Part shown: positions 1-64,000 of the stretch, piece after piece
Layout of the letters: each line of letters starts with the position of its first letter
How positions within the stretch are numbered: position 1 is the first letter of the stretch
Sequence record: NC_048203.1
Length of the DNA stretch: 64,000 bases
Reading direction: 5' to 3' (one strand)
DNA from: Escherichia phage vB_Eco_mar003J3
Made by a program: the position numbers and the translations under genes
Notes under the pieces: generated by a model
What the model was told of the DNA's origin: nothing
Databases searched by the model: none
The model's input: the letters and a program-made list of their open reading frames with translations, nothing else

Positions 1-302
1 ACCACCACGTCTTAGAGTTTTGTCGATTATGAACGCTTGAGATCTTCGCCTCATTAAAGTGCTTCAAAAGCATATAATCAGCCCCTAATTGCTCAAGTGG
101 AATGTGATCTCCACTAGAATCATAAACATAAGGCCGTTGATTAGCTCTGTAGTGATATACCTTATTAATCCGGCGTTTAAGCAAAGGACTAGTACAGTAT
201 ATAAAGAAGTTTTTAGGATGCATCAGCATCTCCTTCAAAATTGGTGCACCCCGTTGGTAACGATCCAACCTCTCAAGCTCTTCAGGCAAGCGCTAATCCA
301 TC

Positions 303-866
303 TCAGCTAAAGGTGCAAATATTTTTAGGGTCTCCCCCAAGAGCCTTATATCTCTTTCGGAGTCCATTATCAGATAGTCCAAGTTCTCTTGAAGCTATAG
401 CCCAGGAGAAGTTTCGTACCCAATACTCTATATCTTCTTTTGTAATATCTCTATTCTTAATCCTAGCCGAAGCAGTACACTTTAAGCAGGCTTTTGAGGA
501 TTTATGCTTAGTATCACCACAAATAGGACAAACATCCGTTCTTCTACTAATATTGTTATCAGAACATGTTTTTATTACGTGCTCTTCTTTACTAAGAACT
601 TGTAGGTTGCTTAGTTCAAAATTTGCCGGATTTCTATCTTTATGGTCTACTTCTTTAGAGGAATAAAGATCTTCTAAATCTTTAAATACTCTGCATAATA
701 GTCTAGATATTAAAAGAGTATGCTCAACACCATTTTTACTTAGCTTAACACATGGATAACCTTTATTGTTAAGATAAGTAGCTATTTCTCTGTTAACATG
801 CAATGAGTAAACTTTGCCTGTTTCAGAAATTTTATACATAGGAAATTCAGGTATTGTCTTAAACAT
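303..866 (-). CDS. HNH homing endonuclease
   Basis: 187 aa; HNH-like core VDHKDRNPANFELSNLQVL plus C-terminal Cys cluster CPICG...CLKC. Confidence 0.7.
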   Translation of the reverse strand: MFKTIPEFPMYKISETGKVYSLHVNREIATYLNNKGYPCVKLSKNGVEHTLLISRLLCRVFKDLEDLYSSKEVDHKDRNPANFELSNLQVLSKEEHVIKTCSDNNISRRTDVCPICGDTKHKSSKACLKCTASARIKNRDITKEDIEYWVRNFSWAIASRELGLSDNGLRKRYKALGGDPKNICTFS

Positions 867-880
867 ACTATTTTCTTATC

Positions 881-951
881 TGGCAGGGGTAAAGGTATTC
901 GAAACCTTTTCATGGGTTTTGGAGGCCCACTAGCAACCTATGCGTACCCCC
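881..951 (-). other. degenerate tRNA-like element
   Basis: Acceptor GGGGGTA/TACCCCT, T-arm AAGGT-TTCGAAT-ACCTT and CCA present, but only 71 nt with non-canonical D and anticodon arms. Confidence 0.3.
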
Positions 952-960
952 ATTATTAAT

Positions 961-1035
961 TGGCACACCCACGGAGAATTGAACTCCGATTCTCAGATTG
1001 AAATCCTGATGTCCTAACCATTAGACGATAGGTGC
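961..1035 (-). tRNA. tRNA, anticodon TTC (Glu) by manual fold
   Basis: 75 nt cloverleaf; acceptor GCACCTA/TGGGTGT, D stem GTCT/GGAC, anticodon loop ATTTCAA, T-arm CGGAG-TTCAATT-CTCCG, encoded CCA. Confidence 0.6.
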
Positions 1036-1044
1036 ATTAAATTT

Positions 1045-1126
1045 GGTGGGGGATGGAGGACTCGAACCTCCGCGTGATATACCCGGTCTACAGCCAGGCG
1101 CCGTCGCCACTGAGCCAATCCCCCAT
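1045..1126 (-). tRNA. tRNA-Tyr (anticodon GTA)
   Basis: Acceptor GGGGGAT/ATCCCCC perfect, anticodon stem CCTGG/CCGGG with loop CTGTAGA, extended variable region, T-arm GGAGG-TTCGAGT-CCTCC, CCA. Confidence 0.7.
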
Positions 1127-1248
1127 ATTTGAATGAAAAGTAAGTCGGTTAAACTCAAGGTGGAATATTTCAGGATTTCCTGACTTTACCCCTAAAAGCA
1201 ACTCGCTTAATTACTTCTCATTCAGATATGTTTCCAAATTAGATAAAT

Positions 1249-1278
1249 ATTATATCAAGTTTTAAGGCACTTGAGCAA
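1249..1278 (-). promoter_or_regulatory. sigma70-like promoter (-35 TTGCTC, 18-bp spacer, -10 TATAAT)
   Basis: Read on minus strand; lies upstream of the minus-strand tRNA pair. Confidence 0.4.
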
Positions 1279-1314
1279 GTCAAACTTTAAAGAACTTGCT
1301 CAGTGCTGTATCAG

Positions 1315-1590
1315 TTAATCAAATGAAGGAGTGACTTTCAAAGTGAATGGAAGTTCGAATACCTCTTCACCTTCATCAGTAACAGTGACTACTCGACCCT
1401 CTAGCTTATTCATGCTGATTTCAACATCAGCCGTAGCATCAGGAGCCATACCAGCTTCAACACATTTAGCTTTAATTTCCGGCAGAAGTTCTACATCATA
1501 GAAATAAAGCCATTCAATCTCACCTTCCCAGCCTTCCCAGGATTTACAGATTGCACTTTCAATACCAGTTGTTATAACACGATTTTGCAT
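1315..1590 (-). CDS. hypothetical protein (91 aa)
   Basis: ORF preceded by promoter-like element at 1621-1650. Confidence 0.5.
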   Translation of the reverse strand: MQNRVITTGIESAICKSWEGWEGEIEWLYFYDVELLPEIKAKCVEAGMAPDATADVEISMNKLEGRVVTVTDEGEEVFELPFTLKVTPSFD

Positions 1591-1620
1591 TCGTTAACTC
1601 CTTCATCAATTTATATAACT

Positions 1621-1650
1621 ATTATAACAGAAATCTTAAGTAAAAAGCAA
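1621..1650 (-). promoter_or_regulatory. sigma70-like promoter (-35 TTGCTT, 18-bp spacer, -10 TATAAT)
   Basis: Minus-strand reading of aagcaa ... attata. Confidence 0.45.
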
Positions 1651-1680
1651 GTACATTTTTAAAATTTCTGCTTGGAGGAG

Positions 1681-1953
1681 TTAAACTCCTGATTCTTCAG
1701 CCAGATCAAGCCCAACCAACGTGATTGCCATAATAGCCGCGCCATGTTCCTTCTCTCCTAGCTCTTTAGCTTGAGTGAGAATATTGAGGAATTGCTTTTG
1801 AAAATCTGTAACTTCTTCTGTCATGCCTGCTTCAGCAATAATTCCTTTCAGCATAAAGCGTTGTGCCGTAATTTCAGGATTAGCCATTTGTTTTCTCCAG
1901 TTATTTAGAATGTAAGCCAAACTTAGGATCATAGCGATCATAAGTCGTACCAT
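1681..1953 (-). CDS. hypothetical protein (90 aa)
   Basis: ORF only. Confidence 0.4.
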   Translation of the reverse strand: MVRLMIAMILSLAYILNNWRKQMANPEITAQRFMLKGIIAEAGMTEEVTDFQKQFLNILTQAKELGEKEHGAAIMAITLVGLDLAEESGV

Positions 1954-2038
1954 TAGTTGAAGTCTTGATGCTATGAAAACGACAGTACATAAATTTACGT
2001 AGTGCTTTCTTAATAGCTTTCATTTTATTTCCTTAATT

Positions 2039-2115
2039 TGGTAGGGGTGGTGGGATTCGAACCCACAAAACCTGAATTTTAAGTCCAGTACCTATGCCAA
2101 TTCGATTACACCCCC
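2039..2115 (-). tRNA. tRNA, anticodon TAA (Leu-type) in a short-variable-arm scaffold
   Basis: 77 nt; acceptor GGGGGTG/CACCCCT, discriminator A, CCA, anticodon stem CTGGA/TTCAG with loop CTTAAAA, T-arm GTGGG-TTCGAAT-CCCAC; D stem weak. Confidence 0.55.
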
Positions 2116-2124
2116 ATGTAATCT

Positions 2125-2472
2125 TTAGAGTTCGTAACCCTGAATATATCGAGCAAAACCAGTAATCTCGAACTGAATTGCCCATGCTACTTCCATATGC
2201 TCAATCTTACTAAAATGAGCGTCAGACTGTTCTAGGAAATAACGAGAGATTATAGGGAACTCAATGTCAAAATCTTCCTTATCCATACCATAGAAGAAGT
2301 TTCCAGAAATATTACGAACTTCACGAAAGAAATCCTCAATCTGAAAATCCATCAGAGGATAAGTATATTCCTCTTTGCTATCATCCGTTTGGAAGAAGCG
2401 GAAATGCACAAGGCAAGAGCCAATCAGATTTACTGCTGGAGTAGTGTAAATATCCATGTTAACCTCGATCAA
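2125..2472 (-). CDS. hypothetical protein (115 aa)
   Basis: ORF, acidic. Confidence 0.45.
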   Translation of the reverse strand: MIEVNMDIYTTPAVNLIGSCLVHFRFFQTDDSKEEYTYPLMDFQIEDFFREVRNISGNFFYGMDKEDFDIEFPIISRYFLEQSDAHFSKIEHMEVAWAIQFEITGFARYIQGYEL

Positions 2473-2644
2473 TATCTAGAGAAATTCCAAATTCTGGATT
2501 AATACCAGAACCATTACATGCTGCGCATTCCCACTCTTCAAAACGCATATCGCCAGGTTCAGCATCATTAATAGTACCTGTTCCTTGGCAGTGAGTACAC
2601 ATGCACTCTTCTAGTTCTTGTTTAAGCTCTTGAAACTTAGACAT
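2459..2644 (-). CDS. small zinc-ribbon protein (DnaJ-type CxxCxGxG repeats)
   Basis: 61 aa; CTHCQGTG and CAACNGSG motifs. Confidence 0.5.
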   Translation of the reverse strand: MSKFQELKQELEECMCTHCQGTGTINDAEPGDMRFEEWECAACNGSGINPEFGISLDIDRG

Positions 2645-2661
2645 ATAGTCTCCTAGTTAAT

Positions 2662-2739
2662 TGGTGGCTCCCGGAGGATTCGAACCTACCTACCTTTCGC
2701 TTATGAGGCGACGGCTCATACCAAATGAGCTTGAGAACC
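2662..2739 (-). tRNA. tRNA, anticodon CAT (Met or Ile-lysidine)
   Basis: Acceptor GGTTCTC/GGGAGCC with two G-U pairs, D stem GCTC/GAGC, anticodon loop CTCATAA, TTCGAAT T-loop, CCA. Confidence 0.55.
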
Positions 2740-2744
2740 AAATT

Positions 2745-2833
2745 TGGAGGAAGAAGTGGGAATCGAACCCACAAGGCTATGTTTCAAACCGACAGATTAG
2801 CAATCTGCTGCAATACCGTTATGCTATTCTTCC
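2745..2833 (-). tRNA. tRNA-Ser (anticodon GCT), class II
   Basis: 89 nt; acceptor GGAAGAA/TTCTTCC perfect, anticodon stem GCAGA/TCTGT with loop TTGCTAA, long variable arm, T-arm GTGGG-TTCGATT-CCCAC, CCA. Confidence 0.7.
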
Positions 2834-3343
2834 TTAATTATTTCGGGCATATTCCCCATGAAGTTTCTCTCTCAGTTGAATTAGAGCTTCATTTGCTGCT
2901 TCAGGAGTACTGTGCAGCCCTGCGGAGTATGACTTACCTTTAAACATTATTCTACCCTGCCACTGACCAGATGCTTTGTGGTAGGATACTCCCTTAAATC
3001 CGCTAGTATTCCTAGAAGATTTACTAGCATTATGAGTATTAGTGGTACTATCCGCTGCTCTTAAATTTAAAGGATGTATGTTTAACTTATTGCAGTCTTT
3101 ATGATCAATCATTTCCGGCCTATACCCATAATATAGTATAAATACTATGATATGAGCTAAGTAATCTTGGTGATCAACGTTAACTCTGATATACCCAGAG
3201 CTTTTGTGCAAAGATCCCGCAGGTTTATTGGCAAACTTAGTATTAAATATCTTCTCCTCTCTGGAGTTTCCGGAGAGCGGATTCCACACCAGTACACCAT
3301 CTTCTAAACGGAATCTATAAAGTATAGACTCATAGTCTAGCAT
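2834..3343 (-). CDS. HNH homing endonuclease
   Basis: 169 aa; IDHKDCNKLNIHPLNLRAA HNH core; C-terminal SGFKGVSYHK...W.GRI AP2-like region. Confidence 0.75.
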   Translation of the reverse strand: MLDYESILYRFRLEDGVLVWNPLSGNSREEKIFNTKFANKPAGSLHKSSGYIRVNVDHQDYLAHIIVFILYYGYRPEMIDHKDCNKLNIHPLNLRAADSTTNTHNASKSSRNTSGFKGVSYHKASGQWQGRIMFKGKSYSAGLHSTPEAANEALIQLREKLHGEYARNN

Positions 3344-3376
3344 AAATAGTTCCTAATCTTCCAAATTTATGAATAT

Positions 3377-3405
3377 ATTATACAGAAAATTTCGGCATTA
3401 AGCAA
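3377..3405 (-). promoter_or_regulatory. T5-type early promoter (-35 TTGCTT, 17 bp, -10 TATAAT)
   Basis: Minus-strand reading; part of a roughly 60-bp cassette repeated through the early region. Confidence 0.6.
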
Positions 3406-3413
3406 GTGAAATT

Positions 3414-3710
3414 TTACTGAACATTGCACTGATATACCTGTTTGATACGTGTCACTGACTTCTTAGTTGGGTTGATAGAAGAACCCTGCCACCAACGTGA
3501 CTCTGAGCTAAGAATAGCACCAGGAACAGCCTGCTCTTTTGGCAGAACAATATCAAAACACTGTTCACCCATATTATCTTTAATGTGTGACCAAATATCC
3601 AAAGTAAATCGTTCTAACTTATTACAAACCTGAACTTGACAAAGTTCCTGTTGCGGAGCAGCAAATACAGAAGTAGATACTAGAGTCAGTGCAAGTACAA
3701 TGCGTTTCAT
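3414..3710 (-). CDS. secreted small protein with N-terminal signal peptide
   Basis: 98 aa; MKRIVLALTLVSTSVFA-AP signal-peptidase-I-type leader; several Cys. Confidence 0.55.
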   Translation of the reverse strand: MKRIVLALTLVSTSVFAAPQQELCQVQVCNKLERFTLDIWSHIKDNMGEQCFDIVLPKEQAVPGAILSSESRWWQGSSINPTKKSVTRIKQVYQCNVQ

Positions 3711-3740
3711 GTTTGATTCCTCTCTCGAATTTATAAATAT

Positions 3741-3769
3741 ATTATATAGAAATTTTCTATATTAAGCAA
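3741..3769 (-). promoter_or_regulatory. T5-type early promoter (TTGCTT, 17 bp, TATAAT)
   Basis: Minus-strand reading. Confidence 0.6.
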
Positions 3770-3786
3770 GTGAAAATTTCTGTATA

Positions 3787-3809
3787 ATAGCCCTCGCTTA
3801 GAGGGCTAT
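3787..3809 (-). terminator. hairpin ATAGCCCTC-gctta-GAGGGCTAT just after pnuC stop
   Basis: Perfect 9-bp stem; flanking U-rich run is weak. Confidence 0.4.
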
Positions 3810-3816
3810 AACTACT

Positions 3817-4509
3817 TTATTTGTTAACGCGTACAAAGTATCCTTTATAGGCTCCCATAATAGAGTTACCTAAGAATACTAGCCACATTGCTAGGATTGC
3901 ATAAGATGCACCTGTAGATTGAGTAGTTACAAGCCAAATGTACACAGTACCAATGTTAATAGCAATCCAGATCAGCCACTGCTCGGCATACTGCTTAACC
4001 ATAAGCCACATAGCGATCACACTACCTACCGCAGTAAATGCATCCAACATTGGGAATGGATCAGCCGTAGTAGCTAAGAAACTACCATACCCTAACGTGG
4101 CTACTGCTAGAATCCCTAGAGTCAGCAGAGCTTGGACTTTAGTCAGAATCTTAGTTGGAACATCTGGCAGATTACTTGGCTTATTTTTATGCCATAAGTA
4201 CATTCCATAAAACTGCATAGGAACGTAGTATAGCAGGTTTAGTGCAGCGTTACCATAAAGATCTGCGTTTAAAGCTGTAATACCATAGGTAAGAACACCA
4301 ACTAAGCCCCAAATATAGTTAGAAACACGTCCTTTAGCAACCAAAATAACACAAACTACGTTGGTTATCGCAGTAGCCCAATCTAGAGGTGTACCATTAT
4401 AGTTAGCTAAACTAATGAAGGCAACCGCTATGAACAGCCACAGATATTCCAGAGGTTTCCAGTTTTTAAAGTCATTTACGAGATAGTTAGTCATATTAAA
4501 ACTCTCCAA
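3817..4509 (-). CDS. pnuC: PnuC-family nicotinamide riboside / NMN transporter
   Basis: 230 aa polytopic membrane protein; matches recalled E. coli PnuC in the YGxYxW and PFPxLD...WLxWIxINI regions; 14-nt overlap with upstream nadR-like gene. Confidence 0.85.
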   Translation of the reverse strand: MESFNMTNYLVNDFKNWKPLEYLWLFIAVAFISLANYNGTPLDWATAITNVVCVILVAKGRVSNYIWGLVGVLTYGITALNADLYGNAALNLLYYVPMQFYGMYLWHKNKPSNLPDVPTKILTKVQALLTLGILAVATLGYGSFLATTADPFPMLDAFTAVGSVIAMWLMVKQYAEQWLIWIAINIGTVYIWLVTTQSTGASYAILAMWLVFLGNSIMGAYKGYFVRVNK

Positions 4510-5551
4510 CGTTAAAGTGATGAATCAGCCAGTCTACTGCGTTTACTGCTTCGTCCATACGAACTTTGTAGTCCGGGGAGTCGATGTACACAGTACGCCC
4601 TTCAGGGAACTGATTTGGAAATTCTTTCTTCATCTGCTCGAACAGTTCAGAAGTAATTGAACGATCGGAGTTAATACGTAAACCATCATCTACCCACTTG
4701 ACAGTGGGCGCTAGAACAATTACTAAATCGTAATGTTCTTCTTTTGCAATTGCTGTAACCACAGGGTTCTTACGATGTTCATAAAGTCTGTGGTAGAACT
4801 CAGTAATAAAAGCATTTGTATCCACAAACATGATCTTATTTGCAGTACGTTCTGCCTCAAACTCTAGCTCTTTGTGTCTGAACGCAATTTTACTATAATC
4901 TTCGCTGGTAAGCAGATTTTCGTTACCAACTAGATCAACTTCACAATACGTTCGACCATATTCTTCTACCCACGAAGTGTTGTATAGCTTCGCAAGGTAT
5001 TTTGTTAAAGTAGTCTTTCCTGAGCTTTCAGTCCCAATGATTACAACCCTACGCACGTAATCTTTACGAACTACGCTAGGAAGAAACTCCCAATACTTCA
5101 TAAGATCATTACGAATCATTGTAGCTGAGATTGGAACACGAGTCCGATCAGAATCTACAATATAATGACCAAACTTCGGCAGATATTTCTTATATTCTGC
5201 ATCATAGTCTAGTTCGCTAGAGAAAATGGTGATCTCAGGCAAATGTCCGTAATTTTCATTAAGGATTCTAGCATATTCCGGCCAACCATTCGGATATTCA
5301 GGAATATCATCTTCAATAGTGTACTCTACCGAAATGTGCTCAATATCCGCGTAAGTTTGTTCTAACCAACGAAGTCGATTCTTTAACTGTAATACTTCCT
5401 GATCACGTGTGTTCTGCTTATCCAACCAACGATTATCATGACTAACTACAACAATAACTCGTTCACACATAGTTGCTGCTGTGTTTATTAGGTTAATATG
5501 ACCACGCGTTAATGGTGCGAACTTACCAATTACTAGACCAGTCTTAATCAT
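4496..5551 (-). CDS. nadR: NadR-like bifunctional NMN adenylyltransferase / ribosylnicotinamide kinase, no HTH domain
   Basis: GKFAPLTRGH nucleotidyltransferase motif, then Walker A GTESSGKTT kinase domain; start moved to MIKTG (SD GAGAGGAA) because the ORF-track extension to 5602 contains the promoter. Confidence 0.85.
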   Translation of the reverse strand: MIKTGLVIGKFAPLTRGHINLINTAATMCERVIVVVSHDNRWLDKQNTRDQEVLQLKNRLRWLEQTYADIEHISVEYTIEDDIPEYPNGWPEYARILNENYGHLPEITIFSSELDYDAEYKKYLPKFGHYIVDSDRTRVPISATMIRNDLMKYWEFLPSVVRKDYVRRVVIIGTESSGKTTLTKYLAKLYNTSWVEEYGRTYCEVDLVGNENLLTSEDYSKIAFRHKELEFEAERTANKIMFVDTNAFITEFYHRLYEHRKNPVVTAIAKEEHYDLVIVLAPTVKWVDDGLRINSDRSITSELFEQMKKEFPNQFPEGRTVYIDSPDYKVRMDEAVNAVDWLIHHFNVGEF

Positions 5552-5581
5552 ATTTGATTCCTCTCTCAAATTTATAAATAT

Positions 5582-5610
5582 ATTATACAGAGAATTTAGC
5601 ATTCAAGCAA
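5582..5610 (-). promoter_or_regulatory. T5-type early promoter (TTGCTT, 17 bp, TATAAT) for nadR-pnuC
   Basis: Minus-strand reading. Confidence 0.6.
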
Positions 5611-5769
5611 TCGAATTTTTTAACTTTTTAGTGGAAAAAATCTCAAGGCATTTAGTGGTAGCACGTTGTTGCTACAATAATAGTATATGATTCTAAAGAA
5701 TTAAAGAATTAAATACTAAAGACCTTAGTTGAATAACTTATGGGCTTTTCTTTTGCCTTAAATACAGAA

Positions 5770-5800
5770 AAGCCCACGCTCTCGGAGGAAACGCGGGCTT
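5770..5800 (-). terminator. hairpin terminator after SPFH gene
   Basis: AAGCCC...GGGCTT stem followed on minus strand by UUUCUGUAUUU. Confidence 0.5.
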
Positions 5801-5823
5801 GTTTCGAAGATTACGTGTAACTA

Positions 5824-6768
5824 TTACTTATTACGCATATCCATAATCATCTGGCCATCATAACCAGTACCTACAACAGTCTGAGGAACGCCACCCTGAT
5901 ATTTTTCAGCGCGTTTCATATCAACTTCCAGCTGTTTCCAGCGAATCATCTCTGGAGTGATGGTACGCTGCAGAGCGGTGTTAGCTTCAGCTTCTTTCTT
6001 AGCTGCATACAGTTTAGCATCTGCGTCACGTTCGTTAGCTACTGCCATATTTTCACGAGCAGAACGATCAGCCTCAGCTTGCTTAACTTTCTGCTGTGCT
6101 TCTTGTTCAACACGAGCTAGTTCAGCTTTTGCAGCGTTAACTTGTTCTTCACGAACTTTGGTGTTTTGTACCTGTTCCATGATTACCGGTGGCAGAGTAA
6201 TATCCTGAAGGAATACTTGCTTAACGGTGTAGCCATAAGGACGCGCATACTCTTCTACTTCTTGCTGAATAGCGGTTTGCAGTTGAGCCTGAATCTTAGC
6301 GTCGAACAGATCTTGTGCTTTTGGTACAGACTTACCAAACTCACGAATCGTAGACAGCATCTTCTCTTCAACGTACTTGTTCAGAGCTTGATCCTGAGTA
6401 CCTGCGTTAACACGGTTCATAGGAGCTTTAGCACCATCAAACTGCAACATAACTGTAATGTCAACTGTAGACTTAAACTTATCCTGGCTAGGAACCTGAA
6501 GTTTATCCAGTTTCATAGAAATATCTTTCGTACTAAAAGTATCAAAAGAGGCGAATGGGTTGACAATATGGAACCCCGGCAATACAGGATTAGGACTAAC
6601 TTTACCCAGGAAAGTCTGAGTTTTAACCGTACCATCCTGAACAACTGTATAGGAATTGAGAGCCAGAATAAGAGCGCCAAGACCAACTACAGCACCAACA
6701 CCCCAACGTTTAATAGCACGAATTACTTTTTGATCGGAAGTCAGTTCTTTAGTGTTTTTAGTAAACAT
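5824..6768 (-). CDS. SPFH/band-7 (prohibitin/HflC-like) membrane protein
   Basis: 314 aa; N-terminal TM helix, band-7-like core, long charged coiled-coil C-terminus. Confidence 0.65.
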   Translation of the reverse strand: MFTKNTKELTSDQKVIRAIKRWGVGAVVGLGALILALNSYTVVQDGTVKTQTFLGKVSPNPVLPGFHIVNPFASFDTFSTKDISMKLDKLQVPSQDKFKSTVDITVMLQFDGAKAPMNRVNAGTQDQALNKYVEEKMLSTIREFGKSVPKAQDLFDAKIQAQLQTAIQQEVEEYARPYGYTVKQVFLQDITLPPVIMEQVQNTKVREEQVNAAKAELARVEQEAQQKVKQAEADRSARENMAVANERDADAKLYAAKKEAEANTALQRTITPEMIRWKQLEVDMKRAEKYQGGVPQTVVGTGYDGQMIMDMRNK

Positions 6769-6779
6769 ATATTTCCTTA

Positions 6780-6980
6780 TTATTTAGAAGAGTTAGCTAC
6801 TACAGTTACTTTAGTTGCAGAAATAAACAGGCTAGCATCCACAGCAAATTCAGGAGCTTTGATATCTCCGTTATGAAATATGACTATACCGGAGACTACT
6901 TCAAATGCTAGCGCTGTAACATCGGTGGTATTTACTTGTGAATGTTCACCTACTACTTTTACTATATATCGTGTTTTCAC
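6780..6980 (-). CDS. hypothetical protein (66 aa)
   Basis: ORF only. Confidence 0.4.
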   Translation of the reverse strand: MKTRYIVKVVGEHSQVNTTDVTALAFEVVSGIVIFHNGDIKAPEFAVDASLFISATKVTVVANSSK

Positions 6981-7006
6981 TTTATTTTCCTAGCAGTTAA
7001 TAAAAT

Positions 7007-7081
7007 TGGCCGAGGTGACAGGATTCGAACCTGCATAAAGGAATTTAGAAGACTCCTGCCTATCCCTTAGACTACACCCCG
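7007..7081 (-). tRNA. tRNA-Arg (anticodon TCT)
   Basis: 75 nt; acceptor CGGGGTG/CACCTCG, D stem GTCT/AGGC, anticodon stem GGAGT/ATTCC with loop CTTCTAA, T-arm GCAGG-TTCGAAT-CCTGT, CCA. Confidence 0.7.
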
Positions 7082-7577
7082 TTTAGGTATTTTTAAGAAC
7101 TCTTATAAAAGCTCTTAAAGATACCGCCAGTAGCGAAGGACGAATCCCTTCATTAAGCGTCTCATTGGTACACACTACTGCCAGACGTATCTTCCAGTTT
7201 ACGTCAAGGTGACTTTGTGGTTATGTTCTCCGTATGTGAAGAACTCGGTTAGGCTTAGGTCATGACTCCCCGCCTACTGCTGCCACTCAACAGGAATTAT
7301 CGCGAATTACCTGTACTATTGGGCACCATTAGTGACATCTCTCATGTCAGCATTTCCCACTTTGTGGATAGCTTGAAAAACTACTCCGATATGGAGAAAG
7401 AACTTCACTATCCTAGAAATACCTTCTAAAGTTCTTCTTTAGCCTGGACATAGTTAAATCGTAATAAAACTATTCAGCAGACTGGTTGGTTAGCCTGGAA
7501 CCAACTACCGCGTGGTTTAGGCAGTGCGTAACTAACCTCGGAAGCTTTTACGTTAAAAGCTTCAGTTATCCAGTTCT

Positions 7578-7649
7578 TACCGACCGTAGGATTCGAACCT
7601 ACATCTTCCACCAGTTACGGCTTGATAATACCAATTATACTAGGACGGC
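7578..7649 (-). tRNA. tRNA-like gene, anticodon arm not resolvable (possible pseudo-tRNA)
   Basis: Acceptor GCCGTCC/GGTCGGT (one mismatch) and T-arm GTAGG-TTCGAAT-CCTAC clear; no 5-bp/7-nt anticodon arm found; no CCA. Confidence 0.4.
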
Positions 7650-7687
7650 AGTGTTACTACATAAGTGATTTCCACACACCACTATTA

Positions 7688-8170
7688 CTAACCAAAGTTA
7701 GTAAATTCTTTATGTAAGGATTCTCTTAATATCTTAGAGGCCTCGAAAGCCTCTTCCGCAGTTTTAAACCCTCTTTTACTGTAATTTTTTCCTTCATGTC
7801 TTACTTGGTATCTCCAGGAAGAGCCTTCCCAACTTACTCCTTTGTACCCAGAAGTATTATTGCATTGTTGGTTTCTATTCGCATTGTTTTGCGATCTAGA
7901 GGCGTCCCTTAGATTATTTTTCCTATTATTTCTAGGATTAGTATCCTTATGATCTACTTCTTCAGGCCTATATCCATAGTACATAATAAACAATAAGACA
8001 TGCAGTTGATAGGTGTCGCCCTGAAATCCCACATCTGGATGTGATTTCTTATTATTGGCACAACACTCTTTCAAACCTTTCTTTGTTTTCCTATATAGTA
8101 TCCCATTATCAGGATCAGCTACAAAATATTTTTCAAGTATTTCTTTAGTAGGGTATTCTTTCCTTTTCAT
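7688..8170 (-). CDS. HNH homing endonuclease
   Basis: 160 aa; EEVDHKDTNPRNNRKNNLR core; SGYKGVSW...WRYQV AP2-like C-terminus. Confidence 0.75.
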   Translation of the reverse strand: MKRKEYPTKEILEKYFVADPDNGILYRKTKKGLKECCANNKKSHPDVGFQGDTYQLHVLLFIMYYGYRPEEVDHKDTNPRNNRKNNLRDASRSQNNANRNQQCNNTSGYKGVSWEGSSWRYQVRHEGKNYSKRGFKTAEEAFEASKILRESLHKEFTNFG

Positions 8171-8176
8171 GAATAT

Positions 8177-8205
8177 ATGATACAGAATTTTGGAACGTTT
8201 AGCAA
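8177..8205 (-). promoter_or_regulatory. sigma70-like promoter (-35 TTGCTA, 17 bp, -10 TATCAT)
   Basis: Minus-strand reading. Confidence 0.5.
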
Positions 8206-8213
8206 ATCAATTT

Positions 8214-8657
8214 TTAATTAAATTCGCCAGCAACCTGAGCAGCAATGCCACCATCGTAACGACCAGGAAACTCTTCCTTAATCGCTTTCATCAGCATACC
8301 CTTTGTAATCCCAGGATTCAGCTTAACTAATTCTGCAAAGTATTTGCGAATCTCAGAATCAGATAGCTGAGGAGGCAAATACTGCTGTAACCATTTGTTC
8401 AGTATATATTCATACTGAGCAGACTGCAAGCTATAATTATCAAGATCTTGACTGTGAAGTTTAGATTTCGTCTGATTAATGCTTTTCAGTTGAGCTTTTA
8501 GATAAGATATAAACTGTTCAGAAGTAATGAAGTCTTTATCAACACGCTGAAGATCTCCGATTATGGTCTGGTAGCTTTTAGCTACTTCTTTATCAGAACC
8601 ATCAAACTTGGATTCCTGCAAAGCCCTACGCAAAACATCTAGAATATTCTCTTCCAT
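8214..8657 (-). CDS. GatB/YqeY-domain protein
   Basis: 147 aa; C-terminal GITKGMLMKAIKEEFPGRYDG resembles the YqeY signature as recalled. Confidence 0.6.
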   Translation of the reverse strand: MEENILDVLRRALQESKFDGSDKEVAKSYQTIIGDLQRVDKDFITSEQFISYLKAQLKSINQTKSKLHSQDLDNYSLQSAQYEYILNKWLQQYLPPQLSDSEIRKYFAELVKLNPGITKGMLMKAIKEEFPGRYDGGIAAQVAGEFN

Positions 8658-8827
8658 TATTTAATTCCCAGTGCTTGGTTAAAAAATTGTTCTGTCATAA
8701 CTGCCGAGACTTTAGCGAAATCAAACTTCTTAGGGTTTGTAGTAATTTCAGCAACGTTAGTAGTTTTAACTGTTTTCGTAGTACGGATACCACGAGTATT
8801 AACACCAATAATTACAACTGATTTCAT
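8657..8827 (-). CDS. small hypothetical protein (56 aa), absent from ORF track
   Basis: ATG at 8827 with SD GAGAGGAA; MKSVVIIGVNTRG...; stop overlaps next gene start. Confidence 0.35.
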   Translation of the reverse strand: MKSVVIIGVNTRGIRTTKTVKTTNVAEITTNPKKFDFAKVSAVMTEQFFNQALGIK

Positions 8828-8858
8828 ATTTCGCTTCCTCTCATTAATTTATGAAAGT

Positions 8859-8887
8859 ATTATACAGAAATTTAAGGCTTTAAGCAA
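8859..8887 (-). promoter_or_regulatory. T5-type early promoter (TTGCTT, 17 bp, TATAAT)
   Basis: Minus-strand reading. Confidence 0.6.
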
Positions 8888-8895
8888 TCGAATTT

Positions 8896-9363
8896 TTAAG
8901 TTTTCTTAACCACAGGTTTATAGAACGTATGGCCTTGAATCTTTGTTGTTTTCTTAAACTTCTTTGTCCAGTACGGTTTATCTTTACCACTATGGAAGTA
9001 TAACGCTCCATGTGTTGGATCTTGTGGTAAATCAACGTAGTATATCACTCTAGCTACATTCTTAGCAGTTTGCCAAGCCGCATCGGTTTTATCAACTTTT
9101 GGTCTCTTAGATACCCAAGAGAACTGGTTAGACTGATATACTACTTTACAGTAAGAATCCGGAAATGTACCAGAGTTAACACGGTTTTTAGTGACCTGTG
9201 CAACTGCAACCATTCCCTTCGTGCCCTCACCTCGGCTCTCAAAATAGACATTTTTTGCAATGCAATCAATCTGTTTAGCGTCGTAGGTCGCATGACTATT
9301 GAAGCTATAGGTTAGGGCAGCTATTAAAAGCAAAGCTGCCTTCATTTTATTTACTCCGGCCAA
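8896..9363 (-). CDS. secreted cell-wall hydrolase (SleB/Hydrolase_2-like)
   Basis: 155 aa; signal peptide MKAALLLIAALTYSFNSHA; NVYFESRGEG...AVAQVTKNRV motif. Confidence 0.6.
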   Translation of the reverse strand: MAGVNKMKAALLLIAALTYSFNSHATYDAKQIDCIAKNVYFESRGEGTKGMVAVAQVTKNRVNSGTFPDSYCKVVYQSNQFSWVSKRPKVDKTDAAWQTAKNVARVIYYVDLPQDPTHGALYFHSGKDKPYWTKKFKKTTKIQGHTFYKPVVKKT

Positions 9364-9668
9364 TCGTACTCAATACGATTAGGGCTTTCTTGATACCCTT
9401 CGTCTAAGAGATCATTACGCATGGTCTCTTTAGCTACTGGGTTCGAGGTTACTAGTACCACTTTCTTGGGTCTCTGACCAAATTCTAGGAGTAAACGAAG
9501 AATTTGATAACCTTCCATACCATCTACAGCCAGATCGTTATCCATATAAACGAAATGGCCTGTGGTATCGGTTTTATTCAGAAACTCAACAGCGGCTTCG
9601 GGGGTTCGAATGATAATGTCCATTCCATGGAGGTTACGCACATCATCAATCAGAATATGAAAAACCAT
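9351..9668 (-). CDS. hypothetical protein, possible receiver-like fold
   Basis: 105 aa; ILIDD...YMDNDL acidic pocket-like pattern; weak. Confidence 0.4.
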   Translation of the reverse strand: MVFHILIDDVRNLHGMDIIIRTPEAAVEFLNKTDTTGHFVYMDNDLAVDGMEGYQILRLLLEFGQRPKKVVLVTSNPVAKETMRNDLLDEGYQESPNRIEYDWPE

Positions 9669-9698
9669 AATAGCCTCGTCTCATCAATTTAAAAATAT

Positions 9699-9727
9699 AT
9701 TATACAGAAAACTAAACTAATTAGCAA
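9699..9727 (-). promoter_or_regulatory. T5-type early promoter (TTGCTA, 17 bp, TATAAT)
   Basis: Minus-strand reading. Confidence 0.55.
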
Positions 9728-10111
9728 ATACATTTTTAAATTGAGAGACTAGTAAACCGATAAACAGCCTAGAGGCGCCACAGGCCATATCTTATGAGCC
9801 ATGTACCTTTGATCTAGGGTTTGAATCATCAACGAATACTTTGCATCTTTTAGCTTTAGAAGGTTAGAAGTTTGAGTGCTTTTAACTTTTCAGCTTTCAT
9901 ACTTGAGCGTTGATCTTTGAAGTTGTGTTGGTACTACCAACGACCTTTTGTTTTTACGTGTCAGATTAAATGTCCGATGTAATAAACATAATCTCCAATA
10001 GATTATACTTTATAGTATGGTCAGCGGTCTTATTTAACCTCGTATTTCAACCGCTGCTGCGAGGTAAGATGCTTGGGCTTTCGTCTACCGATTTACTAGT
10101 CTTTTAAATTA

Positions 10112-10750
10112 TTACTCTACTTCGATAAAAGTAGAGGCGTTGGACTCAGACAGAACAAAGTCAACGTTGGTTGCAAAGTCCTGGTATTCTTCGTCGTGTT
10201 GCTTGATCAGCTTTTCCAGCTCCAGCGGATCGATCAGGAACGGAGTGTTCTTGAGTTCCAGCAGGTTAAGCTGCATCTTAACTTCATCCTCGGAAGTCTT
10301 CTTGTCGCGGGTAGCCATGGTATCCTGCAAACGCTCATACTTGGCATCAAACTGAGCCTTCTGAGTGTTAAACTTAACAGTAGCAGCATGGAACTGCTTA
10401 CGCATGTTAGCCAGCAACTGAGCTTTGAGTTCCATAGAACGCTTAGCTTCGATTGCTTCCGCAACAGTCATAGAGCGGGAACCGATCTCTACAACAGTTT
10501 CAGCATTGCTCTTGATCAGCGCTGCTTTCAGATGATCACGCTGGGTCATCATATCCAGCAGAGACTGGAAATCAGTTTTAATACGAGTAGACAGAGCATC
10601 TACTTCGATTGCAGCACCAACGACAACTTGATTCTTGTCTTTACCTTCACCAACAGCAATCAAAAGCTGTTGTTCAGTAGCTTTACGGATTTTAGCTTCC
10701 AGAGACTTGATAGTTGCCAGAGCACGAGTTTTAGAGATACGAGTAGTCAT
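10112..10750 (-). CDS. coiled-coil protein (212 aa)
   Basis: Start moved to MTTRISK (SD AAGGAAG); heptad-rich. Confidence 0.5.
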   Translation of the reverse strand: MTTRISKTRALATIKSLEAKIRKATEQQLLIAVGEGKDKNQVVVGAAIEVDALSTRIKTDFQSLLDMMTQRDHLKAALIKSNAETVVEIGSRSMTVAEAIEAKRSMELKAQLLANMRKQFHAATVKFNTQKAQFDAKYERLQDTMATRDKKTSEDEVKMQLNLLELKNTPFLIDPLELEKLIKQHDEEYQDFATNVDFVLSESNASTFIEVE

Positions 10751-10805
10751 TATTTGCTTCCTTATATGAAGTTTGAGATTTGAATTTGTTTTAAAAAACG
10801 GTCTA

Positions 10806-10988
10806 TTACAGACCGATTGCCAGCAGAGTGCGCAGAACAGTATCAGAACTGTTATCAATATTCGGATTGGCGCGATTCAGCACATTAAAGATTTTCTGGA
10901 TGCCGGACTGACGCTCAGCCATACGACGCAGACCCAGGTTACGTTTTGCTACTTTACCATTTTTACGGACGTTTTTAGATACTGGCAT
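10806..10988 (-). CDS. small basic protein (60 aa)
   Basis: SD AAGGAAA upstream; K/R-rich. Confidence 0.45.
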   Translation of the reverse strand: MPVSKNVRKNGKVAKRNLGLRRMAERQSGIQKIFNVLNRANPNIDNSSDTVLRTLLAIGL

Positions 10989-11028
10989 AATTATTTTCCT
11001 TTTGTTGTTCTCTCAAATTTATGAATAT

Positions 11029-11057
11029 ATTATACAGAATTTTGGAGCTGAAAGCAA
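11029..11057 (-). promoter_or_regulatory. T5-type early promoter (TTGCTT, 17 bp, TATAAT)
   Basis: Minus-strand reading. Confidence 0.6.
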
Positions 11058-11058
11058 A

Positions 11059-11760
11059 TCAAATTTTGATTTTTTCGATCATGACGGCTACACAATAACT
11101 TTCAACTAAAGCATCGAATGCTGGATCATGCTTCACAGGATAGATTCCATAACGAATGGTGTCCATCTTTTCCATTTTAGCTTTTGCCCAGCTAGTACCT
11201 TCGGCTTCTAGATCTTTATAGCTATAACCAGCTTGCATCCACTGATTACGGAAAGATCGAACGTTACCTAAGTTCCAGAATTTCCACGGAACTATTTCTT
11301 CATGGGTTCCGGCATGGAACGTATTTGCAGAGTAGATTGTCATATCAAACTCTGGGCCATTGCCGTAATACAGAGCATTATCTCCTAGAGACAATTCCAT
11401 AATGTTCTGAGCCATAGAGAAGGCAGCATAATTAGAGCCTACGTCATTAGTGCAGTGATGCTTACCATCACGGAAGGCAATCAGTTTAGGATTACGACCA
11501 TTTAGAGCCTCCATAATATGGAGCGCAGATGGACTGTTTTTAGCTTGATCCATCCAGAATGCAATAGTAGAGGCAGTTACCTTAGCACCCGCATTAAGCT
11601 GATCTTGAACGTCTAGAGTAACGAATACCAGATCAGGATCTTTATCAATTCCGTGCATCGCTACAAAAGCGAAAGAAGGCATTGCAATATGAGTAGTACC
11701 GCAATTTCCTGGAGTACCTAGAGATTCAATGTCTAGCATACCAAAGGGCTTGAATTTCAT
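11059..11760 (-). CDS. DEDDh-type 3'-5' exonuclease (DnaQ-like fold)
   Basis: 233 aa; LDIESLG (motif I D-x-E) and HDPAFDA (H-x4-D). Confidence 0.55.
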   Translation of the reverse strand: MKFKPFGMLDIESLGTPGNCGTTHIAMPSFAFVAMHGIDKDPDLVFVTLDVQDQLNAGAKVTASTIAFWMDQAKNSPSALHIMEALNGRNPKLIAFRDGKHHCTNDVGSNYAAFSMAQNIMELSLGDNALYYGNGPEFDMTIYSANTFHAGTHEEIVPWKFWNLGNVRSFRNQWMQAGYSYKDLEAEGTSWAKAKMEKMDTIRYGIYPVKHDPAFDALVESYCVAVMIEKIKI

Positions 11761-11790
11761 AATTATGTCCTTTATTGTTGTAGAAAACTA

Positions 11791-12003
11791 TTAAAGAGCT
11801 GTCTCTTTAATAGACTCCCACTGTTTGGGGTCTTTCAGAGGAAGTTCCTCTTCTTCAAACAGGTCTGTTTCATTTTCACTAACATCCCAGTTTTCTTCCA
11901 TGATTTCTTCTAGAAGCTCATGTTTAGAAAGACGAGTGTAGTCTCTAGCAGACTTGTGAGTGCTAGCACGGTTAAAATCATTCTTTGCAACGAAGTTACG
12001 CAT
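11791..12003 (-). CDS. small acidic protein (70 aa)
   Basis: ORF; E/D-rich C-terminus. Confidence 0.45.
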   Translation of the reverse strand: MRNFVAKNDFNRASTHKSARDYTRLSKHELLEEIMEENWDVSENETDLFEEEELPLKDPKQWESIKETAL

Positions 12004-12018
12004 AGTTTCTCCAAATAA

Positions 12019-12036
12019 GAGGGGCTTTCGCCCCCT
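12019..12036 (-). terminator. GGGGC-tttc-GCCCC hairpin terminator
   Basis: Followed on minus strand by CUUAUUUGG; sits 15 nt upstream of next start. Confidence 0.5.
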
Positions 12037-12044
12037 GATTTAAA

Positions 12045-12260
12045 TTACTTGCCCAGCAGTTTAAGGATATTTTCCTTAATAGTTTGAGCAGATTTTTCAC
12101 TCTTATTGGTTTCAGCCAGTTTCAGAGCGAGTTCTTCCTGCTGTTTCTGAATATCAGCAGCAGTTTTCTGGTCAGCTTCAATACGAGCTTGAAGTTCATC
12201 AGTAATAGTGGTAAAGGAAGCAACGATTTCAGTAACGGAACGTGGTTTCTTAGAGAACAT
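12045..12260 (-). CDS. small coiled-coil protein (71 aa)
   Basis: ORF only. Confidence 0.45.
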   Translation of the reverse strand: MFSKKPRSVTEIVASFTTITDELQARIEADQKTAADIQKQQEELALKLAETNKSEKSAQTIKENILKLLGK

Positions 12261-12297
12261 AAAAATATCCTTGATTAGTCAGAGAAAGAGTTAGTGT

Positions 12298-12315
12298 ATG
12301 GGGCTTTCGCCCCAT
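12298..12315 (-). terminator. ATGGGGC-tttc-GCCCCAT hairpin
   Basis: Second copy of the same hairpin type 280 bp from the first. Confidence 0.45.
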
Positions 12316-12321
12316 CAATCA

Positions 12322-12837
12322 TTACTTCGCTTTACGCTTACGAGTAGGTTTAGCGGATTTACGATCAGAAGCACCAGTAAACTTAATACCGATACCGTAG
12401 CACAGAGCGCGAACGTTGTCACGGCTATACTCTACACCGAAAATATTCGGTTTAACGGAGCCAAACTGTCCACGGGATTCACGCATTACGTCAGCCATTG
12501 GCTTACGCTTCTGATTGACTGCTTTTTCGTAGTCTTTCAGAGCCATACCGTTGCGGGCGAACATCTCAGCACCGCCGTTAAAGCTCAGAGTTACAGGTAC
12601 AGACTTATGACCTTCACCCTTGATGAACACAACCTGCTTAGCAGTTGCGCGAGTAGAGTTCTTGGCCTTCGGCTTCTGGCGAACCGGAGCCGCAGACTTC
12701 AGGGCAGTCTGAGCCTGAGCATCAGTAGGATGCTTACGCAGATGACGTTCCAGACGAGCCTTACGATTGGCTTCGGTCTGAGCGAAAGTTTTAACTGCCG
12801 GAGCTGCCTGAGTTTTTGCGTTTTTATGCTTAGCCAT
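12322..12837 (-). CDS. basic protein, possible nucleic-acid binding (171 aa)
   Basis: K/R-rich termini. Confidence 0.45.
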   Translation of the reverse strand: MAKHKNAKTQAAPAVKTFAQTEANRKARLERHLRKHPTDAQAQTALKSAAPVRQKPKAKNSTRATAKQVVFIKGEGHKSVPVTLSFNGGAEMFARNGMALKDYEKAVNQKRKPMADVMRESRGQFGSVKPNIFGVEYSRDNVRALCYGIGIKFTGASDRKSAKPTRKRKAK

Positions 12838-12875
12838 TATTTGTTTTCCTTTTTGTTGATCAATTTATGAGATAT

Positions 12876-12904
12876 ATTATACGAAATTTTGAAGAGTTTA
12901 GCAA
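12876..12904 (-). promoter_or_regulatory. T5-type early promoter (TTGCTA, 17 bp, TATAAT)
   Basis: Minus-strand reading. Confidence 0.55.
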
Positions 12905-12920
12905 ATGAATTTTTTAAAAA

Positions 12921-13199
12921 TTATCTGCCGATCATCTTAGCTTGTTCCTCACTGGAAACGTACTGATAACCACCCTTGTTATATGCAGGAGCAGTACACA
13001 GTTTCTTGCGCTCAATTTCTTCTTGAGCTTTGCGTTCCCTTTCGGCTAATTCTTCATCTAGATAAACTAGACGCTGCTCCGGAGGTGGTGGAAGCCTAGT
13101 TTCTGGCTCACCAATATTTGCCTTTCTGATCTGACGCGGAGATTGTGCGCGTTTTCTCAAAGGTTTAAATCCTAATGAATTTGAGTTGTAAATTCGCAT
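12921..13199 (-). CDS. hypothetical protein (92 aa)
   Basis: ORF only. Confidence 0.45.
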   Translation of the reverse strand: MRIYNSNSLGFKPLRKRAQSPRQIRKANIGEPETRLPPPPEQRLVYLDEELAERERKAQEEIERKKLCTAPAYNKGGYQYVSSEEQAKMIGR

Positions 13200-13226
13200 A
13201 AAGCCCTCCTCACTTTCAATACGAAT

Positions 13227-13255
13227 ATTATACTAAATTCGAGGGCTTTAAGCAA
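13227..13255 (-). promoter_or_regulatory. T5-type early promoter (TTGCTT, 17 bp, TATAAT)
   Basis: Minus-strand reading. Confidence 0.6.
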
Positions 13256-13275
13256 GTGAATTTTTAAATTATTTA

Positions 13276-13764
13276 TTACATCTCAGCAAGTTCTTGCTCA
13301 GTAATTACAGTATTGCATAGAGCATCAACTTCTTCATTACCACGAATACCTGAGTGACCTTTAACCTTAACAAAGGTTGGATTGGTATCATGGAAGTTAA
13401 TATACTGTTGAGTTAGTTTAAATGCTTCTTGCCAGAGTTCTAGATTAAGAGGAGTTTCACCATCTCCCTTCTTCCAGCCTTTCTTCTGCCAAGACCACAT
13501 CCAGCTTTCCATACCATTTTTGCAGTAAGCAGAATCAGTGTAGATAATTACTGGACGATTATCTTTCTTAGTAGACCAACGAAGAACTTCTACAATTGCA
13601 GTAAGTTCCATTTCGTTATTAGTAGTTTTAGGGCTGAATCCAGATTTAGAGCCAATACGATCATCATTATCATTATAGACAACGAATCCCCACGCACCTA
13701 AACCAGGATTGCCTTTACATGCACCATCTGTATATATGTGGAAAACCGACATTATTTGCTCCAA
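13276..13764 (-). CDS. rnhA: ribonuclease H
   Basis: 162 aa; YTDGACKGNPG start, TNNEMELTAI, YTDS, HSGIRGNEEVD. Confidence 0.85.
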   Translation of the reverse strand: MEQIMSVFHIYTDGACKGNPGLGAWGFVVYNDNDDRIGSKSGFSPKTTNNEMELTAIVEVLRWSTKKDNRPVIIYTDSAYCKNGMESWMWSWQKKGWKKGDGETPLNLELWQEAFKLTQQYINFHDTNPTFVKVKGHSGIRGNEEVDALCNTVITEQELAEM

Positions 13765-14021
13765 TCAATTTCAAGCCAAAAACCTTCACGCTGTTCATAC
13801 TTAGCTTCTACAACATAACCTAGTTTGCTAAATTTTTGCATGACGCTATTTCTAGCGTTTTCTGAGTATTCAGTTAATCCCTGGATGTGACAGTTAAATT
13901 CTTTATCTTTAATAGCTTTGTCAATCTCTACGGCAATAAGTGATTCTAGGTCAATTACTTCCTTTTTAATGCTAGCAATAGTATTTTGTTTTGCTTCTAA
14001 AGCAGATAAAAGAATAGACAT
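13752..14021 (-). CDS. hypothetical protein (89 aa)
   Basis: ORF only. Confidence 0.45.
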   Translation of the reverse strand: MSILLSALEAKQNTIASIKKEVIDLESLIAVEIDKAIKDKEFNCHIQGLTEYSENARNSVMQKFSKLGYVVEAKYEQREGFWLEIDWSK

Positions 14022-14023
14022 AT

Positions 14024-14602
14024 TTATTCTCCAATTACTAAAACATCATGTTGAGAAGATACACCACACATATAATCTGCACAATGCGTAAAAGCCAGAT
14101 CAATGATTTCAAATATATCATCTACATCTAAATCTGTGGCTCGACAATCCGCAATAGCTAAACCTGTACGAATACTGGAAAGTACATCTTCTCCTCCACA
14201 GCCTACACCGGCATATTCAACTTCTAGAATAGAAGCATTAGATTGGAAAATAAAGATTCTTCCTTTGTAGAGCATAATAAATTGTCCCAGATTAGGTTCA
14301 GCATATTTTTCATTTTTCTTTTCGCCAAAATCTTTCTGGTTAAACATATCACGTAGTTTAGGTACTATTTCCGTATATAAATATTTATCATCGGAAATAT
14401 CTGCTAAACGTGGTGGTACAGTAAAGCTATGCTCTAGTAATTGTCCCATGTAGAAGGAACTAGTGTATCCGAAGTACAAATCATCAGAGATTTTGAATAC
14501 TTTCGGATTTTTAACCAGCAGTTTCGTATAGCCATTAGAACCCATACGATCACCAGCTAAGTATACTTTATCTTTATATTTAAATGCTACTATGGCTGTC
14601 AT
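14024..14602 (-). CDS. HslV-like / proteasome beta-type Ntn-hydrolase peptidase
   Basis: 192 aa; MTAIVAFKYKDKVYLAGDRMGSNGY resembles the HslV N-terminus as recalled; glycine-rich GVGCGG; Thr at position 2. Confidence 0.55.
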   Translation of the reverse strand: MTAIVAFKYKDKVYLAGDRMGSNGYTKLLVKNPKVFKISDDLYFGYTSSFYMGQLLEHSFTVPPRLADISDDKYLYTEIVPKLRDMFNQKDFGEKKNEKYAEPNLGQFIMLYKGRIFIFQSNASILEVEYAGVGCGGEDVLSSIRTGLAIADCRATDLDVDDIFEIIDLAFTHCADYMCGVSSQHDVLVIGE

Positions 14603-14632
14603 TATTAAATCCTTCTGTCAAATTAGAAGTAT

Positions 14633-14661
14633 ATTATATTTGAATTTCACTCAGTAAGCAA
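14633..14661 (-). promoter_or_regulatory. T5-type early promoter (TTGCTT, 17 bp, TATAAT)
   Basis: Minus-strand reading. Confidence 0.6.
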
Positions 14662-14677
14662 ATGAAATTTAAATATA

Positions 14678-14695
14678 ATAGCCCCGAAGGGCTAT
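14678..14695 (-). terminator. ATAGCCC-cgaa-GGGCTAT hairpin
   Basis: Directly after membrane-protein stop. Confidence 0.45.
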
Positions 14696-14700
14696 TTGAA

Positions 14701-15054
14701 TTAGATTATAATCAAGATTATTAGGGCGTATGTCAGATAATGCAGTAACTGATCAAATCCTAAAGCTATCCAAAACTTAGCATCGCTTATAGCGTATTTA
14801 CAGCGTTGTGCTTTCCAATAATCTATAATAAAGTGTAGAATTAATTCCATAATAGCTAAAGCTATAGACATTCCTGGTGATGTGAATAGGATTAGAATTG
14901 CAAATGTTAATCCAGCATGTACTAGCGAATGGGTTAATAATGGAAGTTTCCACCCTATTTTATGCGTCTTTCTTAGCATATATGGTGTTTGGAGTGGATA
15001 ATCGGCCATAAAATGTTTTAGAAAGAATATGACAAATAATAGTATAATTAACAT
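14701..15054 (-). CDS. small integral membrane protein
   Basis: 117 aa; 3-4 hydrophobic helices. Confidence 0.5.
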   Translation of the reverse strand: MLIILLFVIFFLKHFMADYPLQTPYMLRKTHKIGWKLPLLTHSLVHAGLTFAILILFTSPGMSIALAIMELILHFIIDYWKAQRCKYAISDAKFWIALGFDQLLHYLTYALIILIII

Positions 15055-15057
15055 ATG

Positions 15058-15912
15058 TTACACCGTAAATGGATATGCAATAGCAGGATGGTGTTCATAG
15101 CCACGAACAGTAAAATCATCTTTACTTACCCACGTTAATACATCATCCAAAGTTCTAATATTTGGATTGATTTCTAAAGTAGGAGGTGCAAAAGGTTCAC
15201 GATCGAATTGCTTGTGCTCCATCAGAACATTATACTGATCTTCATAGATATGAAGATTAATAATCTTTTGACGAGCAATACCTGGCTTAAGACCTGTAAT
15301 CTGTGCCATAATAGCTAGAAGTGCATAGCATTGCACCATATTAAATACTTGGCCCAGCAAGAAATCATTAGACCTCTGGAAAGAGTTTAGGTATAGTGTA
15401 TCACCTAAAATAGAGAATTGATGGGTATGCATACACGGACGTAGGCATCCTTTACGAAATTCCCCAGGGTTCCAAAAAGTTAAAATTTCTCCACGATCGT
15501 CAATCCCTCTTTTCAAATTATGATAGACTTTGGCTAACTGATCAAATACCATACCATCAGAATTAGTCCAATGACGTCCTTGAACACCATAGACTCGTCC
15601 CATATCATCCTCGCCTTTACGGAATGGATTACCTAGCCAGGCAATATTTTCATTTGCATTAGCATTCCATGTATTAACACCAATAGCGCGGAATTGTGCT
15701 GCTGAGTCGTACCCACGGAGATATCCGATCATTTCCATTATTGCTTGTTTAGCAAATGCTTTACGAGTAGTTACTAGCGGCAGTTCTCCTGCTCCTACGT
15801 TAAAGGTAAAGTCTGCATCAATAATGGTTAGGCAACGAACCCCTGTTCTAGGATTCGTTACCCATACACCCTCTTCAATAATACGTTTTCCAGTTTCAAT
15901 ATATTGGCGCAT
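15058..15912 (-). CDS. thyA: thymidylate synthase
   Basis: 284 aa; [12 protein letters not shown] catalytic Cys region and other ThyA blocks. Confidence 0.9.
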
Positions 15913-16439
15913 TAATAAGTCACCAGTTCTTGTACAAAAGATAAACTTTTGTCTGCATTATGCCCTACTGCATAGTCCATCCTAGTTGCTGTTGAATTAG
16001 TCATAGTAATATGATGGTGAAGATGTACATCAGCAGATAATGGTGTAACTGAATTAATAGTAGATACATACGCCATATCTAGATGATTATTGACGTACAT
16101 TTCAAGAAGCAGAGTTGCTCCTCCTAATACTACAGTTACTTCTTCCTTGAGGAAATCAGGCAGACTGTATCCAATATTACTTATGCGTGTGGCTGATCCT
16201 ACAGAGTTAGGTAGTGGTCTATTTGCATAAATAAATAGGTCAGAATCTCCTAGTATTCTTTTTTGCAGAGTCTCAGGGAAGGCTAACCAAGTCCCTGCTC
16301 CTACAATAATATTATCAGGTGCTAGAGAATCCAAAGTAGCATAGAAGATATCTAGTTCTTCTTTGAAAGAACCCCAGGGGAGCTTACCATTAAGGCCGAA
16401 CTCCCCATTCGGCCCAGTTGCATAGATTGCTGCTATCAT
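15912..16439 (-). CDS. dihydrofolate reductase
   Basis: 175 aa; [27 protein letters not shown]-terminus; start overlaps thyA stop. Confidence 0.85.
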
Positions 16440-16948
16440 TTATTAAGTTCCTCTAGTGACGGAATAGTACCTTGAAATTCTTCTAATCGTGCAAAATCCC
16501 CTTGTTTTTGTACTCTAAGGTTATTGGCTTTTTTAATTGCTAAAGAGAGATCTTCATAGTTAAATACTCCCCCATATACACCTTGAATACGAACATACCA
16601 TTTTTGTCTCTGCTTATTCCAACTAATCCCAGAATAGCCTGATTTATTTGGTATTTTTCTGTTTTGCTTATTCTGCTTACTAGTAGATTTCCTAAGATTA
16701 TCCCACTTATTGTTAAGACCATCCCTATCCTTATGGTCTACTTCCTCCGGCATGTAACCCTCCATGTATAGAAAGGCTAACCTATGGGCATACTCTTTGG
16801 TACTATCTATACCTATAACTAAGTACCCGTCTCTCTCATAGCCTGCCACGCTTCCTGCCTTCTGGTTAGCTATGTCGATTAATCTAATAAATTCTCCCGT
16901 TTCCGGGAGATATTTAAATAGTTCCTTTAATCTTTGTTGTGTTACCAT
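16436..16948 (-). CDS. HNH homing endonuclease
   Basis: 170 aa; EEVDHKDRDGLNNKWDNLR; paralog of 39601-40131. Confidence 0.75.
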   Translation of the reverse strand: MVTQQRLKELFKYLPETGEFIRLIDIANQKAGSVAGYERDGYLVIGIDSTKEYAHRLAFLYMEGYMPEEVDHKDRDGLNNKWDNLRKSTSKQNKQNRKIPNKSGYSGISWNKQRQKWYVRIQGVYGGVFNYEDLSLAIKKANNLRVQKQGDFARLEEFQGTIPSLEELNK

Positions 16949-18093
16949 TAAAACATATCACTAAATTCATTACCCAAATCTTTTAGAGTATCCATAGATG
17001 TTTCTGTGACTTGACCTACGCGGTAGGCTGCACCAATCTGAATCTCTTGCGGAGCAGGTTGTAGAGAAGTAGTATCCAACCAGTTCATGATCCACGGAAT
17101 AGGGTTCTTAGTAATTACAGGTAAGTGGCTTGGCCATTCTACACCAATGTGCATAAATGCGTTACGTCCTACAAAGTAAAGGTATTCTTCAAGCAGTTCT
17201 GCGTTCAAACCAATCAGACTACGGCCTTTAAAGATAAAGTGACCCCATTCAATCTCAGTTTTCAGAGTTTTTAGGAGTTGTGTTGGTGCTTTAGCTAATG
17301 CTTCATCTACCAGATCTTTATCAAACTGCTGGAACATAATCTGGATGATAGCTTTAGACATTTGAGTATGTAGAGCTTCATCTTTAGCTATTAATTGCAG
17401 GTTCTTAGCAATACCTTGCAGAATATCGTTCTCTGCTAGAGCAAAGGTACATGCAAAAGATGCGTAGAACTGCATTGCTTCCAGACCGTAGATTGCAAAG
17501 TAAGCATCTAACAGCTTAGCCTGAGTTTCACGTTTAACTTCAGGGAACTCAGTTTCTGGATAAGTATTATCACCACGATGATCACGTACTGCAAGGAAAT
17601 ACTGACCTAACAGATACAATTCATCAAACAGTTCAACAGAATCTGCGATACGTGCAAATGCTTCTTGGTTTTTAGTTACAGAATCAATAAATTCTGCTGG
17701 ATCAGTCAGAACGTTACGAATAATGTTACTATATGCACGGCTGTGTAGATCTTCGAAGTAGCTCCACTGTTTGAGCATGCCTTCCAGTTCAGGACGGCTT
17801 ACTAGTGGCATAATAGCTGCTTCAGGAGCACGACTAATGAAAGAATCTGTTTGAACCTGCCAAGCTAAGTTCAGCAGTGTGATTTCTTGTATTTCTCTTG
17901 GTAGATTAGGCCATTGCTTTTTGTCACTTTCTAGACTGATTTCAGTTTCAGTCCAAAACTGACTCCTCTGCAAGAGTGCAAGTCGTTCTAGCTCTGGATG
18001 AGCAACGCGAACATAGTCTGCTACTCCCAGAGCATCTCCGAGAAACAGTTCTTCAGAATCAGGATTCCAGTTCAGATTTAGTAAAGTTGTCAT
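16948..18093 (-). CDS. nrdB: ribonucleotide reductase small subunit
   Basis: 381 aa; NrdB-like sequence by recollection; gene context with nrdA. Confidence 0.85.
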   Translation of the reverse strand: MTTLLNLNWNPDSEELFLGDALGVADYVRVAHPELERLALLQRSQFWTETEISLESDKKQWPNLPREIQEITLLNLAWQVQTDSFISRAPEAAIMPLVSRPELEGMLKQWSYFEDLHSRAYSNIIRNVLTDPAEFIDSVTKNQEAFARIADSVELFDELYLLGQYFLAVRDHRGDNTYPETEFPEVKRETQAKLLDAYFAIYGLEAMQFYASFACTFALAENDILQGIAKNLQLIAKDEALHTQMSKAIIQIMFQQFDKDLVDEALAKAPTQLLKTLKTEIEWGHFIFKGRSLIGLNAELLEEYLYFVGRNAFMHIGVEWPSHLPVITKNPIPWIMNWLDTTSLQPAPQEIQIGAAYRVGQVTETSMDTLKDLGNEFSDMF

Positions 18094-18124
18094 TGATTTT
18101 CCTCTTTCTCACTATTTCAGGAAT

Positions 18125-18153
18125 ATTATAGCAAATCTGGTAGCGATTAGCAA
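18125..18153 (-). promoter_or_regulatory. T5-type early promoter (TTGCTA, 17 bp, TATAAT)
   Basis: Minus-strand reading; upstream of nrdB. Confidence 0.55.
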
Positions 18154-18159
18154 GTAAAA

Positions 18160-18642
18160 TTATAAACTATCAAGCTCCAATAGTTTAGCATCGCGCCATT
18201 CTATAGCATCCTCTAATTCTTTAAATGTTTTAGTATGTTTTACACCTTTCCTAGCTATTTGGACTTGATAAGATCCACTTGCTTTTTGGTGTATATTTTT
18301 AATACCTAACTTATTGTCCTTATGTGCCCCAACGTTCTTTCCATTACTAAATCTGTCGGAGGCTAATAAATTAATTGCTCTATTATCATGACGTATTCTA
18401 TTATCATGATCTACTTCTTTTGGGATGTACCCATGAGTAATATAGAATGCTAGGATATGTGCATAGTATTTTGTACCTCTTACCTGCATTACTATGTATC
18501 CTGAGCATTTTTCCAAAGAGCCTGCCTCTTTGCCTGCAAACTTAGTATTAAATGATTTATCTTCTCTAGGTTTGTGGGTAAAGATTCCGGTTTCTGGATT
18601 ATAGTCAAATAACTCAGCTATTTCTTTGTATTTTTCTTCCAT
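18160..18642 (-). CDS. HNH homing endonuclease
   Basis: 160 aa; EVDHDNRIRHDNR core; inserted between nrdA and nrdB. Confidence 0.75.
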   Translation of the reverse strand: MEEKYKEIAELFDYNPETGIFTHKPREDKSFNTKFAGKEAGSLEKCSGYIVMQVRGTKYYAHILAFYITHGYIPKEVDHDNRIRHDNRAINLLASDRFSNGKNVGAHKDNKLGIKNIHQKASGSYQVQIARKGVKHTKTFKELEDAIEWRDAKLLELDSL

Positions 18643-18673
18643 AATCTAAAATTACAGCCATTATAGACCTAAT

Positions 18674-18693
18674 AAAGGGGCGAGAGCCCCTTT
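18674..18693 (-). terminator. AAAGGGGC-gaga-GCCCCTTT hairpin
   Basis: Between nrdA stop and HNH start; U-rich on both strands. Confidence 0.45.
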
Positions 18694-18698
18694 ATTTA

Positions 18699-21092
18699 TT
18701 ATAATTGACAACCACCAGATGCGCATCCAGCAGCAGTTTCTTCCCCTGCACCACCACCATTCTCGGTGTTAAAGTTTGCATAGTAGAAAGTTTTCCACCC
18801 ATACTTAACAGCAGTCATAAAGTCACGAACTACTACTGGGCCGGGAATGATTTCATTCTCGAACTTGGTGTAGTCGTAGTACATATTCGTACTGATAGAC
18901 TGACTGAAGAATTTCTGCATGGTTGCTACCCATTTAATCCACTCGATACGATCTACATCATAAGCCAGTTTATAACTCATTAATGTATCCCAATCGGTTG
19001 CACCTGGAGCAATTGCAATTACTTTATTCACTGCACTACCCTTGATAGATACAATCTTACGAGGTGGTTCAATAGAGTTAGTAACACCTAGCAGTACAGA
19101 GGAACTTTCACCCGGCATCTGAGCAGTCAGAACAGAGTTACGCATACCGTATTTCAGGATATCTGCACGCAGAGATTCCCAATCCATTTCTAGACCTACG
19201 GTTACCAGTTCATCAACAGTTTTCTTGTACGTGTCGATTACCAGAGTTCCTTTGGATGGCTTAGTACGATTAAACCAGTCACATGCACCTTGTTCTTTAG
19301 CCAGACGTACAGAGGCTTTATGCAGAAAGTAGGACAGCTTTTCAGCTTCACGGTGAATCCAGTTACGAGCTTCAACACCTTCGTAAGCCAAACCTTCTGC
19401 TGCCATTGCACCTGCTGCGTTCATCAGACCAATACCAACGTTACGACGTTTCTTAGCCGTGTATTCCATTGTTGGGAATGGGTAATCCTGAATCTCGATG
19501 ATTGTATCAACGAATTTCAGAAGGATGTAGCAAGTTTTCTCCCATTCAGCCAGAGATTCCATGCGGCCTAGTACAACACCACCTAAGTTACACAGAGATA
19601 CTTCACCAATATCTTCTGGACGCATATCGTCTAACTGATCTTGGGTTTTATACAGTTCCGTAATGTGATGGAATGGACGGGTTGGCTGAGTAATTTCAAC
19701 ACAAAGGTTGGTCATACGAATCGGGTCAAGGAAGTTACCATGACGGTTAGATTCACCAATGTGATGAGCATACATACGCCCTGTTTCCATACGGATACGT
19801 AACCAAGTATCTAGGATTTCTTTTGCAGAGATTCTAGGAGCTGCTGGAATTGTTTTTCCTTCGTGGTCGATCTTTGTAAGAGATGCCACACGTTTCTCCG
19901 CTGCCATGTAGATTTCTTCAAACTTAGCCTCATCTTCGCCATAAAACGCTTCATGAACTTCTGGTGCGTAGAAGTAGGACATTAGCGTAATATCTTCGTT
20001 TTTCAGGTAACGTTTTAACAGAAGGTTATTAAAGCTCAGAGAGTAATCCATCTTATCGATTTTATTCTCATCTGTAGCACGTTGCTGCTTAACCTGCATC
20101 AACTGAATGATTTCAGGATCGAAGTATGGATAAGATACAGTAGCAGAACCACCACGGGTTTGCTGAGTGTTAGCTTTTACTGATCGGTCAATGTGTCGAT
20201 AATATGGCAGTTTTCCGGAATGCGGGAATGCCCCATTTCGCACCGGATCAGCAATTGATCGGCTTTCAAGATGATACCCGATTCCCGCTCTGGCTGCGAC
20301 CATTTTGAAGACGATGTGCTCGGCTGTGTCGATTGAATCCAGCGTGTCAGTGGAATCCACGAGACAGCAACTAGCAAATCCACGGTCACTAGAGCGCAGG
20401 CCAACCAGTGGCGGCGTAGGAACGTTGATTTTGTGGAGCGACATTGCATTGTAGAGGTCGATTGCATCTAGAATTGTCCAGTTAGGTTGAGATAACATCG
20501 CCATTGCCATACCCATGTAGGCAAACTGCGGGGTTTCATAAATTTCACCAGTTGCAATATTACGACGAGAATACTTGTCGAAGAACTGTTTCAGTCCACC
20601 ACTGGTGAATAAACGATCGCGATCATGATCAATAACTTGGTTCAGAGCGTCAAACTGATCATCGCTAATCCATGCACTCATGTCTTCCCAAGCGCCAACA
20701 CGAACCATATGATCGTGGAAGAAACGCAGAGAAGGAGGTTCAAAGGAATCATATAGGCGTTTACGCATCTGCGCAAGACGTAATTCCTTTGCTACAGTAT
20801 CATATGCTGGGTTGTCTTTGATAAGACCTTCAGCGGCTTTAATTAACACATCTTGGAGTGTATCGGAGTCTACAACACCTTTGGGTAGATTTTTCAGGGC
20901 AGCCATAACTACGGCAGACCAACTTACGTCAGTATCTTTACATGCCCATGCAGCCCAATCATTGAGTTTTTCAGGAGCAAAGTCCTGAACAGTACCGTCA
21001 CGTTTAATTACTTTTTCGATACGATGGCTCATTTGGCTTTCCTTTTTGTAGTTATCAGGATTTAAATAGTATTCTACTTTATTCTCAGTCAT
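18699..21092 (-). CDS. nrdA: ribonucleotide reductase large subunit
   Basis: 797 aa; N-terminal ATP cone, C-terminal Cys pair CASGGCQL. Confidence 0.9.
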   Translation of the reverse strand: MTENKVEYYLNPDNYKKESQMSHRIEKVIKRDGTVQDFAPEKLNDWAAWACKDTDVSWSAVVMAALKNLPKGVVDSDTLQDVLIKAAEGLIKDNPAYDTVAKELRLAQMRKRLYDSFEPPSLRFFHDHMVRVGAWEDMSAWISDDQFDALNQVIDHDRDRLFTSGGLKQFFDKYSRRNIATGEIYETPQFAYMGMAMAMLSQPNWTILDAIDLYNAMSLHKINVPTPPLVGLRSSDRGFASCCLVDSTDTLDSIDTAEHIVFKMVAARAGIGYHLESRSIADPVRNGAFPHSGKLPYYRHIDRSVKANTQQTRGGSATVSYPYFDPEIIQLMQVKQQRATDENKIDKMDYSLSFNNLLLKRYLKNEDITLMSYFYAPEVHEAFYGEDEAKFEEIYMAAEKRVASLTKIDHEGKTIPAAPRISAKEILDTWLRIRMETGRMYAHHIGESNRHGNFLDPIRMTNLCVEITQPTRPFHHITELYKTQDQLDDMRPEDIGEVSLCNLGGVVLGRMESLAEWEKTCYILLKFVDTIIEIQDYPFPTMEYTAKKRRNVGIGLMNAAGAMAAEGLAYEGVEARNWIHREAEKLSYFLHKASVRLAKEQGACDWFNRTKPSKGTLVIDTYKKTVDELVTVGLEMDWESLRADILKYGMRNSVLTAQMPGESSSVLLGVTNSIEPPRKIVSIKGSAVNKVIAIAPGATDWDTLMSYKLAYDVDRIEWIKWVATMQKFFSQSISTNMYYDYTKFENEIIPGPVVVRDFMTAVKYGWKTFYYANFNTENGGGAGEETAAGCASGGCQL

Positions 21093-21112
21093 TCTGCAAA
21101 TACTTTTTTACA

Positions 21113-21601
21113 TTATTCATGTCTGGCGAATTCGCCATGTAAACTTTCTCGCAGCTTAACTGCATACTCATTAGCTTCTTCTGGAGAATTGAAACCACTC
21201 TTAGAGTAACATTTACCAGCAATAGTAATTTTTACCTGCCAGTATGTGCCATTCTTATATACGCCTTTATAGCCAGAAGAATTATCTTTTCTTAGTCTAG
21301 TATTACATGAGTTTTGGGTATGGGTTGCTTCTCTTAAATTTCCTGGTCTATTATTAAGAGTATTACCGTCTTCATGATCTACTATGTTTTCTGGTTGATA
21401 CCCCCTACCCATAATAAAGGAGATAATATGGGCATAGTAATATGTGCCCTTAAAAGATACTTGTACATACCCTGATGAAGTAGCCGATCCTGCTCTCTTA
21501 ACTTTACCTGATTTCAGGCGTCTCATTAAGATTCCAGTAGAGTCATCTATAAAGAATACTTTCTCCAGCTCTTCTTTGGGCGGGTAGATTAATTTTCCCA
21601 T
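21113..21601 (-). CDS. HNH homing endonuclease
   Basis: 162 aa; IVDHEDGNTLNNRPGNLR; SGYKGVYKNGTYWQ AP2-like. Confidence 0.75.
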   Translation of the reverse strand: MGKLIYPPKEELEKVFFIDDSTGILMRRLKSGKVKRAGSATSSGYVQVSFKGTYYYAHIISFIMGRGYQPENIVDHEDGNTLNNRPGNLREATHTQNSCNTRLRKDNSSGYKGVYKNGTYWQVKITIAGKCYSKSGFNSPEEANEYAVKLRESLHGEFARHE

Positions 21602-21663
21602 TATAACTTCCTAATACAAAGGATAAAAGAGCCTGGATATTTTCATACCCAGGCTCATCTGTC

Positions 21664-21906
21664 TTACCATTTAGTTTTATCGACCATATCTCTTAATTTC
21701 TCTCGTATTTCCTTAGCCATTAAAATATCTACGGAAGTATTCAATTCATTATAGTTGAACGGTCGATTTGGATTAGAGGCTACAATTTTCCATGCTAGAG
21801 AAGTCTTAGGACTTTCTTCACCCTCTTTACGGGTGATCATGTTTGCAGCACTCAACGAAGTGCGGTGAATTTTAGTTTTGCGATGTAGATGTACGACATT
21901 TCCCAT
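21664..21906 (-). CDS. hypothetical protein (about 80 aa)
   Basis: Track ORF 21664-21984 trimmed to Met at 21906 to avoid 77-nt overlap with phoH. Confidence 0.3.
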   Translation of the reverse strand: MGNVVHLHRKTKIHRTSLSAANMITRKEGEESPKTSLAWKIVASNPNRPFNYNELNTSVDILMAKEIREKLRDMVDKTKW

Positions 21907-21907
21907 A

Positions 21908-22666
21908 TTACACCAGCCCCATCTCTTTAAAGATGTCATAGAATGCTTTAGATTCTCGGGAACGTACGTTCTCAATAAGTTCAATCATTGAGAATGGAGA
22001 GTAATCATACCTCTTATACACTTCCATTAGAAGTGCTAAGCCTGAGTCACCCTTAATGTCTTTCTGAGCGATATCTCCGCAAATGACTAAGCGACAATCT
22101 TGTCCTACACGAGTTAGGAGACAGATCATTGCTTCGACTGAGATATTCTGAGCTTCATCGACAATCACATAGGAGTTGTTGAAAGTTCGTCCACGAGCAT
22201 GCTCGATAGCCAGGAATTTAACTTTCTGACGTTCTACATACCCTTTATATGCCTGATCACCTATAGCCCATTTCATGCCATCTGCAATCGGTTCCAGCCA
22301 AGGTTCTAGCTTCTCAGCCAGGTCACCCGGTAGCATCCCAAGAGATTTGCCTAGAGGTTCGTTAGGACGCACTAAAATCACTTGCTCAATATTAGAGCGA
22401 GGATTAGTAAGTTCCTGAGCAGCAAGAACGGAAGGGATAAAAGTCTTACCCGTACCTGGTTCACCAATACCAACGGTAATGGTGTTGTTCTTGATCATAT
22501 TGATATATGATTTTTGCTCTTTGTTTTTACCTTCTAGGGACTTAGCAACGGGAATAGCAAAATCAGAGAAGTTTCCCTGAATAATGTTATCTTCATAGTT
22601 GCTGTTACGCTTTCTTGACCCGTTACGGGTTTCTCTTTTCTGACGCAGTTTTCCCATAAATAACAC
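21908..22666 (-). CDS. phoH: PhoH-like ATPase
   Basis: 252 aa; Walker A GEPGTGKT, Walker B VIVDEAQN. Confidence 0.85.
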   Translation of the reverse strand: MLFMGKLRQKRETRNGSRKRNSNYEDNIIQGNFSDFAIPVAKSLEGKNKEQKSYINMIKNNTITVGIGEPGTGKTFIPSVLAAQELTNPRSNIEQVILVRPNEPLGKSLGMLPGDLAEKLEPWLEPIADGMKWAIGDQAYKGYVERQKVKFLAIEHARGRTFNNSYVIVDEAQNISVEAMICLLTRVGQDCRLVICGDIAQKDIKGDSGLALLMEVYKRYDYSPFSMIELIENVRSRESKAFYDIFKEMGLV

Positions 22667-22730
22667 TCCTATAGTGTACTTCGCTAACAGAGGATCAACA
22701 AAAAGATCTTGTTTATCAACTTACAAATAT

Positions 22731-22759
22731 ATTATACCAATATCTACAGTAAAAAGCAA
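22731..22759 (-). promoter_or_regulatory. T5-type early promoter (TTGCTT, 17 bp, TATAAT)
   Basis: Minus-strand reading; divergent from the nrdD promoter. Confidence 0.6.
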
Positions 22760-22959
22760 CTACAATTTTAAATAAGCCTATGACATTGCAGTTAAATAAA
22801 AAATTTGCTTGCTTATAGAGGGAGATGTATGATACTAGATAATCATTTTATATCGCGTACATGGGCGCGGGATTATAGTATAAAATAGGGTAAGGTGTCA
22901 ACAACAATTTTCCAAAAATTGAGCCAGATCAAGTTACTTAGCTCTTTAGAAAATTTATA

Positions 22960-22988
22960 TTGACATACGCCTTCAAATGAGCTATAAT
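22960..22988 (+). promoter_or_regulatory. consensus sigma70 promoter (TTGACA, 17 bp, TATAAT) for nrdD
   Basis: Perfect hexamers; SD GAAGGAG precedes ATG at 23018. Confidence 0.7.
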
Positions 22989-23017
22989 AGTAGTCTTAGT
23001 TAGAGAAGGAGAATATA

Positions 23018-24892
23018 ATGAATCACAATGATCAGATGAAGATTAAAATAATGCAGTCTTTAATTACAAACTGCAAGGAAATTATCGAAGGTTCAGCAGA
23101 TGAAGAGCTGCTGTTTAATAACGCCAATAAACCTTCAGAACGCTTCCCTACTCAAAGGGATATGCTAGCAGGTGAGTTGAGTAAGTATCTGATTCTAGAA
23201 GAAATGCCGATTCAGATTCGAAATGCTCATATGATTGGTGATATTCACTTCCACGATGCTGACTATGCAGCTTTAGGTATGACTAACTGTTGCCTCGTTG
23301 CTTTGGAAGATATGTTGAAGAATGGTATGAAGGTTGGTAATGCTGAAATCAGTACGCCAAATTCTATCACTACTGCGGCTGCTATTACAGCTCAGATTAT
23401 TACTCAGGTTAGCTCCCATCAATATGGTGGTACTTCTGTAGACCGATTAGATGAAGTACTGGCTCCTTATGTTCGTAAGTCTTATGATAAGAATCATGCG
23501 TTTGCAAAACGTTGGACTAAGGATGAAGCCAAAGCATCTGTAATGGCTACGGAAATGACTGAGAAAGAAGTTTACGATGCCTGTCAAGGTCTAGAGTATG
23601 AAATCAATACGATGTTCAACTCTAATGGTCAGAGTCCATTTATTACCTTTGGTTTTGGTCTAGGAACTTCCTGGGAAGCACGTCTTGTACAGAAAGCAAT
23701 CTTAGAAGTGCGTATGGATGGTTTGGGTATCAATAAACGTACAGCTATCTTCCCTAAACTGGTATTTGTTCTGCGTGACGGCGTAAACATGAAACCTGGT
23801 GATGTTAACTATGATATCAAGAAGTTAGCCATGAAATGTACTGCCGAACGTATGTACCCCGACTATATCAGTTATGATAAGGTTGTAGAAGTTACTGGTG
23901 ACTATAAAGTCTCTATGGGTTGTCGTTCATTCCTGGCTGCTGCGGAAGATGGTGAAACTTCTGGTCGTAACAACTTAGGCGTTGTTTCCGTAAACCTTCC
24001 TCGAATCGCTATCGAAGCAGAAGGAAATATTGATCTATTCTTCGATCTGCTTGAGCTGCGTGTTGATACTGCACTTAAAGCATTGGAGTGGAGGGTTGAT
24101 CGCCTGAAATACATTCAAGCTAAAGCTGCGCCCATCCTCTATATGTCAGGAGCCTTTGGATTACGTCTGGGGCCAGATGAGTATGTGTTTGATCATTTCT
24201 ACAGGCGTGCTTCTGTATCTCTAGGGTACATTGGTTGCCATGAAATGTTGCAGTTCATGTTTGGTAAAGACGTAGATACAATGTCTGACACCTGTATCAA
24301 GTTTGTACAACGTGTTTTACAGTATATGCGTGATCGTGCAGATCAGAAGAAGGAAGAAACTCAGCTAGGATACAGTTTGTATGCAACACCTTCTGAATCC
24401 CTATGTGATCGCTTCTGTCGTCTAGACCGTGAATATTTCCCAGAGCATGAAGATATTCTTGGTAAAGGGTACTATACTAACTCACATCACCTTGATGTGG
24501 AACGTAAGGTTGCTCCAAACGTGAAGTTTGATTATGAGTCTAACTTTACCCCAATTGCTTCTGGTGGGTGCATTTCCTATGTGGAATTACCTGATATGAA
24601 GAAATTCCCTGATGCACTGGAATGGGTTATTAACTATGCTGCAAGTAAGGTTCATTACTTCGGTATTAATACCCCCGTAGATTCCTGTGGTGAGTGTGGA
24701 TTCTTGGGTGAGACTATCGCTTCTGAGGACGGATTCAAGTGTCCTATCTGTGGAAACCATGATCCTGAAACTTTAGAGGTAACTCGTCGAGTTTGTGGTT
24801 ATCTTGGGAACCCAGGAGCACGTCCTTTTAACCCAGGTAAACAACATGAGGTTATGGGTCGAGTGAAACATAGAGACGTTCGCGCTAAATAA
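23018..24892 (+). CDS. nrdD: anaerobic ribonucleoside-triphosphate reductase
   Basis: 624 aa; C-terminal Cys cluster and glycyl-radical motif RVCGYLG. Confidence 0.9.
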   Translation: MNHNDQMKIKIMQSLITNCKEIIEGSADEELLFNNANKPSERFPTQRDMLAGELSKYLILEEMPIQIRNAHMIGDIHFHDADYAALGMTNCCLVALEDMLKNGMKVGNAEISTPNSITTAAAITAQIITQVSSHQYGGTSVDRLDEVLAPYVRKSYDKNHAFAKRWTKDEAKASVMATEMTEKEVYDACQGLEYEINTMFNSNGQSPFITFGFGLGTSWEARLVQKAILEVRMDGLGINKRTAIFPKLVFVLRDGVNMKPGDVNYDIKKLAMKCTAERMYPDYISYDKVVEVTGDYKVSMGCRSFLAAAEDGETSGRNNLGVVSVNLPRIAIEAEGNIDLFFDLLELRVDTALKALEWRVDRLKYIQAKAAPILYMSGAFGLRLGPDEYVFDHFYRRASVSLGYIGCHEMLQFMFGKDVDTMSDTCIKFVQRVLQYMRDRADQKKEETQLGYSLYATPSESLCDRFCRLDREYFPEHEDILGKGYYTNSHHLDVERKVAPNVKFDYESNFTPIASGGCISYVELPDMKKFPDALEWVINYAASKVHYFGINTPVDSCGECGFLGETIASEDGFKCPICGNHDPETLEVTRRVCGYLGNPGARPFNPGKQHEVMGRVKHRDVRAK

Positions 24893-24899
24893 GTGAATC

Positions 24900-24932
24900 A
24901 GCCAGGTTGCTAGTCGACCTGGCTTTTATTTT
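24900..24932 (+). terminator. rho-independent terminator after nrdD
   Basis: AGCCAGGT...ACCTGGCT stem followed by TTTTATTTT. Confidence 0.6.
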
Positions 24933-24934
24933 AC

Positions 24935-24963
24935 TTGCTTTCTAGCTAAAACTTAGGTATAAT
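24935..24963 (+). promoter_or_regulatory. T5-type promoter (TTGCTT, 17 bp, TATAAT)
   Basis: Plus-strand reading. Confidence 0.6.
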
Positions 24964-24980
24964 TGTACAAGGAGGGCTAA

Positions 24981-25667
24981 ATGGTACGAAGGAAGTTAGA
25001 TAAAGACACTATCAATAAAGATTTAGAGCCGAGAAGAATTAAGCTAATAAGTGAGTATTCTGGAATCCTTAATAAAGGCACATTCATATGTAGTGTAGGT
25101 CATACATGGGAAGCTACTGTTAATAATGTAAGGAATAGCAAATCTGGCTGTCCAATATGCGCAGGTACTTTTAAACTTACTAAAGATTCGGTAAATGAAG
25201 GGTTACGTAGTAGGGGTATTACTCTTATTGGAGAGTATAAAAATAATGCTACTAAAACTCTTTTTGAATGTGAGCATGGGCATAGGTGGGAAGCCACAGT
25301 AGGCAATGTAAAGAATAAAAATTCTGGGTGTCCTGTGTGCGATACTGATTGGAATACCCCTGGTTTTATATACATTATGCGTAGTAGTATGGGAACTAAA
25401 ATAGGAATTAGTATCTCTCCTGAAAGACGGTGGAAAGAGATAGTTAAAAGCTCCAATATACTAGATTTATATATTTTTGGTGTCTATTCAATAGATTCTG
25501 GTACCAAATCTAAAAGTAGGTCTATCGAGAAACAGACTCATGAATATTTTTCAGAATATAGATTAAAGTATACAGGATTTGCTGGATGTACTGAATTCTT
25601 TGATATATCTCCCATAGCCGTAGAAAAGCACTTAATTAATAATGGGTGTATAAAGGTAGAAAAATAA
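24981..25667 (+). CDS. putative homing endonuclease: duplicated zinc-ribbon module plus GIY-YIG-like core
   Basis: 228 aa; two repeats of W-EATV-NV-N-SGCP-C; then GFIYIMRSSMGTKIGIS...RRWKE. Confidence 0.4.
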   Translation: MVRRKLDKDTINKDLEPRRIKLISEYSGILNKGTFICSVGHTWEATVNNVRNSKSGCPICAGTFKLTKDSVNEGLRSRGITLIGEYKNNATKTLFECEHGHRWEATVGNVKNKNSGCPVCDTDWNTPGFIYIMRSSMGTKIGISISPERRWKEIVKSSNILDLYIFGVYSIDSGTKSKSRSIEKQTHEYFSEYRLKYTGFAGCTEFFDISPIAVEKHLINNGCIKVEK

Positions 25668-25676
25668 ATAAAGTAC

Positions 25677-25705
25677 TTGCTTATATTACTTTTATTTGAT
25701 ATTAT
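25677..25705 (+). promoter_or_regulatory. T5-type promoter (TTGCTT, 17 bp, TATTAT)
   Basis: Plus-strand reading. Confidence 0.5.
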
Positions 25706-25732
25706 ATTATTATAAATTAGAGAGGAGGGTGT

Positions 25733-26092
25733 ATGAAATTAAAACCATTTATTGTTGTATCTAAACTAGGGCATTATCACGTAGGAGTAGATACAATTCA
25801 GGAAGCTATTTTTGCTGCTACAGGTGATTACTCATTACTAGAAGGTATTGGGTATCCTACATTACTAGGTGACTTCGTAGAGCAAGAACTAGATATTACT
25901 GTCTATAATCCTATATATGAAGAACCTGAAGACTTAAAAGAGACTCTAGAATTTGTATACTGGAACCACTTACAAGTATTTAATGTTACCTCTAATGGCA
26001 CAGAGGATTTCTCTTCTGCTATTAAGTATTATATTAAACAAGTTTACTATGATTATTTCTATGAGGATATTGGAGCGGAGCTAAAAGTATGA
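25733..26092 (+). CDS. hypothetical protein (119 aa)
   Basis: SD GAGAGGAGGG upstream. Confidence 0.5.
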   Translation: MKLKPFIVVSKLGHYHVGVDTIQEAIFAATGDYSLLEGIGYPTLLGDFVEQELDITVYNPIYEEPEDLKETLEFVYWNHLQVFNVTSNGTEDFSSAIKYYIKQVYYDYFYEDIGAELKV

Positions 26093-26319
26093 AAAACGTA
26101 AAACATCTTAAGTATCGCTTAATTTACAACGGACGTATGGAAACAGAAGATCTAGCTCAGCTAGCGATCAATTCAGATGAAGTTACAGTTCGTGCTTTGT
26201 CCATCGAGAAGCTGCGTGCTTCTTACGAAAATCATATTATGGAATTAGAGGAGAGACTTTATGGATTTCTTGAATCAGAAGCTAAAAGTAACCCAGGGGA
26301 CAGGCCTTCTAAGCAATAG
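26089..26319 (+). CDS. hypothetical protein (76 aa)
   Basis: ORF, start overlaps previous stop. Confidence 0.45.
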   Translation: MKNVKHLKYRLIYNGRMETEDLAQLAINSDEVTVRALSIEKLRASYENHIMELEERLYGFLESEAKSNPGDRPSKQ

Positions 26320-26371
26320 AAGGTATGCCTATAGGGAATAATTTTACCCAAAACATTATCGAAGGATTTAA

Positions 26372-27211
26372 GTGAGGAATTGTACAGTGCGTAGATTAAT
26401 TATTATTAGCGGTGCAGGTTTGAGTGTTGGAAGTGGTGTACGAGCTTTTCGTACTGATACTGCTAGTGGTAAAGCACTGTGGGATGATTATGATCTAGAA
26501 GAAGTATGTAATATTCATGCCTTTCGTGGTAATTTTTATCATAAAACCCATATGTTTTACAACAAGCGTCGTGAAGAGCTAAAAACTGTTGAACCCAATC
26601 TTGCACATTTGCGTATTGGTGAATGGTATAAACAATATCCAGGTCAAGTAGTAAACTTGACTACCAATGTTGATGACCTTATTGAACGTGCTGGCGTTCC
26701 ACATAGTGACATTCTGCACATTCACGGATATTTAAAAGAGGTTGTTGTAGCTGACAGCTACAATAGTAGTAATAAACGAATTATTGATGTTGGGTATAAC
26801 TCTATTGACCCAGATGATTATAAATGGGTTAAACCTAATGTAATCTTCTTTGGTGAGCATGCTCCAGCATATACAGAAATGTACAATGTTTTTGATGGTA
26901 TTACCAGTCAAGATATGATCATTGTGGTTGGTTGCTCTAACCAAGTAATTAACTTCTACTGGGAATTATTTCCTGTTCTTAATTTGACTGCTGCCAAATT
27001 AATGGTAGTTAACTACTATGATAGTGCCCTGGCGACAGAGCCAGGCTATCAAGGTATGACTCGTAGTGAGATGTACCAGCTGGAAGAACGCGGTATCCCT
27101 TACTGGAGTAAAGGGGCTGTAGATGCCTTCAGTGACCCTGATTTTATTGCTCGTGTAGAAGCTCATCTAGAGGGTAGACCTTATATGCCGGGGAAACAAA
27201 TATGTCCATAA
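26372..27211 (+). CDS. Sir2-family NAD+-dependent deacylase / NAD-utilising enzyme
   Basis: 279 aa; ISGAGLSVGSGVRAFR (GAGIS...GIPxFR-like), TTNVDDL (TQNIDxL-like), HG dyad. Confidence 0.7.
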   Translation: MRNCTVRRLIIISGAGLSVGSGVRAFRTDTASGKALWDDYDLEEVCNIHAFRGNFYHKTHMFYNKRREELKTVEPNLAHLRIGEWYKQYPGQVVNLTTNVDDLIERAGVPHSDILHIHGYLKEVVVADSYNSSNKRIIDVGYNSIDPDDYKWVKPNVIFFGEHAPAYTEMYNVFDGITSQDMIIVVGCSNQVINFYWELFPVLNLTAAKLMVVNYYDSALATEPGYQGMTRSEMYQLEERGIPYWSKGAVDAFSDPDFIARVEAHLEGRPYMPGKQICP

Positions 27212-27384
27212 TTAAATCTGTGTATACACACCCTGATGATATATTTGTATGGGCGGATGGTAGTTGGTGCTACCGATGTGAGCTATGGGAAATGGACTAT
27301 AAATCTGATGACTATGGTGTCATATATGTTGATACGGTTGAGTATGATACGTTCTTAGAAAGGGACAAAAATGGAAATAAGTAA
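27202..27384 (+). CDS. hypothetical protein (60 aa)
   Basis: ORF only. Confidence 0.4.
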   Translation: MSIIKSVYTHPDDIFVWADGSWCYRCELWEMDYKSDDYGVIYVDTVEYDTFLERDKNGNK

Positions 27385-27877
27385 TACTCCTGTGATTTTC
27401 CTGGATATTGATGGGGTGCTCAATTCGAGCATCTCTCACCATCATGCTCCAGATAGTGAGAAGCTATTCTTTGGTGGTGATTGGGTTTACAAGCCATTAC
27501 TCCAGGCTTTTAAGAACTTTCTTAAGCCATCCCCAATAATGATTGTTTGGGTATCTTCATGGTTTTCTGTACGAAACGAGATGGAGAACGTCCAGATTAT
27601 GACCGGACTCGGTTTGATCGATCGTTTTCTTGGTACTACAGATTTTACTGGTGGCGGTTTATCTCGTGGTAATTCTGTCTTACGTTTTGTCGAAAAATAT
27701 AAGCTCAAGCATTGGTGTGTCCTAGATGATGCTGGTGCTATGATGTATCAATTTCCTACTGTTATTGTAAATGGCAGGACTGGAATAAACCTTCAAGATT
27801 TAAATGCTATCAGCTATATGCTGGAGTTTAGTCCAGATCTTGAAATGTGTAAGGCTCTTCAGAAACTTAAGGTGTAA
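27371..27877 (+). CDS. HAD-superfamily hydrolase (phosphatase/nucleotidase-like)
   Basis: 168 aa; motif I FLDIDGVL near N-terminus. Confidence 0.6.
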   Translation: MEISNTPVIFLDIDGVLNSSISHHHAPDSEKLFFGGDWVYKPLLQAFKNFLKPSPIMIVWVSSWFSVRNEMENVQIMTGLGLIDRFLGTTDFTGGGLSRGNSVLRFVEKYKLKHWCVLDDAGAMMYQFPTVIVNGRTGINLQDLNAISYMLEFSPDLEMCKALQKLKV

Positions 27878-27879
27878 AT

Positions 27880-28308
27880 ATGTTCAATAATATTTTCATG
27901 AAAGAGGTAAATCCTATGCTTCTCAACTTCTGGCGCTCTCTCCCTAATGGTATGTATAATGAAACCATCAATCTGCTCAAGATTTGGTGTGAGAATAACG
28001 ATATCTTCTTATCCTTTAAAGGCCCGCTAGAGGAAGCTCCGTGTATTGGAGTTAGCGTGGATTTAGGGGAGGGAGTAGAAGAGATTGTAGACTGGAAAGA
28101 ACTCGATGAAATGGGTCTGGTTTTTGCCTTGAATCATAAGCTGTTTATGCCTGCAAATCACCGTCTTATTGTAAATTATCGCACTGGTGAAGCTCCTGCT
28201 TTCCAGGTAAATGAACGTGAGGGCTGGTCATATTCGCCCGAGGAAGTAAATGAGGGGATTCAGAAACTTCGTCGTTTCGGGTATATGATCCCAGGTTTAA
28301 CTGCTTAA
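27880..28308 (+). CDS. hypothetical protein, paralog A of tandem pair
   Basis: 142 aa; shares W.ELDEMGLVFALN...GYMIPGL with next ORF. Confidence 0.5.
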   Translation: MFNNIFMKEVNPMLLNFWRSLPNGMYNETINLLKIWCENNDIFLSFKGPLEEAPCIGVSVDLGEGVEEIVDWKELDEMGLVFALNHKLFMPANHRLIVNYRTGEAPAFQVNEREGWSYSPEEVNEGIQKLRRFGYMIPGLTA

Positions 28309-28317
28309 GGAGGCAGA

Positions 28318-28713
28318 ATGGAACAAGTATTTTGGCGTCAGATAGATCCTAGTTTGGTAGAGCGTGCTGAGGGGCTCCTTGCACGTTGGTTGGGGGTTGA
28401 CAAGGTTAGTGTAACATTTCCGTTTACTTCTGTAACAGACCCTAGTGTAGGTGTCTTTGTGGACGAAGGTGAAGATGATGGTTGGGAAGCTGACTGGAAT
28501 GAATTGTCCAGCATGGGCTTGATTGTTGCCCTCAACTTCTCTATATTCCATCCACGTGGCTTAGCCATTACACGTGACCCCGAAACTGGTGAATCCCCTT
28601 ATCTTTTGCAAGTAGAAGATGATATTTGGGAGTACACCGAAGATATTCTCGAAGAAGCTAAAACTCAATTAGATAGTGTTGGGATCTATGTACCAGGCCT
28701 AAATGATGATTGA
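28318..28713 (+). CDS. hypothetical protein, paralog B of tandem pair
   Basis: 131 aa; W.ELSSMGLIVALN...GIYVPGL. Confidence 0.5.
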   Translation: MEQVFWRQIDPSLVERAEGLLARWLGVDKVSVTFPFTSVTDPSVGVFVDEGEDDGWEADWNELSSMGLIVALNFSIFHPRGLAITRDPETGESPYLLQVEDDIWEYTEDILEEAKTQLDSVGIYVPGLNDD

Positions 28714-28785
28714 TTTTCATTAACTAAACTCTATAATCCGGACTATTAGTGCTCGGATTATTACCTAATCTTTCCAGTCGATTGA

Positions 28786-28833
28786 TTGTCAAAATAAATT
28801 GTCATTGACAATTTGGATGGATTATGTAATAAT
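28786..28833 (+). promoter_or_regulatory. candidate promoter with palindromic operator-like repeat
   Basis: ATTGTCA-T-TGACAAT perfect palindrome containing TTGACA, 17 bp from AATAAT. Confidence 0.35.
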
Positions 28834-28852
28834 ATATGTATTGGAGGTGAGG

Positions 28853-29305
28853 ATGTCATTCACACAGCAGGAACTTTTAGATAACTTCCGATATGAAGAT
28901 GGTAAGTTATTTAGAACTACAGGAAGAAATGCAGGGAAAGAATGTTGTGTTTCTACGGGTAACGGATATTATCGTATATCTCTAGGGAATAGGACTATGC
29001 TTCGGCATAGAGCAATATTTTTAATGCATCATGGATACTTACCTGATTTAGTAGATCATGTGAATACTATAAAAGGCGATGATCGTATTGAAAATCTTAG
29101 AGAGCAGACAGTATCCGGTAATCTAAGAAATATCAAATATAAGAAAGGAATGCATGTTTACCCTTCTGGTAGTAAGAACTGGCAAGTAGTATTTACTATT
29201 AATCGTAAACGAGTAGTTAAAGGAACATATGATAACTATGAAGTTGCATGTTCTATGGCCAAGATGTTTAGAGGTCAATTATACGGTAGAGAATCAATCC
29301 AGTAA
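28853..29305 (+). CDS. HNH homing endonuclease
   Basis: Start at MSFTQQ (SD GGAGGTGAGG); LVDHVNTIKGDDRIENLR core. Confidence 0.7.
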   Translation: MSFTQQELLDNFRYEDGKLFRTTGRNAGKECCVSTGNGYYRISLGNRTMLRHRAIFLMHHGYLPDLVDHVNTIKGDDRIENLREQTVSGNLRNIKYKKGMHVYPSGSKNWQVVFTINRKRVVKGTYDNYEVACSMAKMFRGQLYGRESIQ

Positions 29306-29313
29306 AATTTCAT

Positions 29314-29343
29314 TTGCAAGGGAGTATTATTTTATAGTATAAT
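29314..29343 (+). promoter_or_regulatory. sigma70-like promoter (TTGCAA, 18 bp, TATAAT)
   Basis: Heads a roughly 490-nt ORF-free leader. Confidence 0.45.
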
Positions 29344-29837
29344 ATTCCCATAAATGAGAGACATTAGTAAAAATTGATTTTGCTAATTTTTCTTGTTTAC
29401 AATCCGCAATACGGAACAGTTAGGCTGCCCCATTAAGGGTTGTTTTAACTATTACTAGTGTTTATACTGCATTAGTTAATTATCAATTAAGTGATCTGCG
29501 TACCCTGAATTCGGAAAGGTAAATCCAAACCGTGCATATTTAGCTCGTTATATAGGCAGAGCTTTATATGGGGGTGCGAACGAAAAGAGCAGCGAATGGT
29601 GACACGTCCAGTAGCCACCTACCAATAGGATAGTGAGGGCAATCAGAATCGGCTTAGCGGCCAATGACCTAGGTTCTGATCTGGATAAGAGTTAAGAGAG
29701 CGCAGCACTGAGGTATGATAACTTATTCATACTGCTTGATGATTATTAATGTTTGTGTAAATGGTAGTAATAGTTGTTCTATTCTTTTGAATAGTCCTAA
29801 AGAAAGATATCCGAATAACCAACATAGGAGTATTGTT

Positions 29838-32627
29838 GTGTTCTCAATCCTACAAGGTCACGCAGGATTTTCCAGAGATAAAGCCACTGGCATCTGGAAA
29901 GAGATCAAAGTGGAAGATTACACCTTTGCAAAGCGATTCTCTAAAGAGCATCCAGAAGGTAAACCAGCTTCCATGCCCTTCAAATTTGACGTACTTGAAG
30001 AACTTGACCCGCAAAACCTTGCTGAAATGTTACCTATCATGCGTCGTCTTACCAAAGACCCGCATATTGTAGCTATTCGTGGTAAATGTCTAGCTCCAAA
30101 AGATAATGTGCGTCGTACCAGAGGAAACTTTAACGTATCCAATCCTAGTCATATTATCGCTATGGACGTGGATGGTATTGTAGATACTGGTGGCTATGAC
30201 AAGTTTAATCTTGTTGGCATGGCACGTCATATTATTAAGATGTTGAATAGTATTAGTGAGGATATGTTTCCTCTTGATGCAGGGTTTATTGCTCATGCAT
30301 CGTCTTCGGCTGGATTAAAACCAGGTATCCGAATGCACTTAATGCTAGAATCTAATGTCAAGGTAACGCAGGGGCAATTAAAATTCTTATTTACATCCAT
30401 CAATGACAGTAGTAAGCAAAAGTATGGCTTTGATATTGCTGACTTAGCTTATTATTCTTCTGTTCAGCTTCACTATTTCGCAGATCCCTTATTTGATGAT
30501 GGTATAGTCGATCCGTTTAAAGCGGAGAATAAACCACGTCTTGTGTATGTTAAGGGTTCGAAAGTGAATCTACCCAATAACCTAGTTGACTTTGAAACAA
30601 CTAGAGGTGAGTTTAAAGAAGAATTCTACTCCTTACTTGACCAAATTAAAGGCAAGAAGGCTGCATCTGATAAAGTGGAAGAAACCATCAGCGAACTAGA
30701 AGAAGCTGAGGATGGGGTGTACCTGCGTATTATCCCAAAACTTTATCACAGAGCGTTAGAAGATGGTGTTGACTTTACGTGGTTAGAACGTGAGATTAAA
30801 CCAGCTTTATCTGAATATATTGCAACTAAAGATAATAGTCGTAATATTCAAGATTACTTTAATAACGGTCGTAAGCAGGCTCTCAAAGCCTTTGTAAATA
30901 ACTCCAAACGTGAGATTCCACCCAACTTAAAAGGTGTACCATTAAAACGTCTGGACACAGATTCTCCACCAGAAGTTCCATACCTGAAAATTAACATTGT
31001 ACCACCAAAAGGACATTTAACATTTGTTAAGGCAAGTCTTGGTACGGGTAAAACTACAGCAGTAACTAAGTGGCTAGATGCAGGTGTTCTTCCAGGGAAC
31101 TTTATTGCAATCACAAATACTAGGGCACTTGTATCTTCTAACGCGAAGAAATTCGGTGCTGGCCAGTATGATAAGTCAGTTGATATGCTGAACTTCAAAC
31201 GTGGTGCTATTGATCGTATGTCTTCAACTATTCACTCTATCCATAAGTTCAAGAGCTTTGTGGGTCAGATTGATACGATCTTTATTGATGAATGTGACGC
31301 AGTAATGAATGATCTGTTATTCGCTCCTGTTGTTAAAAACCGTCGTGAATGTATTCAGGTTCTTCGTGATATCCTTATTACTGCTAAAACTGTTATCTTA
31401 TCTGATGGTGATATCAGTGCAGAAACGATTGAAGCCTATGGTTCTTTGATTGATTTTGATAAACCAGTTGCATTCTATAATCATCACCGTAAAATGCTGG
31501 CGAAAGCTCACGCTTATGAATTCCCTGACGAATCCAGTATTTGGGTTGCACTTCAAACATCTCTAGAGATGGGTGAGAAGTCAATCCTAGTATCTGACTG
31601 TGGACCAGATGAACTGAATGAAAAGGGAATGGCGTTACGTCGTAATACTGGTGCGTTAGTTAAAGAAATTCACTCAAACTCTACGTCTGATATAGATATC
31701 AGACGTATTCTGGATTATACAACTAATGAGCTAATTGATCAACAGATTGATTGTTTGTTATGTAGTCCATCTGTAACTAGTGGTGTTGACTTTAACTATT
31801 TTGATAACGTATTCGTAATCACTAGAACCTCAAACCAAGCGCCAAACATGCGTTTTCAAGCAATCAGGCGCGACCGTGGTGCTCAGAACATTTATTATTT
31901 TATTGATAAATCTACGAGTGGATTCTCTGCGGGTTCCGAGCAATATAATATTGACGAGGGTTGGATTGAGTTAGCTCAGCAACTGTACGCACGCCGTCGT
32001 GAGCTGGAATCTAGAAACTATACCAGTACTTTGCGTTATTATCTTCTCGATCAAGGTGCAACTATTGATATCTTCAGTGAAAGCTGGGGGACTATCGAAG
32101 GTGCAGGCAAAGAGTATACAGAAGAGCGAATCAAAGCTATTCTGCACTCAACTCCTGAATATTGCGCACCACGTCATGCAGATGCCTATGAAGCCAAGTT
32201 ACTTCTGGTTCGCTATTATCATCTGGATTCTATTAAAGATGTAACAGTGGAACACGTTGAACAGTATATCAAGGATAAACCGAATGATCGAGCTGCATTT
32301 TTCCATAAGATGCACGAGATGTTCTGGGAAGATATTAAAAAGTGTTCAAACGTAACAATCAAACCGTTTATCGAAGCTCTTAAGAATAAGAAGAAAGATT
32401 TCTTCCTTAAGACAGGTCAGAGCGCTAACCCAAAGTATGCTCGTATGTATCTTGGCATGATGGGTATCGGTAAAGATCTGGATACGGAAAAGATTGTGGA
32501 CTGGTACAGAACTTACTGTAAGATCGAATGTATGCCGATTCCAGTTAAGTTTATGACAGATGAAGAACGTCAGATGCATGAGGAAGCTCTTGCTGAATTG
32601 GGAGCTAGAAATGACAGTGAAGAATAA
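29838..32627 (+). CDS. P-loop NTPase, putative replication origin-binding / SF2 helicase-like protein
   Basis: Central Walker A GTGKTTAVT, DE-type Walker B FIDECDAV; start set to GTG after GGAG; track start 29715 rejected. Confidence 0.5.
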   Translation: MFSILQGHAGFSRDKATGIWKEIKVEDYTFAKRFSKEHPEGKPASMPFKFDVLEELDPQNLAEMLPIMRRLTKDPHIVAIRGKCLAPKDNVRRTRGNFNVSNPSHIIAMDVDGIVDTGGYDKFNLVGMARHIIKMLNSISEDMFPLDAGFIAHASSSAGLKPGIRMHLMLESNVKVTQGQLKFLFTSINDSSKQKYGFDIADLAYYSSVQLHYFADPLFDDGIVDPFKAENKPRLVYVKGSKVNLPNNLVDFETTRGEFKEEFYSLLDQIKGKKAASDKVEETISELEEAEDGVYLRIIPKLYHRALEDGVDFTWLEREIKPALSEYIATKDNSRNIQDYFNNGRKQALKAFVNNSKREIPPNLKGVPLKRLDTDSPPEVPYLKINIVPPKGHLTFVKASLGTGKTTAVTKWLDAGVLPGNFIAITNTRALVSSNAKKFGAGQYDKSVDMLNFKRGAIDRMSSTIHSIHKFKSFVGQIDTIFIDECDAVMNDLLFAPVVKNRRECIQVLRDILITAKTVILSDGDISAETIEAYGSLIDFDKPVAFYNHHRKMLAKAHAYEFPDESSIWVALQTSLEMGEKSILVSDCGPDELNEKGMALRRNTGALVKEIHSNSTSDIDIRRILDYTTNELIDQQIDCLLCSPSVTSGVDFNYFDNVFVITRTSNQAPNMRFQAIRRDRGAQNIYYFIDKSTSGFSAGSEQYNIDEGWIELAQQLYARRRELESRNYTSTLRYYLLDQGATIDIFSESWGTIEGAGKEYTEERIKAILHSTPEYCAPRHADAYEAKLLLVRYYHLDSIKDVTVEHVEQYIKDKPNDRAAFFHKMHEMFWEDIKKCSNVTIKPFIEALKNKKKDFFLKTGQSANPKYARMYLGMMGIGKDLDTEKIVDWYRTYCKIECMPIPVKFMTDEERQMHEEALAELGARNDSEE

Positions 32628-32844
32628 AAAGTGGGAAACAAGGAAGTTTCCAGTAAAAGAACGTAAAACTTCTGTTTACGATACTGCGGAGAAACTATGT
32701 AGGGTTGTACCACCTCGTCTCGCTGGCATCCCTAATGTCTCCATATGGTTACTTAAACAACGGAAGACTCGTGTGTCTCTTCGCATTGGCTTTGAGTTAG
32801 ATAAAGTCTATGCTGAACTTGCTTCTTTGCTCAAAGAATCATAA
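32611..32844 (+). CDS. hypothetical protein (77 aa)
   Basis: Start at MTVKNKK after GGAG; track start 32560 rejected. Confidence 0.4.
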   Translation: MTVKNKKWETRKFPVKERKTSVYDTAEKLCRVVPPRLAGIPNVSIWLLKQRKTRVSLRIGFELDKVYAELASLLKES

Positions 32845-32913
32845 AAATTTTATTTGCTTTCAGGAAAAATTTTCTGTATAATAGATTCATAAATTTGAGA
32901 GAGGAGTTTAAAT

Positions 32914-33618
32914 ATGGCTGGTTCTCGTAGAAAGAAACTTATCCATGAAATCCCTGATGAAACCTTTAAAAAGGTCATTGAACATCTGGAGAACGGTGGT
33001 ACTAAGAAAGCAGCATGTGAGATGCTCGGTGTTTCTTCTAACCCAACTATGGAACGAATGATCGAAGAATGGAGAGATCGTCAGGTTCAAGTTGCGGAAA
33101 TGAAAAAGAAGAAGCGTGGAACACTGATTGAGGGTGTTGAGCTTGCAAACGTAATTGAACAGTATCTTTCTGGTGATTCTTTTGAAGAAATTGCTGATCG
33201 TAACTATCGTTCTGTAGCGATGATTAAATCTGTTCTGGAACGTTATGGTGCTCTGCTTCGTTTAAACGATATTGTTGATCCATTGAATCCTCCGTTGATT
33301 CCTGATGATGCAATGGCAGAAGAATTTGAAGTTGGTGAACTTGTTTGGGTTCCTGGCTATCAGTGTATTGGTGAAATCAAGAAAGCAATGACCAACCCAG
33401 TTGGCTGCTACCGTGTTTGGTTGTTATCAGAAGGTAAACAACAGAACGTTCACTATATGCACTACGAATTAGCTTCTGTTAAACATCTGGAAAAGCTGGG
33501 TGTTGATGTTAAGGCTCTGGGCTTTAAGTGGAGTCGTGAAGAAGTTATCACGTTGGTTAATGAAGCTGTTAAAGCTGCCCTGAAACTAGATAAAGAGAAA
33601 GGAAAACGTCGTGAGTAA
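32914..33618 (+). CDS. DNA-binding protein with N-terminal HTH
   Basis: 234 aa; GGTKKAACEMLGVSSNPTMERMI helix-turn-helix-like. Confidence 0.45.
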   Translation: MAGSRRKKLIHEIPDETFKKVIEHLENGGTKKAACEMLGVSSNPTMERMIEEWRDRQVQVAEMKKKKRGTLIEGVELANVIEQYLSGDSFEEIADRNYRSVAMIKSVLERYGALLRLNDIVDPLNPPLIPDDAMAEEFEVGELVWVPGYQCIGEIKKAMTNPVGCYRVWLLSEGKQQNVHYMHYELASVKHLEKLGVDVKALGFKWSREEVITLVNEAVKAALKLDKEKGKRRE

Positions 33619-33847
33619 ACTAACTGATCTGTTAAAAGCTGGAGACGTAAAATATCTCCAGCGAACTAGTTGGGAAAATAATAAAGATTACACAGTAATC
33701 CTGAAATTCTTTGTAGATAGCAATACCGTACGCCAGTACGTGTGGATGCCTTTTGATACATCATTATTCCCAAGTGATGAAGTGTGTGAACTAACCCTAG
33801 AAGAAGCCCTGGCCGACGATTGGGAGATCGTTGAACTAGATGTGTAG
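33611..33847 (+). CDS. hypothetical protein (78 aa)
   Basis: GTG start overlapping previous stop. Confidence 0.4.
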   Translation: MSKLTDLLKAGDVKYLQRTSWENNKDYTVILKFFVDSNTVRQYVWMPFDTSLFPSDEVCELTLEEALADDWEIVELDV

Positions 33848-33954
33848 CAGTTACTGAAAAATTTCAGTTGCTTAATCCTGTAATTCTTGATATAATATTC
33901 TCATAGTTTGAAAGAACTATTCTGTTTAATTCTTAATTAAGGAAATCGAAAAAT

Positions 33955-34365
33955 ATGACTACTCCAACTCAGTGGACTGATGAACTGTTCGAAAAAATGT
34001 CTTCCGACTACGTTGCTCGTATGGAGCAATTCCCAGAAGATGAGCGTCCGGGCGTTAGCATGGAAATTGTTAGCGAAATTGCTCAGGAAAATGGTGTAAC
34101 TCCGAACGGTTTCCGTATGAAGCTGACCAAAGCAGGTCTGTATATCAAGAAAGCTGCTGGCTCTACTTCTAAATCAAGCGCATCTACTGGAGAAAAAGCT
34201 TCTGGTGGTTCTCGTACTTCCAAAGCTCAGGCTCACTCCGATCTTCGCTCTGCATTCTCTGATGCTGGCTTAGCCCCGGACTTCCTGGACGACGCAATCA
34301 TCGACAAGCTGACCGGTAAAGCAGCTGCTCATCTGGCAGAAGCTATCCGAGCTATCACTAAGTAA
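33955..34365 (+). CDS. hypothetical protein (136 aa), Ser/Ala-rich linker
   Basis: SD AAGGAAA upstream. Confidence 0.5.
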   Translation: MTTPTQWTDELFEKMSSDYVARMEQFPEDERPGVSMEIVSEIAQENGVTPNGFRMKLTKAGLYIKKAAGSTSKSSASTGEKASGGSRTSKAQAHSDLRSAFSDAGLAPDFLDDAIIDKLTGKAAAHLAEAIRAITK

Positions 34366-34401
34366 TTCTTAGATAAATCCACCAACACAAGGAATACAGT
34401 T

Positions 34402-34698
34402 ATGAATAAAGCTGAAATTATTGCTCAATGCGAAAAATTTGGTGAGTTTTATCTTCATTACGAAAAACTTCGTCAGAAAGGAACCACGTACCTTCAGGGT
34501 ACGATGGAATTTGATCCAGCTCAGGATAAATACCTGGCTGAGCGTATTAAACGTGAGCGCATCCGTAAGCCGAAAGAAGATGAAATCCTCGTTTTCTCTC
34601 GTACTAATGATAGCTTCCGTTTCATTCCTGTTGCGAAAGTTCGCCGTGTGACGAGCCTCCAGTCAGAGTTAGATCGTGCTTCTCCAGTAGGCCGATAA
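34402..34698 (+). CDS. hypothetical protein (98 aa)
   Basis: ORF followed by terminator. Confidence 0.5.
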   Translation: MNKAEIIAQCEKFGEFYLHYEKLRQKGTTYLQGTMEFDPAQDKYLAERIKRERIRKPKEDEILVFSRTNDSFRFIPVAKVRRVTSLQSELDRASPVGR

Positions 34699-34708
34699 GA
34701 AACCAATT

Positions 34709-34735
34709 AGCCCCTATATGGGGCTTTTTGTGTAT
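34709..34735 (+). terminator. rho-independent terminator
   Basis: AGCCCC-tatat-GGGGCT then TTTTTGTGTATTT. Confidence 0.65.
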
Positions 34736-34748
34736 TTGGGATATGTAA

Positions 34749-35057
34749 ATGAGCGATCAGGTAAATCAAAACTATGAAGGACACGTTGACGACCAGTCCA
34801 TCATGCTTTGGGAGAAGGAGGGGGAACAAGTAAGACTAACCGTATCTGAATTTCGTGGGAATCTATACATGGGAATTCGTTACTGGCTCCAAGATATTAC
34901 TGGAGAGTGGTTTCCAACGAAATCCGGCTTCTCTTTTCCTTATACCCTAGAAACTACATCACAGCTATTCTACGCTTTTACGCAAATCCTCAGTGAATCA
35001 GAGGTCTTGCATGAAGTACAGAAACGAGCTGAAGAACTCAAAGCCAAGAATGTCTAG
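34749..35057 (+). CDS. hypothetical protein (102 aa)
   Basis: ORF followed by terminator. Confidence 0.5.
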   Translation: MSDQVNQNYEGHVDDQSIMLWEKEGEQVRLTVSEFRGNLYMGIRYWLQDITGEWFPTKSGFSFPYTLETTSQLFYAFTQILSESEVLHEVQKRAEELKAKNV

Positions 35058-35075
35058 TTCTTGGCTTTTTCTTTA
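35042..35075 (+). terminator. rho-independent terminator
   Basis: AGCCAAGAA...TTCTTGGCT then TTTTTCTTT. Confidence 0.6.
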
Positions 35076-35084
35076 TAAATGTAC

Positions 35085-35113
35085 TTGCTTTCGACTCAGT
35101 TTTCATATATAAT
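35085..35113 (+). promoter_or_regulatory. T5-type promoter (TTGCTT, 17 bp, TATAAT)
   Basis: Plus-strand reading. Confidence 0.6.
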
Positions 35114-35124
35114 ATTTATATAAA

Positions 35125-35343
35125 TTGATGAGAGGATCAATTATGGCAATGACAATAACACTTCCAAAGATTCAAGCAAAACTTAATTTGCTCTCCATAG
35201 CAAGAATCAATTACCAGGATAGTATCGGCACTCCAAACCAGAAAGCGTACAAAGATGCGTGGTTGAAAGAAGCTGCTGATTTAGCTGGTATGGCTGCGCA
35301 GTATAGTAAAGAACTCAAAATGGAAATCGCAGATGATGAATAA
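35125..35343 (+). CDS. hypothetical protein (72 aa)
   Basis: SD GAGAGGA upstream. Confidence 0.45.
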   Translation: MMRGSIMAMTITLPKIQAKLNLLSIARINYQDSIGTPNQKAYKDAWLKEAADLAGMAAQYSKELKMEIADDE

Positions 35344-36307
35344 TGTAAAAGACTTTATTAAACGTTGTCAAGAAGCGTACTACCAGGGAATGAGTCTTAT
35401 TTCCGATGAAGAATATGATCGTCTGATTAAAAGATTCCCACTAGAGGAAGAAATCGGACCGAAAGGTGATATCCCTCATTTGTATCGTATGTATTCTTTG
35501 CAGAAAGTCTATTACGATCGTGGTGATAAAGCTCCATTCAACCCACTTGGTCAGGTTGAAACTGATAAGTTAGATGGTTGTGCGATTTCTCTATTATATA
35601 TTAATGGTGAGTTTGTTCAAGCGTTAACTCGTGGTAACGGTATTCTAGGAAATGATGTAACGCATAATGTTAAAATGCTGAACATCCCCAAAACTATTTC
35701 CCAAAAAGTACCAACTCAAATCACTGGTGAAGTTCTCATTACTAAAGAAGTAGAGAACAAACGTAACTATGCTTCTGGTGCTATTAACCTGAAAGATAGT
35801 GATGATTTCATGCAACGTATTGGTGAAGGTGGTTTAATCTTCGTTGCATATGGTATCCAGTGTTCAGCGGAAACAGTCGGTATTACAGAAGCCTATTTAA
35901 AAGATATGCTTTGGCTAGAGAATGAGAACTTCTTGACAGTTGTTAATGTTCGTTCCTTTTTTAAATGGATTCCGACGGACGGTAAAGTTGTTCGTATTAA
36001 CGACAACAATAAATTCTTCCGTGAAGGTTGGACTAATAAATTTCCTCGTGGTGCATTTGCTATTAAAGAGGATGAAGAAGGCGAAATTACCACACTTGTT
36101 AAAGTTGAATGGCAAGTAGGGGCTTCTGGTAAAGTAACTCCAGTTGGTTATTTCGAGCCGGTGATTATTGATGATGCCACAATCGTTAAAGCAACTCTTA
36201 ATAACGTTGATTATATTAACGCTCTCGATTTAGAGATCGGTTGCCAGATTCGAGTGATTCGTGCTGGTGGTGTAATCCCTTGTATAGTAGAGCGAGTATA
36301 CGACTAA
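35333..36307 (+). CDS. NAD+-dependent DNA ligase, adenylation (N-terminal) subunit
   Basis: 324 aa; LISDEEYDRL Ia-like start and KxDG adenylation motif KLDG. Confidence 0.8.
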   Translation: MMNNVKDFIKRCQEAYYQGMSLISDEEYDRLIKRFPLEEEIGPKGDIPHLYRMYSLQKVYYDRGDKAPFNPLGQVETDKLDGCAISLLYINGEFVQALTRGNGILGNDVTHNVKMLNIPKTISQKVPTQITGEVLITKEVENKRNYASGAINLKDSDDFMQRIGEGGLIFVAYGIQCSAETVGITEAYLKDMLWLENENFLTVVNVRSFFKWIPTDGKVVRINDNNKFFREGWTNKFPRGAFAIKEDEEGEITTLVKVEWQVGASGKVTPVGYFEPVIIDDATIVKATLNNVDYINALDLEIGCQIRVIRAGGVIPCIVERVYD

Positions 36308-36357
36308 TTCGTAACCCTTTGCTACCCGTTTACCATGTCGGAATTATAAAGTGGTTA

Positions 36358-36386
36358 TTGACATTTTCGCCGCTTAGGTATATACT
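36358..36386 (+). promoter_or_regulatory. sigma70 promoter (TTGACA, 17 bp, TATACT) between ligase halves
   Basis: Plus-strand reading. Confidence 0.55.
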
Positions 36387-36450
36387 ATTATCATTCAGTT
36401 GAGGGATAGAAAGTTATGGCGAGGGTAAGCAAAGTTAGTTAAAATTGTAG

Positions 36451-36479
36451 TTGCTAAATGCTTAAATACTTGTTATAAT
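36451..36479 (+). promoter_or_regulatory. T5-type promoter (TTGCTA, 17 bp, TATAAT) between ligase halves
   Basis: Plus-strand reading. Confidence 0.55.
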
Positions 36480-36506
36480 ATTTATATAAATTGATAAGGA
36501 AGAAAT

Positions 36507-37289
36507 TTGATGAAAATCGAAATTCCAACACAATGTCCCTCTTGTGGTTCTAAGCTAGATCTTGTCAACGGGCAATTATTCTGTAGGAATAAGTCCAACT
36601 GTCCAGCACAATCAAGTAAGTTAATCGAGAACTTCTGCACAAAAATGAAGTTAAAGGGCTTTGGCCCGAAAACTATTGAGAAGCTGGAACTGACCAAGAT
36701 CTCAGAACTGTTTTACCTGACCGAAGAAGATTTGGTCGGAGCTGTGGGTAGCAAGGTTGCCGCTAAGTTGATTAGCGAGTTAAATACTAAGGTTCGCGGA
36801 GACATTGACTTTGGTTCGGTTCTCGGTTCTTTAGGAATTCCTCTTATTGGAGAGGTTGCAGCAAAGAAACTGTCCCAAAATTGCACTAGCTTCCACGATG
36901 TGAAGGCTGACGGCAAGGCTGGAGAAAATTACAAAACCTGGCTAAATTCCCCACAAGGCAAGGATGTTATTGAATTACCCTGGAAATTCTCAACTGGTAT
37001 TCGAGGTACTAAAGCTGATATCATCATTACGGATGATTTAGTTGCCCAGCCAAATGGAATCACGATCTGTATTACCGGATCTTTGCAAGATTTTGCAAAT
37101 CGAACGGATGCAACAAACTATTTAGAAAGTCTAGGATATACGGTTAAGAAATCCGTTACCAAAGACGTCAAATACCTAATCTGTGAGGATGAATCAAAAC
37201 GTTCTTCCTCATCTTATAAGAAAGCCGAAACGAATGGGATAGAAATCCTGTCGATTAAAGAACTATTGGAGAAAAATAATAATGTCTAA
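36507..37289 (+). CDS. NAD+-dependent DNA ligase, C-terminal subunit (Zn-finger, HhH, BRCT-like)
   Basis: 260 aa; CPSCGSKL...C..KSNCP zinc finger, then HhH-like and BRCT-like regions. Confidence 0.7.
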   Translation: MMKIEIPTQCPSCGSKLDLVNGQLFCRNKSNCPAQSSKLIENFCTKMKLKGFGPKTIEKLELTKISELFYLTEEDLVGAVGSKVAAKLISELNTKVRGDIDFGSVLGSLGIPLIGEVAAKKLSQNCTSFHDVKADGKAGENYKTWLNSPQGKDVIELPWKFSTGIRGTKADIIITDDLVAQPNGITICITGSLQDFANRTDATNYLESLGYTVKKSVTKDVKYLICEDESKRSSSSYKKAETNGIEILSIKELLEKNNNV

Positions 37290-38049
37290 ACTGAACTGGA
37301 ACGTAGAAGGTGTAACCGAGTCTCTGAAAGCAAAAGCCACTGCTCTGGGTGTTGCTGTAATCTCTCAAGAACAAGTAGCTGCTATCGCTGCTGAACTGGC
37401 TACCGAGACTGGTAAAGACGTTACCGCTCGCTCTGTTGGCTCTAAGCTGCGTAAAGAAGGTTTCGAAGTACAGAAAGCTAACGAAGTACAGAAATCCCCG
37501 TGGACTCCTGAGCAGGAAGCTGAACTAGTTGATTTCCTGAACGCTCATGCTGGTCAGTATACTTACGCTGAAATCGCTGCTGCTGTAGCTGGTGGTCAGT
37601 TCGGTACTAAGCAGGTACAGGGTAAGATCCTGAGTCTGGAAATGACTGCTTCTGTTAAGCCAACTGAAAAAGCTGCTGCTGTTCGTTCCTTCACTCCTGA
37701 CGAAGAAACTGATTTCGTTAATCAGGTTGTTGCTGGTGCTACTATTGAAGCTATCGCTGCTCACTTCGGTCGTAATATTAAGCAGATCCGTGGTAAAGCT
37801 CTGAGCCTGCTTCGTGAAGGTCGTATCGCTGCTATGCCGGTACAGGAAACATCAAGTGCTAAGACTCGTGAAGATCTGTTAGAAGGTCTGGATCTGGCTT
37901 CCATGACTGTTGCAGAAGTTGCTGAGAAAACTGGTAAGTCTGAGCGCGGTGTTAAATCTATGCTGTCTCGTCGTGGTCTGGTTGCTAAGGACTATGATGG
38001 TGCTGCTAAGCGTGCTAAACTGGATGCAAAAGCTGCGGCTGCTGAATAA
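37282..38049 (+). CDS. hypothetical protein with four internal HTH-like repeats
   Basis: 255 aa; roughly 50-aa unit repeated four times; Ala-rich. Confidence 0.45.
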   Translation: MSKLNWNVEGVTESLKAKATALGVAVISQEQVAAIAAELATETGKDVTARSVGSKLRKEGFEVQKANEVQKSPWTPEQEAELVDFLNAHAGQYTYAEIAAAVAGGQFGTKQVQGKILSLEMTASVKPTEKAAAVRSFTPDEETDFVNQVVAGATIEAIAAHFGRNIKQIRGKALSLLREGRIAAMPVQETSSAKTREDLLEGLDLASMTVAEVAEKTGKSERGVKSMLSRRGLVAKDYDGAAKRAKLDAKAAAAE

Positions 38050-38066
38050 TCTGGTAAATTAAACCT

Positions 38067-38100
38067 AAGGGGAGGGGGCTATGCTCCTTCCCCTTTTTGC
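38067..38100 (+). terminator. rho-independent terminator
   Basis: AAGGGGAGG...CCTTCCCCTT then TTTGCATTT. Confidence 0.6.
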
Positions 38101-38131
38101 ATTTAGAAGGCACGAAAGCGTGCAAAGGAGA

Positions 38132-39604
38132 ATGACCTTGTTTAACGTGCAAGCTGTAGTGTTGAAGATGCTTCTCGCTTCTGAACAGAAGCAAATAGCA
38201 TTGGAAACATTCTCAAAACTGCATAAAGATCATTTTAATGACGCTTTCTCCTCAATTTACCAAGCCGTCCAGAATTATTATAAGAAATATAACGCAATGC
38301 CGTCCATTGACGCACTGATGCTTGAGGCCAATAGGAACGCCCGCCTTTCTCAAGCTCTTGTCGTCTTAGCTAACACTCAAATTCCAGAAGTGAGCATGGA
38401 ACAGGCACTTGAAGTCCTAGAAGCTGAATATACACAGGATCTATTCCTGAAACTTCTAGAAACAGACGTGCTTCAAGATTTAACAATGCTGGATCAGGGA
38501 GAAATTCTCAATCGAGTTGCCTCCCTTCACTTAAAATTAGAAGAGAAAGTAACGAATACTGGAAAGGTATTCAACGCAGACACAATGCGTATTTTCCAGA
38601 GAGAAGAAGATACCAAACTGAACTTGATCGCTCTTGGTATTTGTAATGAGTTCGACGCTCAAATTGGTTTAGCTCGCACAGAAACGTTACTGCTTGGTGG
38701 TTGGCGTGGTACTGGTAAATCCATTATCTGTTCAAACATACAGGTTCAGCAATATTTGAATGGGGATATTGCTCCATACTTCTCAATTGAGATGAAAGAA
38801 CATGAAGTATTTAGACGTAATCTAGCCATGTTAGCTGGCGTATCAGCACTAGCAATGCGTAATAATACTCTAGAAGGTGCAGCTCTGTTGAGATTAGCCA
38901 GAACTAGAGCTAGGATGTTTAACGGCGGTGAAGAGCTTTTCGATAACTTCGTTAAACAGTACACAATGGCTAAGATGAGTGATTTCTACGATATGGAAAG
39001 TAAGCTAATAGAAGGGTATGAGCTACATACTCCTATGATTATTGTTTATGACCCTGAACTGTCCATTACAACAGTTGACGTAGAATTAAATAAATTAGTT
39101 GCTAGATATGGTGATAAAGTTACAGTAGCTTTACTGGACTATATTAACCAAACCCGACTTCCAGACTCTAAAACCATTGATATGTATGACTGGAAAGAAC
39201 AGATGGTTGTTAGCTCGTCTTTCAAATCTATCTGCCAGAAACATAACGTGGCTGGTGTAGCCCCTTACCAGATCGATCAAGATGGTAGAACACGTATGTC
39301 AAAGGGGATTCTTGATTCCGCAGACATGGCTGCTAATCTTAATGCTGCAAAAGCTGATAATGGTCAAGGTGCTATTATGTTTGACTTCGTTAAGACCCGT
39401 TCTTCTGATAGCGTGAAGTTTATGCCTAAAATGAACTGGGAAACCCTACGGATGGATAACACTACCAACCTAGCAATGGAAGATATATCTCAAATGGAAG
39501 CTGAGTTCGTTATCCCTATTGAGAAGGATAAGCCGGCTCAATCTAAACGTGCTAAGAAAGACAAAGCTGAAAATTCAACAGGTGAACAGGCCAGCGATAT
39601 ATGA
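38132..39604 (+). CDS. DnaB-like replicative helicase
   Basis: Start moved to MTLFNVQ (SD AAGGAG); Walker A GGWRGTGKS; RecA-like C-terminal domain. Confidence 0.65.
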   Translation: MTLFNVQAVVLKMLLASEQKQIALETFSKLHKDHFNDAFSSIYQAVQNYYKKYNAMPSIDALMLEANRNARLSQALVVLANTQIPEVSMEQALEVLEAEYTQDLFLKLLETDVLQDLTMLDQGEILNRVASLHLKLEEKVTNTGKVFNADTMRIFQREEDTKLNLIALGICNEFDAQIGLARTETLLLGGWRGTGKSIICSNIQVQQYLNGDIAPYFSIEMKEHEVFRRNLAMLAGVSALAMRNNTLEGAALLRLARTRARMFNGGEELFDNFVKQYTMAKMSDFYDMESKLIEGYELHTPMIIVYDPELSITTVDVELNKLVARYGDKVTVALLDYINQTRLPDSKTIDMYDWKEQMVVSSSFKSICQKHNVAGVAPYQIDQDGRTRMSKGILDSADMAANLNAAKADNGQGAIMFDFVKTRSSDSVKFMPKMNWETLRMDNTTNLAMEDISQMEAEFVIPIEKDKPAQSKRAKKDKAENSTGEQASDI

Positions 39605-40131
39605 TAACACAGGAACGACTAAAAGAACTGTTTGACTACTCCCCAGATACTGGGGAGTTTACTAGAAAAGTATCTAGAGGCAATCAGAAAGCTGGTAGTA
39701 TTGCGGGTACTCTAGATAGTGGATACATACGGATAAAGGTAGATAGAAAATTATACTTTGCACACCAACTAGCCTTCCTATATATGGAAGGATATATGCC
39801 AGAGGAAGTAGACCATATTAATCGAATTACTTGGGATAATAGATGGATTAATATTAGGCCATCCACCCGGCAAGAAAATAGCAGAAATAAAACAGCTAGA
39901 AGTAAATCTGGATACTTGGGAGTTTTCTGGTTTAAGCGGGATCACAAATGGCATGTAAGAGTAGTAAATTCTATGGGAGAAAAAGTTCACGGTGGGCTCT
40001 TTAATTACGCAGATCTAAAGCTTGCAGTCACTAAAGCCAATGAACTACGTCTACAATTACATGGAGAAAATGCTGTTCAAGAGATCTTTGATCCAACTAA
40101 GTATCCTTCACTGGAGGAGTTAAATTCATGA
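39601..40131 (+). CDS. HNH homing endonuclease
   Basis: 176 aa; EEVDHINRITWDNRWINIR; paralog of 16436-16948. Confidence 0.75.
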   Translation: MITQERLKELFDYSPDTGEFTRKVSRGNQKAGSIAGTLDSGYIRIKVDRKLYFAHQLAFLYMEGYMPEEVDHINRITWDNRWINIRPSTRQENSRNKTARSKSGYLGVFWFKRDHKWHVRVVNSMGEKVHGGLFNYADLKLAVTKANELRLQLHGENAVQEIFDPTKYPSLEELNS

Positions 40132-41018
40132 GTCGAATAACAGAATTACTTGATCTTAAGGGAATTGAGTATAAAGATACTGGTGGAGATATTTTAATCT
40201 GTTGCTTAAATCCAGATCATGACGATAAACACCCAAGTTTGCGTATTGACCCTGAAACAGGTATTATGCACTGCTTGAGTTGTGGCTTCGGTAAAGGTAT
40301 ACCGAGCATTTACCATTATTTTAATGAGACTCAGTACCGACAGTCCCCAAGGCTATCGCAAGTACGTAAAAAGATTTCAGAGATTAGGAATGGATCAACG
40401 AATCTTGCAATTCCTGAATCTGCTTACCTTTTCGAAGGTGATTTCCGAGGTATAAGTTCTAAGACCTTGAAGAAATATTTTGCTTTCCAACACCAAGCAG
40501 ACTGGGAAGGCAGAATTGTATTCCCAATCACAGATGCTGTTGGACGCAATATCCTATTTTTGGGTCGTTCTATAAACAGTTCTGCCCCTCCTAAATACTT
40601 AGTAAAACCAAAACAAGTTTCACCGCCAATTTTTCCTGTACGATATAATACTCCAGTTCTTATTCTAGTTGAAGGCATCTTTGATATGCTGAACCTAGAG
40701 GATAATGGTATAGACTATGCTTCTTGCTGCTTTGGTACACATCAGTTTACTTCGGATAACATTGCAGATAAGTTCAGTCCTTATATTATTGCCGGTGTAA
40801 AAGTTGTTGTTATCTTACTAGATAATGATGCTTCTGGTAATAAAGCTGCCCAGGCTCTAGCAAAATTAATTCGTACAAAAACGCGTTTAACACCTGTAGT
40901 TGCTAACTTTCTTCTTCCTGAAGGTAAAGACCCTGGTGACTTAAATAAAGAAGAGATTGATATGTTAGCAAAACGTATTGAAATTTTAGTTGCTGAATCA
41001 CTTAAAGATTTGGTATAA
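40128..41018 (+). CDS. DNA primase (zinc finger + Toprim)
   Basis: 296 aa; CCLNPDHDDKHPSLRI...CLSCGF zinc finger; acidic Toprim-like LVEG and LLDNDASG. Confidence 0.65.
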   Translation: MSRITELLDLKGIEYKDTGGDILICCLNPDHDDKHPSLRIDPETGIMHCLSCGFGKGIPSIYHYFNETQYRQSPRLSQVRKKISEIRNGSTNLAIPESAYLFEGDFRGISSKTLKKYFAFQHQADWEGRIVFPITDAVGRNILFLGRSINSSAPPKYLVKPKQVSPPIFPVRYNTPVLILVEGIFDMLNLEDNGIDYASCCFGTHQFTSDNIADKFSPYIIAGVKVVVILLDNDASGNKAAQALAKLIRTKTRLTPVVANFLLPEGKDPGDLNKEEIDMLAKRIEILVAESLKDLV

Positions 41019-41080
41019 TATATTGGTAAGTTAGAGAAGAAACACTGAAGTTATACTTACTTACCAAGAGGAGATTAAAT

Positions 41081-43648
41081 TTGAAAATCGCAGTAGTTGA
41101 TAAAGCTCTAAATAACACTCGTTATGATAAACATTTCCAGCTATACGGCGAGGAAGTTGATGTATTCCATATGTGTAACGAGAAGTTGTCCGGTCGTTTG
41201 CTCAAAAAGCATATTACTATCGGGACTCCAGATAACCCGTTCGATCCGAACGATTACGATTTTGTTGTACTAGTTGGTGCTGAACCTTTCCTGTATTTCG
41301 CAGGTAAGAAAGGTATCGGTGATTATACTGGTAAACGTGTAGAGCATGGAGGCTATGCCAACTGGATTGCAAGTATTAGTCCAGCTCAGCTACACTTTAA
41401 ACCTGAAATGAAACCAGTTTTCGATGCAACTGTTGAAAGTATTCATGACATTATTAATGGTCGTGAGAAGATTGCAAAAGCTGGTGATTATCGTCCTATT
41501 ACTGATCCAGATGAAGCTGAAGAATACATCAAGATGGTGTATAATATGGTTATCGGACCTATCGCATTCGACTCCGAAACCTCAGCTCTGTATGCTCGTG
41601 ATGGTTATCTTCTTGGTGTTTCTATGTCTCACCAAGAGTATCAGGGTGTCTATATTGACTCTGACAGCATTACCGAAGTAGCTGTACATTATCTCCAGAA
41701 AATTCTGGATAGCAAGAATCATCAGATCGTTTTTCATAACTTGAAGTTCGATATGCACTTTTACTCCTATCATCTAGGACTTTCCTTCGAGAAAGCACAT
41801 AAAGAGCGTAGACTTCATGATACCATGTTGCAACACTATGTTCTTGATGAACGTCGTGGTACTCACGGCTTGAAATCTCTGGCTATGAAGTATACTGACA
41901 TGGGCGATTATGACTTTGAACTGGATAAGTTCAAGGATGATTATTGCAAGGCACATAAGATCAAAAAAGAGGATTTCAGCTATGATCTGATTCCATTTGA
42001 TATTATGTGGCCTTATGCTGCAAAAGATACCGATGCTACTCTGCGTCTGCATAATTTCTTCTTACCGAAAATTGAGAAGAATGAAAAGCTTTGCAGTCTA
42101 TACTATGACGTTCTGATGCCTGGTTGTGTATTCTTGCAACGTGTGGAAGATCGTGGTGTACCGATTTCTGTTGATCGCTTGAAAGAAGCTCAGTATCAGC
42201 TAACTCACAATCTGAACAAGGCTCGTGAGAAACTGTATACTTATCCAGAAGTCGTTCAGCTAGAAAAAGACCAGAACGAAGCATTTAACCCTAACTCTGT
42301 TAAGCAACTCCGTGTTCTTCTGTTTGATTATGTTGGTTTGACTCCAACTGGTAAACTGACGGATACAGGTGCAGATTCTACAAATGCAGAAGCTCTGAAT
42401 GAACTGGCTACTCAGCACCCGATTGCTAAAACTCTGCTAGAGATTCGTAAGCTGACTAAGCTGATCTCTACTTATGTTGAGAAGATTCTTCTGAGCATCG
42501 ATGCAGATGGTTGCATTCGTACCGGTTTCCACGAACACATGACTACTTCTGGTCGTCTGAGTTCTTCTGGTAAGCTAAACCTGCAACAGTTACCACGTGA
42601 TGAATCTATTATCAAGGGTTGTGTAGTAGCTCCCCCTGGATATCGTGTAATCGCATGGGACTTAACAACTGCGGAAGTTTATTACGCTGCTGTACTGTCT
42701 GGTGACAGAAACATGCAACAAGTATTTATCAACATGAAGAATGAGCCGGATAAATACCCTGACTTCCACTCAAACATCGCACACATGGTATTTAAACTGA
42801 CCTGTGAACCACGTGATGTTAAAAAGCTGTTCCCAGCTCTGCGTCAGGCTGCTAAGGCAATTACCTTCGGTATTCTGTATGGTTCTGGCCCAGCGAAAGT
42901 AGCTCATTCTGTTAACGAAGCTCTTCTGGAACAGGCTGCTAAGACAGGCGAACCGTTTGTTGAATGTACCGTTGCAGATGCTAAGGACTATATCGAAACT
43001 TACTTCGGTCAGTTCCCTCAGCTTAAGCGTTGGATTGATAAGTGCCACGATCAGATCAAGAACTTTGGATTCATCTATAGTCACTTTGGTCGTAAGCGTC
43101 GTCTGCACAACATCCATTCCGAAGATCGTGGTGTTCAGGGTGAAGAAATCCGTTCTGGATTTAACGCAATCATTCAGTCTGCATCTTCTGATAGCCTGTT
43201 GTTAGGTGCTATTGATGCTGATGAAGAAATCCTGTCACTGGGTCTAGGAAAAGAGATGAAGATCGTCATGTTGGTTCACGACTCCGTGGTTGCCATTGTA
43301 CGTGAAGATCTGATCGATCAGTATAACGAGATTCTGATTCGTAACATCCAGAAGGATCGTGGTATTAGTATCCCTGGCTGCCCAATCGGTATTGATTCTG
43401 ATTCTGAGAAAGGTGGTTCTCGCGACTACTCTTGTGGTAAGATGAAGAAACAGCACCCATCAATCGCTTGTATTGATGATGATGAATATACTCGTTATGT
43501 TAAGGGTGTATTACTCGATGCAGATTTCGAGTATAAGAAGTTAGCTGCAATGGATAAAGAGCATCCAGACCACAGCAAGTACAAGGATGATAAGTTTATT
43601 GCTGTATGTAAAGATCTGGATAATGTGAAAAGGATTTTAGGTGCTTGA
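41081..43648 (+). CDS. DNA polymerase, family A
   Basis: 855 aa, TTG start; 3'-5' exo DxE FDSET; RQAAKAITFGILYG motif; VHDS motif C region. Confidence 0.9.
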   Translation: MKIAVVDKALNNTRYDKHFQLYGEEVDVFHMCNEKLSGRLLKKHITIGTPDNPFDPNDYDFVVLVGAEPFLYFAGKKGIGDYTGKRVEHGGYANWIASISPAQLHFKPEMKPVFDATVESIHDIINGREKIAKAGDYRPITDPDEAEEYIKMVYNMVIGPIAFDSETSALYARDGYLLGVSMSHQEYQGVYIDSDSITEVAVHYLQKILDSKNHQIVFHNLKFDMHFYSYHLGLSFEKAHKERRLHDTMLQHYVLDERRGTHGLKSLAMKYTDMGDYDFELDKFKDDYCKAHKIKKEDFSYDLIPFDIMWPYAAKDTDATLRLHNFFLPKIEKNEKLCSLYYDVLMPGCVFLQRVEDRGVPISVDRLKEAQYQLTHNLNKAREKLYTYPEVVQLEKDQNEAFNPNSVKQLRVLLFDYVGLTPTGKLTDTGADSTNAEALNELATQHPIAKTLLEIRKLTKLISTYVEKILLSIDADGCIRTGFHEHMTTSGRLSSSGKLNLQQLPRDESIIKGCVVAPPGYRVIAWDLTTAEVYYAAVLSGDRNMQQVFINMKNEPDKYPDFHSNIAHMVFKLTCEPRDVKKLFPALRQAAKAITFGILYGSGPAKVAHSVNEALLEQAAKTGEPFVECTVADAKDYIETYFGQFPQLKRWIDKCHDQIKNFGFIYSHFGRKRRLHNIHSEDRGVQGEEIRSGFNAIIQSASSDSLLLGAIDADEEILSLGLGKEMKIVMLVHDSVVAIVREDLIDQYNEILIRNIQKDRGISIPGCPIGIDSDSEKGGSRDYSCGKMKKQHPSIACIDDDEYTRYVKGVLLDADFEYKKLAAMDKEHPDHSKYKDDKFIAVCKDLDNVKRILGA

Positions 43649-44138
43649 TTTCAAATTGCCCGTATATGCTTTACGGGCGTTTGTATCAATTGAGCAGGAA
43701 GGTGATTATTCCGTAATTACAACAAGATATAATAAATATGTGCTAGATAACAGGAAGTTGCCTGGCACATTCTCTCAACGTAGGTTAGACCTATTCGAGA
43801 AGCGGAAAGAATTACCTTATAAGCTCTATCCTATTCGTGGTAGAATATCAATGTTGTCCCAATTAGTTGGGTCAAAGCGTAGCCAGTTCATAGATTCTGA
43901 TGGAAATCTTATTAATTGGAAGAAAACTACGTTCTATGATGTTATCACGTCTAAAGTTCTGCATTCTGCAAGAATTTATAATGGAAAGTATCAATGTTAT
44001 GTGGCCAAAGTTCCATATCCATTCGTACTATCCTATGTTCCAGCTTATATAAGCTATATTCTGGTAAATAATAGCCCTGTTATTTACCAAGTCCATCAAG
44101 AGGAGCCTGAAATTCCTAGACTTAGAATAAAATTATGA
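43641..44138 (+). CDS. hypothetical protein (165 aa)
   Basis: ORF only. Confidence 0.5.
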   Translation: MLDFKLPVYALRAFVSIEQEGDYSVITTRYNKYVLDNRKLPGTFSQRRLDLFEKRKELPYKLYPIRGRISMLSQLVGSKRSQFIDSDGNLINWKKTTFYDVITSKVLHSARIYNGKYQCYVAKVPYPFVLSYVPAYISYILVNNSPVIYQVHQEEPEIPRLRIKL

Positions 44139-45487
44139 AGGTTGTTATATCTAATAAAGCCTATTTCAAGCCCGATGATGAACTCTGGGATTATTGTAGT
44201 AAACAAACCACTTACCACATCGAGACAATGACTAGTAAATACCCTATTATGTATAAGAATAGTGGTGTTGTTGCTAAAGAGATTAAGTGGATTCCCATTA
44301 CGCGTCTGGATTTGCTAGATGCTAAGGGAGTAAAATACGAATTAGTTGATAAACGCACGTTAGCTCCGGTAAAAATACCAGAACCTCAGTTCAAGCTGCG
44401 TGAAGAAGATCAACTCCCTATATATGAAGAGTGTGATGATACTTGTATTATCAATGGTAAGCCCGGATTTGGTAAAACTATCCTAGCTTTAGCTCTTGCA
44501 TATAAGTTTGGCCAGAAAACTCTGGTAATCTGCACCAACACATCCATACGGGAAATGTGGGCTGCAGAAGTTCGTAAATGGTTTGGATTCGAGCCTGGTA
44601 TTATAGGTTCTGGAAAGTATAATATTGATCCACCAATCGTGGTCAGTAATATACAAACCGTGAATAAACATGCGAATAATCTTTCTAAGGTGTTCGGTAC
44701 TGTTATAGTTGATGAAGTTCACCACTGTGTGGCTACAACTTTCACTAATTTCTTAGAGATCTCGTGTGCTCGCTACAAGATTGGTTTATCGGGTACGTTA
44801 AAACGTAAAGATGGCCTACAAGTTATGTTCAAAGATTTCTTTGGATATAAGATCTTTAGTCCGCCTGTCAATAACACTGTTCCACCCACAATCCATAGGT
44901 ACTCCGTGCCTGTTGAGTTATCAGGAAACCAGAACGTACCGTGGGCATTACGTGCTAACGATGTGTATAACCATCCTGAATATCGAGAGACTATTATAAA
45001 TCTAGCTCATTTATATGTGTCTATGGGGCATAAGGTTCTCTTTGTAAGTGATAGAACAGAACTAATTCAAACAATACTAGAAGCTCTCGCACAACGTGGT
45101 GTTACAACCTATGAGATTATAGGTGCAACTCCTTTGGATGATCGATTGAGAATCCAGAAAGATGTAGCGGAGGGCGGACCTTGTGTACTTGCAGCAGCTC
45201 AGAGTATCTTCTCAGAAGGTATTTCTCTTAACGAGCTATCTTGTTTAATAATGGGAAGTCTCATTAATAATGAATCTCTCATAGAACAGCTAGCAGGTCG
45301 CGTTCAACGTATTGTTGACGGAAAACTAGATCCGATTGTTGTAGATTTAATTATGAAAGGAGGTACTGGTTTAAGACAGGCTTCTGGACGTATGGCCGTA
45401 TATCGCAATAACGCATGGAAAACTATTACTATGACTCCGGAGAAAGCAGTACAATTAGCTAAAATTGCATTTGGCAACTGCTCATAA
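44135..45487 (+). CDS. SF2 DNA helicase
   Basis: 450 aa; Walker A GKPGFGKT, DEVH box VIVDEVHH. Confidence 0.8.
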   Translation: MKVVISNKAYFKPDDELWDYCSKQTTYHIETMTSKYPIMYKNSGVVAKEIKWIPITRLDLLDAKGVKYELVDKRTLAPVKIPEPQFKLREEDQLPIYEECDDTCIINGKPGFGKTILALALAYKFGQKTLVICTNTSIREMWAAEVRKWFGFEPGIIGSGKYNIDPPIVVSNIQTVNKHANNLSKVFGTVIVDEVHHCVATTFTNFLEISCARYKIGLSGTLKRKDGLQVMFKDFFGYKIFSPPVNNTVPPTIHRYSVPVELSGNQNVPWALRANDVYNHPEYRETIINLAHLYVSMGHKVLFVSDRTELIQTILEALAQRGVTTYEIIGATPLDDRLRIQKDVAEGGPCVLAAAQSIFSEGISLNELSCLIMGSLINNESLIEQLAGRVQRIVDGKLDPIVVDLIMKGGTGLRQASGRMAVYRNNAWKTITMTPEKAVQLAKIAFGNCS

Positions 45488-45499
45488 TTATTGTATAAT
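45471..45499 (+). promoter_or_regulatory. sigma70 promoter (TTGGCA, 17 bp, TATAAT)
   Basis: Overlaps helicase stop. Confidence 0.5.
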
Positions 45500-45570
45500 A
45501 TACACATAAATTTGAGAGAGAAAGTTTCGGATTGATAAGAAAGTCCGAAGCAGAAAAATAAAAATTGTAC

Positions 45571-45600
45571 TTGTCAAATCCTCCCGATTTAATGTATAAT
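45571..45600 (+). promoter_or_regulatory. sigma70 promoter (TTGTCA, 18 bp, TATAAT)
   Basis: Plus-strand reading. Confidence 0.5.
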
Positions 45601-45627
45601 ATATACATAAATTGATGAGAGACAAAA

Positions 45628-45990
45628 ATGAAATTCTTTGATTACGAGAGAATTTACCTCTTAGCTAGAGGAAACTCCGACCTGATTGTCAAGCTATTTA
45701 ATAGAATGCTTGCAGAGCCTGATGCTCACCAACTACTGGTCGGTTCTTCATTCATCTTGAATGAATCAACTATTGTTGATAACCCTTACAAATTGTCTAA
45801 TAGACAACTGGCAGAATATCTAGGAATTCTAAGTCTACGAAATTATGCCGAATATAAGTTTACAAACGATCCGAGTTTGGACATGCAATATGTTCCCGTA
45901 TGGATACCACGTTCTGTAATCGATACTAACCCACTAATTGCAATCAATAAATCGAAGATAATCTTTAAAGAGGAAATAAAATATGGCTAA
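45628..45990 (+). CDS. hypothetical protein (120 aa)
   Basis: SD GAGAGA upstream. Confidence 0.5.
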   Translation: MKFFDYERIYLLARGNSDLIVKLFNRMLAEPDAHQLLVGSSFILNESTIVDNPYKLSNRQLAEYLGILSLRNYAEYKFTNDPSLDMQYVPVWIPRSVIDTNPLIAINKSKIIFKEEIKYG

Positions 45991-46756
45991 GTCTTGGGGC
46001 GAAACTACTGGCGGTTCTAACGATAAAATCGACTTCCTGAAATTCAACAACGGTGTAACTCGTGTTCGTATCGTTTCTGGTGTTCTTCCACGTTATGTCT
46101 ACTGGCTGACTAACAAAGATGGTAATGCAGCTCCGTTTGAGTGCCTGCGTTTCAACCGTACTAAAGAGAGCTTCATCCGCGGTAAAGCTGACCCGATTCA
46201 CGAAATGGGCTTCTTCGAAAAAGAGCTGGACAAAGATGGTAATCGTGTTCCGCTGAAACCGAAGAAAAACTACATCGCCTTCGTTATCGACCGTTCCGAT
46301 AACAAACTGAAAGTTATGGAAGTTAAAGCTACTATCCTGAAAGGCATCCAGTCTATCATGAAGCAGCTTGAACTGGCAGATCCATTCGATATCGATATTT
46401 CTATCGAGAAGAAAGGTAAAGGCTTCGATACTGAGTACGATGTACAGCAGATCGCAGCAATGCAGTTCCAGATGAAACTGAAAGATCCTACCAGTGCTGA
46501 GTCTAAACTGCACGCCGCTGATGTTGATATCCTCGGTGAAGCTATGTGTGATGATACTGGTGAGTTCATCAAGTTCGAAAAAGTTCCTTCTCTGGAAGAA
46601 ACCTACCCGGTTCCGTCCTATGAAGAGCAGAAAGAAGCTATTCTCGCCTTCATGGAAGGTCGTGAGAAGCAAGACGGCGGTGACGCTAAGTCTGGTGGAG
46701 ATGCTGGTTCTCAGAAAGGCATCGACGCTGAAGCTGCTAGCGATCTGGACGACTAA
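45983..46756 (+). CDS. putative single-stranded DNA-binding protein
   Basis: 257 aa; acidic C-terminal tail ...EAASDLDD typical of SSBs. Confidence 0.4.
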   Translation: MAKSWGETTGGSNDKIDFLKFNNGVTRVRIVSGVLPRYVYWLTNKDGNAAPFECLRFNRTKESFIRGKADPIHEMGFFEKELDKDGNRVPLKPKKNYIAFVIDRSDNKLKVMEVKATILKGIQSIMKQLELADPFDIDISIEKKGKGFDTEYDVQQIAAMQFQMKLKDPTSAESKLHAADVDILGEAMCDDTGEFIKFEKVPSLEETYPVPSYEEQKEAILAFMEGREKQDGGDAKSGGDAGSQKGIDAEAASDLDD

Positions 46757-46762
46757 TAAACC

Positions 46763-46790
46763 AAGGGGAGCTACGGCTCCCTTTCTTTTT
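46763..46790 (+). terminator. rho-independent terminator
   Basis: GGGGAGC-tacg-GCTCCC then TTTCTTTTT. Confidence 0.6.
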
Positions 46791-46795
46791 AACTT

Positions 46796-47773
46796 ATGAA
46801 AATACTATTTAGTGCTGATCATCATATCAAATTAGGACAAGATAAAGTTCCAAAGGAATGGCAGAAGCGTCGCTTCCTGATGCTAGGAGAACGGTTAAAT
46901 GACATATTCCATAATCATAACTGTGATCTGCATATTGCTGGTGGTGATATTCTTGATGTTGCCGACCCATCGTCGGAAGAAATAGAACTTCTTGAACAGT
47001 TCATGTCAAGGCTTGACCATCCAGGCAAGATCTTCACTGGGAATCATGAAATGTTAACTAAAACTATTTCATGTCTGTATCATTATGCAGGAGTTATTAA
47101 TAAAGTAACAAACGGAAATTGGGAAGTCATTAATAAACCATATCGTTCTCCTGAATTTGATATTATCCCTTATGATGAAATCCACAAACCAAAGTGGAAA
47201 CCATCTGAGTCAAAATTATGTTTCACGCATGTTCGTGGTGAAATCCCTCCACATGTAAAACCAGAGATTGATCTAACGAGGTATAACTGTTATGACATTG
47301 TAATTGCTGGCGATTTACATTCTTATACTAATAGTCAAACTGTTGGTTCTACTAGACTTCTTTATCCAGGATCTCCACTAACTACATCGTTCCATAGAGA
47401 ACGCACAAAAGGTACAAATGGTTGTTTTATCATTGATACCGACACATTAAAAGTAGAATGGATTGAACTTGGTGACTTACCACAACTGATTCGTAAAACA
47501 ATCGGAGTTGGTGAGGAAATGGAGCCTAGTGACTATGACCGTGTAATTTATGAAGTCACTGGTGACGTCGTTCAGTTAAAGTCTATCAAAGATTCCGATC
47601 TCTTAGATAAAAAGATTAACCATCGAGTTACTAAAGATGCTAAGTTAAATCTTGTCGATCTTGATATGTTAGGCGAGCTTGAGCTTTACTTCCGTGAAGT
47701 TGAAAAGCTGTCTCAAGGCGACATTGATAGAATCTTAGCTAGAGCTGCTAAATATGTCAAAGATTACAATTAA
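46796..47773 (+). CDS. SbcD/Mre11-like nuclease subunit
   Basis: 325 aa; metallophosphatase start LFSADHH and GNHE motif. Confidence 0.8.
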   Translation: MKILFSADHHIKLGQDKVPKEWQKRRFLMLGERLNDIFHNHNCDLHIAGGDILDVADPSSEEIELLEQFMSRLDHPGKIFTGNHEMLTKTISCLYHYAGVINKVTNGNWEVINKPYRSPEFDIIPYDEIHKPKWKPSESKLCFTHVRGEIPPHVKPEIDLTRYNCYDIVIAGDLHSYTNSQTVGSTRLLYPGSPLTTSFHRERTKGTNGCFIIDTDTLKVEWIELGDLPQLIRKTIGVGEEMEPSDYDRVIYEVTGDVVQLKSIKDSDLLDKKINHRVTKDAKLNLVDLDMLGELELYFREVEKLSQGDIDRILARAAKYVKDYN

Positions 47774-49592
47774 GACACTAAAATTCAGCAACGTTATGTC
47801 TTACGGTAAGGATATCGTAATTCATTTCGATAAGAATCCAGTTACTCAGTTAATCGGAGGAAACGGTCTAGGGAAGTCCACTATTGCTACTGTTATTGAG
47901 GAATTGTTTTATAACAAGAACTCACGTGGTATCAAGAAGGACGCCCTATTCTCTTGGGGTTCTCCGAAGAAAGAGTATGATATGCACGCTTACTTCTCGA
48001 AAGATGAAGATGAGTATGAATTGCATAAAGTAGTTAAATCAACTGCTAAGGTTACGCTGATTAAGAACGGAGAAGATATCAGTGGACACACAGCAACTCA
48101 AACGTACAAGATGATTGAAGAGATTATGGGTGGTGACTTCCAAACATTCACTAAACTGATCTATCAATCTGTTGGTTCCAATCTAGACTTCCTCAAAGCA
48201 ACTGATGCAACACGTAAAGCTTTTCTTGTTAATCTGTTCAATCAGGAACAGTATAAAGAGATGTCAGAAACTATTAAGGCTGATCGTAAAGAAGTGGCAA
48301 GTACGTTAAGTAACTTGCAAGGCCAGATGGCCGTAATTACGAAGATCCTCAATGGAAAAGGTAATCTCGGAAGTTTACAAGAGCCAGTTGAAGTTCCAGA
48401 GTTTGAGGAAGAACCGTTAGCACAAGAACTTACTGAATCGAAAATTAAGGCGGCATTAGCCAAGTCACAAGAGGCTAATATTACTAAACTTCGTAATTTG
48501 GACAAAGCTGTACAAGTTGCCGAACAATCTTTCGAGCCTTTCAAAAATTTCCCCGCGCCCACTGACCAATCTGAAGAGATCTCAAGTGTTACGCGTGACC
48601 TAACGATTGTTACCTCACGTGCAGGAGAAGTCAAGAAACGTTATCAGAAGTTCAAGCAAGAGGCTTCAAATACTGAATGTCCTACTTGTGGCACTCACCT
48701 TGATACAACTGCTGCTCAAAAAGCAATGGATATGGCTAGAACAGAATACGATCCTCTGTTTAAAGAGAAACAATCTCTTGAAGCTACATTGGAGCAGTTG
48801 AAGAAAGAACAAGTTGAGTATACTGCATATATTAGAGCTAAGGATGCTTTGGATAAGGCAGTAGCAGCTAGAGACGAGTTCAAAAATTCAATGAGTGATG
48901 CTTCTTTTGAAGAACTCAATGTGCAAATCCTACAGGTGCAAATCCGACAATTAGAACAGGAAATCGCAGATGGACGTTCTAAAGTTGCAATTGCCAAAGA
49001 GCATAATGCAAATGTCGAGTTAGCCAATGCAAAATATAAAGCGAAACTAGAACAGATTGAGAAAGCTGAGGCAGAAATGTCTGAGATAACGTCCAAACTG
49101 GATGGAGTATCAGAAGCTGTTGCTGATCTTGATATTCTGATCACTGCATTGAAAAATCTGGTAGGATATAAATTAGAGCATAGTGTGAAAGTATTTGAGG
49201 AATTGATTAATAAATATCTTTCTATTATGACTGGTGGTAAGTTCGCACTTGGATTTGAGCTTGATGAAACGAAATTACAAGTAGTAATCTTCAATGATGG
49301 GAACCGTACCAGTATGGAAAACTGCTCTACTGGTCAGCAAAGTAGAATTAACCTAGCAACTCTGTTAGCTATTCGAATGCTGTTAACATCTATTAGTAAA
49401 GTTAATATTAATCTTCTGTTCCTTGATGAAGTTATTAGCTTTATTGATACGAAAGGACTTGATACTCTCGTTGAATTATTAAATGAGGAAGATAGTCTGA
49501 ATTCTATCATTGTTTCTCATGGGCATACGCATCCATTAGCCCATAAGATTACTGTCAAAAAAGATGCAGAAGGATTTTCCTACTTAGAATAA
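47754..49592 (+). CDS. SbcC/Rad50-like ATPase subunit
   Basis: 612 aa; Walker A GGNGLGKST, coiled coil with CPTCG zinc hook, LLFLDEVISFID Walker B. Confidence 0.8.
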   Translation: MSKITIKTLKFSNVMSYGKDIVIHFDKNPVTQLIGGNGLGKSTIATVIEELFYNKNSRGIKKDALFSWGSPKKEYDMHAYFSKDEDEYELHKVVKSTAKVTLIKNGEDISGHTATQTYKMIEEIMGGDFQTFTKLIYQSVGSNLDFLKATDATRKAFLVNLFNQEQYKEMSETIKADRKEVASTLSNLQGQMAVITKILNGKGNLGSLQEPVEVPEFEEEPLAQELTESKIKAALAKSQEANITKLRNLDKAVQVAEQSFEPFKNFPAPTDQSEEISSVTRDLTIVTSRAGEVKKRYQKFKQEASNTECPTCGTHLDTTAAQKAMDMARTEYDPLFKEKQSLEATLEQLKKEQVEYTAYIRAKDALDKAVAARDEFKNSMSDASFEELNVQILQVQIRQLEQEIADGRSKVAIAKEHNANVELANAKYKAKLEQIEKAEAEMSEITSKLDGVSEAVADLDILITALKNLVGYKLEHSVKVFEELINKYLSIMTGGKFALGFELDETKLQVVIFNDGNRTSMENCSTGQQSRINLATLLAIRMLLTSISKVNINLLFLDEVISFIDTKGLDTLVELLNEEDSLNSIIVSHGHTHPLAHKITVKKDAEGFSYLE

Positions 49593-49595
49593 AAC

Positions 49596-50078
49596 ATGGC
49601 CGTAGATAGTAGAGAGAAAGGTAAACGTGGTGAATATCAGGTAAGAGATATACTGCGTGAACGTACAGGTCTTGAGTGGGAACGTGTTCCAGGCTCTGGT
49701 GCTTTTGGCCAGAGCCATGGACTGAAGGGTGACATCTACCTTCCACCACAGAGCGGACATATTAGTAAATACTGCTTCGAAGTTAAGTGGTATAAAGATG
49801 ATAACATATCAAGTAATTTATTTAACGTTGGTGAATCCACTCTAGAGAAGTGGTGGCAGCAGTGTTCCCGTGAAGGTGAACAGATGAACTCCAAACCAGC
49901 CTTAATATTCAAGAAAGACAGAGGACAGTGGTTAATTGCTTTGGGTAGCTCAGATCCTATGGTTGACAACTTAATGTGTCGTACCCATATGGTGTTAAAT
50001 AAGAAAGACATGGAAATCGTAATCGGGTTATTTGAACCATGGTTACACCACGCATCTGTTGAGGACTTAATTAAATAA
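49596..50078 (+). CDS. putative PD-(D/E)XK-type nuclease / resolvase-like protein
   Basis: 160 aa; GDIYL...FEVKW pattern; weak. Confidence 0.35.
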   Translation: MAVDSREKGKRGEYQVRDILRERTGLEWERVPGSGAFGQSHGLKGDIYLPPQSGHISKYCFEVKWYKDDNISSNLFNVGESTLEKWWQQCSREGEQMNSKPALIFKKDRGQWLIALGSSDPMVDNLMCRTHMVLNKKDMEIVIGLFEPWLHHASVEDLIK

Positions 50079-50953
50079 TGAGTAAATCCTGGGGAAAATT
50101 TATTGAAGAGGAAGAAGCTGAGCTGGCTTCTCGTCGCAACCTAATGATTGTTGATGGAACTAACTTAGGCTTCCGCTTCAAACATAATAATAGTAAGAAA
50201 CCATTCGCATCAAGTTATGTTTCTACAATTCAATCTCTAGCAAAATCCTACTCAGCTAGAACTACAATCGTTCTCGGTGATAAAGGAAAGTCTGTATTCC
50301 GTTTAGAGCACCTTCCTGATTATAAGGGCAACCGTGATGAAAAGTATGCTCAACGTACAGAAGAAGAGAAAGCACTAGATGAACAGTTCTTCGAGTATCT
50401 TCGTGATGCTTTCGAATTGTGTGAAACCACATTCCCAACTTTCACTATTCGTGGTGTAGAAGCAGACGATATGGCAGCTTATATTGTTAAGCTCATTGGT
50501 CATTTATATGATCATGTTTGGCTGATTTCTACTGATGGTGACTGGGATACTCTATTAACTGATCGAGTTTCTCGCTTCTCCTTTACCACACGTCGTGAGT
50601 ATCATCTTCGTGACATGTATGAACATCATAACGTTGACGATGTAGATCAGTTTATCTCTCTGAAAGCAATTATGGGAGATCTTGGTGATAACATCCGTGG
50701 TGTTGAAGGCATCGGTGCAAAACGTGGTTATAATATTATCCGTGAATTTGGTAATGTTCTGGATATTATTGATCAACTCCCTCTGCCTGGGAAACAGAAA
50801 TATATACAGAATCTGAACGCATCGGAGGAGTTGCTTTTCCGAAACTTGATTCTGGTTGATTTACCGACCTATTGTATAGATGCTATTGCTGCTGTGGGTC
50901 AAGACGTACTAGATAAGTTTACGAAAGATATTTTGGAGATCGCAGGACAATGA
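50078..50953 (+). CDS. flap endonuclease / 5'-3' exonuclease
   Basis: 291 aa; acidic clusters MIVDGTNL and STDGDWD; H3TH-like GIGAKRG. Confidence 0.85.
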   Translation: MSKSWGKFIEEEEAELASRRNLMIVDGTNLGFRFKHNNSKKPFASSYVSTIQSLAKSYSARTTIVLGDKGKSVFRLEHLPDYKGNRDEKYAQRTEEEKALDEQFFEYLRDAFELCETTFPTFTIRGVEADDMAAYIVKLIGHLYDHVWLISTDGDWDTLLTDRVSRFSFTTRREYHLRDMYEHHNVDDVDQFISLKAIMGDLGDNIRGVEGIGAKRGYNIIREFGNVLDIIDQLPLPGKQKYIQNLNASEELLFRNLILVDLPTYCIDAIAAVGQDVLDKFTKDILEIAGQ

Positions 50954-51396
50954 TTAAAATTAAACTAACTCATCCAGATTGCATGCCAAAGATTGGTTCT
51001 AATGATGCCGCAGGTATGGATCTGCGTGCATTCTTTGGTACTAACCTTGCAGCAGATTTACGTGCTATTGCACCAGGCAAATCCCTTATGATAGACACCG
51101 GTGTCGCGGTGGAAATTCCGCGAGGTTGGTTTGGTTTGGTAGTTCCTCGCAGCTCTTTAGGTAAGCGTAAACTGATGATCGCAAATACCGCAGGAGTGAT
51201 CGACTCAGACTACCGTGGTACTATTAAGATGAACCTGTTTAACTACGGTTCTGAAATGCAAACTCTGGAGAATTTCGAGAGACTTTGTCAGCTAGTGGTA
51301 CTACCACACTATTCAACCCATCATTTTGAAATCGTTGACGAACTAGAGGAGACTGATCGTGGAGAAGGCGGCTTTGGAAGCTCAGGAAGTAAGTAA
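50950..51396 (+). CDS. dut: dUTPase
   Basis: 148 aa; AGMDLRA, RSS, GVIDSDYRG, RGEGGFGSSG. Confidence 0.85.
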   Translation: MIKIKLTHPDCMPKIGSNDAAGMDLRAFFGTNLAADLRAIAPGKSLMIDTGVAVEIPRGWFGLVVPRSSLGKRKLMIANTAGVIDSDYRGTIKMNLFNYGSEMQTLENFERLCQLVVLPHYSTHHFEIVDELEETDRGEGGFGSSGSK

Positions 51397-51625
51397 TTTT
51401 GCAGATCCTAATATGATAGGAGTAGATGTAGATCAATCTAATTTTTACAAGATTGATATTAAATACGTTGAACCTGAGAAAATAGTATTGAGGGTTGATG
51501 TATCTGGTGTAGTAGAGCAGTGGGATGAAGAGGGATTTATCGCACTTTGCACTGAATCTCAGGATCCTATGCTTAAAGCTATGCTAGCAGTGTATAACTT
51601 AGGTATTATTGCAGGTAGTAGATAA
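51359..51625 (+). CDS. hypothetical protein (88 aa)
   Basis: Overlaps dut 3' end in another frame. Confidence 0.35.
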   Translation: MEKAALEAQEVSNFADPNMIGVDVDQSNFYKIDIKYVEPEKIVLRVDVSGVVEQWDEEGFIALCTESQDPMLKAMLAVYNLGIIAGSR

Positions 51626-51632
51626 TAATAAA

Positions 51633-51667
51633 CCCCAGTGGATTATCCACTGGGGTTTTCTTTTACT
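51633..51667. terminator. bidirectional terminator between convergent modules
   Basis: CCCCAGTGG-attat-CCACTGGGG flanked by T-runs on both strands. Confidence 0.65.
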
Positions 51668-52931
51668 TAGAACTTCTTAGTGCATTAAGTTCTCTCTGCA
51701 TATATTCTAACTGTTCCTTATAGTCCACTATTTGTTTTTGTAGTTCCTGTACAACTGTGATAATATCAGCCATAACAGCCTTATCATTTACGTTTAGAAT
51801 CTCAAATTCTTTTCCATTATCATCTACAGACTGACCCCCACTAAAAACATAAATAGGGTCAATAGCTTCCATCTGCTGTGCTAAATACCCACGCTGGGGA
51901 ACTACATTTCCTTTATATGTGAATTCTACAATCCCTATTTGTTCAATTCGTTCCCACGCACCCGATTTCGGCAATTTAAAATTGTCTTTGATACGAACAT
52001 CAGAACCTTGAATAGCAACTTGCCCTAAAGGAGTATGCATTGTGCTGTCCGCTCGCATAGAATACCAGAGATTTATATTATCAGATCTTGTTAATTGCCA
52101 TGTATATTGTGCGACTCCATCTACAGTATAAATGTAGTTGGCTACCGTACAGTCAGAGTTTTCAAGATGGGATAACTTGTTATGTCTAACACCGTCTAAC
52201 GACTCTTGGCTTTTTAGCTTTACAATTGTAGCAGTGTATGCGTCAGAATTCCCAAAAAGTGCTCGAGCTACAAGGTTTGATTGTGTTTCTAATCCATTCT
52301 GTGGTAGTAAAGTCCCTGGTATATAAAGGTGTCCATTAGAATTAAAACGCATTACTGCTGTATTTGTTCCATGTGCTTCAACCCTTGCTTCGGTAATTCC
52401 ATTTCCAATTGCTGCTTGTGCGTAGAAATCTGCACTAAAGTTATCGGTAGCTCCTACTTTATACTTTGAACTAACTCTGCCACCACTTACTACAGTATTC
52501 ACTGGGGGTAATACTGCATCGGCATTGTTAACACTCCAAGAAGTATTTGCCGCAACAAAACCACCAGATGCACGAATAACCCAAACACCAACAAAACTAC
52601 GTGGCAATATGTTGTTTTTTATTGAATATTTTCCATAGACTCCATCACTGGCCCCAGCGTTAATTGTTAATACTGCGTTGTTTCTTACTCTGCTAAAAGT
52701 ACCATCATTAGGTAAAAATGTATCTTCAACTGCAGAATTATATCCGAAAGCTCCGCTTACAGCTTTAGGTGCTGGTTGCCAAACTTTTCCGCTTGTATCG
52801 TTTGCTGCCGTACCATAAATATTAGGTGCTGCCGCTTCATAGACACGCCCATCTTCGGAAGAATTACCACCATCACCACGCCCAAAAAGACTTAACGTAG
52901 AATTTGGTTGCGCACCGTTCCGGTCAGGCAC
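51663..52931 (-). CDS. L-shaped tail fibre protein, distal part with C-terminal intramolecular chaperone domain
   Basis: 422 aa; in frame with 53013-53888 across one TAG; GTG start without convincing SD; C-terminus parallels LtfA. Confidence 0.6.
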   Translation of the reverse strand: MPDRNGAQPNSTLSLFGRGDGGNSSEDGRVYEAAAPNIYGTAANDTSGKVWQPAPKAVSGAFGYNSAVEDTFLPNDGTFSRVRNNAVLTINAGASDGVYGKYSIKNNILPRSFVGVWVIRASGGFVAANTSWSVNNADAVLPPVNTVVSGGRVSSKYKVGATDNFSADFYAQAAIGNGITEARVEAHGTNTAVMRFNSNGHLYIPGTLLPQNGLETQSNLVARALFGNSDAYTATIVKLKSQESLDGVRHNKLSHLENSDCTVANYIYTVDGVAQYTWQLTRSDNINLWYSMRADSTMHTPLGQVAIQGSDVRIKDNFKLPKSGAWERIEQIGIVEFTYKGNVVPQRGYLAQQMEAIDPIYVFSGGQSVDDNGKEFEILNVNDKAVMADIITVVQELQKQIVDYKEQLEYMQRELNALRSSK

Positions 52932-53012
52932 ACGGAATGTAGTAGATCCGTTACCCGTTGAATACCTACCTCGTTTTTCTGGGTCAGCAAGCCATTCAGC
53001 ATCGGAAATAGG

Positions 53013-53888
53013 CTATAACATTTGAGCGTATGCCCACAATTCAGGCCAGTCTGCGCGATTTAGCAATTGACCATCTGATAAGACTTCATATGGTTGAATA
53101 TACGCACGACTATCACGAAGATGGAAATCACCAACGCCATAGTTCATTACACCATTCATTGTCGGGCCGACAGTGCCTGTATTTACAAGGTTTTGCACCC
53201 AACGTTTCGTCGCTGCATCATAATCGTTAACTGGATCACCAGACAGTGGGGTAGGACCTTGGGGCCTAACAACAGACCATAAAGCTTCCCTATTGGTTAC
53301 TCCTGTACCTCCCTGTTCAACAGATAATGATATCCACTTGTTTTCTACGTCACTATACGCACCCCAAGCACCTGAATTCTGAATAGTTAACCTTGAGCTT
53401 TTATCTCCACTATACACTCGAGTTTCTGTTCCAAATTCCTGGCTAAATCTATCAAGTTCTAGTGCAGTTTTAGCCCCATCTACAGTAGAAGAACCAGTAC
53501 CACCCTGAGCAATAGTAATAGCTTTGGTAAGTGAATTTAGTTCTGTAATATCGTTATTAGCACCCTTACCTGCTTTAGTATCTAGGCCAGTATTAATACT
53601 CTCAATGGATGTGTTAATACCACCCAAGGCAGAATTAATACCACCAATAGACTCGTTAATGCTACTAACAGACTCATTAGTATTGTTAATAGAAGTATCA
53701 ATTCCACTTAGACGAGTGTTTAATTCTTGCTGATCTATATTATACTTAGAGATTTGTAAGTATTTAGAAGTTAATACAACAGCACCAGCCTCTCCATCAA
53801 CAGAGAAAACACCAGCAACAGCAGCATCTCTGTTAACTACAATATATGGCGCCATTGCGCCAGATTTAGGCATTAAATTACGTGACAT
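53013..53888 (-). CDS. L-shaped tail fibre protein, N-terminal part (ends at in-frame amber)
   Basis: 291 aa; SD AGGAAAT; GGTG repeats; stops at TAG inside a tail-collar-like motif. Confidence 0.6.
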   Translation of the reverse strand: MSRNLMPKSGAMAPYIVVNRDAAVAGVFSVDGEAGAVVLTSKYLQISKYNIDQQELNTRLSGIDTSINNTNESVSSINESIGGINSALGGINTSIESINTGLDTKAGKGANNDITELNSLTKAITIAQGGTGSSTVDGAKTALELDRFSQEFGTETRVYSGDKSSRLTIQNSGAWGAYSDVENKWISLSVEQGGTGVTNREALWSVVRPQGPTPLSGDPVNDYDAATKRWVQNLVNTGTVGPTMNGVMNYGVGDFHLRDSRAYIQPYEVLSDGQLLNRADWPELWAYAQML

Positions 53889-54286
53889 AAGATTTCCTAA
53901 TAAGATTAGAATTACTCCCTAATCTCTTGTAAACTTTTAGAGTAAAGTGCGAGTCCCTTCGCACAATAGGTTATTATGGAGTATTTTTTATTTTACTCAC
54001 TTCTGTTTCAAGTGTGGACACACAGTTAACTAAAGCTAGAGCTTGATTTACTTCCGTAAGAAGTTTCTTAAGAGTAGTAATCCCTCCCTTTAAGCTATCA
54101 ATTTCTTTTGCTTACTGGTCATTTTCATCCCTTAGCTGAAGAAGAGCTTCATGGTGTAGTACTCTGTCTTTTCATCGAACATGATGTTGTCCGCATATTG
54201 CCGAGTTTGATCGGACTGTATACTCACAACATCCGCGCGGATGTAAAAACCTGCAACAGCATGGTTTAGGAGGAATCCAAATGGTG

Positions 54287-56929
54287 TTACTTTTGTAACA
54301 TCAGATTAACTAGTTCTTTAAGCTCTGCGACTTCTGACTTCAGCGTTTCGATTTCCGTATTCTTTCTCTGTAACTCCTGAACGACGGTTACTACATCCGC
54401 CATGACCGCGCGGTCATTTACGTTCATTATCTCAAATTCATTACCGTCATCACCAAGAGCGGTCCCCCCAAAGTAAGTATAGGTATCGTCGATATCAGCC
54501 ATTTGCTGTGCAAGAAAACCGCGCTGACGGATTTTACTTCCGTTATAGTAAAATTCCATGACACCTATTTTAGCAATCCTTTCCGCTGCGCCATCCCTTG
54601 CAGGAGCAAAGCTATTCTTAATGCGGATATCAGATCCTTGGATGGCGACGCGCCCTTCAGGGGTGTACATCCCGTTATCTGCTCGGATCGAAAAATATTT
54701 AATATCAAGACCTGTTACGTCCATCCTTGTTACAAACTGTTGTTGTGAACCTCCTGGAGATACAAGATAGTGATATATTTTTGTTGTGTTATTTTCGACT
54801 TGGCTCAGATAGTTGACGTTATCCGCGTCCGTCGACGATCTATCCGCTTTTTTTATGACCGCCGGGCCGAAAGCGCCATCACGGCCCGAAAATACGCGCC
54901 CCCGGGCTTCACTCTCACATGACATATTGCCATCAGAGTCTATCGCCAAAATAGCCTGTTTAAGTACGCCACCGATTCTGGATACTGCTGATATGCGAGT
55001 CACCACCACTGACGACCCTTTCGTCGCAGCCACGGACATCGACGCATCGGCGATATTAACGCCGTTTTCGGATAGTCGGCTAGTCAGCCACCCGCCCGCC
55101 GTAGCCCCCGCAGGTAGAACAGTCTCCTTATGTACGACCTGCAACGTGTCCTGGATATTAGGGTTAGTCACCTTTTCCAGAACCCAGCCACGCGTCGCGG
55201 CATCCATCTCGCTAACTGGATCTGCTGCTAATGGCGTGGCACCTACTGGGCGGACGTTAAGCCAAGCAGCGGCGCGGTCTGCGAGATCGCTCAAGTTATT
55301 TGCTTTCTTGAGTACATCTGAAGAAGCTGGAACTTCTAGGGCAGTTCTAGCCTCTTCTACTGTAGAAGCTCCGGTACCACCTTTATTTATCGGGATAATA
55401 TCTTCTACAGAGGCTTCTCCAAGTCCTAAAGCTGATCTTGCAGTCTCAATAGTAGAAGCTCCGGTACCACCTTTATTTATTGGGATAATATCTTCTACAG
55501 AGGCTTCTCCAAGTCCTAAAGCTGATCTTGCAGTCTCAATAGTAGAAGCACCAGTACCTCCTTTAGCTACAGGTAAAATTCCCTCAAAACTATCTGTAGA
55601 AATGGCAATATTAACAGAACCATCTGCAGAAGGTCCAATCCCATTAACCATAGTAATATACGGAATTTGTTCCTTAATAGCACCAGCGTTTTCCTCGCCT
55701 TTTGCAGCAGCACGGAATGCTTGACCCTGCATCATATCAGGTAGACGGAAAGTAGTAGTACCATTACCAGTGGAGAAATAGAGAGTTGCACCAGCTTGCC
55801 ATTGTTCCTCAGTAACCGAAGGGATTAAGCCAGCTTCAATAGCTTCCCAAGTATCTGGGTAGTCTACACGTAGAACCTCACGACCATCAGCAGGAAGAAC
55901 ACCAGGGTACCCAACGCCTGAATCCTTATCATAAGGGAACCAAGTAACTTCACCTAACCACAGAGAAGGATTACCACCAGGAAGAGTAATCTGTATGTTA
56001 CCTACATCATCTGCACGAACGTTATTAATAGAAACTATCTTTTGCTCTGCCTCTACTAACTCTAATTCTGGAGTCTCAGCAGTTCCAGCTACTTTGTACC
56101 ACCCATATTTTGAGTCAGTTTGGTTCCATACTAGGATCTTTTCACCTAGTGCGCGACTACTAACGTCAGTATCTGCTTCTTCTTTGGTCTTGTAGACTTT
56201 GATAAAGCCAGATATATCTTCTTTATCCAGTTTGCTATCTACAATCTGAGTAGCACGATCTGCCTCAGCTTTAGCACGATCTGCCTCAGTAGTAGCATCG
56301 ATAGCTTTATCGCCAGCTTCAGTAGCAGAACCAGCAGCATTAGTTTCAGAAATCTTAGCGTTTAGTTCTGATTGCTTAGCAGCAGCAGCATGCTCACCAG
56401 CAGTTGTTGCAGCAGCATCGGCTCCTTCTTTAGCAGTTTCTGCACCAGTTTGTGCAGTTTCAGCGGCTACTTGAGCTTGTTGAGCAGCAGTTTTAGCTTG
56501 TTCGGCTAGTTCTCTACTTCTTTCAGCATTTTGAGCAGCTAACTGAGCCGCATCTTTGTGTGTGCCGGCTTCTGTAGCAGATGCAGCGGATTCTTCAGCG
56601 CTAGCCTTAGATAATCCAGCTTGTCTCTCAGATTCCGTAGCAGAAGTAGCTGCTTGAGTAGCAGAAGCTTCAGAAGAATCAGCGTAAATAGCAGCTCTAT
56701 TTTCTGAGTCTCTAGCGTTAGTTTCAGATAATTTTGCTGCAATTTCAGAATCTTTTGCAGCAGCAGCTGAAGCTGCGGATGATTCCACAGCCGCAGTCAG
56801 TTCACCCGCAGTAATAGAACTGATAGAGTTACCTAAAACTACTGTATATTTAGGATACTTACTAGCAGTAGTTGTAGTATCATCTATGTTCAGAATCTGC
56901 TGTACAATAATTTTAGTTTTAAGTGCCAT
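54287..56929 (-). CDS. ltfA: L-shaped tail fibre protein LtfA-like
   Basis: 880 aa; Ala-rich coiled N-terminus, GGTGASTIETARSALGLG repeats, tail-collar-like STGNGTTTFRLPD, C-terminal chaperone-like domain. Confidence 0.75.
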   Translation of the reverse strand: MALKTKIIVQQILNIDDTTTTASKYPKYTVVLGNSISSITAGELTAAVESSAASAAAAKDSEIAAKLSETNARDSENRAAIYADSSEASATQAATSATESERQAGLSKASAEESAASATEAGTHKDAAQLAAQNAERSRELAEQAKTAAQQAQVAAETAQTGAETAKEGADAAATTAGEHAAAAKQSELNAKISETNAAGSATEAGDKAIDATTEADRAKAEADRATQIVDSKLDKEDISGFIKVYKTKEEADTDVSSRALGEKILVWNQTDSKYGWYKVAGTAETPELELVEAEQKIVSINNVRADDVGNIQITLPGGNPSLWLGEVTWFPYDKDSGVGYPGVLPADGREVLRVDYPDTWEAIEAGLIPSVTEEQWQAGATLYFSTGNGTTTFRLPDMMQGQAFRAAAKGEENAGAIKEQIPYITMVNGIGPSADGSVNIAISTDSFEGILPVAKGGTGASTIETARSALGLGEASVEDIIPINKGGTGASTIETARSALGLGEASVEDIIPINKGGTGASTVEEARTALEVPASSDVLKKANNLSDLADRAAAWLNVRPVGATPLAADPVSEMDAATRGWVLEKVTNPNIQDTLQVVHKETVLPAGATAGGWLTSRLSENGVNIADASMSVAATKGSSVVVTRISAVSRIGGVLKQAILAIDSDGNMSCESEARGRVFSGRDGAFGPAVIKKADRSSTDADNVNYLSQVENNTTKIYHYLVSPGGSQQQFVTRMDVTGLDIKYFSIRADNGMYTPEGRVAIQGSDIRIKNSFAPARDGAAERIAKIGVMEFYYNGSKIRQRGFLAQQMADIDDTYTYFGGTALGDDGNEFEIMNVNDRAVMADVVTVVQELQRKNTEIETLKSEVAELKELVNLMLQK
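55362..55541. repeat. 90-bp tandem duplication (2 copies, 1 mismatch) inside ltfA
   Basis: 55362-55451 and 55452-55541 identical except one C/T; encodes 30-aa repeat; degenerate third copy follows. Confidence 0.8.
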
Positions 56930-57351
56930 TATTGAGTTACTCCATCGCTGATGTATACTTTACCTTCCATAATACGGAAAGAACTGACTTCAGAGCCAAT
57001 TACATCACGAGTCATTAGGATATCATAATAACCAGCAAAACGTTGTCTTGGGTTATACTTATCACGTTCTTTAGATGCTTTTTCACCAATATTAGTAACG
57101 TCTGCAACGGAAAGACTAATTGCAGCAGCACCTTGAGCAGCATCAATAACACGAGTTTTAAAGTTAGCTAGAACCTCGGCGTTCTCATCTAAACTAGACT
57201 TAATAGTTCCTCGGAGTGAATATCCGGTTAAGTTAACAGGAACTTCTGTTGGTGGATATACACTGTCATCAACATCCATAAACTGCATGATAAGACCATA
57301 AGGTACTTTCTCATCAACAACAATATCAATAACTCGGTTTTCTGTACTCAT
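56929..57351 (-). CDS. tail collar / small tail protein (T5 p132-like by size and position)
   Basis: 140 aa; lies between fibre and pb4-like gene. Confidence 0.45.
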
Positions 57352-57356
57352 TATAA

Positions 57357-59414
57357 TTACCTTATATGGATATACCCACTATTTAGGTCTATCTTCATCT
57401 TGTAGTATGCTTCAGGGTTCCCTGATAACGCAGCATTTCTATCGTAGATTATATTAACACCGATTTGTGATAAGAAGGCATTTCCTGCCACAATCTTATC
57501 CGCAGTAACAGTTCCATTAACAATCATATTGCCATGAAGAACCATTGCAGGGTTAATCCATCCAGCTCCGTTCCACTGACGGGTAAATGCTGTTTGTGGA
57601 GCATTACTGTTAAATTGTGTTAGAACATCGTATTTAACCGGAGGTTTTCCAAAGTTATTTTGAAAGAATGCGTTAGCTTGTCCATCATCCCAACCGCCTA
57701 ATCCAGGAATACCCATGGAGTACATCCCAGGACCACGCTGTCCATCATGTCCTATAGTACCTTCAGTACCACTCCATTGAACTACATCAGACCAGCTAGT
57801 ACCTTCAAGAAGTTTGTTAGTAACTGGATCAAGTGTACCTGTAGTCGCATAGATATTTTGTGTCATATCTGTACGGTTAGGTGGAGTTTTTGACCAACCA
57901 GGAGGTGGATAATCTTGTTCTAGCGGTTTGGCCGGTAAAGATGTTGCTAACTTATAAACAAATACTGTTTGCTTACCTTGTAAACCAGTTCCAATATCTA
58001 CGTCACCATTTGGTGTTCCAATCACTACACCACTAGAAATACGCAGAGTAGTACCATCATAACGTATCCATTGTGTAGCATTACCAATGTCTAACTTAGC
58101 TTTGGCAGAGGTATTATCCATACCCATCCAAATACCAGAGTTATTATCCCCCCAGGATTTACCTTGAGTGTAAATTGCTGGGTTATCTTTACCAGACAAG
58201 TTAGTCATGATAAAGTTCGCAGCATTAATATCTCTAGTAATTACTTTACCATCAACGTTAACAACACGGTTTATAGGGTCAAAAGAAATAGGTGCTTTAC
58301 CTTCTTCATCTAGCAGACCAATGTTAATAGCACCAGTAGCTGCATCAATTAGGAATGTTTGTCTCCAGATTTCCCCATCTTTCATGCTGCCTTTAATAAA
58401 GGCATAGTTAACATCAATACCCGTCTCATTGACAAAACTATTATCTAGAGGAGTATCTTCATTCAGAATAAACGTTACAGGAGCTGACTCTGTTATATCT
58501 TGTTTACTTGGTCCCCAGGCAATTGATGATACCTTAAAAGTATGTTCAACTTTCCATGGGAATGATATAATTGTTGCAGCTCTGGCAGCACCCACGTTTA
58601 TCTTTTGAGCTTTAGCCCATCCGGTTTTAGCATATTCCTCGGAGTTTATGTAAGTAACCAAGAATTCACGAACGTTAGCACCAGCACCACGTTCCCAGTC
58701 CCACTCAATTCTAACATCATATCGTTCTTTACCATCAGCAATTCGTGCAGCTTTAAAAACAATATCGATAGGTGCAGTAGGAGGAACAAAATTATAAGCT
58801 ACAGTTAGAATATTAGTGAACTCATAGTACCCAGAAGAATCAACTGTAACACCATCAGGCATAGTTACTTGACCAGATATTCTGATCTTATAATCTCCGA
58901 TAGGAACTCCACCAAATTTAATAGTAGAACCTAAAGCCCCAATATAATATTTAGTCCATGGACTGTCTTCAGTGGCTGTACTTTTTAACTCAATAGTACA
59001 GTAGCTTGCTTCACCAGTTGTTTCCACAACAACTATTGGTGCGCCCACCCCAACATCCACAGGTTCTGACTCAGATCTTGCTGCAACAATTATTGGCTTC
59101 TCTTTTGTTTTAAAGTTAGTTTCATTAGAGAGGTTAATACCAATTTTTGCATTTAAAAGTTCTGAGTCAATAATTGAGTCATAAAAAGCTCCCTGAACCT
59201 GATAGGTAGTTGAGGGAGTTAAGTTATTGATCATAACAAAGAAAGTGTCGATTCCAGTGAAATCTCTTCTATCCACTTCTTCGCCAAGTTTAAGCCAGAA
59301 TGATCTACCGATAACATCGTAGTCGGTATAGATAGAATGCTGGATATACGCCATAGTATATCCAGTCATAATACTATTTAAGACCATCTTGGCTGGTGCA
59401 TTATTCGAAATCAT
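57357..59414 (-). CDS. baseplate / central fibre protein (T5 pb4-like)
   Basis: 685 aa; beta-rich; position and size match recalled T5 order. Confidence 0.55.
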
Positions 59415-62264
59415 TTAAATAGATGCCCAATCCACAGATTGCTCGCCATTATCACCTTCTGCTCTTATACGGAAGCGTAACTTCCTATTAATACCTAGAG
59501 CATCCTCGTTATGAAGAGCATAGTCTGCCTTATTGTATATCAGTAGATAATCGTAGACATACTGATCTTCAATTCGTACACTTCTTAATAAACGATCTAG
59601 GTTATCGTAGATTTCGAGAGTGTAGAAGATTCCATCAATGATATCTTCTTCTGGAATTCTATCCCAGGCCAACTTAACGTCTGGTCCTACAAACTCCGAT
59701 ACATCTCCTGAAGCTGTATTAGTAACTCTGAAGTTACTAACGACGCTTAAGTTTTTAGCAGAGTTAAGTTCTACTGATAGTGTTACTGGAGAACTTCGTC
59801 TACCATTAATATCTACAGCTCTAATCTCAAATACTGCTAAACCAGCAGGTTCTCCAATAATTTCTTGGATCATTCGTAGATTTGGATTAGTTTCTAATTG
59901 CTGTACGATATAAGGATCAGCATGTCCAGAGTGAACGATGGAGTAATAAACAACGTTATTAGTTAAGCTAGGAAGCCAAGATAGCTCACCATTCTTACCA
60001 ATAGATCCTACTTGTCCACCCGGTGTTGGTGTATACATAAAGTCTCTAGGAGGCAGTACGTTATTACTAACATCAGGGATATCGTTACCACTATTATCAA
60101 CCTGCTCGGAGTTAATGAATACATCCTCACCGTACTCTTGCAGTGTAATATTAATCTTACCTTCTCTAGAGTTTTCAACTTCATCAACTAGGAAGTATTT
60201 CTTGTCCCAACCATAACGACCGTATGTAAAAGCAATCGGATCGTTAGGCTCAATGCCTATGAAATGATATGGTAATGAGAATGTGAGAGTTCGTGAGTAA
60301 CGAGACTTTTTCAGTTCTCTATCTGCAAAGCTACGCGCAGTATAGTAGTTAGTGATGTTTGCAAAAGAAAGCTGAAGTTTTTTATCTAACCCTTTATCTT
60401 GCTCCTTAAATATAGAGTTAAAGAATGTAATGGAGTTAGTTTTCCAGCTTAATGCGGGATCTAGTATAGAGGCTTGTACTGAGTTGAATTTATTTCTACC
60501 AGTAGTATCTGACAATTCCAGATCACCATAGGTATCTAAGAAGTCAATCTCCAGTGGAGTATTCGAGAACTTCTCAACAGTTATTCTATACTGACCAGAT
60601 AAGTTGTTGATAGCACCTCCATAAGACTCTATTAATCCCTGCACGTTTTTAAATACTGACTCAGAGGTATCGAGAATAGTATTCATTTGAACTATTTGTC
60701 TATTCTCTCCTACAGCATCAGTCCATCCAACGTATCTCCAGTAGGGTTGCCAAGAAACCTGATAGGATTCATCAATGATATCCAGGATAGCTGCTTCTTG
60801 AATAAGTTGCTGGAGAGGGAACTGATCAATAGTGATATTAGCACCGTAGCGGTCAGAGGTTAGGTAGTCCAGAGTTTGCCAGATACCGTTTAAGCTAGTC
60901 TTATCAGCAGTTACTCTACCATCTGAATGGTAGATTTTAGTCTTCTTACCTTGAACTTCAGCACTAACTTCTGGAATTTCTGTTCTGTTTTCGTTAATAG
61001 TAAAGCGAACAATAGCATAAGCAGTATCTAACAGTTTATAACGAGAGTCCCAGTATTCCGGTCCATTCTCATTCATGTTCTGTAGATAGAAACCTTTCTC
61101 TTTTGCAATGTTAACTAGAACATCCGCAGCAGATTGGTCTGCTCTACCATGGTAAGTCCAGATACGGATATCACCATTACCATCATTATACCTATATTCC
61201 TGTCCATGAACAGAAGGTTCAGAGCTTGATTGACCAGAAGCAATACGTTGCATGGTATCTCCAGCTACTTTCTTAGTACCAAAGCAAGTACGAGACTTAC
61301 TATCATTAGGATCAATACAGATCATTGGTACATCACCAAAGTAGAAATCTAGAAATCCATCAATCTCACCCTCACAGAATGCATACACTATATATACGAT
61401 ATTAGGGTTATGCAGCTCAGTATCTGCGAATACGGGGATTCCAGGAATTTTCTGAGTTCCATACACTACCGGGAGGAACTTAGCCGCTAAGTTAAAATCG
61501 ATATCAACTTCCTTAGTCACAGTCTCATAGTATTTCTTCATGCTATAGCTTCTAGAAAGACCAAATAACTTTTTCTTAGACTGTAACTTGTAGCGTTCTT
61601 CCTGAACCTGATACTTAGCTAGAATAGAGATACTCTTATTAGCGTGGAAGAATCCATAGTCCTCTTGATATTCAGGTCGCTTAGCGCCGTTAGATGGAAC
61701 TAATTGGCCAGCAACAATCTCAAGTCCCCTATGGGCAGCATCATCTGTGAAACGTCCGTTTACTCTATCAAAGTCATAGAATTGATTTGAACAGTTCCAT
61801 GTGATAGTAGATGTGCTAATTCCAGAAGTACCAATGTTATCCTTAATACCTCCACCAGTAATTTTACCACGAAAGTAAAGTAAAGGACCATTAGTGTCTG
61901 AATCTACAGGAAGAATATTGCCTTCTTCATCAATAACCGCTTGATGGATTGAGATAGACCTATCTAGGAAGGATACACCATTTTGGACTAGTTTTAATAC
62001 TTCATCCTCAGCAGTACCTGTGATAGTAAAAGAAAGACTACCAATGGAAAGATCTCTATTTTGTTTATGTGTTGTTATAGACTTAACCTTACCGGATGTA
62101 TAAAGAATACCATTATATCTTACATCTCTAAAATAATCTGTAAGATATATGTACGCAGAACTTGATCCGGTAGAGCTTGGCAATTCAAGAGTAATAAGGC
62201 ATGCAGTTTTTATTTTATTATTGGTTCTTAGATACTCTCTTGCACTGTCAAGAATTTTCTTCAT
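59415..62264 (-). CDS. baseplate hub / tail tip protein (T5 pb3-like)
   Basis: 949 aa; size and position after distal tail protein. Confidence 0.7.
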   Translation of the reverse strand: MKKILDSAREYLRTNNKIKTACLITLELPSSTGSSSAYIYLTDYFRDVRYNGILYTSGKVKSITTHKQNRDLSIGSLSFTITGTAEDEVLKLVQNGVSFLDRSISIHQAVIDEEGNILPVDSDTNGPLLYFRGKITGGGIKDNIGTSGISTSTITWNCSNQFYDFDRVNGRFTDDAAHRGLEIVAGQLVPSNGAKRPEYQEDYGFFHANKSISILAKYQVQEERYKLQSKKKLFGLSRSYSMKKYYETVTKEVDIDFNLAAKFLPVVYGTQKIPGIPVFADTELHNPNIVYIVYAFCEGEIDGFLDFYFGDVPMICIDPNDSKSRTCFGTKKVAGDTMQRIASGQSSSEPSVHGQEYRYNDGNGDIRIWTYHGRADQSAADVLVNIAKEKGFYLQNMNENGPEYWDSRYKLLDTAYAIVRFTINENRTEIPEVSAEVQGKKTKIYHSDGRVTADKTSLNGIWQTLDYLTSDRYGANITIDQFPLQQLIQEAAILDIIDESYQVSWQPYWRYVGWTDAVGENRQIVQMNTILDTSESVFKNVQGLIESYGGAINNLSGQYRITVEKFSNTPLEIDFLDTYGDLELSDTTGRNKFNSVQASILDPALSWKTNSITFFNSIFKEQDKGLDKKLQLSFANITNYYTARSFADRELKKSRYSRTLTFSLPYHFIGIEPNDPIAFTYGRYGWDKKYFLVDEVENSREGKINITLQEYGEDVFINSEQVDNSGNDIPDVSNNVLPPRDFMYTPTPGGQVGSIGKNGELSWLPSLTNNVVYYSIVHSGHADPYIVQQLETNPNLRMIQEIIGEPAGLAVFEIRAVDINGRRSSPVTLSVELNSAKNLSVVSNFRVTNTASGDVSEFVGPDVKLAWDRIPEEDIIDGIFYTLEIYDNLDRLLRSVRIEDQYVYDYLLIYNKADYALHNEDALGINRKLRFRIRAEGDNGEQSVDWASI

Positions 62265-62875
62265 AGACTTTCCCTCAAGGAAAGTGAAATACCAGTATAT
62301 GTACCATTACTATTTAACGTAGAGCCAAAACTGTCTCCGTTCATTAATTTAGTTCTAAACAGAATACCATTAAATACCGGTTTCTCACTACCCGTAGTAG
62401 TAATGAATAGATCAGGATAAACACTTATATTCCAAGTATTTCCTGCTGTGTTGATAGAAGTGATTTTGTACACTTTTGGATGGTTGGACAATTTAAATAA
62501 ATCGCCTGGTTTAGGCAGTCCACGAAGTGTACCTTTAGTGTCCATAATAACTATTGAACCTTTTTGTCCGGCAGGAATATTTACAGCACTAGTATCACCA
62601 CGAACTCGGAAAGCTTCATATTGTGGTAATAACACATCAATATAGCTACCTGTTCTTTTATAATCTAGAATGAATGAGTCTAATTTAGCAAATTCATCTG
62701 GGAATAATTCTGGATAAGAGATATTAATACCCCAATATTGAGCAGACACCTTAACCTCCCTAACTTTACCATTAGGTAATTCATCACGAATCATAGGGTC
62801 ATTGTCTACTAAGTTAACGCTTTCAAAACCTAACCCTGATAGCTCTGGGTTCGTGTATGGGTCTGGTAGTCTCAT
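62261..62875 (-). CDS. distal tail protein (Dit, T5 pb9-like)
   Basis: 204 aa; between tape measure and hub. Confidence 0.65.
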   Translation of the reverse strand: MRLPDPYTNPELSGLGFESVNLVDNDPMIRDELPNGKVREVKVSAQYWGINISYPELFPDEFAKLDSFILDYKRTGSYIDVLLPQYEAFRVRGDTSAVNIPAGQKGSIVIMDTKGTLRGLPKPGDLFKLSNHPKVYKITSINTAGNTWNISVYPDLFITTTGSEKPVFNGILFRTKLMNGDSFGSTLNSNGTYTGISLSLRESL

Positions 62876-62983
62876 AGTTAATTTCTCCTCTTAATAACAA
62901 TATTATAATAGGATTGGAAAATTTTATCAAGAAATTTTTATTTTTCCATAAAGAAAAGGAGGACATAAAGTCCTCCTCCAGTA

Positions 62984-63999
62984 TTAAGAATTACCAAGTG
63001 ATTTCAGGGTGGTTCCATTCTCATTAAGAGCCTGTTCTACGGCATCCCTGAAAGCAGCACTGTTGCTCGAAGCAAAGTCTCGGAAGCTAGCCGCATCCAT
63101 CGTACTGATGTTCAGCACAATAGGTCTACCCGATGTACCCTTTGAAGATCCTTTGAGTTCATCAGTAGGAGTAGCCTTCATCGGAACCATAGGAGTGATT
63201 ACTTCGGTACCATGTTCACCCATCTGGTAACTAACTCCAGGATACATATTACCACCTTCTGCACGGGGTACGAAAGAGTTAGCATTACCAATCCCTTGAT
63301 CTCCTCGAATATAAGAAAGCTCACCTGCGTTAGCCGACATAGAAACGTCTACGTTCTTCTGGCGCTCTCCAAGAGTTAAGTAACCAGCTGTCTCAGCACC
63401 AGAGTCCCCAATAGAAGACATACCAGATGCAGAGGATGCTTGAGCAAGAGCCATAGCACCTGCTAAACCAGCCGCAACCATCAGAGGAATAGAGAATGGA
63501 TACGGAACAGCTGTTGCTGCCTGCATCACCGCTACTGCCGTCTGGATAATGATTTGCTTCTTAGCCGCATCTTGCTGGATCTTGAGCTTTTCAGCCTCTA
63601 ACTTCTTGATCTTAGCTTTAGATTGCTCAGATTTACCATCACGTTTCTGTTCTGCTGCAATAGCTGCATCAATAGCACTTACCTGTTGACCAACACTATA
63701 CTGAATCATTGAAGATACAGTTTGCATACCAGCCGCTACTAGAGAAGTGGTATCCAGAGATCCTTGTGAAAACTGGATCATAGCATTAGTTAGGTTACCC
63801 ATGCTTTGTGCTACAGCAGTTGCTTCGGAGTTCAGTTCAGACAGCTTAGAAATAGCCTGGTCATAGGATGCCATTCTATTCTGCATATCCATATTTGCTT
63901 TATCATCTCCTTCCAGTCCAGTTGTTGGAGTGTAAACACCACCAACAGAAGAAGTGACTTGCTGCTGCATCTGAGCATCACGTTGCATCTTAAGCTGTG
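62984..63999 (-). CDS. tail tape measure protein, C-terminal portion (5' end beyond window)
   Basis: Frame open to window edge; coiled coil then hydrophobic Gly/Ala-rich segment. Confidence 0.7.
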   Translation of the reverse strand, partial: QLKMQRDAQMQQQVTSSVGGVYTPTTGLEGDDKANMDMQNRMASYDQAISKLSELNSEATAVAQSMGNLTNAMIQFSQGSLDTTSLVAAGMQTVSSMIQYSVGQQVSAIDAAIAAEQKRDGKSEQSKAKIKKLEAEKLKIQQDAAKKQIIIQTAVAVMQAATAVPYPFSIPLMVAAGLAGAMALAQASSASGMSSIGDSGAETAGYLTLGERQKNVDVSMSANAGELSYIRGDQGIGNANSFVPRAEGGNMYPGVSYQMGEHGTEVITPMVPMKATPTDELKGSSKGTSGRPIVLNISTMDAASFRDFASSNSAAFRDAVEQALNENGTTLKSLGNS

Positions 64000-64000
64000 C

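What the first reader, a model, noticed from the sequence alone, without database searches (positions are those of the whole stretch)
35333..37289. NAD+-dependent DNA ligase split into two genes by a 200-bp promoter-bearing spacer
The adenylation half (KxDG) and the Zn-finger/HhH/BRCT half are separate ORFs, with two good promoters (36358-36386 and 36451-36479) in the gap, so the C-terminal half can be transcribed independently. Together with the NAD+ salvage operon this ties replication to NAD+ availability.
Basis: partly seen in the sequence, partly recalled or inferred. Interest (0 to 1): 0.35.

Follow-up and report, generated by a model that had tools for sequence, protein, structure and literature searches.

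The report
Known two-subunit phage T5 DNA ligase
The two open reading frames are the well-known two-subunit NAD+-dependent DNA ligase of T5-like phages; the gap between them holds two conserved promoters that start a separate ligB–D5 transcription unit, so the finding is real but ordinary.

Summary
ligA (35333-36307) carries domain Ia, the KxDG adenylation domain and the OB fold. ligB (36510-37289) carries the Cys4 zinc finger, HhH and BRCT domains. They are separated by 202 bp with stops in all three frames. Sigma-70-type sites lie exactly at 36358-36386 and 36451-36479.

The window is a T5-like phage, 99.5% identical to Escherichia phage EscoHU1. The split ligase was annotated in T5 in 2005 as LigA/LigB. 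Its Providencia phage PR1 homologue has been solved as a heterodimer on nicked DNA (PDB 9HU3, 9I5I).

The comparison adds some context:
- The split lies at the same point in every one of more than 80 related loci, down to 38% identity.
- A promoter sits about 30-60 nt upstream of ligB in most of them.
- ligB is always followed directly by the D5 regulator gene. In this window a strong terminator follows D5.
- Distant environmental T5-like phages have a compact fused ligase in the same gene neighbourhood. Seven of ten such genes carry promoter-like sites inside the gene.

The proposed link to NAD+ salvage genes, which lie about 30 kb away, is untested and applies to any NAD+-dependent ligase. 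Novelty: already known. Interest: low.

The parts
35040..35068 (+). Terminator-like hairpin followed by a T-run. It closes the upstream unit, just before the ligA promoter.
35085..35114 (+). T5-type promoter (TTGCTT-17-TATAATA, then TTTATATAAATTGA) that drives orf66-ligA.
   Evidence: It matches the T5-like consensus 13/13. The sequence was read. The consensus comes from PMC3326045.
35143..35343 (+). Small ORF of 66 aa with unknown function. Its end overlaps the ligA start.
   Evidence: Annotated in EscoHU1. Matches phrog_8267 with E 8e-44.
35333..36307 (+). ligA, ligase subunit A: domain Ia, nucleotidyltransferase domain (K79-L-D-G) and OB fold.
   Evidence: Pfam PF01653 and PF03120. PDB 9HU3 chain A matches with E 1e-106. 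The AlphaFold model has pLDDT 89.7 and TM 0.84 to 9I5I_A. Catalytic residues are invariant.
36308..36509 (.). 202-bp non-coding spacer with stops in all three frames and no terminator-like hairpin.
   Evidence: No Rfam family matches it.
36358..36386 (+). Promoter P1 (TTGACA-17-TATACT). It is conserved at about -152 to -124 from the ligB ATG.
36451..36480 (+). Promoter P2, a canonical T5-type promoter: AAAATT upstream, TTGCTA, 17-bp spacer, TG-n-TATAATA, TAAATT downstream.
   Evidence: The consensus is from PMC3326045. The ATATT signature at the -10/discriminator junction reported for early T5 promoters is from PMC7472727.
36497..36503 (+). Shine-Dalgarno sequence AAGGAAG, 6 nt upstream of the ligB ATG.
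   Evidence: Read from the sequence. Conserved in the spacer alignment.
36510..37289 (+). ligB, ligase subunit B: Cys4 zinc finger, HhH domain and BRCT domain.
   Evidence: Pfam BRCT and HhH. PDB 9HU3 chain B matches with E 9e-80, and E. coli LigA residues 402-529 with E 1e-11. The four cysteines are invariant. The start follows the EscoHU1 annotation.
37282..38049 (+). D5 gene, a D5-like transcriptional regulator and DNA-binding protein. Its start overlaps the ligB stop (ATGTCTAA).
   Evidence: Matches phrog_323 with E 4e-70. A D5 homologue lies just downstream of ligB in every related locus (within about 150 nt; 582 nt in one).
38067..38095 (+). Strong GC-rich hairpin of 13 pairs followed by a T-run. 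It is the likely intrinsic terminator closing the ligB-D5 unit.

Best explanation
This is the heterodimeric NAD+-dependent DNA ligase characteristic of T5-like phages (Demerecviridae).

Subunit A contains domain Ia, the adenylation domain and the OB fold. It reacts with NAD+ through Lys79 and carries out the chemistry. Subunit B contains the zinc finger, HhH and BRCT domains. It supplies the DNA-binding half that, in one-chain bacterial LigA, closes the clamp around a nick. The two chains assemble on nicked DNA and seal it.

The two genes lie in two adjacent early transcription units read by host sigma-70 RNA polymerase:
- terminator (35040-35068), promoter (35085-35114), orf66, ligA;
- with no terminator in between, tandem promoters P1 and P2, ligB, D5, terminator (38067-38095).

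ligB is therefore made from read-through transcripts and from its own strong promoters together with D5.

Shown here: domain content, conservation, promoter conservation, synteny, and homology to a solved heterodimer-DNA complex. Inferred: promoter activity in vivo, subunit stoichiometry, and nick-sealing by this phage's own proteins.
For: - Identity of the window. [quoted passage not shown] The same annotation exists in T5 (AAU05253 and AAU05254; PMC3632103). [quoted passage not shown]
- Domains..
- Purifying selection on both halves. Five lineages share 52-73% identity, with invariant K-L-D-G, the Ia-type YY...SxEEYD motif, and the four cysteines.
- Solved homologue. PDB 9HU3 and 9I5I are titled 'PR1 phage heterodimeric DNA ligase in complex with 21-mer nicked DNA'. 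They match subunit A with E 1e-106 and subunit B with E 9e-80. The model of subunit A superimposes at TM 0.84. The source is Providencia phage vB_PreS_PR1.
- Extent of the split. It lies at the same point in all 80 IMG/VR loci and in all GenBank Demerecviridae examined. The 120 best LigA homologues are all 310-337 aa, apart from one partial 240-aa sequence.
- Promoters..
- ligB-D5 adjacency. It holds in every locus.
- Terminators..
Against: No transcript or protein data for this phage or for T5 at this locus were found in the searchable literature. Promoter use, read-through from ligA and the A:B ratio are therefore inferred. The HhH Pfam match is below the gathering threshold. No paper describing the PR1 structures was found in the library. 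Biochemical activity of the heterodimer is known to me only from the PDB entry titles.
Confidence: 0.9

Rival explanations
1. Why the gene is split, promoter-driven fission. An ancestral compact one-chain ligase already carried an internal promoter feeding the downstream D5-helicase-primase genes. The gene then broke at the OB/zinc-finger linker, which freed the promoter from coding constraint. ligB became the first gene of the D5 unit.
For: - Ten compact fused ligases of 555-578 aa occur in environmental contigs. They have the same neighbourhood: A2-like, PC4-like, ligase, D5-like, DnaB, primase, PolA.
- The D5 homologue of L089 is 43% identical to the window's D5.
- D5 abuts or overlaps the fused ligase stop, so there is no room for a promoter between them (same calls).
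- Seven of the ten fused genes carry a site of at least 10/12 between -59 and +235 nt from the first zinc-finger cysteine. The N-terminal halves carry only two weak sites. One site is a perfect TTGACA-17-TATAAT inside the linker codons of L091, and another lies in the linker of L094. Three lie at +175 to +180.
- Eight of the ten fused forms branch below the split forms in a neighbour-joining tree.
Against: These are consensus matches only. The enrichment is modest, roughly p 0.02-0.07 depending on the criterion, and the region was chosen after looking. The internal sites are not at a single homologous position. The base of the tree is unresolved: split forms are strictly monophyletic in only 19 of 200 bootstraps.
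Confidence: 0.35
2. Why the gene is split, mobile-element fission ('genes in pieces'). A free-standing homing endonuclease gene inserted into the ligase linker and was later lost, leaving two genes and a spacer.
For: One Tequintavirus-like genome (L032) has a 218-aa GIY-YIG endonuclease gene (Pfam PF01541, E 1.1e-5) inserted directly after ligA and upstream of P1/P2. This widens the gap to 794 bp. Other lineages carry one to three small extra ORFs at the same place. From my own knowledge, phage Aeh1 nrdA was split by mobE.
Against: In L032 the endonuclease gene sits in an already split locus with the promoters intact, so it is a later arrival. The deepest split lineages have the shortest gaps (55-120 bp), which contain just a promoter. 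No endonuclease remnant is detectable in the window's spacer.
Confidence: 0.1
3. LigB also works on its own. Because it is co-expressed with D5 from strong promoters, it would exceed LigA in amount and act as a nick-binding or BRCT scaffold. It could, for example, bind the site-specific nicks of T5-type genomes independently of ligation.
For: ligB has two dedicated promoters in addition to read-through from ligA. ligB is always linked to D5. One PDB entry uses 'nicked DNA containing phage nick sequence'. T5-like genomes carry specific nicks (PMC10644984).
Against: There is no direct evidence. In this data set ligB never occurs without ligA immediately upstream. The heterodimer structure already explains both chains.
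Confidence: 0.15
4. The two ORFs are decaying remnants of a broken ligase gene, or exons joined by splicing or frameshifting into one protein.
For: None beyond the bare fact that the gene is interrupted.
Against: Both halves are conserved down to 38-47% identity with intact catalytic and zinc-binding residues. Stops occur in all frames of the gap, and ligB is in another frame. No intron or other RNA family is detected. Gaps in relatives are as short as 55 bp. The homologue was solved as two chains.
Confidence: 0.02

Closest known systems
Bacteriophage T5 LigA/LigB (AAU05253 and AAU05254; T5 genome paper, Wang et al. 2005, as cited in PMC1684257 and PMC3632103)
   Same: It has the same two genes, the same split point, the same 202-bp spacer with the same two promoters, and the same D5 gene downstream. 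The T5 locus L020 is about 96% identical at the protein level.
   Different: There are only point differences. In P2 the window has TGTTATAAT where all 13 other distinct spacers have TGCTATAAT. The extended -10 TG is kept.
Providencia phage PR1 heterodimeric DNA ligase, PDB 9HU3 and 9I5I (released January and February 2026)
   Same: It has the same two-chain architecture. Chain A matches ligA with E 1e-106 (53-55% identity, TM 0.84). Chain B matches ligB with E 9e-80. It is also from a T5-like phage.
   Different: It comes from a different genus and host. The window's own proteins have not been studied. No paper on these entries was available to me.
One-chain bacterial LigA (E. coli LigA on nicked DNA-adenylate, PDB 2OWO)
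   Same: It has the same domain order: Ia, NTase, OB, zinc finger, HhH, BRCT. ligA residues 215-321 align to E. coli 284-390, and ligB residues 3-122 align to 402-529. Only a linker of roughly 10 residues is missing at the break.
   Different: It is a single 671-aa polypeptide. The phage enzyme is shorter (324 + 259 aa) and is made as two chains from two transcription units.
Compact fused ligases of environmental T5-like phages (P0153, P0175, P0204, P0206, P0224, P0226, P0230, P0232, P0240, P0252)
   Same: They have the same compact size (555-578 aa, close to A plus B). They are 33-40% identical to ligB. They sit in the same neighbourhood and are followed directly by a D5 homologue.
   Different: They are one reading frame. 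Promoter-like sites lie inside the coding sequence rather than in a gap.
Phage 'genes in pieces' created by homing endonuclease insertion (Aeh1 nrdA/mobE; T4 gp39/gp60). Cited from my own knowledge, not checked here.
   Same: In these cases an enzyme is encoded as two polypeptides that reassemble. One relative (L032) has a GIY-YIG endonuclease gene in the gap.
   Different: The window has no endonuclease gene in the gap. The split is ancient and stable, and it coincides with a promoter.

Membership tests
NAD+-dependent DNA ligase (LigA family) | Adenylation (nucleotidyltransferase) domain with the KxDG lysine | tested here: met
   PF01653 matches with E 1.3e-23. K79-L-D-G82 is invariant in 35 homologues.
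NAD+-dependent DNA ligase (LigA family) | N-terminal domain Ia with NMN-binding residues, the hallmark of NAD+ rather than ATP use | tested here: inconclusive
   The motif AYYxG...ISDEEYD is present. Y16 and G19 are invariant; E27, Y28 and D29 are nearly invariant. The model predicts two N-terminal helices. Equating these residues with E. coli Y22, H23, D32, Y35 and D36 rests on my knowledge, not on an alignment made here.
NAD+-dependent DNA ligase (LigA family) | OB-fold domain after the NTase domain | tested here: met
   PF03120 matches with E 9.4e-22 at residues 253-322.
NAD+-dependent DNA ligase (LigA family) | Cys4 zinc finger, HhH domain and BRCT domain | tested here: met
   C9, C12, C25 and C31 are invariant. 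BRCT matches with E 7.5e-9. HhH matches only weakly (E 2.5e-4, below the cutoff). Residues 3-122 align to E. coli LigA 402-529 with E 1e-11.
NAD+-dependent DNA ligase (LigA family) | All domains on a single polypeptide | tested here: not met
   There are two ORFs in different frames, 202 bp apart, with stops in all frames.
Heterodimeric (split) ligase of T5-like phages (T5 LigA/LigB; PR1, PDB 9HU3) | Break between the OB fold and the zinc finger, with both halves adjacent and co-oriented | tested here: met
Heterodimeric (split) ligase of T5-like phages (T5 LigA/LigB; PR1, PDB 9HU3) | Full-length sequence similarity to both chains of the solved heterodimer | tested here: met
   Chain A matches with E 1.2e-106 over residues 4-324. 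Chain B matches with E 9.2e-80 over residues 1-255.
Heterodimeric (split) ligase of T5-like phages (T5 LigA/LigB; PR1, PDB 9HU3) | The two chains associate on nicked DNA and seal it with NAD+ | not testable with these tools
   For PR1 this is known only from the PDB entry titles. It has not been examined for this phage.
T5-type host-RNA-polymerase promoter | TTGCTw, 17-18 bp spacer, TATAATA, with AT-rich -43 (AAAAATT) and +1 (TAAATT) regions | tested here: met
   P2 matches 13/13, with AAAATT upstream and TAAATT downstream. About 24 such sites in the window are all co-oriented with the genes. The consensus is from PMC3326045. P1 is a plain TTGACA/TATACT site without these extras.
T5-type host-RNA-polymerase promoter | A mapped transcription start in infected cells | not tested
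   No data for this promoter were found.
Genes in pieces created by a homing endonuclease | An endonuclease gene between the two halves | tested here: not met
   The window's gap contains no such ORF. Only L032 has a GIY-YIG gene there.

The most novel reading that the evidence does not exclude
The ligase gene of the T5 lineage broke apart at an internal promoter that already served the downstream D5-helicase genes. Since then LigB has been made together with D5, in excess over LigA. LigB may therefore act on its own as a nick-binding or BRCT scaffold, for example at the site-specific nicks of T5-type genomes.
Probability: 0.15. Interest if true: 0.45.

Novelty: already known. Interest (0 to 1): 0.15.

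Why it matters
The finding has little importance as a discovery. The split T5 ligase has been annotated since 2005, and a homologue has now been solved as a heterodimer on nicked DNA.

The comparative picture assembled here is a tidy natural example of gene fission at a transcription-unit boundary. The split point is fixed across a very deep phage clade, a promoter is conserved in the gap, ligB is invariably linked to D5, and basal relatives have fused genes with promoter-like sites inside them. This could interest people who study operon evolution or who engineer split enzymes. It does not open a long-standing question.

Tried and rejected
- Rfam search of 35000-38300 at a permissive threshold. 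It found nothing in the spacer, only a chance-level Ysr251 match inside ligA (E 0.57).
- Structured 5' leader on the P1 transcript. In the window it folds well (z -3.9). No consensus structure exists across seven lineages (energy about 0), so I rejected it.
- The 8-codon mini-ORF after the GAGGGA motif downstream of P1. It is not conserved in the Klebsiella or Vibrio relatives, so I rejected it.
- Translational fusion by read-through or frameshift. Stops in all frames exclude it.
- Foreign origin of one half. GC content is 36-40% in ligA and 37-44% in ligB, with no step at the junction. Only D5 is higher, at 47-49%.
- Literature searches for a mapped or named T5 promoter at this site, for T5 transcriptome data, and for the paper behind 9HU3. 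None was found. I recall that the classical T5 promoter 'PD/E20' may be P2. This is from memory and unverified.
- Strict monophyly of the split forms. It is not supported (19 of 200 bootstraps).
Full report
**What is there**

The region holds two plus-strand ORFs. The first is 35333-36307 (324 aa). The second is 36507-37289. Its annotated start in the nearest relative is the ATG at 36510, which gives 259 aa.

Pfam places the NAD-ligase adenylation domain (E 1.3e-23) and the NAD-ligase OB fold (E 9.4e-22) on the first ORF. It places BRCT (E 7.5e-9) and a weak HhH match on the second. The catalytic K-L-D-G is at residues 79-82 of the first ORF. The four zinc-finger cysteines (C9, C12, C25, C31) are in the second.

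The gap is 202 bp. It has several stops in each frame, and ligB is in the +1 frame relative to ligA. No terminator-like hairpin lies in the gap.

**What it is**

The window is a T5-like phage of the family Demerecviridae. The region is 99.5% identical to Escherichia phage EscoHU1, and 457 phage records match it. [quoted passage not shown]

The same pair is annotated in T5 itself as ligA (AAU05253) and ligB (AAU05254) (PMC3632103). [quoted passage not shown]

The PDB holds two entries titled 'PR1 phage heterodimeric DNA ligase in complex with 21-mer nicked DNA': 9HU3 (released 2026-01-14) and 9I5I (released 2026-02-18). Chain A matches ligA with E 1e-106, and chain B matches ligB with E 9e-80. 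An AlphaFold model of ligA (pLDDT 89.7) superimposes on chain A at TM 0.84. The source is Providencia phage vB_PreS_PR1, another T5-like phage.

Against E. coli LigA, ligA ends at about residue 390-393 and ligB begins at about residue 400. Only the short OB/zinc-finger linker is lost at the break, and no extra interface domain is added.

**How widespread the split is**

The split is at the same point in all five GenBank lineages I inspected:
- Epseptimavirus and Tequintavirus.
- Klebsiella Sugarlandvirus.
- Proteus Novosibvirus.
- Two Vibrio groups.

It is also at the same point in all 80 IMG/VR loci recovered with a LigB profile, down to 38% identity. The 120 best LigA homologues in the 5.8-billion-protein collection are all 310-337 aa, apart from one partial 240-aa sequence. 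More than 100 clusters at 50% identity are stand-alone LigB proteins of about 250 aa.

Both halves keep their catalytic and metal-binding residues. Both are therefore functional genes, not remnants.

Gap length varies between lineages:
- 55-120 bp in environmental relatives.
- 199-202 bp in the enterobacterial phages.
- 344-1374 bp where one to three small ORFs have been inserted.
- 794 bp in L032, where a GIY-YIG homing endonuclease gene sits just after ligA.

**The promoters are real features**

In 46 distinct upstream sequences, 37 have a site of at least 10/12 within 100 nt of the ligB start. The background density in the same loci predicts about 2%.

The tandem arrangement aligns across E. 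coli, Salmonella, Klebsiella, Proteus and Vibrio phages. P1 lies at about -152 to -124 and P2 at about -59 to -31. The hexamers and the extended -10 of P2 are invariant, while the first 45 nt of the spacer are free to vary.

P2 fits the published T5-like promoter consensus perfectly: TTGCTw, 17-18 bp spacer, TATAATA, AT-rich -43, and TAAATT at +1 (PMC3326045). It also has the ATATT signature at the -10/discriminator junction reported for early T5 promoters (PMC7472727). It is one of about 24 such sites in the window, all co-oriented with the local genes.

**Transcription-unit anatomy**

This anatomy is inferred from sequence. The ligA unit has its own perfect T5-type promoter at 35085-35114. 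That promoter sits just after a terminator-like hairpin (35040-35068) and ahead of a 66-aa ORF whose end overlaps the ligA start.

After ligA there is no terminator. P1 and P2 follow, then ligB. The stop of ligB overlaps the start of D5 (ATGTCTAA). After the D5 stop comes a 13-pair GC-rich hairpin with a T-run at 38067-38095.

A D5 homologue lies just downstream of ligB in every related locus, within about 150 nt in all but one (582 nt in L056), and a DnaB-like helicase follows wherever enough sequence was held. The gap promoters therefore head a conserved ligB-D5 bicistron. ligB can also be reached by read-through from the ligA promoter.

**Origin of the split**

This part is suggestive only. 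The exhaustive representative search also found compact fused ligases of 555-578 aa that are 33-40% identical to ligB. I fetched the contigs for ten of them. All lie in a T5-like neighbourhood and are followed directly by a D5 homologue.

In neighbour-joining trees, eight of the ten branch below the split forms. The base of the tree is unresolved: split forms are strictly monophyletic in 19 of 200 bootstraps, while the cultured Demerecviridae are monophyletic in 191 of 200.

Seven of the ten fused genes carry a site of at least 10/12 between -59 and +235 nt from the first zinc-finger cysteine. One is a perfect TTGACA-17-TATAAT inside the linker codons of L091. The N-terminal halves carry only two weak sites.

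This fits fission at a pre-existing internal promoter that fed D5. However, these are consensus matches, and the enrichment is modest and was defined after looking at the data.

**The NAD+ salvage claim**

The window does encode NAD+-related genes:
- A PnuC-like NMN transporter at 3817-4509 on the minus strand (E 4e-43).
- A NadR-like NMN adenylyltransferase/kinase at 4496-5602 on the minus strand.
- A Sir2-family protein at 26372-27211 on the plus strand.

The transporter and NadR genes lie about 30 kb from the ligase, on the other strand, with their own promoters. A functional connection is plausible. It would apply to any NAD+-dependent enzyme, and nothing here tests it.

**Dead ends**

- There is no Rfam family in the spacer.
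- The P1 leader hairpin is stable in the window (z -3.9) but not conserved.
- A mini-ORF after P1 is not conserved.
- There is no compositional step between the two halves.
- I found no literature on a mapped start site at this promoter, and no paper for 9HU3.

**Verdict**

The feature is the long-annotated and recently solved heterodimeric ligase of T5-like phages. Novelty: already known. Interest: low. The family-wide promoter conservation and the fused basal relatives are a modest addition.

Noticed in passing
window 38067-38134: The helicase gene start copied from relatives (ATG 38081) lies in the loop of the strong terminator hairpin after D5. An ATG at 38132, preceded by AAGGAG, is a more plausible start. 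Distant homologues also begin aligning only about 12-17 codons later.
   Followed up: partly
L032 3184-3840 (IMG/VR UViG_2974606035): A 218-aa GIY-YIG homing endonuclease gene (PF01541, E 1.1e-5) is inserted directly after ligA and upstream of P1/P2 in one T5-like genome. The ligA/ligB gap therefore also serves as a landing site for mobile genes.
   Followed up: partly
L088-L097, for example L091 1708-1736: Environmental T5-like contigs encode compact one-chain ligases (555-578 aa) in the same gene neighbourhood. Seven of the ten have strong promoter-like sites inside the gene near or after the OB/zinc-finger junction. One is a perfect consensus promoter within the linker codons.
   Followed up: partly
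window 36387-36415: The sequence just downstream of P1 (ATTATCATTCAGTTGAGGGAtAGAAA) is nearly invariant from E. coli phages to Klebsiella phages. Its Shine-Dalgarno-like TTGAGGGAAAG core recurs in the Vibrio Thalassavirus relatives. No conserved ORF or RNA structure goes with it.
   Followed up: partly
window 36471-36473: In P2 the window has TGTTATAAT, whereas all 13 other distinct spacers from relatives have TGCTATAAT. The extended -10 TG is retained.
   Followed up: no
window 3817-5602 (minus strand) and 26372-27877 (plus strand): NAD+-related genes are present: a PnuC-like NMN transporter, a NadR-like NMN adenylyltransferase/kinase, and a Sir2-family protein. The Sir2 gene is followed by a HAD domain of the 'Swiss Army Knife RNA repair' type (PF18143, E 6e-19).
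   Followed up: partly
window 5824-6768 (minus strand): An SPFH/Band 7 family protein (PF01145, E 8e-20) is encoded next to the NadR-like gene.
   Followed up: no
window 22730-22834: Two back-to-back T5-type promoters (minus strand 22759-22730, plus strand 22805-22834) mark the point where gene orientation switches. About 24 canonical T5-type promoters in the window all point with their genes.
   Followed up: no
window 37350-38100: The D5 gene has clearly higher GC content (47-49%) than the flanking ligase and helicase genes (36-44%).
   Followed up: no

What the first reader, a model, noticed from the sequence alone, without database searches (positions are those of the whole stretch)
37282..38049. 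Protein built from four internal HTH-like repeats
The 255-aa Ala-rich protein contains four copies of a roughly 50-aa unit ending in a K-Q-(V/I)-(Q/R)-GK-(I/A)-LSL pattern, and the unit also appears once in the ORF at 33955-34365. A repeated nucleic-acid-binding module between ligase and helicase could be a DNA-organising or transcription factor.
Basis: seen in the sequence. Interest (0 to 1): 0.35.

Follow-up and report, generated by a model that had tools for sequence, protein, structure and literature searches.

The report
Phage T5 D5 multi-HTH DNA-binding protein

Summary
The window comes from a T5-like phage (99.8% identical to chee130_1/saus132). ORF 37282-38049 (+, 255 aa) is the classical T5 early protein D5 (phrog_323 "transcriptional regulator, D5-like", E=4e-70).

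The repeat claim holds, with corrections.
- The exact KQ[VI][QR]GK[IA]LSL motif occurs only twice (residues 110-119 and 167-176).
- From this one sequence, only units 2 and 3 are significantly alike (z=7.5).
- Family profiles link all four units in register. P is 3e-9 for U2-U3 and 8e-5 to 7e-3 for the other pairs; reversed controls give P>=0.067.
- An AlphaFold2 model (pLDDT 94) shows three three-helix HTH bundles, then a fourth HTH with a beta hairpin and a C-terminal helix.
- Helix 3 of every unit is the most conserved and the only basic element.

The 136-aa ORF at 33955-34365 is T5 D3. Its N-terminal domain is homologous to units 1 and 4.

Relatives carry 4 or 5 units and always lie just upstream of the DnaB helicase, primase and PolA genes.

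D5 is already published as a DNA-binding protein affecting replication and late gene expression, and as an HTH-dependent trigger of a type IX retron. Verdict: already known. The explicit four-unit anatomy, the D3 paralogy and the variable unit number are small additions. Interest is low.

The parts
37282..38049 (+). D5 gene (255 aa, 27.0 kDa, pI 6.8), with four HTH units in one chain
   Evidence: ORF. phrog_323 'transcriptional regulator, D5-like' E=4e-70 over residues 1-253. Annotated 'D5 protein' or 'putative DNA binding protein' in phages 98.8-99% identical in DNA. Mass and pI.
37294..37473 (+). Unit 1 (aa 5-64): three-helix HTH with helices 11-22, 29-43, 49-58; recognition helix ARSVGSKLRK at 37426-37455
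   Evidence: AF2 model. The family profile matches an engrailed-homeodomain variant, 1y66, E=0.0017. Helix 3 has majority fraction 0.83 and net charge +4.
37498..37641 (+). Unit 2 (aa 73-120): Myb-like three-helix HTH with helices 76-88, 95-101, 109-118; recognition helix TKQVQGKILS at 37606-37635
   Evidence: Sub-threshold Myb_DNA-binding match at residues 71-100 (17.8 bits). U2-U3 hhalign P=3e-9. Helix 3 majority fraction 0.86.
37687..37821 (+). Unit 3 (aa 136-180): three-helix HTH with helices 139-150, 155-162, 166-178; recognition helix IKQIRGKALSLLR at 37777-37815
   Evidence: HTH_23 match at residues 151-184 in the query and in 52 of 97 family members. Helix 3 net charge +4.
37894..38043 (+). 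Unit 4 (aa 205-254): divergent HTH with helices 210-217 and 221-231, beta hairpin 234-239, C-terminal helix 240-254; recognition helix ERGVKSMLSRR at 37942-37974
   Evidence: AF2 model. Sigma70_r4_2 match at residues 204-230, 25.1 bits against a 25.7 cut-off in the query. The same family is matched by 87 of 97 members, best E=3.8e-10.
33955..34365 (+). D3 gene (136 aa). The N-terminal domain (aa 1-72, 33955-34170) is a single-unit paralogue of D5 units 1 and 4; the C-terminal domain is unrelated.
   Evidence: UniRef and NCBI name it 'D3 protein' or 'DNA binding protein'. phrog_1725 E=1e-49. hhalign results. It is co-conserved with D5 in marine relatives (L002 4951-5370, E=1.7e-30).
36358..36479 (+). 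Two sigma-70 promoter-like sites upstream of ligB: TTGACA-17-TATACT (11 of 12) at 36358-36386, and TTGCTA-17-TATAAT with a TG extension at 36451-36479
   Evidence: Consensus scan only. The count of sites is not above the shuffle expectation.
36507..37289 (+). NAD-dependent DNA ligase subunit B; its stop codon overlaps the D5 start (ATGTCTAA)
   Evidence: BRCT and HhH matches. Sequence read directly.
38067..38105 (+). Intrinsic-terminator-like hairpin (13-bp stem, 8 G-C pairs) plus a T run, 18 nt after the D5 stop

Best explanation
The ORF encodes the D5 protein of a T5-like phage. It is made early in infection from the replication-gene cluster.

The chain is a flexible string of four small helix-turn-helix modules that arose by internal duplication. 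In each module, helices 1 and 2 are acidic and variable, and helix 3 is basic and strongly conserved. Helix 3 is therefore the likely DNA-contacting (recognition) helix.

The most likely mechanism is multivalent binding of double-stranded DNA. One monomer would lay its four recognition helices into successive major grooves, helped by conserved basic residues in the linkers, and many monomers would cover phage DNA.

[quoted passage not shown] The same HTH surface is what a type IX retron detects.

Shown here: the identity as D5, the four-unit repeat, the HTH fold class, the conservation and charge pattern, the conserved position next to the replisome genes, and the paralogy with D3. Taken from the literature: DNA binding, the replication and late-gene phenotypes, the monomeric state, and retron triggering. 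Inferred: binding in successive grooves, the footprint, coating, and how coating drives the early-to-late switch.
For: Identity:
- DNA is 99.8% identical to T5-like phages, and 'D5 protein' is annotated at the same place in relatives 98.8-98.9% identical.
- phrog_323 E=4e-70.
- The residues mutated in T5 D5 in the retron preprint (G53, W74, V149, G232; 255 residues) match this sequence position for position.

Repeat:
- hhalign P from 3e-9 to 6.6e-3 between units, against >=0.067 for reversed controls.
- Relatives with five units show that units have been gained. P0173 is U1-U2-U2-U3-U4, and the 283-294-aa group including P0237 also has five.

Fold:
- AF2 pLDDT 94.3 with three helices per unit. 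pTM is only 0.57, which fits independent domains on linkers.
- Across the family, Sigma70_r4_2 is matched by 87/97 members, HTH_23 by 52/97 and Myb by 18/97.
- All top Foldseek hits are HTH DNA-binding domains, though none is significant.
- The D5 profile also retrieves long arrays that Pfam calls Myb, HTH_23 or HTH_7.

Functional surface:
- Helix 3 of each unit has majority fraction 0.75-0.86 against 0.62 overall, and net charge +2 to +4. Helices 1 and 2 carry +1 to -4.
- Eleven of the 16 invariant residues (R50, K55, L56, R57, Q113, G114, K115, L117, G171, K172, L174) lie in helix 3 of units 1-3.

Context:
- The gene lies just upstream of DnaB helicase, primase and PolA, with the NAD ligase upstream, in relatives of about 50% identity and in the five-unit group. 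The order ligA-ligB-D5 is exact in L002-L005; in L006/L007 other genes intervene.

Literature:
- D5 is a DNA-binding protein affecting replication and late gene expression (title cited).
- D5 runs as a 26-kDa monomer, is mildly toxic in E. coli, and triggers retron-Kva2 through HTH-msdDNA binding.
- D5 is among the most abundant proteins co-purifying with phiR2-01 virions.
Against:
- The query passes no Pfam gathering threshold. The best hit, Sigma70_r4_2, scores 25.1 bits against a 25.7 cut-off.
- Foldseek against the PDB gives no hit better than E=0.1, for either the whole chain or the U2-U3 pair.
- The protein is close to neutral overall (pI 6.8), which is unusual for a non-specific DNA coat.
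- Unit 4 lacks a predicted first helix, so 'four equal repeats' overstates the symmetry.
- The D5-msdDNA interface in the preprint is an AlphaFold3 prediction, not an experimental structure.
- My recollection that D5 binds duplex DNA cooperatively and restrains T5 DNA polymerase at nicks (Rice et al. 1979; Fujimura and Roop 1983) could not be checked, because those papers are not held.
Confidence: 0.7

Rival explanations
1. D5 is a site-specific transcription factor for the early-to-late switch. Its four HTH units read a composite operator at early or late promoters. Alternatively, unit 4, which resembles sigma-70 region 4, competes with or replaces sigma region 4 at -35 elements or on the RNA polymerase flap.
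For: - Unit 4 matches Sigma70_r4_2 in 87/97 family members, and some pass the curated cut-off (P0047, 33.4 bits against 25.7).
- PHROGs files the family under transcription regulation.
- The founding paper links D5 to late gene expression.
- How T5 switches gene classes is still described as unknown (PMC7472727).
- Distant proteins fuse D5-like units to a GerE/sigma-r4-type HTH (P0302, P0319).
Against: - No repeated operator-like DNA motif was looked for successfully. Only tandem repeats and repeats inside the gene were scanned, and neither gave anything relevant.
- D5 sits in the replication-gene block in every relative examined.
- It is abundant enough to rank among the major proteins in virion preparations, which fits a stoichiometric DNA coat better than a regulator.
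- It binds an unrelated retron DNA stem-loop, which suggests loose specificity.
Confidence: 0.17
2. D5 mainly recognises DNA structure rather than plain duplex. It would bind nicks, hairpins or fork-like junctions of the naturally nicked T5 genome, and would act as a replisome accessory that shields or marks such sites.
For: - The only described D5-DNA complex model is with a stem-loop of retron msdDNA.
- The gene lies just upstream of helicase, primase and polymerase, and in L006 it lies two genes from a T5 nicking-endonuclease homologue.
- From memory, unchecked: D5 restrains T5 DNA polymerase on nicked duplexes.
Against: - HTH modules of this type normally read the major groove of B-form duplex.
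- The msdDNA stem is itself duplex.
- Nothing in the sequence points to junction or single-strand binding. There is no OB fold, and the PC4-like single-strand binder is a separate gene at 34749-35057.
Confidence: 0.08
3. The 'repeats' are not true duplications. Four unrelated short helical segments in an Ala-rich protein merely look alike.
For: - The motif alone is only marginally unusual (57 of 2000 shuffles).
- U1-U2 and U1-U3 are not significant from the single sequence.
Against: - Profile comparisons are in register and 1-7 orders of magnitude better than the reversed controls.
- Units 1-3 have the same predicted three-helix topology, and helix 3 shows the same conservation and charge pattern in all four units.
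- Natural variants have an extra copy of a unit.
Confidence: 0.03

Closest known systems
Bacteriophage T5 gene D5 product (T5.118), phrog_323 'transcriptional regulator, D5-like'
   Same: It is the same protein family and effectively the same protein. It has 255 residues, residues G53, W74, V149 and G232 match, it occupies the same position between ligase B and the DnaB-like helicase, and its DNA is 98.8-99.8% identical to T5-like phages, several of which annotate D5 here.
   Different: Nothing of substance differs. The papers I could read speak of 'a helix-turn-helix motif' or 'conserved HTH regions'. They do not spell out four homologous units or the link to D3.
Tandem three-helix HTH DNA binders: c-Myb R2R3 and CDC5L Myb repeats, the Pax paired domain, the Tc3/Mos1 bipartite HTH, POU
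   Same: Several small HTH bundles sit on flexible linkers in one chain, each with a basic third helix. Units 2 and 3 start with W/F-T-P-[DE]-[EQ]-E as Myb repeats do. These proteins appear among the top (non-significant) Foldseek hits. The D5 profile retrieves Myb and HTH_23 arrays.
   Different: No unit of the query reaches the Myb gathering score (17.8 bits against 24.4). The three regularly spaced tryptophans of Myb repeats are absent; only the first aromatic, W74 or F137, is kept. Structural matches are not significant (E>=0.1).
Sigma-70 region 4 (Pfam PF08281/PF04545)
   Same: Unit 4 aligns to the HTH of region 4 (profile positions 23-49) in 87 of 97 family members.
   Different: There is no sigma region 2 or 3, so D5 is not a sigma factor. 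The query scores just under the cut-off. The match is to a generic HTH core.
Phage phi29 protein p6, a histone-like early protein (functional analogue only)
   Same: It is an abundant early double-stranded-DNA-binding protein needed both for replication and for the early-to-late transcription switch (abstracts of PMC4974454 and PMC3100819).
   Different: No sequence or fold relationship was tested or is expected. p6 acts as a multimeric nucleoprotein scaffold, whereas D5 is reported to be a monomer of four HTH units.
Winged-helix protein of retron-Kva2 (type IX retron)
   Same: The preprint reports that D5's HTH mimics this protein's msdDNA-binding surface, with RMSD 1.3 A.
   Different: The resemblance is at the level of one HTH module and rests on an AlphaFold3 model. 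I did not test it here.

Membership tests
T5 D5 protein family (phrog_323) | Full-length sequence homology to D5 of T5-like phages | tested here: met
   phrog_323 E=4e-70 over residues 1-253. 591 homologues found, the closest 98% identical. 'D5 protein' is annotated at the matching place in EscoHU1, vB_SenS-3 and vaffelhjerte.
T5 D5 protein family (phrog_323) | Position in the replication-gene block, after the NAD ligase and just upstream of the DnaB-like helicase, primase and PolA | tested here: met
   Window ORFs. The same order is seen in EscoHU1 and in marine relatives of about 50% identity (L002-L005). The five-unit relatives L006/L007 keep the downstream genes, with other genes between ligase and D5.
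T5 D5 protein family (phrog_323) | Binds double-stranded DNA; needed for replication and late gene expression | not testable with these tools
   Known only from the literature: the title of McCorquodale 1979 as cited, and the preprint read.
Helix-turn-helix superfamily (three-helix, homeodomain-like or winged) | Three-helix bundle with a helix 2-turn-helix 3 motif, helix 3 basic and conserved | tested here: met
   AF2 pLDDT 94.3 with three helices in units 1-3 and an HTH plus hairpin in unit 4. Helix 3 is the most conserved element and the only basic one. Numerous HTH-clan Pfam matches across 97 members.
Helix-turn-helix superfamily (three-helix, homeodomain-like or winged) | Significant structural match to a solved HTH domain | tested here: inconclusive
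   The best Foldseek E-value is 0.1. The hit lists consist almost entirely of HTH DNA-binding domains, for example EutK_C at rmsd 2.3 A over 45 residues.
Myb/SANT repeat (PF00249) | Score above Pfam's gathering threshold | tested here: not met
   Query scores 17.8 bits against a 24.4 cut-off. Only 18 of 97 members match at E<=0.01.
Myb/SANT repeat (PF00249) | Three regularly spaced Trp or aromatic core residues per repeat | tested here: not met
   Only the first aromatic is kept (W6, W74, F137). The later positions are Y95/I155 and L117/L174 in the sequence.
Sigma-70 family | Region 4 HTH | tested here: inconclusive
   Unit 4 scores 25.1 bits against a 25.7 cut-off in the query. Some homologues exceed the cut-off (33.4 bits), and 87/97 match at E<=0.01.
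Sigma-70 family | Region 2 (core binding and -10 recognition) | tested here: not met
   No Sigma70_r2 match appears at E<=1. The rest of the chain is three further HTH units.

The most novel reading that the evidence does not exclude
D5 and D3 would form a family of phage 'chromatin-like' proteins built from one duplicating HTH unit: one copy in D3, four in D5, five in related phages. The number of units would set the DNA footprint. Together the proteins would coat phage DNA to time replication and late transcription. Because this surface is indispensable, bacterial retrons would have evolved to sense it. This could also explain why retron escape mutations mapped to both D5 and D3.
Probability: 0.3. 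Interest if true: 0.45.

Novelty: already known. Interest (0 to 1): 0.2.

Why it matters
D5 is one of the classic but mechanistically neglected T5 early proteins, and how T5 switches from early to late transcription is still open (PMC7472727). A clear domain map gives concrete mutagenesis targets for that question. The map comprises four HTH units with defined recognition helices, conserved linkers, a single-unit paralogue (D3) and natural five-unit variants. It also helps in interpreting the 2026 report that D5 triggers a type IX retron. The escape mutations G53D and G232D fall in or next to the recognition helices of units 1 and 4, which are the two units homologous to D3. None of this changes what kind of protein D5 is.

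Tried and rejected
- Sequence search of the PDB with the single protein and with the family profile gave only marginal hits: Myb21 at E=0.58 and an engrailed homeodomain variant at E=0.0017.
- Foldseek of the whole model and of a separate U2-U3 model against the PDB gave nothing better than E=0.1. I therefore do not assign the units to Myb, homeodomain or GerE specifically.
- NCBIfam has no model for D5 or D3.
- PF26822 is precomputed for some D5 and D3 homologues, but it is not in the Pfam copy at hand, so I could not name it.
- DNA-level repeats inside the gene are short and weak. The exact 12-mer GCTATCGCTGCT (A-I-A-A) occurs at 37381 and 37750, so the duplications are old.
- A tandem-repeat scan of the window found no iteron-like arrays that could serve as D5 sites. 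I did not run a proper motif search of intergenic regions.
- I considered an A-B-B-A classification, with units 1 and 4 D3-like and units 2 and 3 Myb-like. It is supported by D3 matching U1 and U4 best and by five-unit relatives whose last unit scores best with the U1 model. It is not clearly supported by the unit-to-unit profile P-values, where U1-U2 is as good as U1-U4. It stays tentative.
- The classical D5 papers (PMC353123 and others) and the Davison review (PMC4743489) are not held.
Full report
**Source and identity.** The 1.8-kb stretch around the finding is 99.8% identical to the T5-like phages chee130_1 and saus132. It is 98.8-99% identical to many Salmonella and Escherichia Demerecviridae. 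In relatives 98.8-98.9% identical, the ORF is annotated 'D5 protein'; in a 99.0% relative it is 'putative DNA binding protein'. It lies between 'NAD-dependent DNA ligase subunit B' and 'replicative DNA helicase'. The ORF at 37282-38049 (+) encodes 255 aa and matches phrog_323 'transcriptional regulator, D5-like' over its full length with E=4e-70. A 2026 preprint describes T5 D5 as 255 residues long and reports mutations G53D, W74*, V149I and G232D. Residues 53, 74, 149 and 232 of this protein are G, W, V and G. This is the D5 protein.

**The observation.** The protein is Ala-rich (44/255).
- The motif alone is weak evidence. The best ungapped 10-mer self-match is 7/10 identical, and 57 of 2000 composition-preserving shuffles reach that.
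- Whole-unit Smith-Waterman alignment against 1000 shuffles makes U2 (69-130) and U3 (131-190) clearly related (z=7.5, 0/1000). The other pairs are weak or null: U1-U4 z=1.8, U3-U4 z=2.1, and U1-U2 and U1-U3 not significant.

I collected homologues (591 at E<=1e-3), aligned 119 full-length members and cut the alignment into four sub-alignments. Profile-profile comparison (hhalign) gives:
- U2-U3 P=3e-9 (96% probability, 56 columns)
- U1-U2 P=9e-5 (47 columns, in register)
- U3-U4 P=8e-5
- U1-U4 P=2.7e-4
- U1-U3 P=3.6e-4
- U2-U4 P=6.6e-3

All twelve reversed-profile controls lie at P>=0.067. The support comes at family level, and one close pair is flanked by two divergent units.

**Structure.** An AlphaFold2 model built on a 97-sequence alignment has mean pLDDT 94.3 and pTM 0.57. 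That is the pattern expected for well-defined domains whose mutual arrangement is not fixed.
- Unit 1: helices 11-22, 29-43, 49-58
- Unit 2: helices 76-88, 95-101, 109-118
- Unit 3: helices 139-150, 155-162, 166-178
- Unit 4: helices 210-217 and 221-231, a beta hairpin at 234-239 and a C-terminal helix at 240-254

Units 1-3 are complete three-helix bundles. Unit 4 is an HTH with a wing-like hairpin and no clear first helix. A separate model of U2-U3 reproduces the six helices (pLDDT 87.5).

Foldseek against the PDB gives no significant match for either model (best E about 0.1). The hit lists consist almost entirely of HTH DNA-binding domains. Many of the whole-chain hits are tandem ones: the Timeless DNA-binding domain, CDC5L Myb repeats, Tc3/Mos1, POU and PAX6. 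Others are sigma-A regions 3-4, the GerE-type domains of TraR/RcsB/DosR, and EutK_C at 2.3 A over 45 residues. Against predicted viral structures, the top hit is D5 of Vibrio phage X1 (E=9e-27, TM 0.73). Other phage multi-HTH proteins follow at E of 1e-6 to 1e-3.

**Fold class from sequence.** The query alone passes no Pfam gathering score. Its best hits are Sigma70_r4_2 at residues 204-230 (25.1 bits against 25.7), HTH_23 at 151-184, and Myb at 71-100 (17.8 bits against 24.4). Across 97 family members the matches are consistent: Sigma70_r4_2 in 87, HTH_23 in 52, HTH_32 and Sigma70_r4 in 22 each, and Myb in 18. The family profile matches a designed engrailed homeodomain through unit 1 at E=0.0017. 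A profile search of 1.84 billion representatives found 627 proteins at E<=1e-3. Besides D5 orthologues, these include long arrays hit 6-10 times by the D5 profile (P0292, P0305, P0308, P0312). Pfam calls the three I scanned (P0292, P0305, P0312) Myb, HTH_23 or HTH_7 arrays. The unit is thus a generic member of the three-helix HTH superfamily. Units 2 and 3 have a Myb-like start (W/F-T-P-[DE]-[EQ]-E), but the family does not meet the Myb criteria.

**Where selection acts.** In every unit, helix 3 is the most conserved element. Its mean majority-residue fraction is 0.83, 0.86, 0.75 and 0.82 for units 1-4, against 0.62 for the whole protein and 0.47-0.59 for most first and second helices. Helix 3 is also the only clearly basic element (+4, +2, +4, +3), while helices 1 and 2 carry +1 to -4. 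Eleven of the sixteen invariant residues lie in helix 3 of units 1-3: R50, K55, L56, R57, Q113, G114, K115, L117, G171, K172 and L174. This is the signature of an HTH recognition helix, four times over. The U2-U3 linker is also above average in conservation (0.66) and keeps V125, K130 and R135.

**The second ORF.** ORF 33955-34365 is the T5 D3 protein, named 'D3 protein' or 'DNA binding protein' by UniRef and NCBI and matching phrog_1725.
- Its family profile aligns to D5 unit 1 over 61 columns (83% probability, P=8.6e-6).
- Cut in two, its N-terminal domain matches U1 (P=4e-5) and U4 (P=7e-5) better than U3 (2e-3) or U2 (1e-2).
- Its C-terminal domain matches nothing. Controls were P>=0.13 for the reversed N-domain and >=0.037 for the reversed C-domain.
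- Among all six-frame ORFs of the window, D3 is the only other ORF that the unit models score below E=0.1.
- D3 is conserved together with D5 in marine relatives.

**Variation and context.** Of 268 family sequences, 167 have the architecture U1-U2-U3-U4, and most of the rest are fragments. P0173 (309 aa) has U2 duplicated (U1-U2-U2-U3-U4). A 283-294-aa group (P0237, P0260, P0246, P0279, P0306) has five units, the last scoring best with the U1 model in P0237, P0260 and P0279. In marine relatives of about 50% identity the gene order is ligA-ligB-D5-DnaB helicase-primase-PolA (L002-L005). The five-unit P0237 sits at the same place in a more distant phage, between dUTPase and DnaB-primase-PolA and near a T5 nicking-endonuclease homologue (L006/L007). 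The link to the replisome genes is therefore old and stable.

**Expression signals.** The D5 start codon overlaps the ligB stop (ATGTCTAA) and is preceded by GGAG. Two promoter-like sites lie upstream of ligB. A 13-bp G+C-rich hairpin with a T run follows the D5 stop. This suggests a ligB-D5 transcription unit. These are consensus matches only.

[quoted passage not shown] I could not read it. The preprint PMC13405049 makes four relevant points:
- Retron-Kva2 escape mutants of T5 carry mutations in D5, D3 and D2.
- D5 expression is mildly toxic and becomes strongly toxic with the retron.
- Purified D5 runs as a 26-kDa monomer in mass photometry.
- AlphaFold3 predicts that an HTH of D5 binds the msdDNA stem-loop like the retron's own winged-helix protein.

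In the T5-like Yersinia phage phiR2-01, D5 is among the most abundant proteins in virion preparations although it is not a structural protein. That fits an abundant DNA-bound protein. From memory only: D5 binds duplex DNA cooperatively and restrains T5 DNA polymerase on nicked duplex DNA (Rice et al. 1979; Fujimura and Roop 1983).

**Mechanism.** The best-supported reading is a monomeric string of four HTH modules that binds duplex DNA multivalently through four conserved basic recognition helices. It would cover phage DNA during the early period and so condition replication and the early-to-late switch.
- Shown here: identity, repeat, fold class, conservation pattern and synteny.
- From papers: DNA binding and the phenotypes.
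- Inferred: successive-groove binding, footprint and coating.

The main rival is a site-specific late-switch regulator, possibly using the sigma-region-4-like unit 4. I cannot exclude it computationally.

**Novelty.** The protein, its DNA binding and its HTH nature are published. The small additions are the explicit four-unit anatomy, the paralogy of the D3 N-domain with units 1 and 4, the four- and five-unit variants, and the observation that escape substitutions G53D and G232D lie in or next to the recognition helices of units 1 and 4. Verdict: already known, with low interest.

Noticed in passing
window 38067-38140: The helicase ORF as listed starts at ATG 38081, which lies in the loop of the terminator-like hairpin after D5. 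A better start is ATG 38132, preceded by AGGAG (caaaggagaATGacc). The helicase is probably 17 residues shorter than the mechanical ORF, and it is also annotated from the earlier start in EscoHU1.
   Followed up: partly
window 39601-40131: A 176-aa HNH_3 endonuclease ORF (E=3e-12) sits between the helicase and the primase, overlapping both by 4 nt. In phage EscoHU1 the helicase is followed directly by the primase. It looks like a mobile homing-endonuclease insertion.
   Followed up: partly
window 35333-37289: The NAD-dependent DNA ligase is split into two genes, ligA (adenylation + OB, 35333-36307) and ligB (Zn/HhH/BRCT, 36507-37289). The 200-nt gap between them holds two promoter-like sites. 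The more distant relative L006 has an unsplit 596-aa ligase.
   Followed up: partly
window 34749-35057: A 102-aa ORF is a PC4-like protein (PF02229, E=1.5e-8; phrog_4053 'transcriptional regulator'), a likely single-stranded-DNA binder. It is conserved upstream of the ligase in marine relatives (L002 5810-6118, L005 5433-5708).
   Followed up: partly
P0302 (569 aa, L008) and P0319 (355 aa): These metagenomic proteins have an N-terminal region carrying a GerE/Sigma70_r4-type HTH (around residues 150-200), followed by two to several D5-like units. The contig is too short to give context.
   Followed up: partly
D5 residue 74 (window 37501-37503) and preprint PMC13405049: The viable retron-escape phage T5.1 is reported to carry W74* in D5, which would leave only unit 1. 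Yet D5 was defined by conditional-lethal mutants (from memory). Possible explanations are that the stop is suppressed or heterogeneous in the population, or that D5 is less essential than assumed. The second escaper has D3 mutations E30Q and G85D, both at nearly invariant D3 positions.
   Followed up: no
L006 10524-13079: In the five-unit-D5 relative, the family-A DNA polymerase is called as two genes (573 and 170 aa) separated by about 320 nt. This may be an intron or intein, or a sequencing break.
   Followed up: no
window 961-7081 (- strand): Six tRNA genes (Glu, Tyr, Leu, Met, Ser, Arg) form the usual tRNA region of T5-like phages.
   Followed up: no
window 55362-55565: A 90-bp tandem repeat, 2.3 copies at 96% identity, lies in the higher-GC stretch at 54-56 kb. 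It is probably an in-frame repeat in a late structural gene.
   Followed up: no
P0044, P0047, P0048, P0059, P0075 (D5 family) and P0165, P0167, P0171 (D3 family): PF26822 is precomputed for members of both families. This independently suggests a shared domain, but the model is absent from the Pfam copy available here, so its name and extent are unknown.
   Followed up: partly

What the first reader, a model, noticed from the sequence alone, without database searches (positions are those of the whole stretch)
51663..53888. Second L-shaped tail fibre gene split by a single in-frame TAG inside the tail-collar motif
The 291-aa and 422-aa ORFs are in the same frame, separated only by TAG at 53013-53015 plus 27 sense codons. 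Translating through gives ...ADWPELWAYAQML*PISDAEWLADPEKRGRYSTGNGSTTFRVPD, which aligns residue-for-residue with LtfA ...VDYPDTWEAIEAGLIPSVTEEQWQAGATLYFSTGNGTTTFRLPD; the stop sits where LtfA has Leu. The downstream ORF has only a GTG and no convincing SD. This looks like one roughly 740-aa fibre gene interrupted by a nonsense codon: an amber mutant, a recent pseudogenisation, a sequencing error, or suppressed readthrough. None of the tRNAs I could fold in this window has a CUA anticodon.
Basis: seen in the sequence. Interest (0 to 1): 0.65.

Follow-up and report, generated by a model that had tools for sequence, protein, structure and literature searches.

The report
Amber-truncated LtfB tail fibre gene
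The second side-fibre gene (ltfB) of the T5-like coliphage vB_Eco_mar003J3 carries a real, very recent single-base nonsense mutation (Ser292 TCG to TAG) that removes its receptor-binding half; this is an ordinary loss-of-function event of a kind already documented for T5-like phages grown on laboratory E. coli that lack O-antigen.

Summary
On the minus strand, 51663-53888 is one 741-codon frame broken only by TAG at 53013-53015.

The window is Escherichia phage vB_Eco_mar003J3 (Epseptimavirus), isolated and plaque-purified on rough, suppressor-free E. coli MG1655. The gene is the orthologue of ltfB, the branch fibre of the DT57C/DT571/2-type branched lateral tail fibre.

- **Ancestral state:** every intact relative has Ser (TCG, TCA or TCC) at codon 292. 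A metagenome scaffold that is 99.9% identical differs from this ltfB at that single base only.
- **Not an error:** five later, independently assembled sequencing runs of the same phage reproduce the TAG.
- **No suppressor:** the phage's complete cluster of 26 tRNAs has no CUA anticodon.
- **No recoding:** no other gene in the window is interrupted by TAG.
- **No restart:** the downstream GTG has no Shine-Dalgarno sequence.
- **Consequence:** the stop lies just upstream of the part of LtfB that confers host specificity in DT571/2, and upstream of the C-terminal folding chaperone. The 291-aa product should be non-functional.

Published work shows that such fibre mutants are viable, frequent and possibly favoured on rough K-12 hosts. 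The finding is real but ordinary. Its value is to correct the annotation and the host-range interpretation.

The parts
51663..53888 (-). ltfB, the branch fibre of the branched lateral (L-shaped) tail fibre: 741 codons plus stop, interrupted by one amber codon
   Evidence: Single frame with one internal stop. Same length as the intact genes in vB_EcoS-26175II and YZU-L1. 50% overall identity to DT571/2 LtfB, and 84-96% in most of residues 1-300. PHROG 6921 'tail fiber protein' matches end to end.
53013..53015 (-). Amber codon TAG at codon 292 (Ser292amber). The change is C to A on the coding strand at 53014, which is G to T on the + strand.
   Evidence: Codon 292 is TCG in 26175II, in the YOKO23 metagenome scaffold, in SRR13856729 and in SRR22878007. 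It is TCA in YZU-L1 and TCC in DT571/2. It is TAG in Logan assemblies of runs ERR10359653, 656, 658, 908 and 911.
53016..53888 (-). Translated 5' part: 291 aa, holding the conserved N-terminal LtfA-docking and shaft region. This is the only product expected in a sup0 host.
   Evidence: ATG-started ORF. Residues 1-50 are 92% identical to DT571/2 LtfB. According to PMC4728585, the N-terminal 45 aa of DT571/2 LtfB resemble the phiEco32 gp15 branch-attachment region.
51663..53012 (-). Untranslated 3' part: 449 sense codons plus the stop. It holds the variable receptor-recognition region and the C-terminal chaperone. The mechanical 422-aa GTG ORF (51663-52931) lies inside it.
   Evidence: The frame stays open for 449 codons. 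It shows zero differences from the YOKO23 orthologue, and only synonymous changes plus one A480V change against 26175II. No Shine-Dalgarno sequence precedes the GTG.
52923..53093 (-). Collar-like motif (residues 266-322), shared with LtfA. The stop falls inside it.
   Evidence: BLASTP match to LtfA residues 342-398 at 36% identity. Pfam Collar PF07484 matches below threshold, 17.3 bits against 24.
51855..52004 (-). Peptidase_S74 intramolecular chaperone domain (residues 629-678 of the full-length protein), downstream of the stop
   Evidence: Pfam PF13884, 31-32 bits against a cut-off of 22.
54287..56929 (-). ltfA (880 aa), intact. This is the fibre that attaches to the tail and carries LtfB.
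   Evidence: ORF. 72% identity to DT571/2 LtfA over residues 1-600. Detected in mar003J3 virions by mass spectrometry as MAR003J3_00081.
56929..57351 (-). ltfC (p132-like, 140 aa), the fibre attachment and assembly protein
   Evidence: ORF. The orthologue is annotated 'L-shaped tail fiber protein p132' in 26175II and carries Pfam LtfC in L008.
51630..51658 (.). Perfect 13-bp-stem palindrome, read as a bidirectional terminator between ltfB and the convergent 88-aa gene
   Evidence: Terminator scan on both strands. Several Logan contigs break exactly here.

Best explanation
The window belongs to Escherichia phage vB_Eco_mar003J3. Its ltfB gene carries a genuine, evolutionarily very recent nonsense mutation: Ser292 TCG to TAG, one C-to-A change.

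**Expected effect (inferred).** Translation in the sup0 isolation host stops after residue 291. The product keeps the conserved N-terminal LtfA-docking and shaft part. It lacks the variable receptor-recognition region and the C-terminal Peptidase_S74 intramolecular chaperone that such fibres need to trimerise. The phage is therefore functionally LtfB-null and relies on LtfA plus its main receptor-binding protein.

**Why it persists (inferred from published work).** The mutation is tolerated, and may be favoured, because lateral tail fibres are dispensable on rough, O-antigen-less K-12 hosts such as MG1655, on which the phage was enriched, plaque-purified and propagated.

**Shown here:** the identity of the gene, the ancestral codon, the reality and stability of the TAG, and the absence of a suppressor tRNA or of recoding.

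**Inferred:** misfolding or loss of function of the 291-aa fragment, and whether the mutation arose in the environment or during isolation.
For: 1. **Source.** The 291-aa, 422-aa and 880-aa products are exact matches to VCU43802, VCU43801 and VCU43803 of vB_Eco_mar003J3. That phage was isolated on MG1655 with three rounds of plaque purification (PMC6563131).
2. **Orthologues are intact.** They have 741 codons and Ser at position 292.
3. **One-base difference.** The metagenome scaffold YOKO23-1 scaffold_85 is 99.91% identical over 10.1 kb. Its ltfB differs from the window only at 53014.
4. **Purifying selection on both sides of the stop.** Against 26175II, the differing codons are 5 synonymous and 0 non-synonymous upstream, and 9 synonymous and 1 non-synonymous downstream. 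There are no further stops or frameshifts. The inactivation is therefore recent.
5. **TAG reproduced.** Logan assemblies of five other runs show it, all 100% identical to the window.
6. **No CUA tRNA.** None in the window, none in this phage's own upstream tRNA cluster (26 tRNAs in L022 and L024, which are 100% identical to the window where they overlap), and none among the 31 tRNAs of 26175II.
7. **No recoding.** Stop usage is TAA 52, TGA 12, TAG 3. No other TAG-interrupted long frame exists in the window.
8. **Position of the stop.** It corresponds to residue 278 of DT571/2 LtfB. In the DT571/2-ABF fusion, residues 288-767 carry LtfB's host specificity. Peptidase_S74 lies at residues 629-678.
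9. **Published phenotype (PMC4728585).** An ltfB opal mutant grows normally on rough laboratory strains. [quoted passage not shown]
10. **Proteomics.** Virion mass spectrometry of mar003J3 detected LtfA but listed neither LtfB fragment.
Against: - No protein-level or phenotypic data exist for this specific allele.
- The proteomic list is short (about ten proteins), so the absence of LtfB peptides is weak evidence.
- In DT571/2, loss of LtfB removed all visible lateral fibres. In mar003J3, LtfA was still detected in virions. The 291-aa fragment could therefore retain a stabilising role.
- Low-level near-cognate readthrough of UAG cannot be excluded by sequence. The phage encodes tRNA-Gln(CUG) and tRNA-Gln(UUG).
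- I could not inspect raw reads, so minority alleles are unknown.
- The link between the ERR10359xxx runs and the mock-virome project PRJEB56639 is inferred, not verified.
- All TAG-bearing runs appear to derive from one laboratory stock lineage. They show stability of the allele, not independent origin.
Confidence: 0.87

Rival explanations
1. Sequencing or assembly error: the true codon is TCG, and the deposited genome carries a miscalled base.
For: It is a single-base difference from the nearest relatives. [quoted passage not shown]
Against: Logan assemblies of runs ERR10359653, 656, 658, 908 and 911 were made independently of the deposited genome. All carry TAG, with 100% identity to the window over 3.1-12.4 kb. 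The site is not in a homopolymer or a repeat.
Confidence: 0.02
2. Functional readthrough: the amber codon is suppressed by a host or phage suppressor tRNA, or by efficient near-cognate decoding with the phage's own tRNA-Gln. Useful amounts of full-length LtfB are then still made, perhaps as a way of dosing the branch fibre.
For: The downstream 449 codons are perfectly intact. The phage encodes tRNA-Gln(CUG) and tRNA-Gln(UUG). TAG is a rare stop in this genome, 3 of 67.
Against: - No CUA-anticodon tRNA is present in the complete tRNA cluster of this phage or of its relatives.
- MG1655 has no amber suppressor (established knowledge).
- The intactness downstream is fully explained by recency: there is zero divergence from the YOKO23 allele apart from the stop itself.
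- All relatives have a plain Ser codon here, so there is no conserved readthrough signal.
- A trimeric fibre needs three full-length chains, so readthrough at the percent level yields very little fibre (inference).
Confidence: 0.05
3. Two-piece fibre: the 422-aa C-terminal ORF is independently initiated at GTG 52931. It functions either alone or in complex with the 291-aa fragment.
For: GenBank and RefSeq annotate both ORFs as 'tail fiber protein'. A GTG start exists in frame. The 422-aa ORF contains the chaperone domain.
Against: - No Shine-Dalgarno sequence lies upstream of the GTG, and there is no other in-frame start in the 27-codon gap.
- In relatives that GTG is simply an internal Val codon of a continuous gene.
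- The fragment lacks the N-terminal region through which LtfB is thought to attach to LtfA.
- The split is one mutation old, so there has been no time to evolve a start signal.
Confidence: 0.03
4. Genome-wide TAG reassignment (TAG read as Gln), as in some recoded phages.
For: A database gene caller translated this very TAG as Gln on two short contigs, giving a 741-aa 'protein' with Q292 (P0005).
Against: The contig carrying P0005 is 100% identical to the window and has TAG, so the Q is an artefact of the gene-calling model. Only one TAG in 64 kb interrupts long open frames. Other genes terminate at TAG. No suppressor tRNA is present.
Confidence: 0.01

Closest known systems
LtfB of phages DT57C and DT571/2 (Golomidova et al. 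2016, PMC4728585; Ayala et al. 2023, PMC10713586)
   Same: - Same gene order, ltfC-ltfA-ltfB, upstream of dut and the flap endonuclease gene.
- 50% overall identity, and 84-96% across most of the N-terminal 300 residues, including the AQMLSPISDA segment that holds the mutated Ser.
- C-terminal Peptidase_S74 chaperone.
   Different: The window's copy is truncated by an amber codon at residue 292. The C-terminal receptor-recognition region is only 18-44% identical, so the O-antigen target is probably different and is unknown.
Engineered ltfB Q45opal and ltfA S23am mutants, and spontaneous LTF-less mutants, of DT571/2 (PMC4728585)
   Same: These are nonsense or other loss-of-function mutations in lateral fibre genes of a T5-like phage. 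They are viable on rough K-12 hosts, arise frequently and may be favoured there.
   Different: The mutation here is spontaneous and unreported. It lies later in the gene (codon 292, not 45) and leaves the docking and shaft region translatable. Its phenotype has not been measured.
Intact ltfB alleles of vB_EcoS-26175I-V, Citrobacter phage YZU-L1 and the metagenome scaffold YOKO23-1 scaffold_85
   Same: 99.3%, about 97% and 99.96% nucleotide identity respectively across the gene. Same length and same frame.
   Different: They have Ser (TCG or TCA) at codon 292. The 26175 phages instead carry a frameshift in ltfA, at an A7 tract that has become A8.
T5 L-shaped tail fibre pb1 (Ltf)
   Same: A lateral fibre with a C-terminal self-cleaving chaperone that binds O-antigen and is dispensable on rough hosts (as summarised in PMC4728585).
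   Different: T5 has a single ltf gene. LtfB has no T5 counterpart and attaches through LtfA.

Membership tests
LtfB (branch fibre of the DT57C/DT571/2-type lateral tail fibre) | Gene lies immediately downstream of ltfA in the order ltfC-ltfA-ltfB, on the same strand | tested here: met
   Window, minus strand: 56929-57351 (ltfC), 54287-56929 (ltfA), 51663-53888 (ltfB). DT571/2 has the same order.
LtfB (branch fibre of the DT57C/DT571/2-type lateral tail fibre) | Conserved N-terminal segment (about 45 aa) proposed to dock on LtfA | tested here: met
   Residues 1-50 are 92% identical to DT571/2 LtfB. The docking role itself comes from PMC4728585 and was not tested here.
LtfB (branch fibre of the DT57C/DT571/2-type lateral tail fibre) | C-terminal Peptidase_S74 (PF13884) self-cleaving intramolecular chaperone | tested here: met
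   31-32 bits against a cut-off of 22, at residues 629-678 of the full-length frame. The domain is encoded downstream of the stop.
LtfB (branch fibre of the DT57C/DT571/2-type lateral tail fibre) | Uninterrupted reading frame that gives a full-length fibre protein | tested here: not met
   TAG at codon 292. The locus is an ltfB orthologue by descent, but a nonsense allele or pseudogene.
LtfB (branch fibre of the DT57C/DT571/2-type lateral tail fibre) | Physical attachment to LtfA and recognition of a specific O-antigen | not testable with these tools
   Needs electron microscopy, pull-down and host-range assays.
Phage tail collar domain (Pfam PF07484) | Score at or above Pfam's gathering threshold | tested here: not met
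   17.3 bits (LtfB segment) and 19.5 bits (LtfA segment) against a cut-off of 24. Only profile positions 38-54 match. The motif is collar-like, not a certified member.
Amber-suppressed gene (phage- or host-encoded suppressor tRNA) | A tRNA with a CUA anticodon available during infection | tested here: not met
   None among the 26 tRNAs of this phage's full cluster. None among the 31 tRNAs of 26175II. The sup0 status of MG1655 is established knowledge, not tested here.
TAG-recoded phage genome (TAG read as Gln) | Many genes with in-frame TAG, TAG not used as a terminator, and a suppressor tRNA | tested here: not met
   One interrupted frame in 64 kb. TAG terminates two other ORFs. No CUA tRNA.

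The most novel reading that the evidence does not exclude
The amber allele may not be a dead gene but a selected, partly functional state. In this reading, the 291-aa N-terminal fragment still docks on LtfA and stabilises it, because LtfA is found in virions whereas a DT571/2 ltfB-null mutant loses all lateral fibres. Rare near-cognate readthrough of UAG, helped by the phage's own tRNA-Gln genes, would equip a small fraction of virions with full-length LtfB. That would be a bet-hedging mixture of host ranges produced from one genotype.
Probability: 0.04. Interest if true: 0.6.

Novelty: new member of a known kind. Interest (0 to 1): 0.15.

Why it matters
**Annotation.** GenBank and RefSeq list two separate 'tail fiber protein' CDSs (VCU43801/2, YP_009824365/6). 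These are really the halves of one ltfB nonsense allele.

[quoted passage not shown] The host range measured for mar003J3 is therefore probably that of an LtfB-null phage.

**Method.** This is another example of isolation on rough K-12 yielding or preserving fibre-defective T5-like phages. That biases host-range inference from genomes.

**Practical use.** Plating on O-antigen-bearing strains and selecting revertants at codon 292 could identify LtfB's receptor.

**Database caution.** One protein entry shows Gln at this position only because a gene caller read TAG as Gln.

Tried and rejected
1. **Apparent pseudo-revertant.** Cluster member P0005 (741 aa) reads AQMLQPISDA, which suggested TAG to CAG. 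I retrieved its contig by way of the partial LtfA product. The DNA is 100% identical to the window and still has TAG. The Q is an artefact of gene calling with a TAG=Gln model. Rejected.

2. I worked round this through neighbouring window proteins.

3. **Contig breaks as a sign of mixed populations.** Several Logan contigs break at 51643-51658, and I suspected mixed ltfB alleles. The breaks are explained by a perfect 13-bp palindrome, read as a terminator. The breaks at 55390-55421 are explained by the tandem repeat in ltfA.

4. **Deposited record not available.** I tried to fetch LR027389 to see its annotation. It is not in the phage collection.

5. **One assembly not seen at codon 292.** I tried to display the ltfB region of the 86-kb contig ERR2849792_610, possibly from the original sequencing run. 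The tool folded it into 'similar places not shown'. Its codon 292 was therefore not read directly.

6. **Host-range table.** The second part of the first supplementary file, which I read, did not contain Table S6.

7. **Structure prediction.** Not run. A monomer model of a trimeric fibre would not bear on the question.
Full report
**Observation.** On the minus strand, a 291-codon ATG ORF (53013-53888) and a 422-codon GTG ORF (51663-52931) share one frame. They are separated by TAG at 53013-53015 and 27 sense codons. Translating 51663-53888 gives 741 codons with a single internal stop. No Shine-Dalgarno-like sequence precedes the GTG, and there is no other in-frame start codon in the gap. It is the only TAG in the 64-kb window flanked by open frames of at least 100 codons on both sides.

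**Identity of the window.** The three fibre-locus products are exact matches to proteins of Escherichia phage vB_Eco_mar003J3, whose genome is 115,471 bp. The 291-aa product is VCU43802 (YP_009824366), the 422-aa product is VCU43801 (YP_009824365) and the 880-aa product is VCU43803.
- The phage is an Epseptimavirus. Its nearest deposited relatives are vB_EcoS-26175I-V and Citrobacter phage YZU-L1.
- It was described by Michniewski et al. 2019 (PMC6563131). It was isolated from coastal seawater on E. coli MG1655, in some cases after overnight enrichment, followed by three rounds of plaque purification.
[quoted passage not shown] It does not mention a stop codon; 'amber' occurs zero times in the text.

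**Identity of the gene.** The gene order on the minus strand is ltfC (56929-57351), ltfA (54287-56929, 880 aa, intact), then the interrupted gene. This matches DT571/2, where the genes are named ltfC, ltfA and ltfB.
- The intact orthologue from 26175II is 50% identical to DT571/2 LtfB over its whole length.
- Identity is 92% for residues 1-50 and 96% for residues 251-300. It falls to 18-44% beyond residue 350.
- PHROG 6921 ('tail fiber protein') covers the intact protein at profile positions 1-733 of 738. The two window ORFs hit positions 1-273 and 302-733 of the same profile.
- Pfam Peptidase_S74, the self-cleaving intramolecular chaperone of fibres and endosialidases, lies at residues 629-678, downstream of the stop.
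It matches Pfam Collar only below threshold, at 17.3 and 19.5 bits against a cut-off of 24.

**The mutation.** Codon 292 is TCG in 26175II, in the YOKO23 metagenome scaffold, and in the assemblies of SRR13856729 and SRR22878007. It is TCA in YZU-L1 and TCC in DT571/2. The ancestral residue is therefore Ser, not Leu, and the window differs by one C-to-A change on the coding strand at 53014.
- The most telling comparison is with ENA scaffold YOKO23-1_SAMN32383957 scaffold_85 (113 kb). It has nine mismatches and no gaps against the window over 10.1 kb. Within ltfB, the only difference is the nonsense change.
- Against 26175II, the differing codons are 5 synonymous and 0 non-synonymous upstream of the stop, and 9 synonymous and 1 non-synonymous downstream.
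- Both halves were therefore under purifying selection until very recently. Nothing has decayed since the stop arose.

**Not an error.** Logan assemblies are built from raw reads independently of the deposited genome. Those of runs ERR10359653, 656, 658, 908 and 911 contain this region at 100% identity to the window, with TAG. These runs probably belong to the mock-virome benchmark of Cook et al. 2024 (PMC10926689, project PRJEB56639), which lists vB_Eco_mar003J3 among its 15 phages. The link between runs and project is my inference. If it holds, the allele was stable through re-propagation years after isolation.

**No suppression or recoding.** The window holds six tRNAs, none with a CUA anticodon.
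- I extended the phage's own genome upstream using contigs ERR2849792_610 and ERR10359908_273. Both are 100% identical to the window where they overlap, and identical to each other beyond it.
- The complete cluster has 26 tRNAs and none has a CUA anticodon.
- In 26175II all 31 annotated tRNAs lie in the homologous cluster, and none is CUA.
- Stop usage among 67 non-overlapping ORFs is TAA 52, TGA 12 and TAG 3.
- MG1655 carries no amber suppressor (established knowledge).
- A database protein (P0005) with Gln at position 292 looked like a TAG-to-CAG revertant. Its contig has TAG, so the Gln comes from a gene-calling model that reads TAG as Gln.

**Mechanism and consequence.** Golomidova et al. 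2016 (PMC4728585) showed that in DT57C and DT571/2, LtfA attaches to the tail and LtfB attaches through LtfA. Both carry receptor-recognition regions for different O-antigens.
- The DT571/2-ABF fusion joins LtfA residues 1-663 to LtfB residues 288-767 and retains LtfB's specificity.
- The window's stop corresponds to DT571/2 LtfB residue 278. It therefore cuts off the whole specificity-bearing part and the chaperone.
- I infer that the 291-aa product cannot form a functional trimeric fibre. This rests on the general requirement for the C-terminal chaperone in this fibre class and was not tested here.
- In DT571/2, an ltfB Q45opal mutant grew normally on rough laboratory strains and lost the LtfB-dependent O-antigen host.
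[quoted passage not shown] - A phage enriched and purified on MG1655 is exactly where such an allele is expected.
- Virion mass spectrometry of mar003J3 listed LtfA (MAR003J3_00081) but neither neighbouring fragment. This is consistent but weak evidence, because the list is short.

**What remains open.** I cannot say whether the mutation arose in the sea or during enrichment and purification. Three further points are also unresolved: whether the allele is neutral or advantageous on MG1655, whether the N-terminal fragment still stabilises LtfA, and how much basal readthrough occurs. None of these can be settled from sequence. The experiments are listed under the next steps.

**Verdict.** This is a real, recent amber mutation in a known gene family, in a published phage, and it fits a documented pattern. 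It is of low general interest. It is useful for correcting the annotation (one ltfB pseudogene or nonsense allele rather than two 'tail fiber protein' genes) and for reading that phage's host-range data.

Noticed in passing
window 54842-54848 (ltfA, minus strand); L001:3446-3453; L012: ltfA contains an A7 tract. In all vB_EcoS-26175 phages, and in the Logan assembly of SRR22878007, the tract is A8. This frameshifts ltfA into pieces of 696 and 145 aa. So the closest relatives have a broken ltfA and an intact ltfB, the mirror image of this phage. Phage 26175V lysed only laboratory strains and no clinical isolate (PMC6834657), as expected for a phage without lateral fibres. Homopolymer sequencing error was not excluded.
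   Followed up: partly
L005:426-499 (26175II), L023:3452-3525 (YOKO23 scaffold); homologous place in window about 7688-8170: Relatives carry a tRNA with a UCA anticodon, called tRNA-SeC(tca) and resembling an opal suppressor. mar003J3 lacks it. A 160-aa HNH_3 endonuclease ORF (window 7688-8170, ending TAG TAA) sits at that place instead. mar003J3 also has 26 tRNAs against 29-31 in its relatives; the Trp, Phe and both Gly tRNAs are missing.
   Followed up: no
window 55362-55565 (ltfA): A tandem repeat of about 90 bp encodes three copies of the 30-aa unit SALGLGEASVEDIIPINKGGTGASTIETAR (the third diverged) in LtfA. Every short-read Logan contig ends here, at 55390-55421. DT571/2 LtfA has a different 19-aa tandem motif at the equivalent place, and its copy number changed in a fibre-fusion mutant.
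   Followed up: no
window 51630-51658: A perfect palindrome with a 13-bp stem and 3-nt loop lies between the convergent ltfB and 88-aa (DUF7369) genes, with T-runs on both strands. It is probably a bidirectional terminator. Several assemblies break here. The loop holds one of the three differences from the YOKO23 scaffold within the ltf region 51600-55421 (51644).
   Followed up: partly
L020 (ERR10359653_516), L021 (ERR10359911_240); protein P0005: On short contigs, the public gene calls read the TAG as Gln. This produces a 741-aa protein with Q292 that does not exist in the DNA. It is a trap for anyone inferring revertants or recoding from protein databases.
   Followed up: yes
window 303-866, 2834-3343, 7688-8170: Several HNH_3 or NUMOD4 homing-endonuclease-like ORFs are interspersed in the tRNA region. 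They are present or absent variably among near-identical relatives. In 26175II and in the SRR13856729 phage, an extra 169-aa HNH ORF lies between the D13- and D14-like genes. The window has none there.
   Followed up: no
window 53889-54286: A 398-nt non-coding gap separates ltfA and ltfB. In DT571/2 the gap is 39 nt. It contains weak promoter-like matches at 54018-53983 that are not above shuffle expectation. Its function, if any, is unknown.
   Followed up: no
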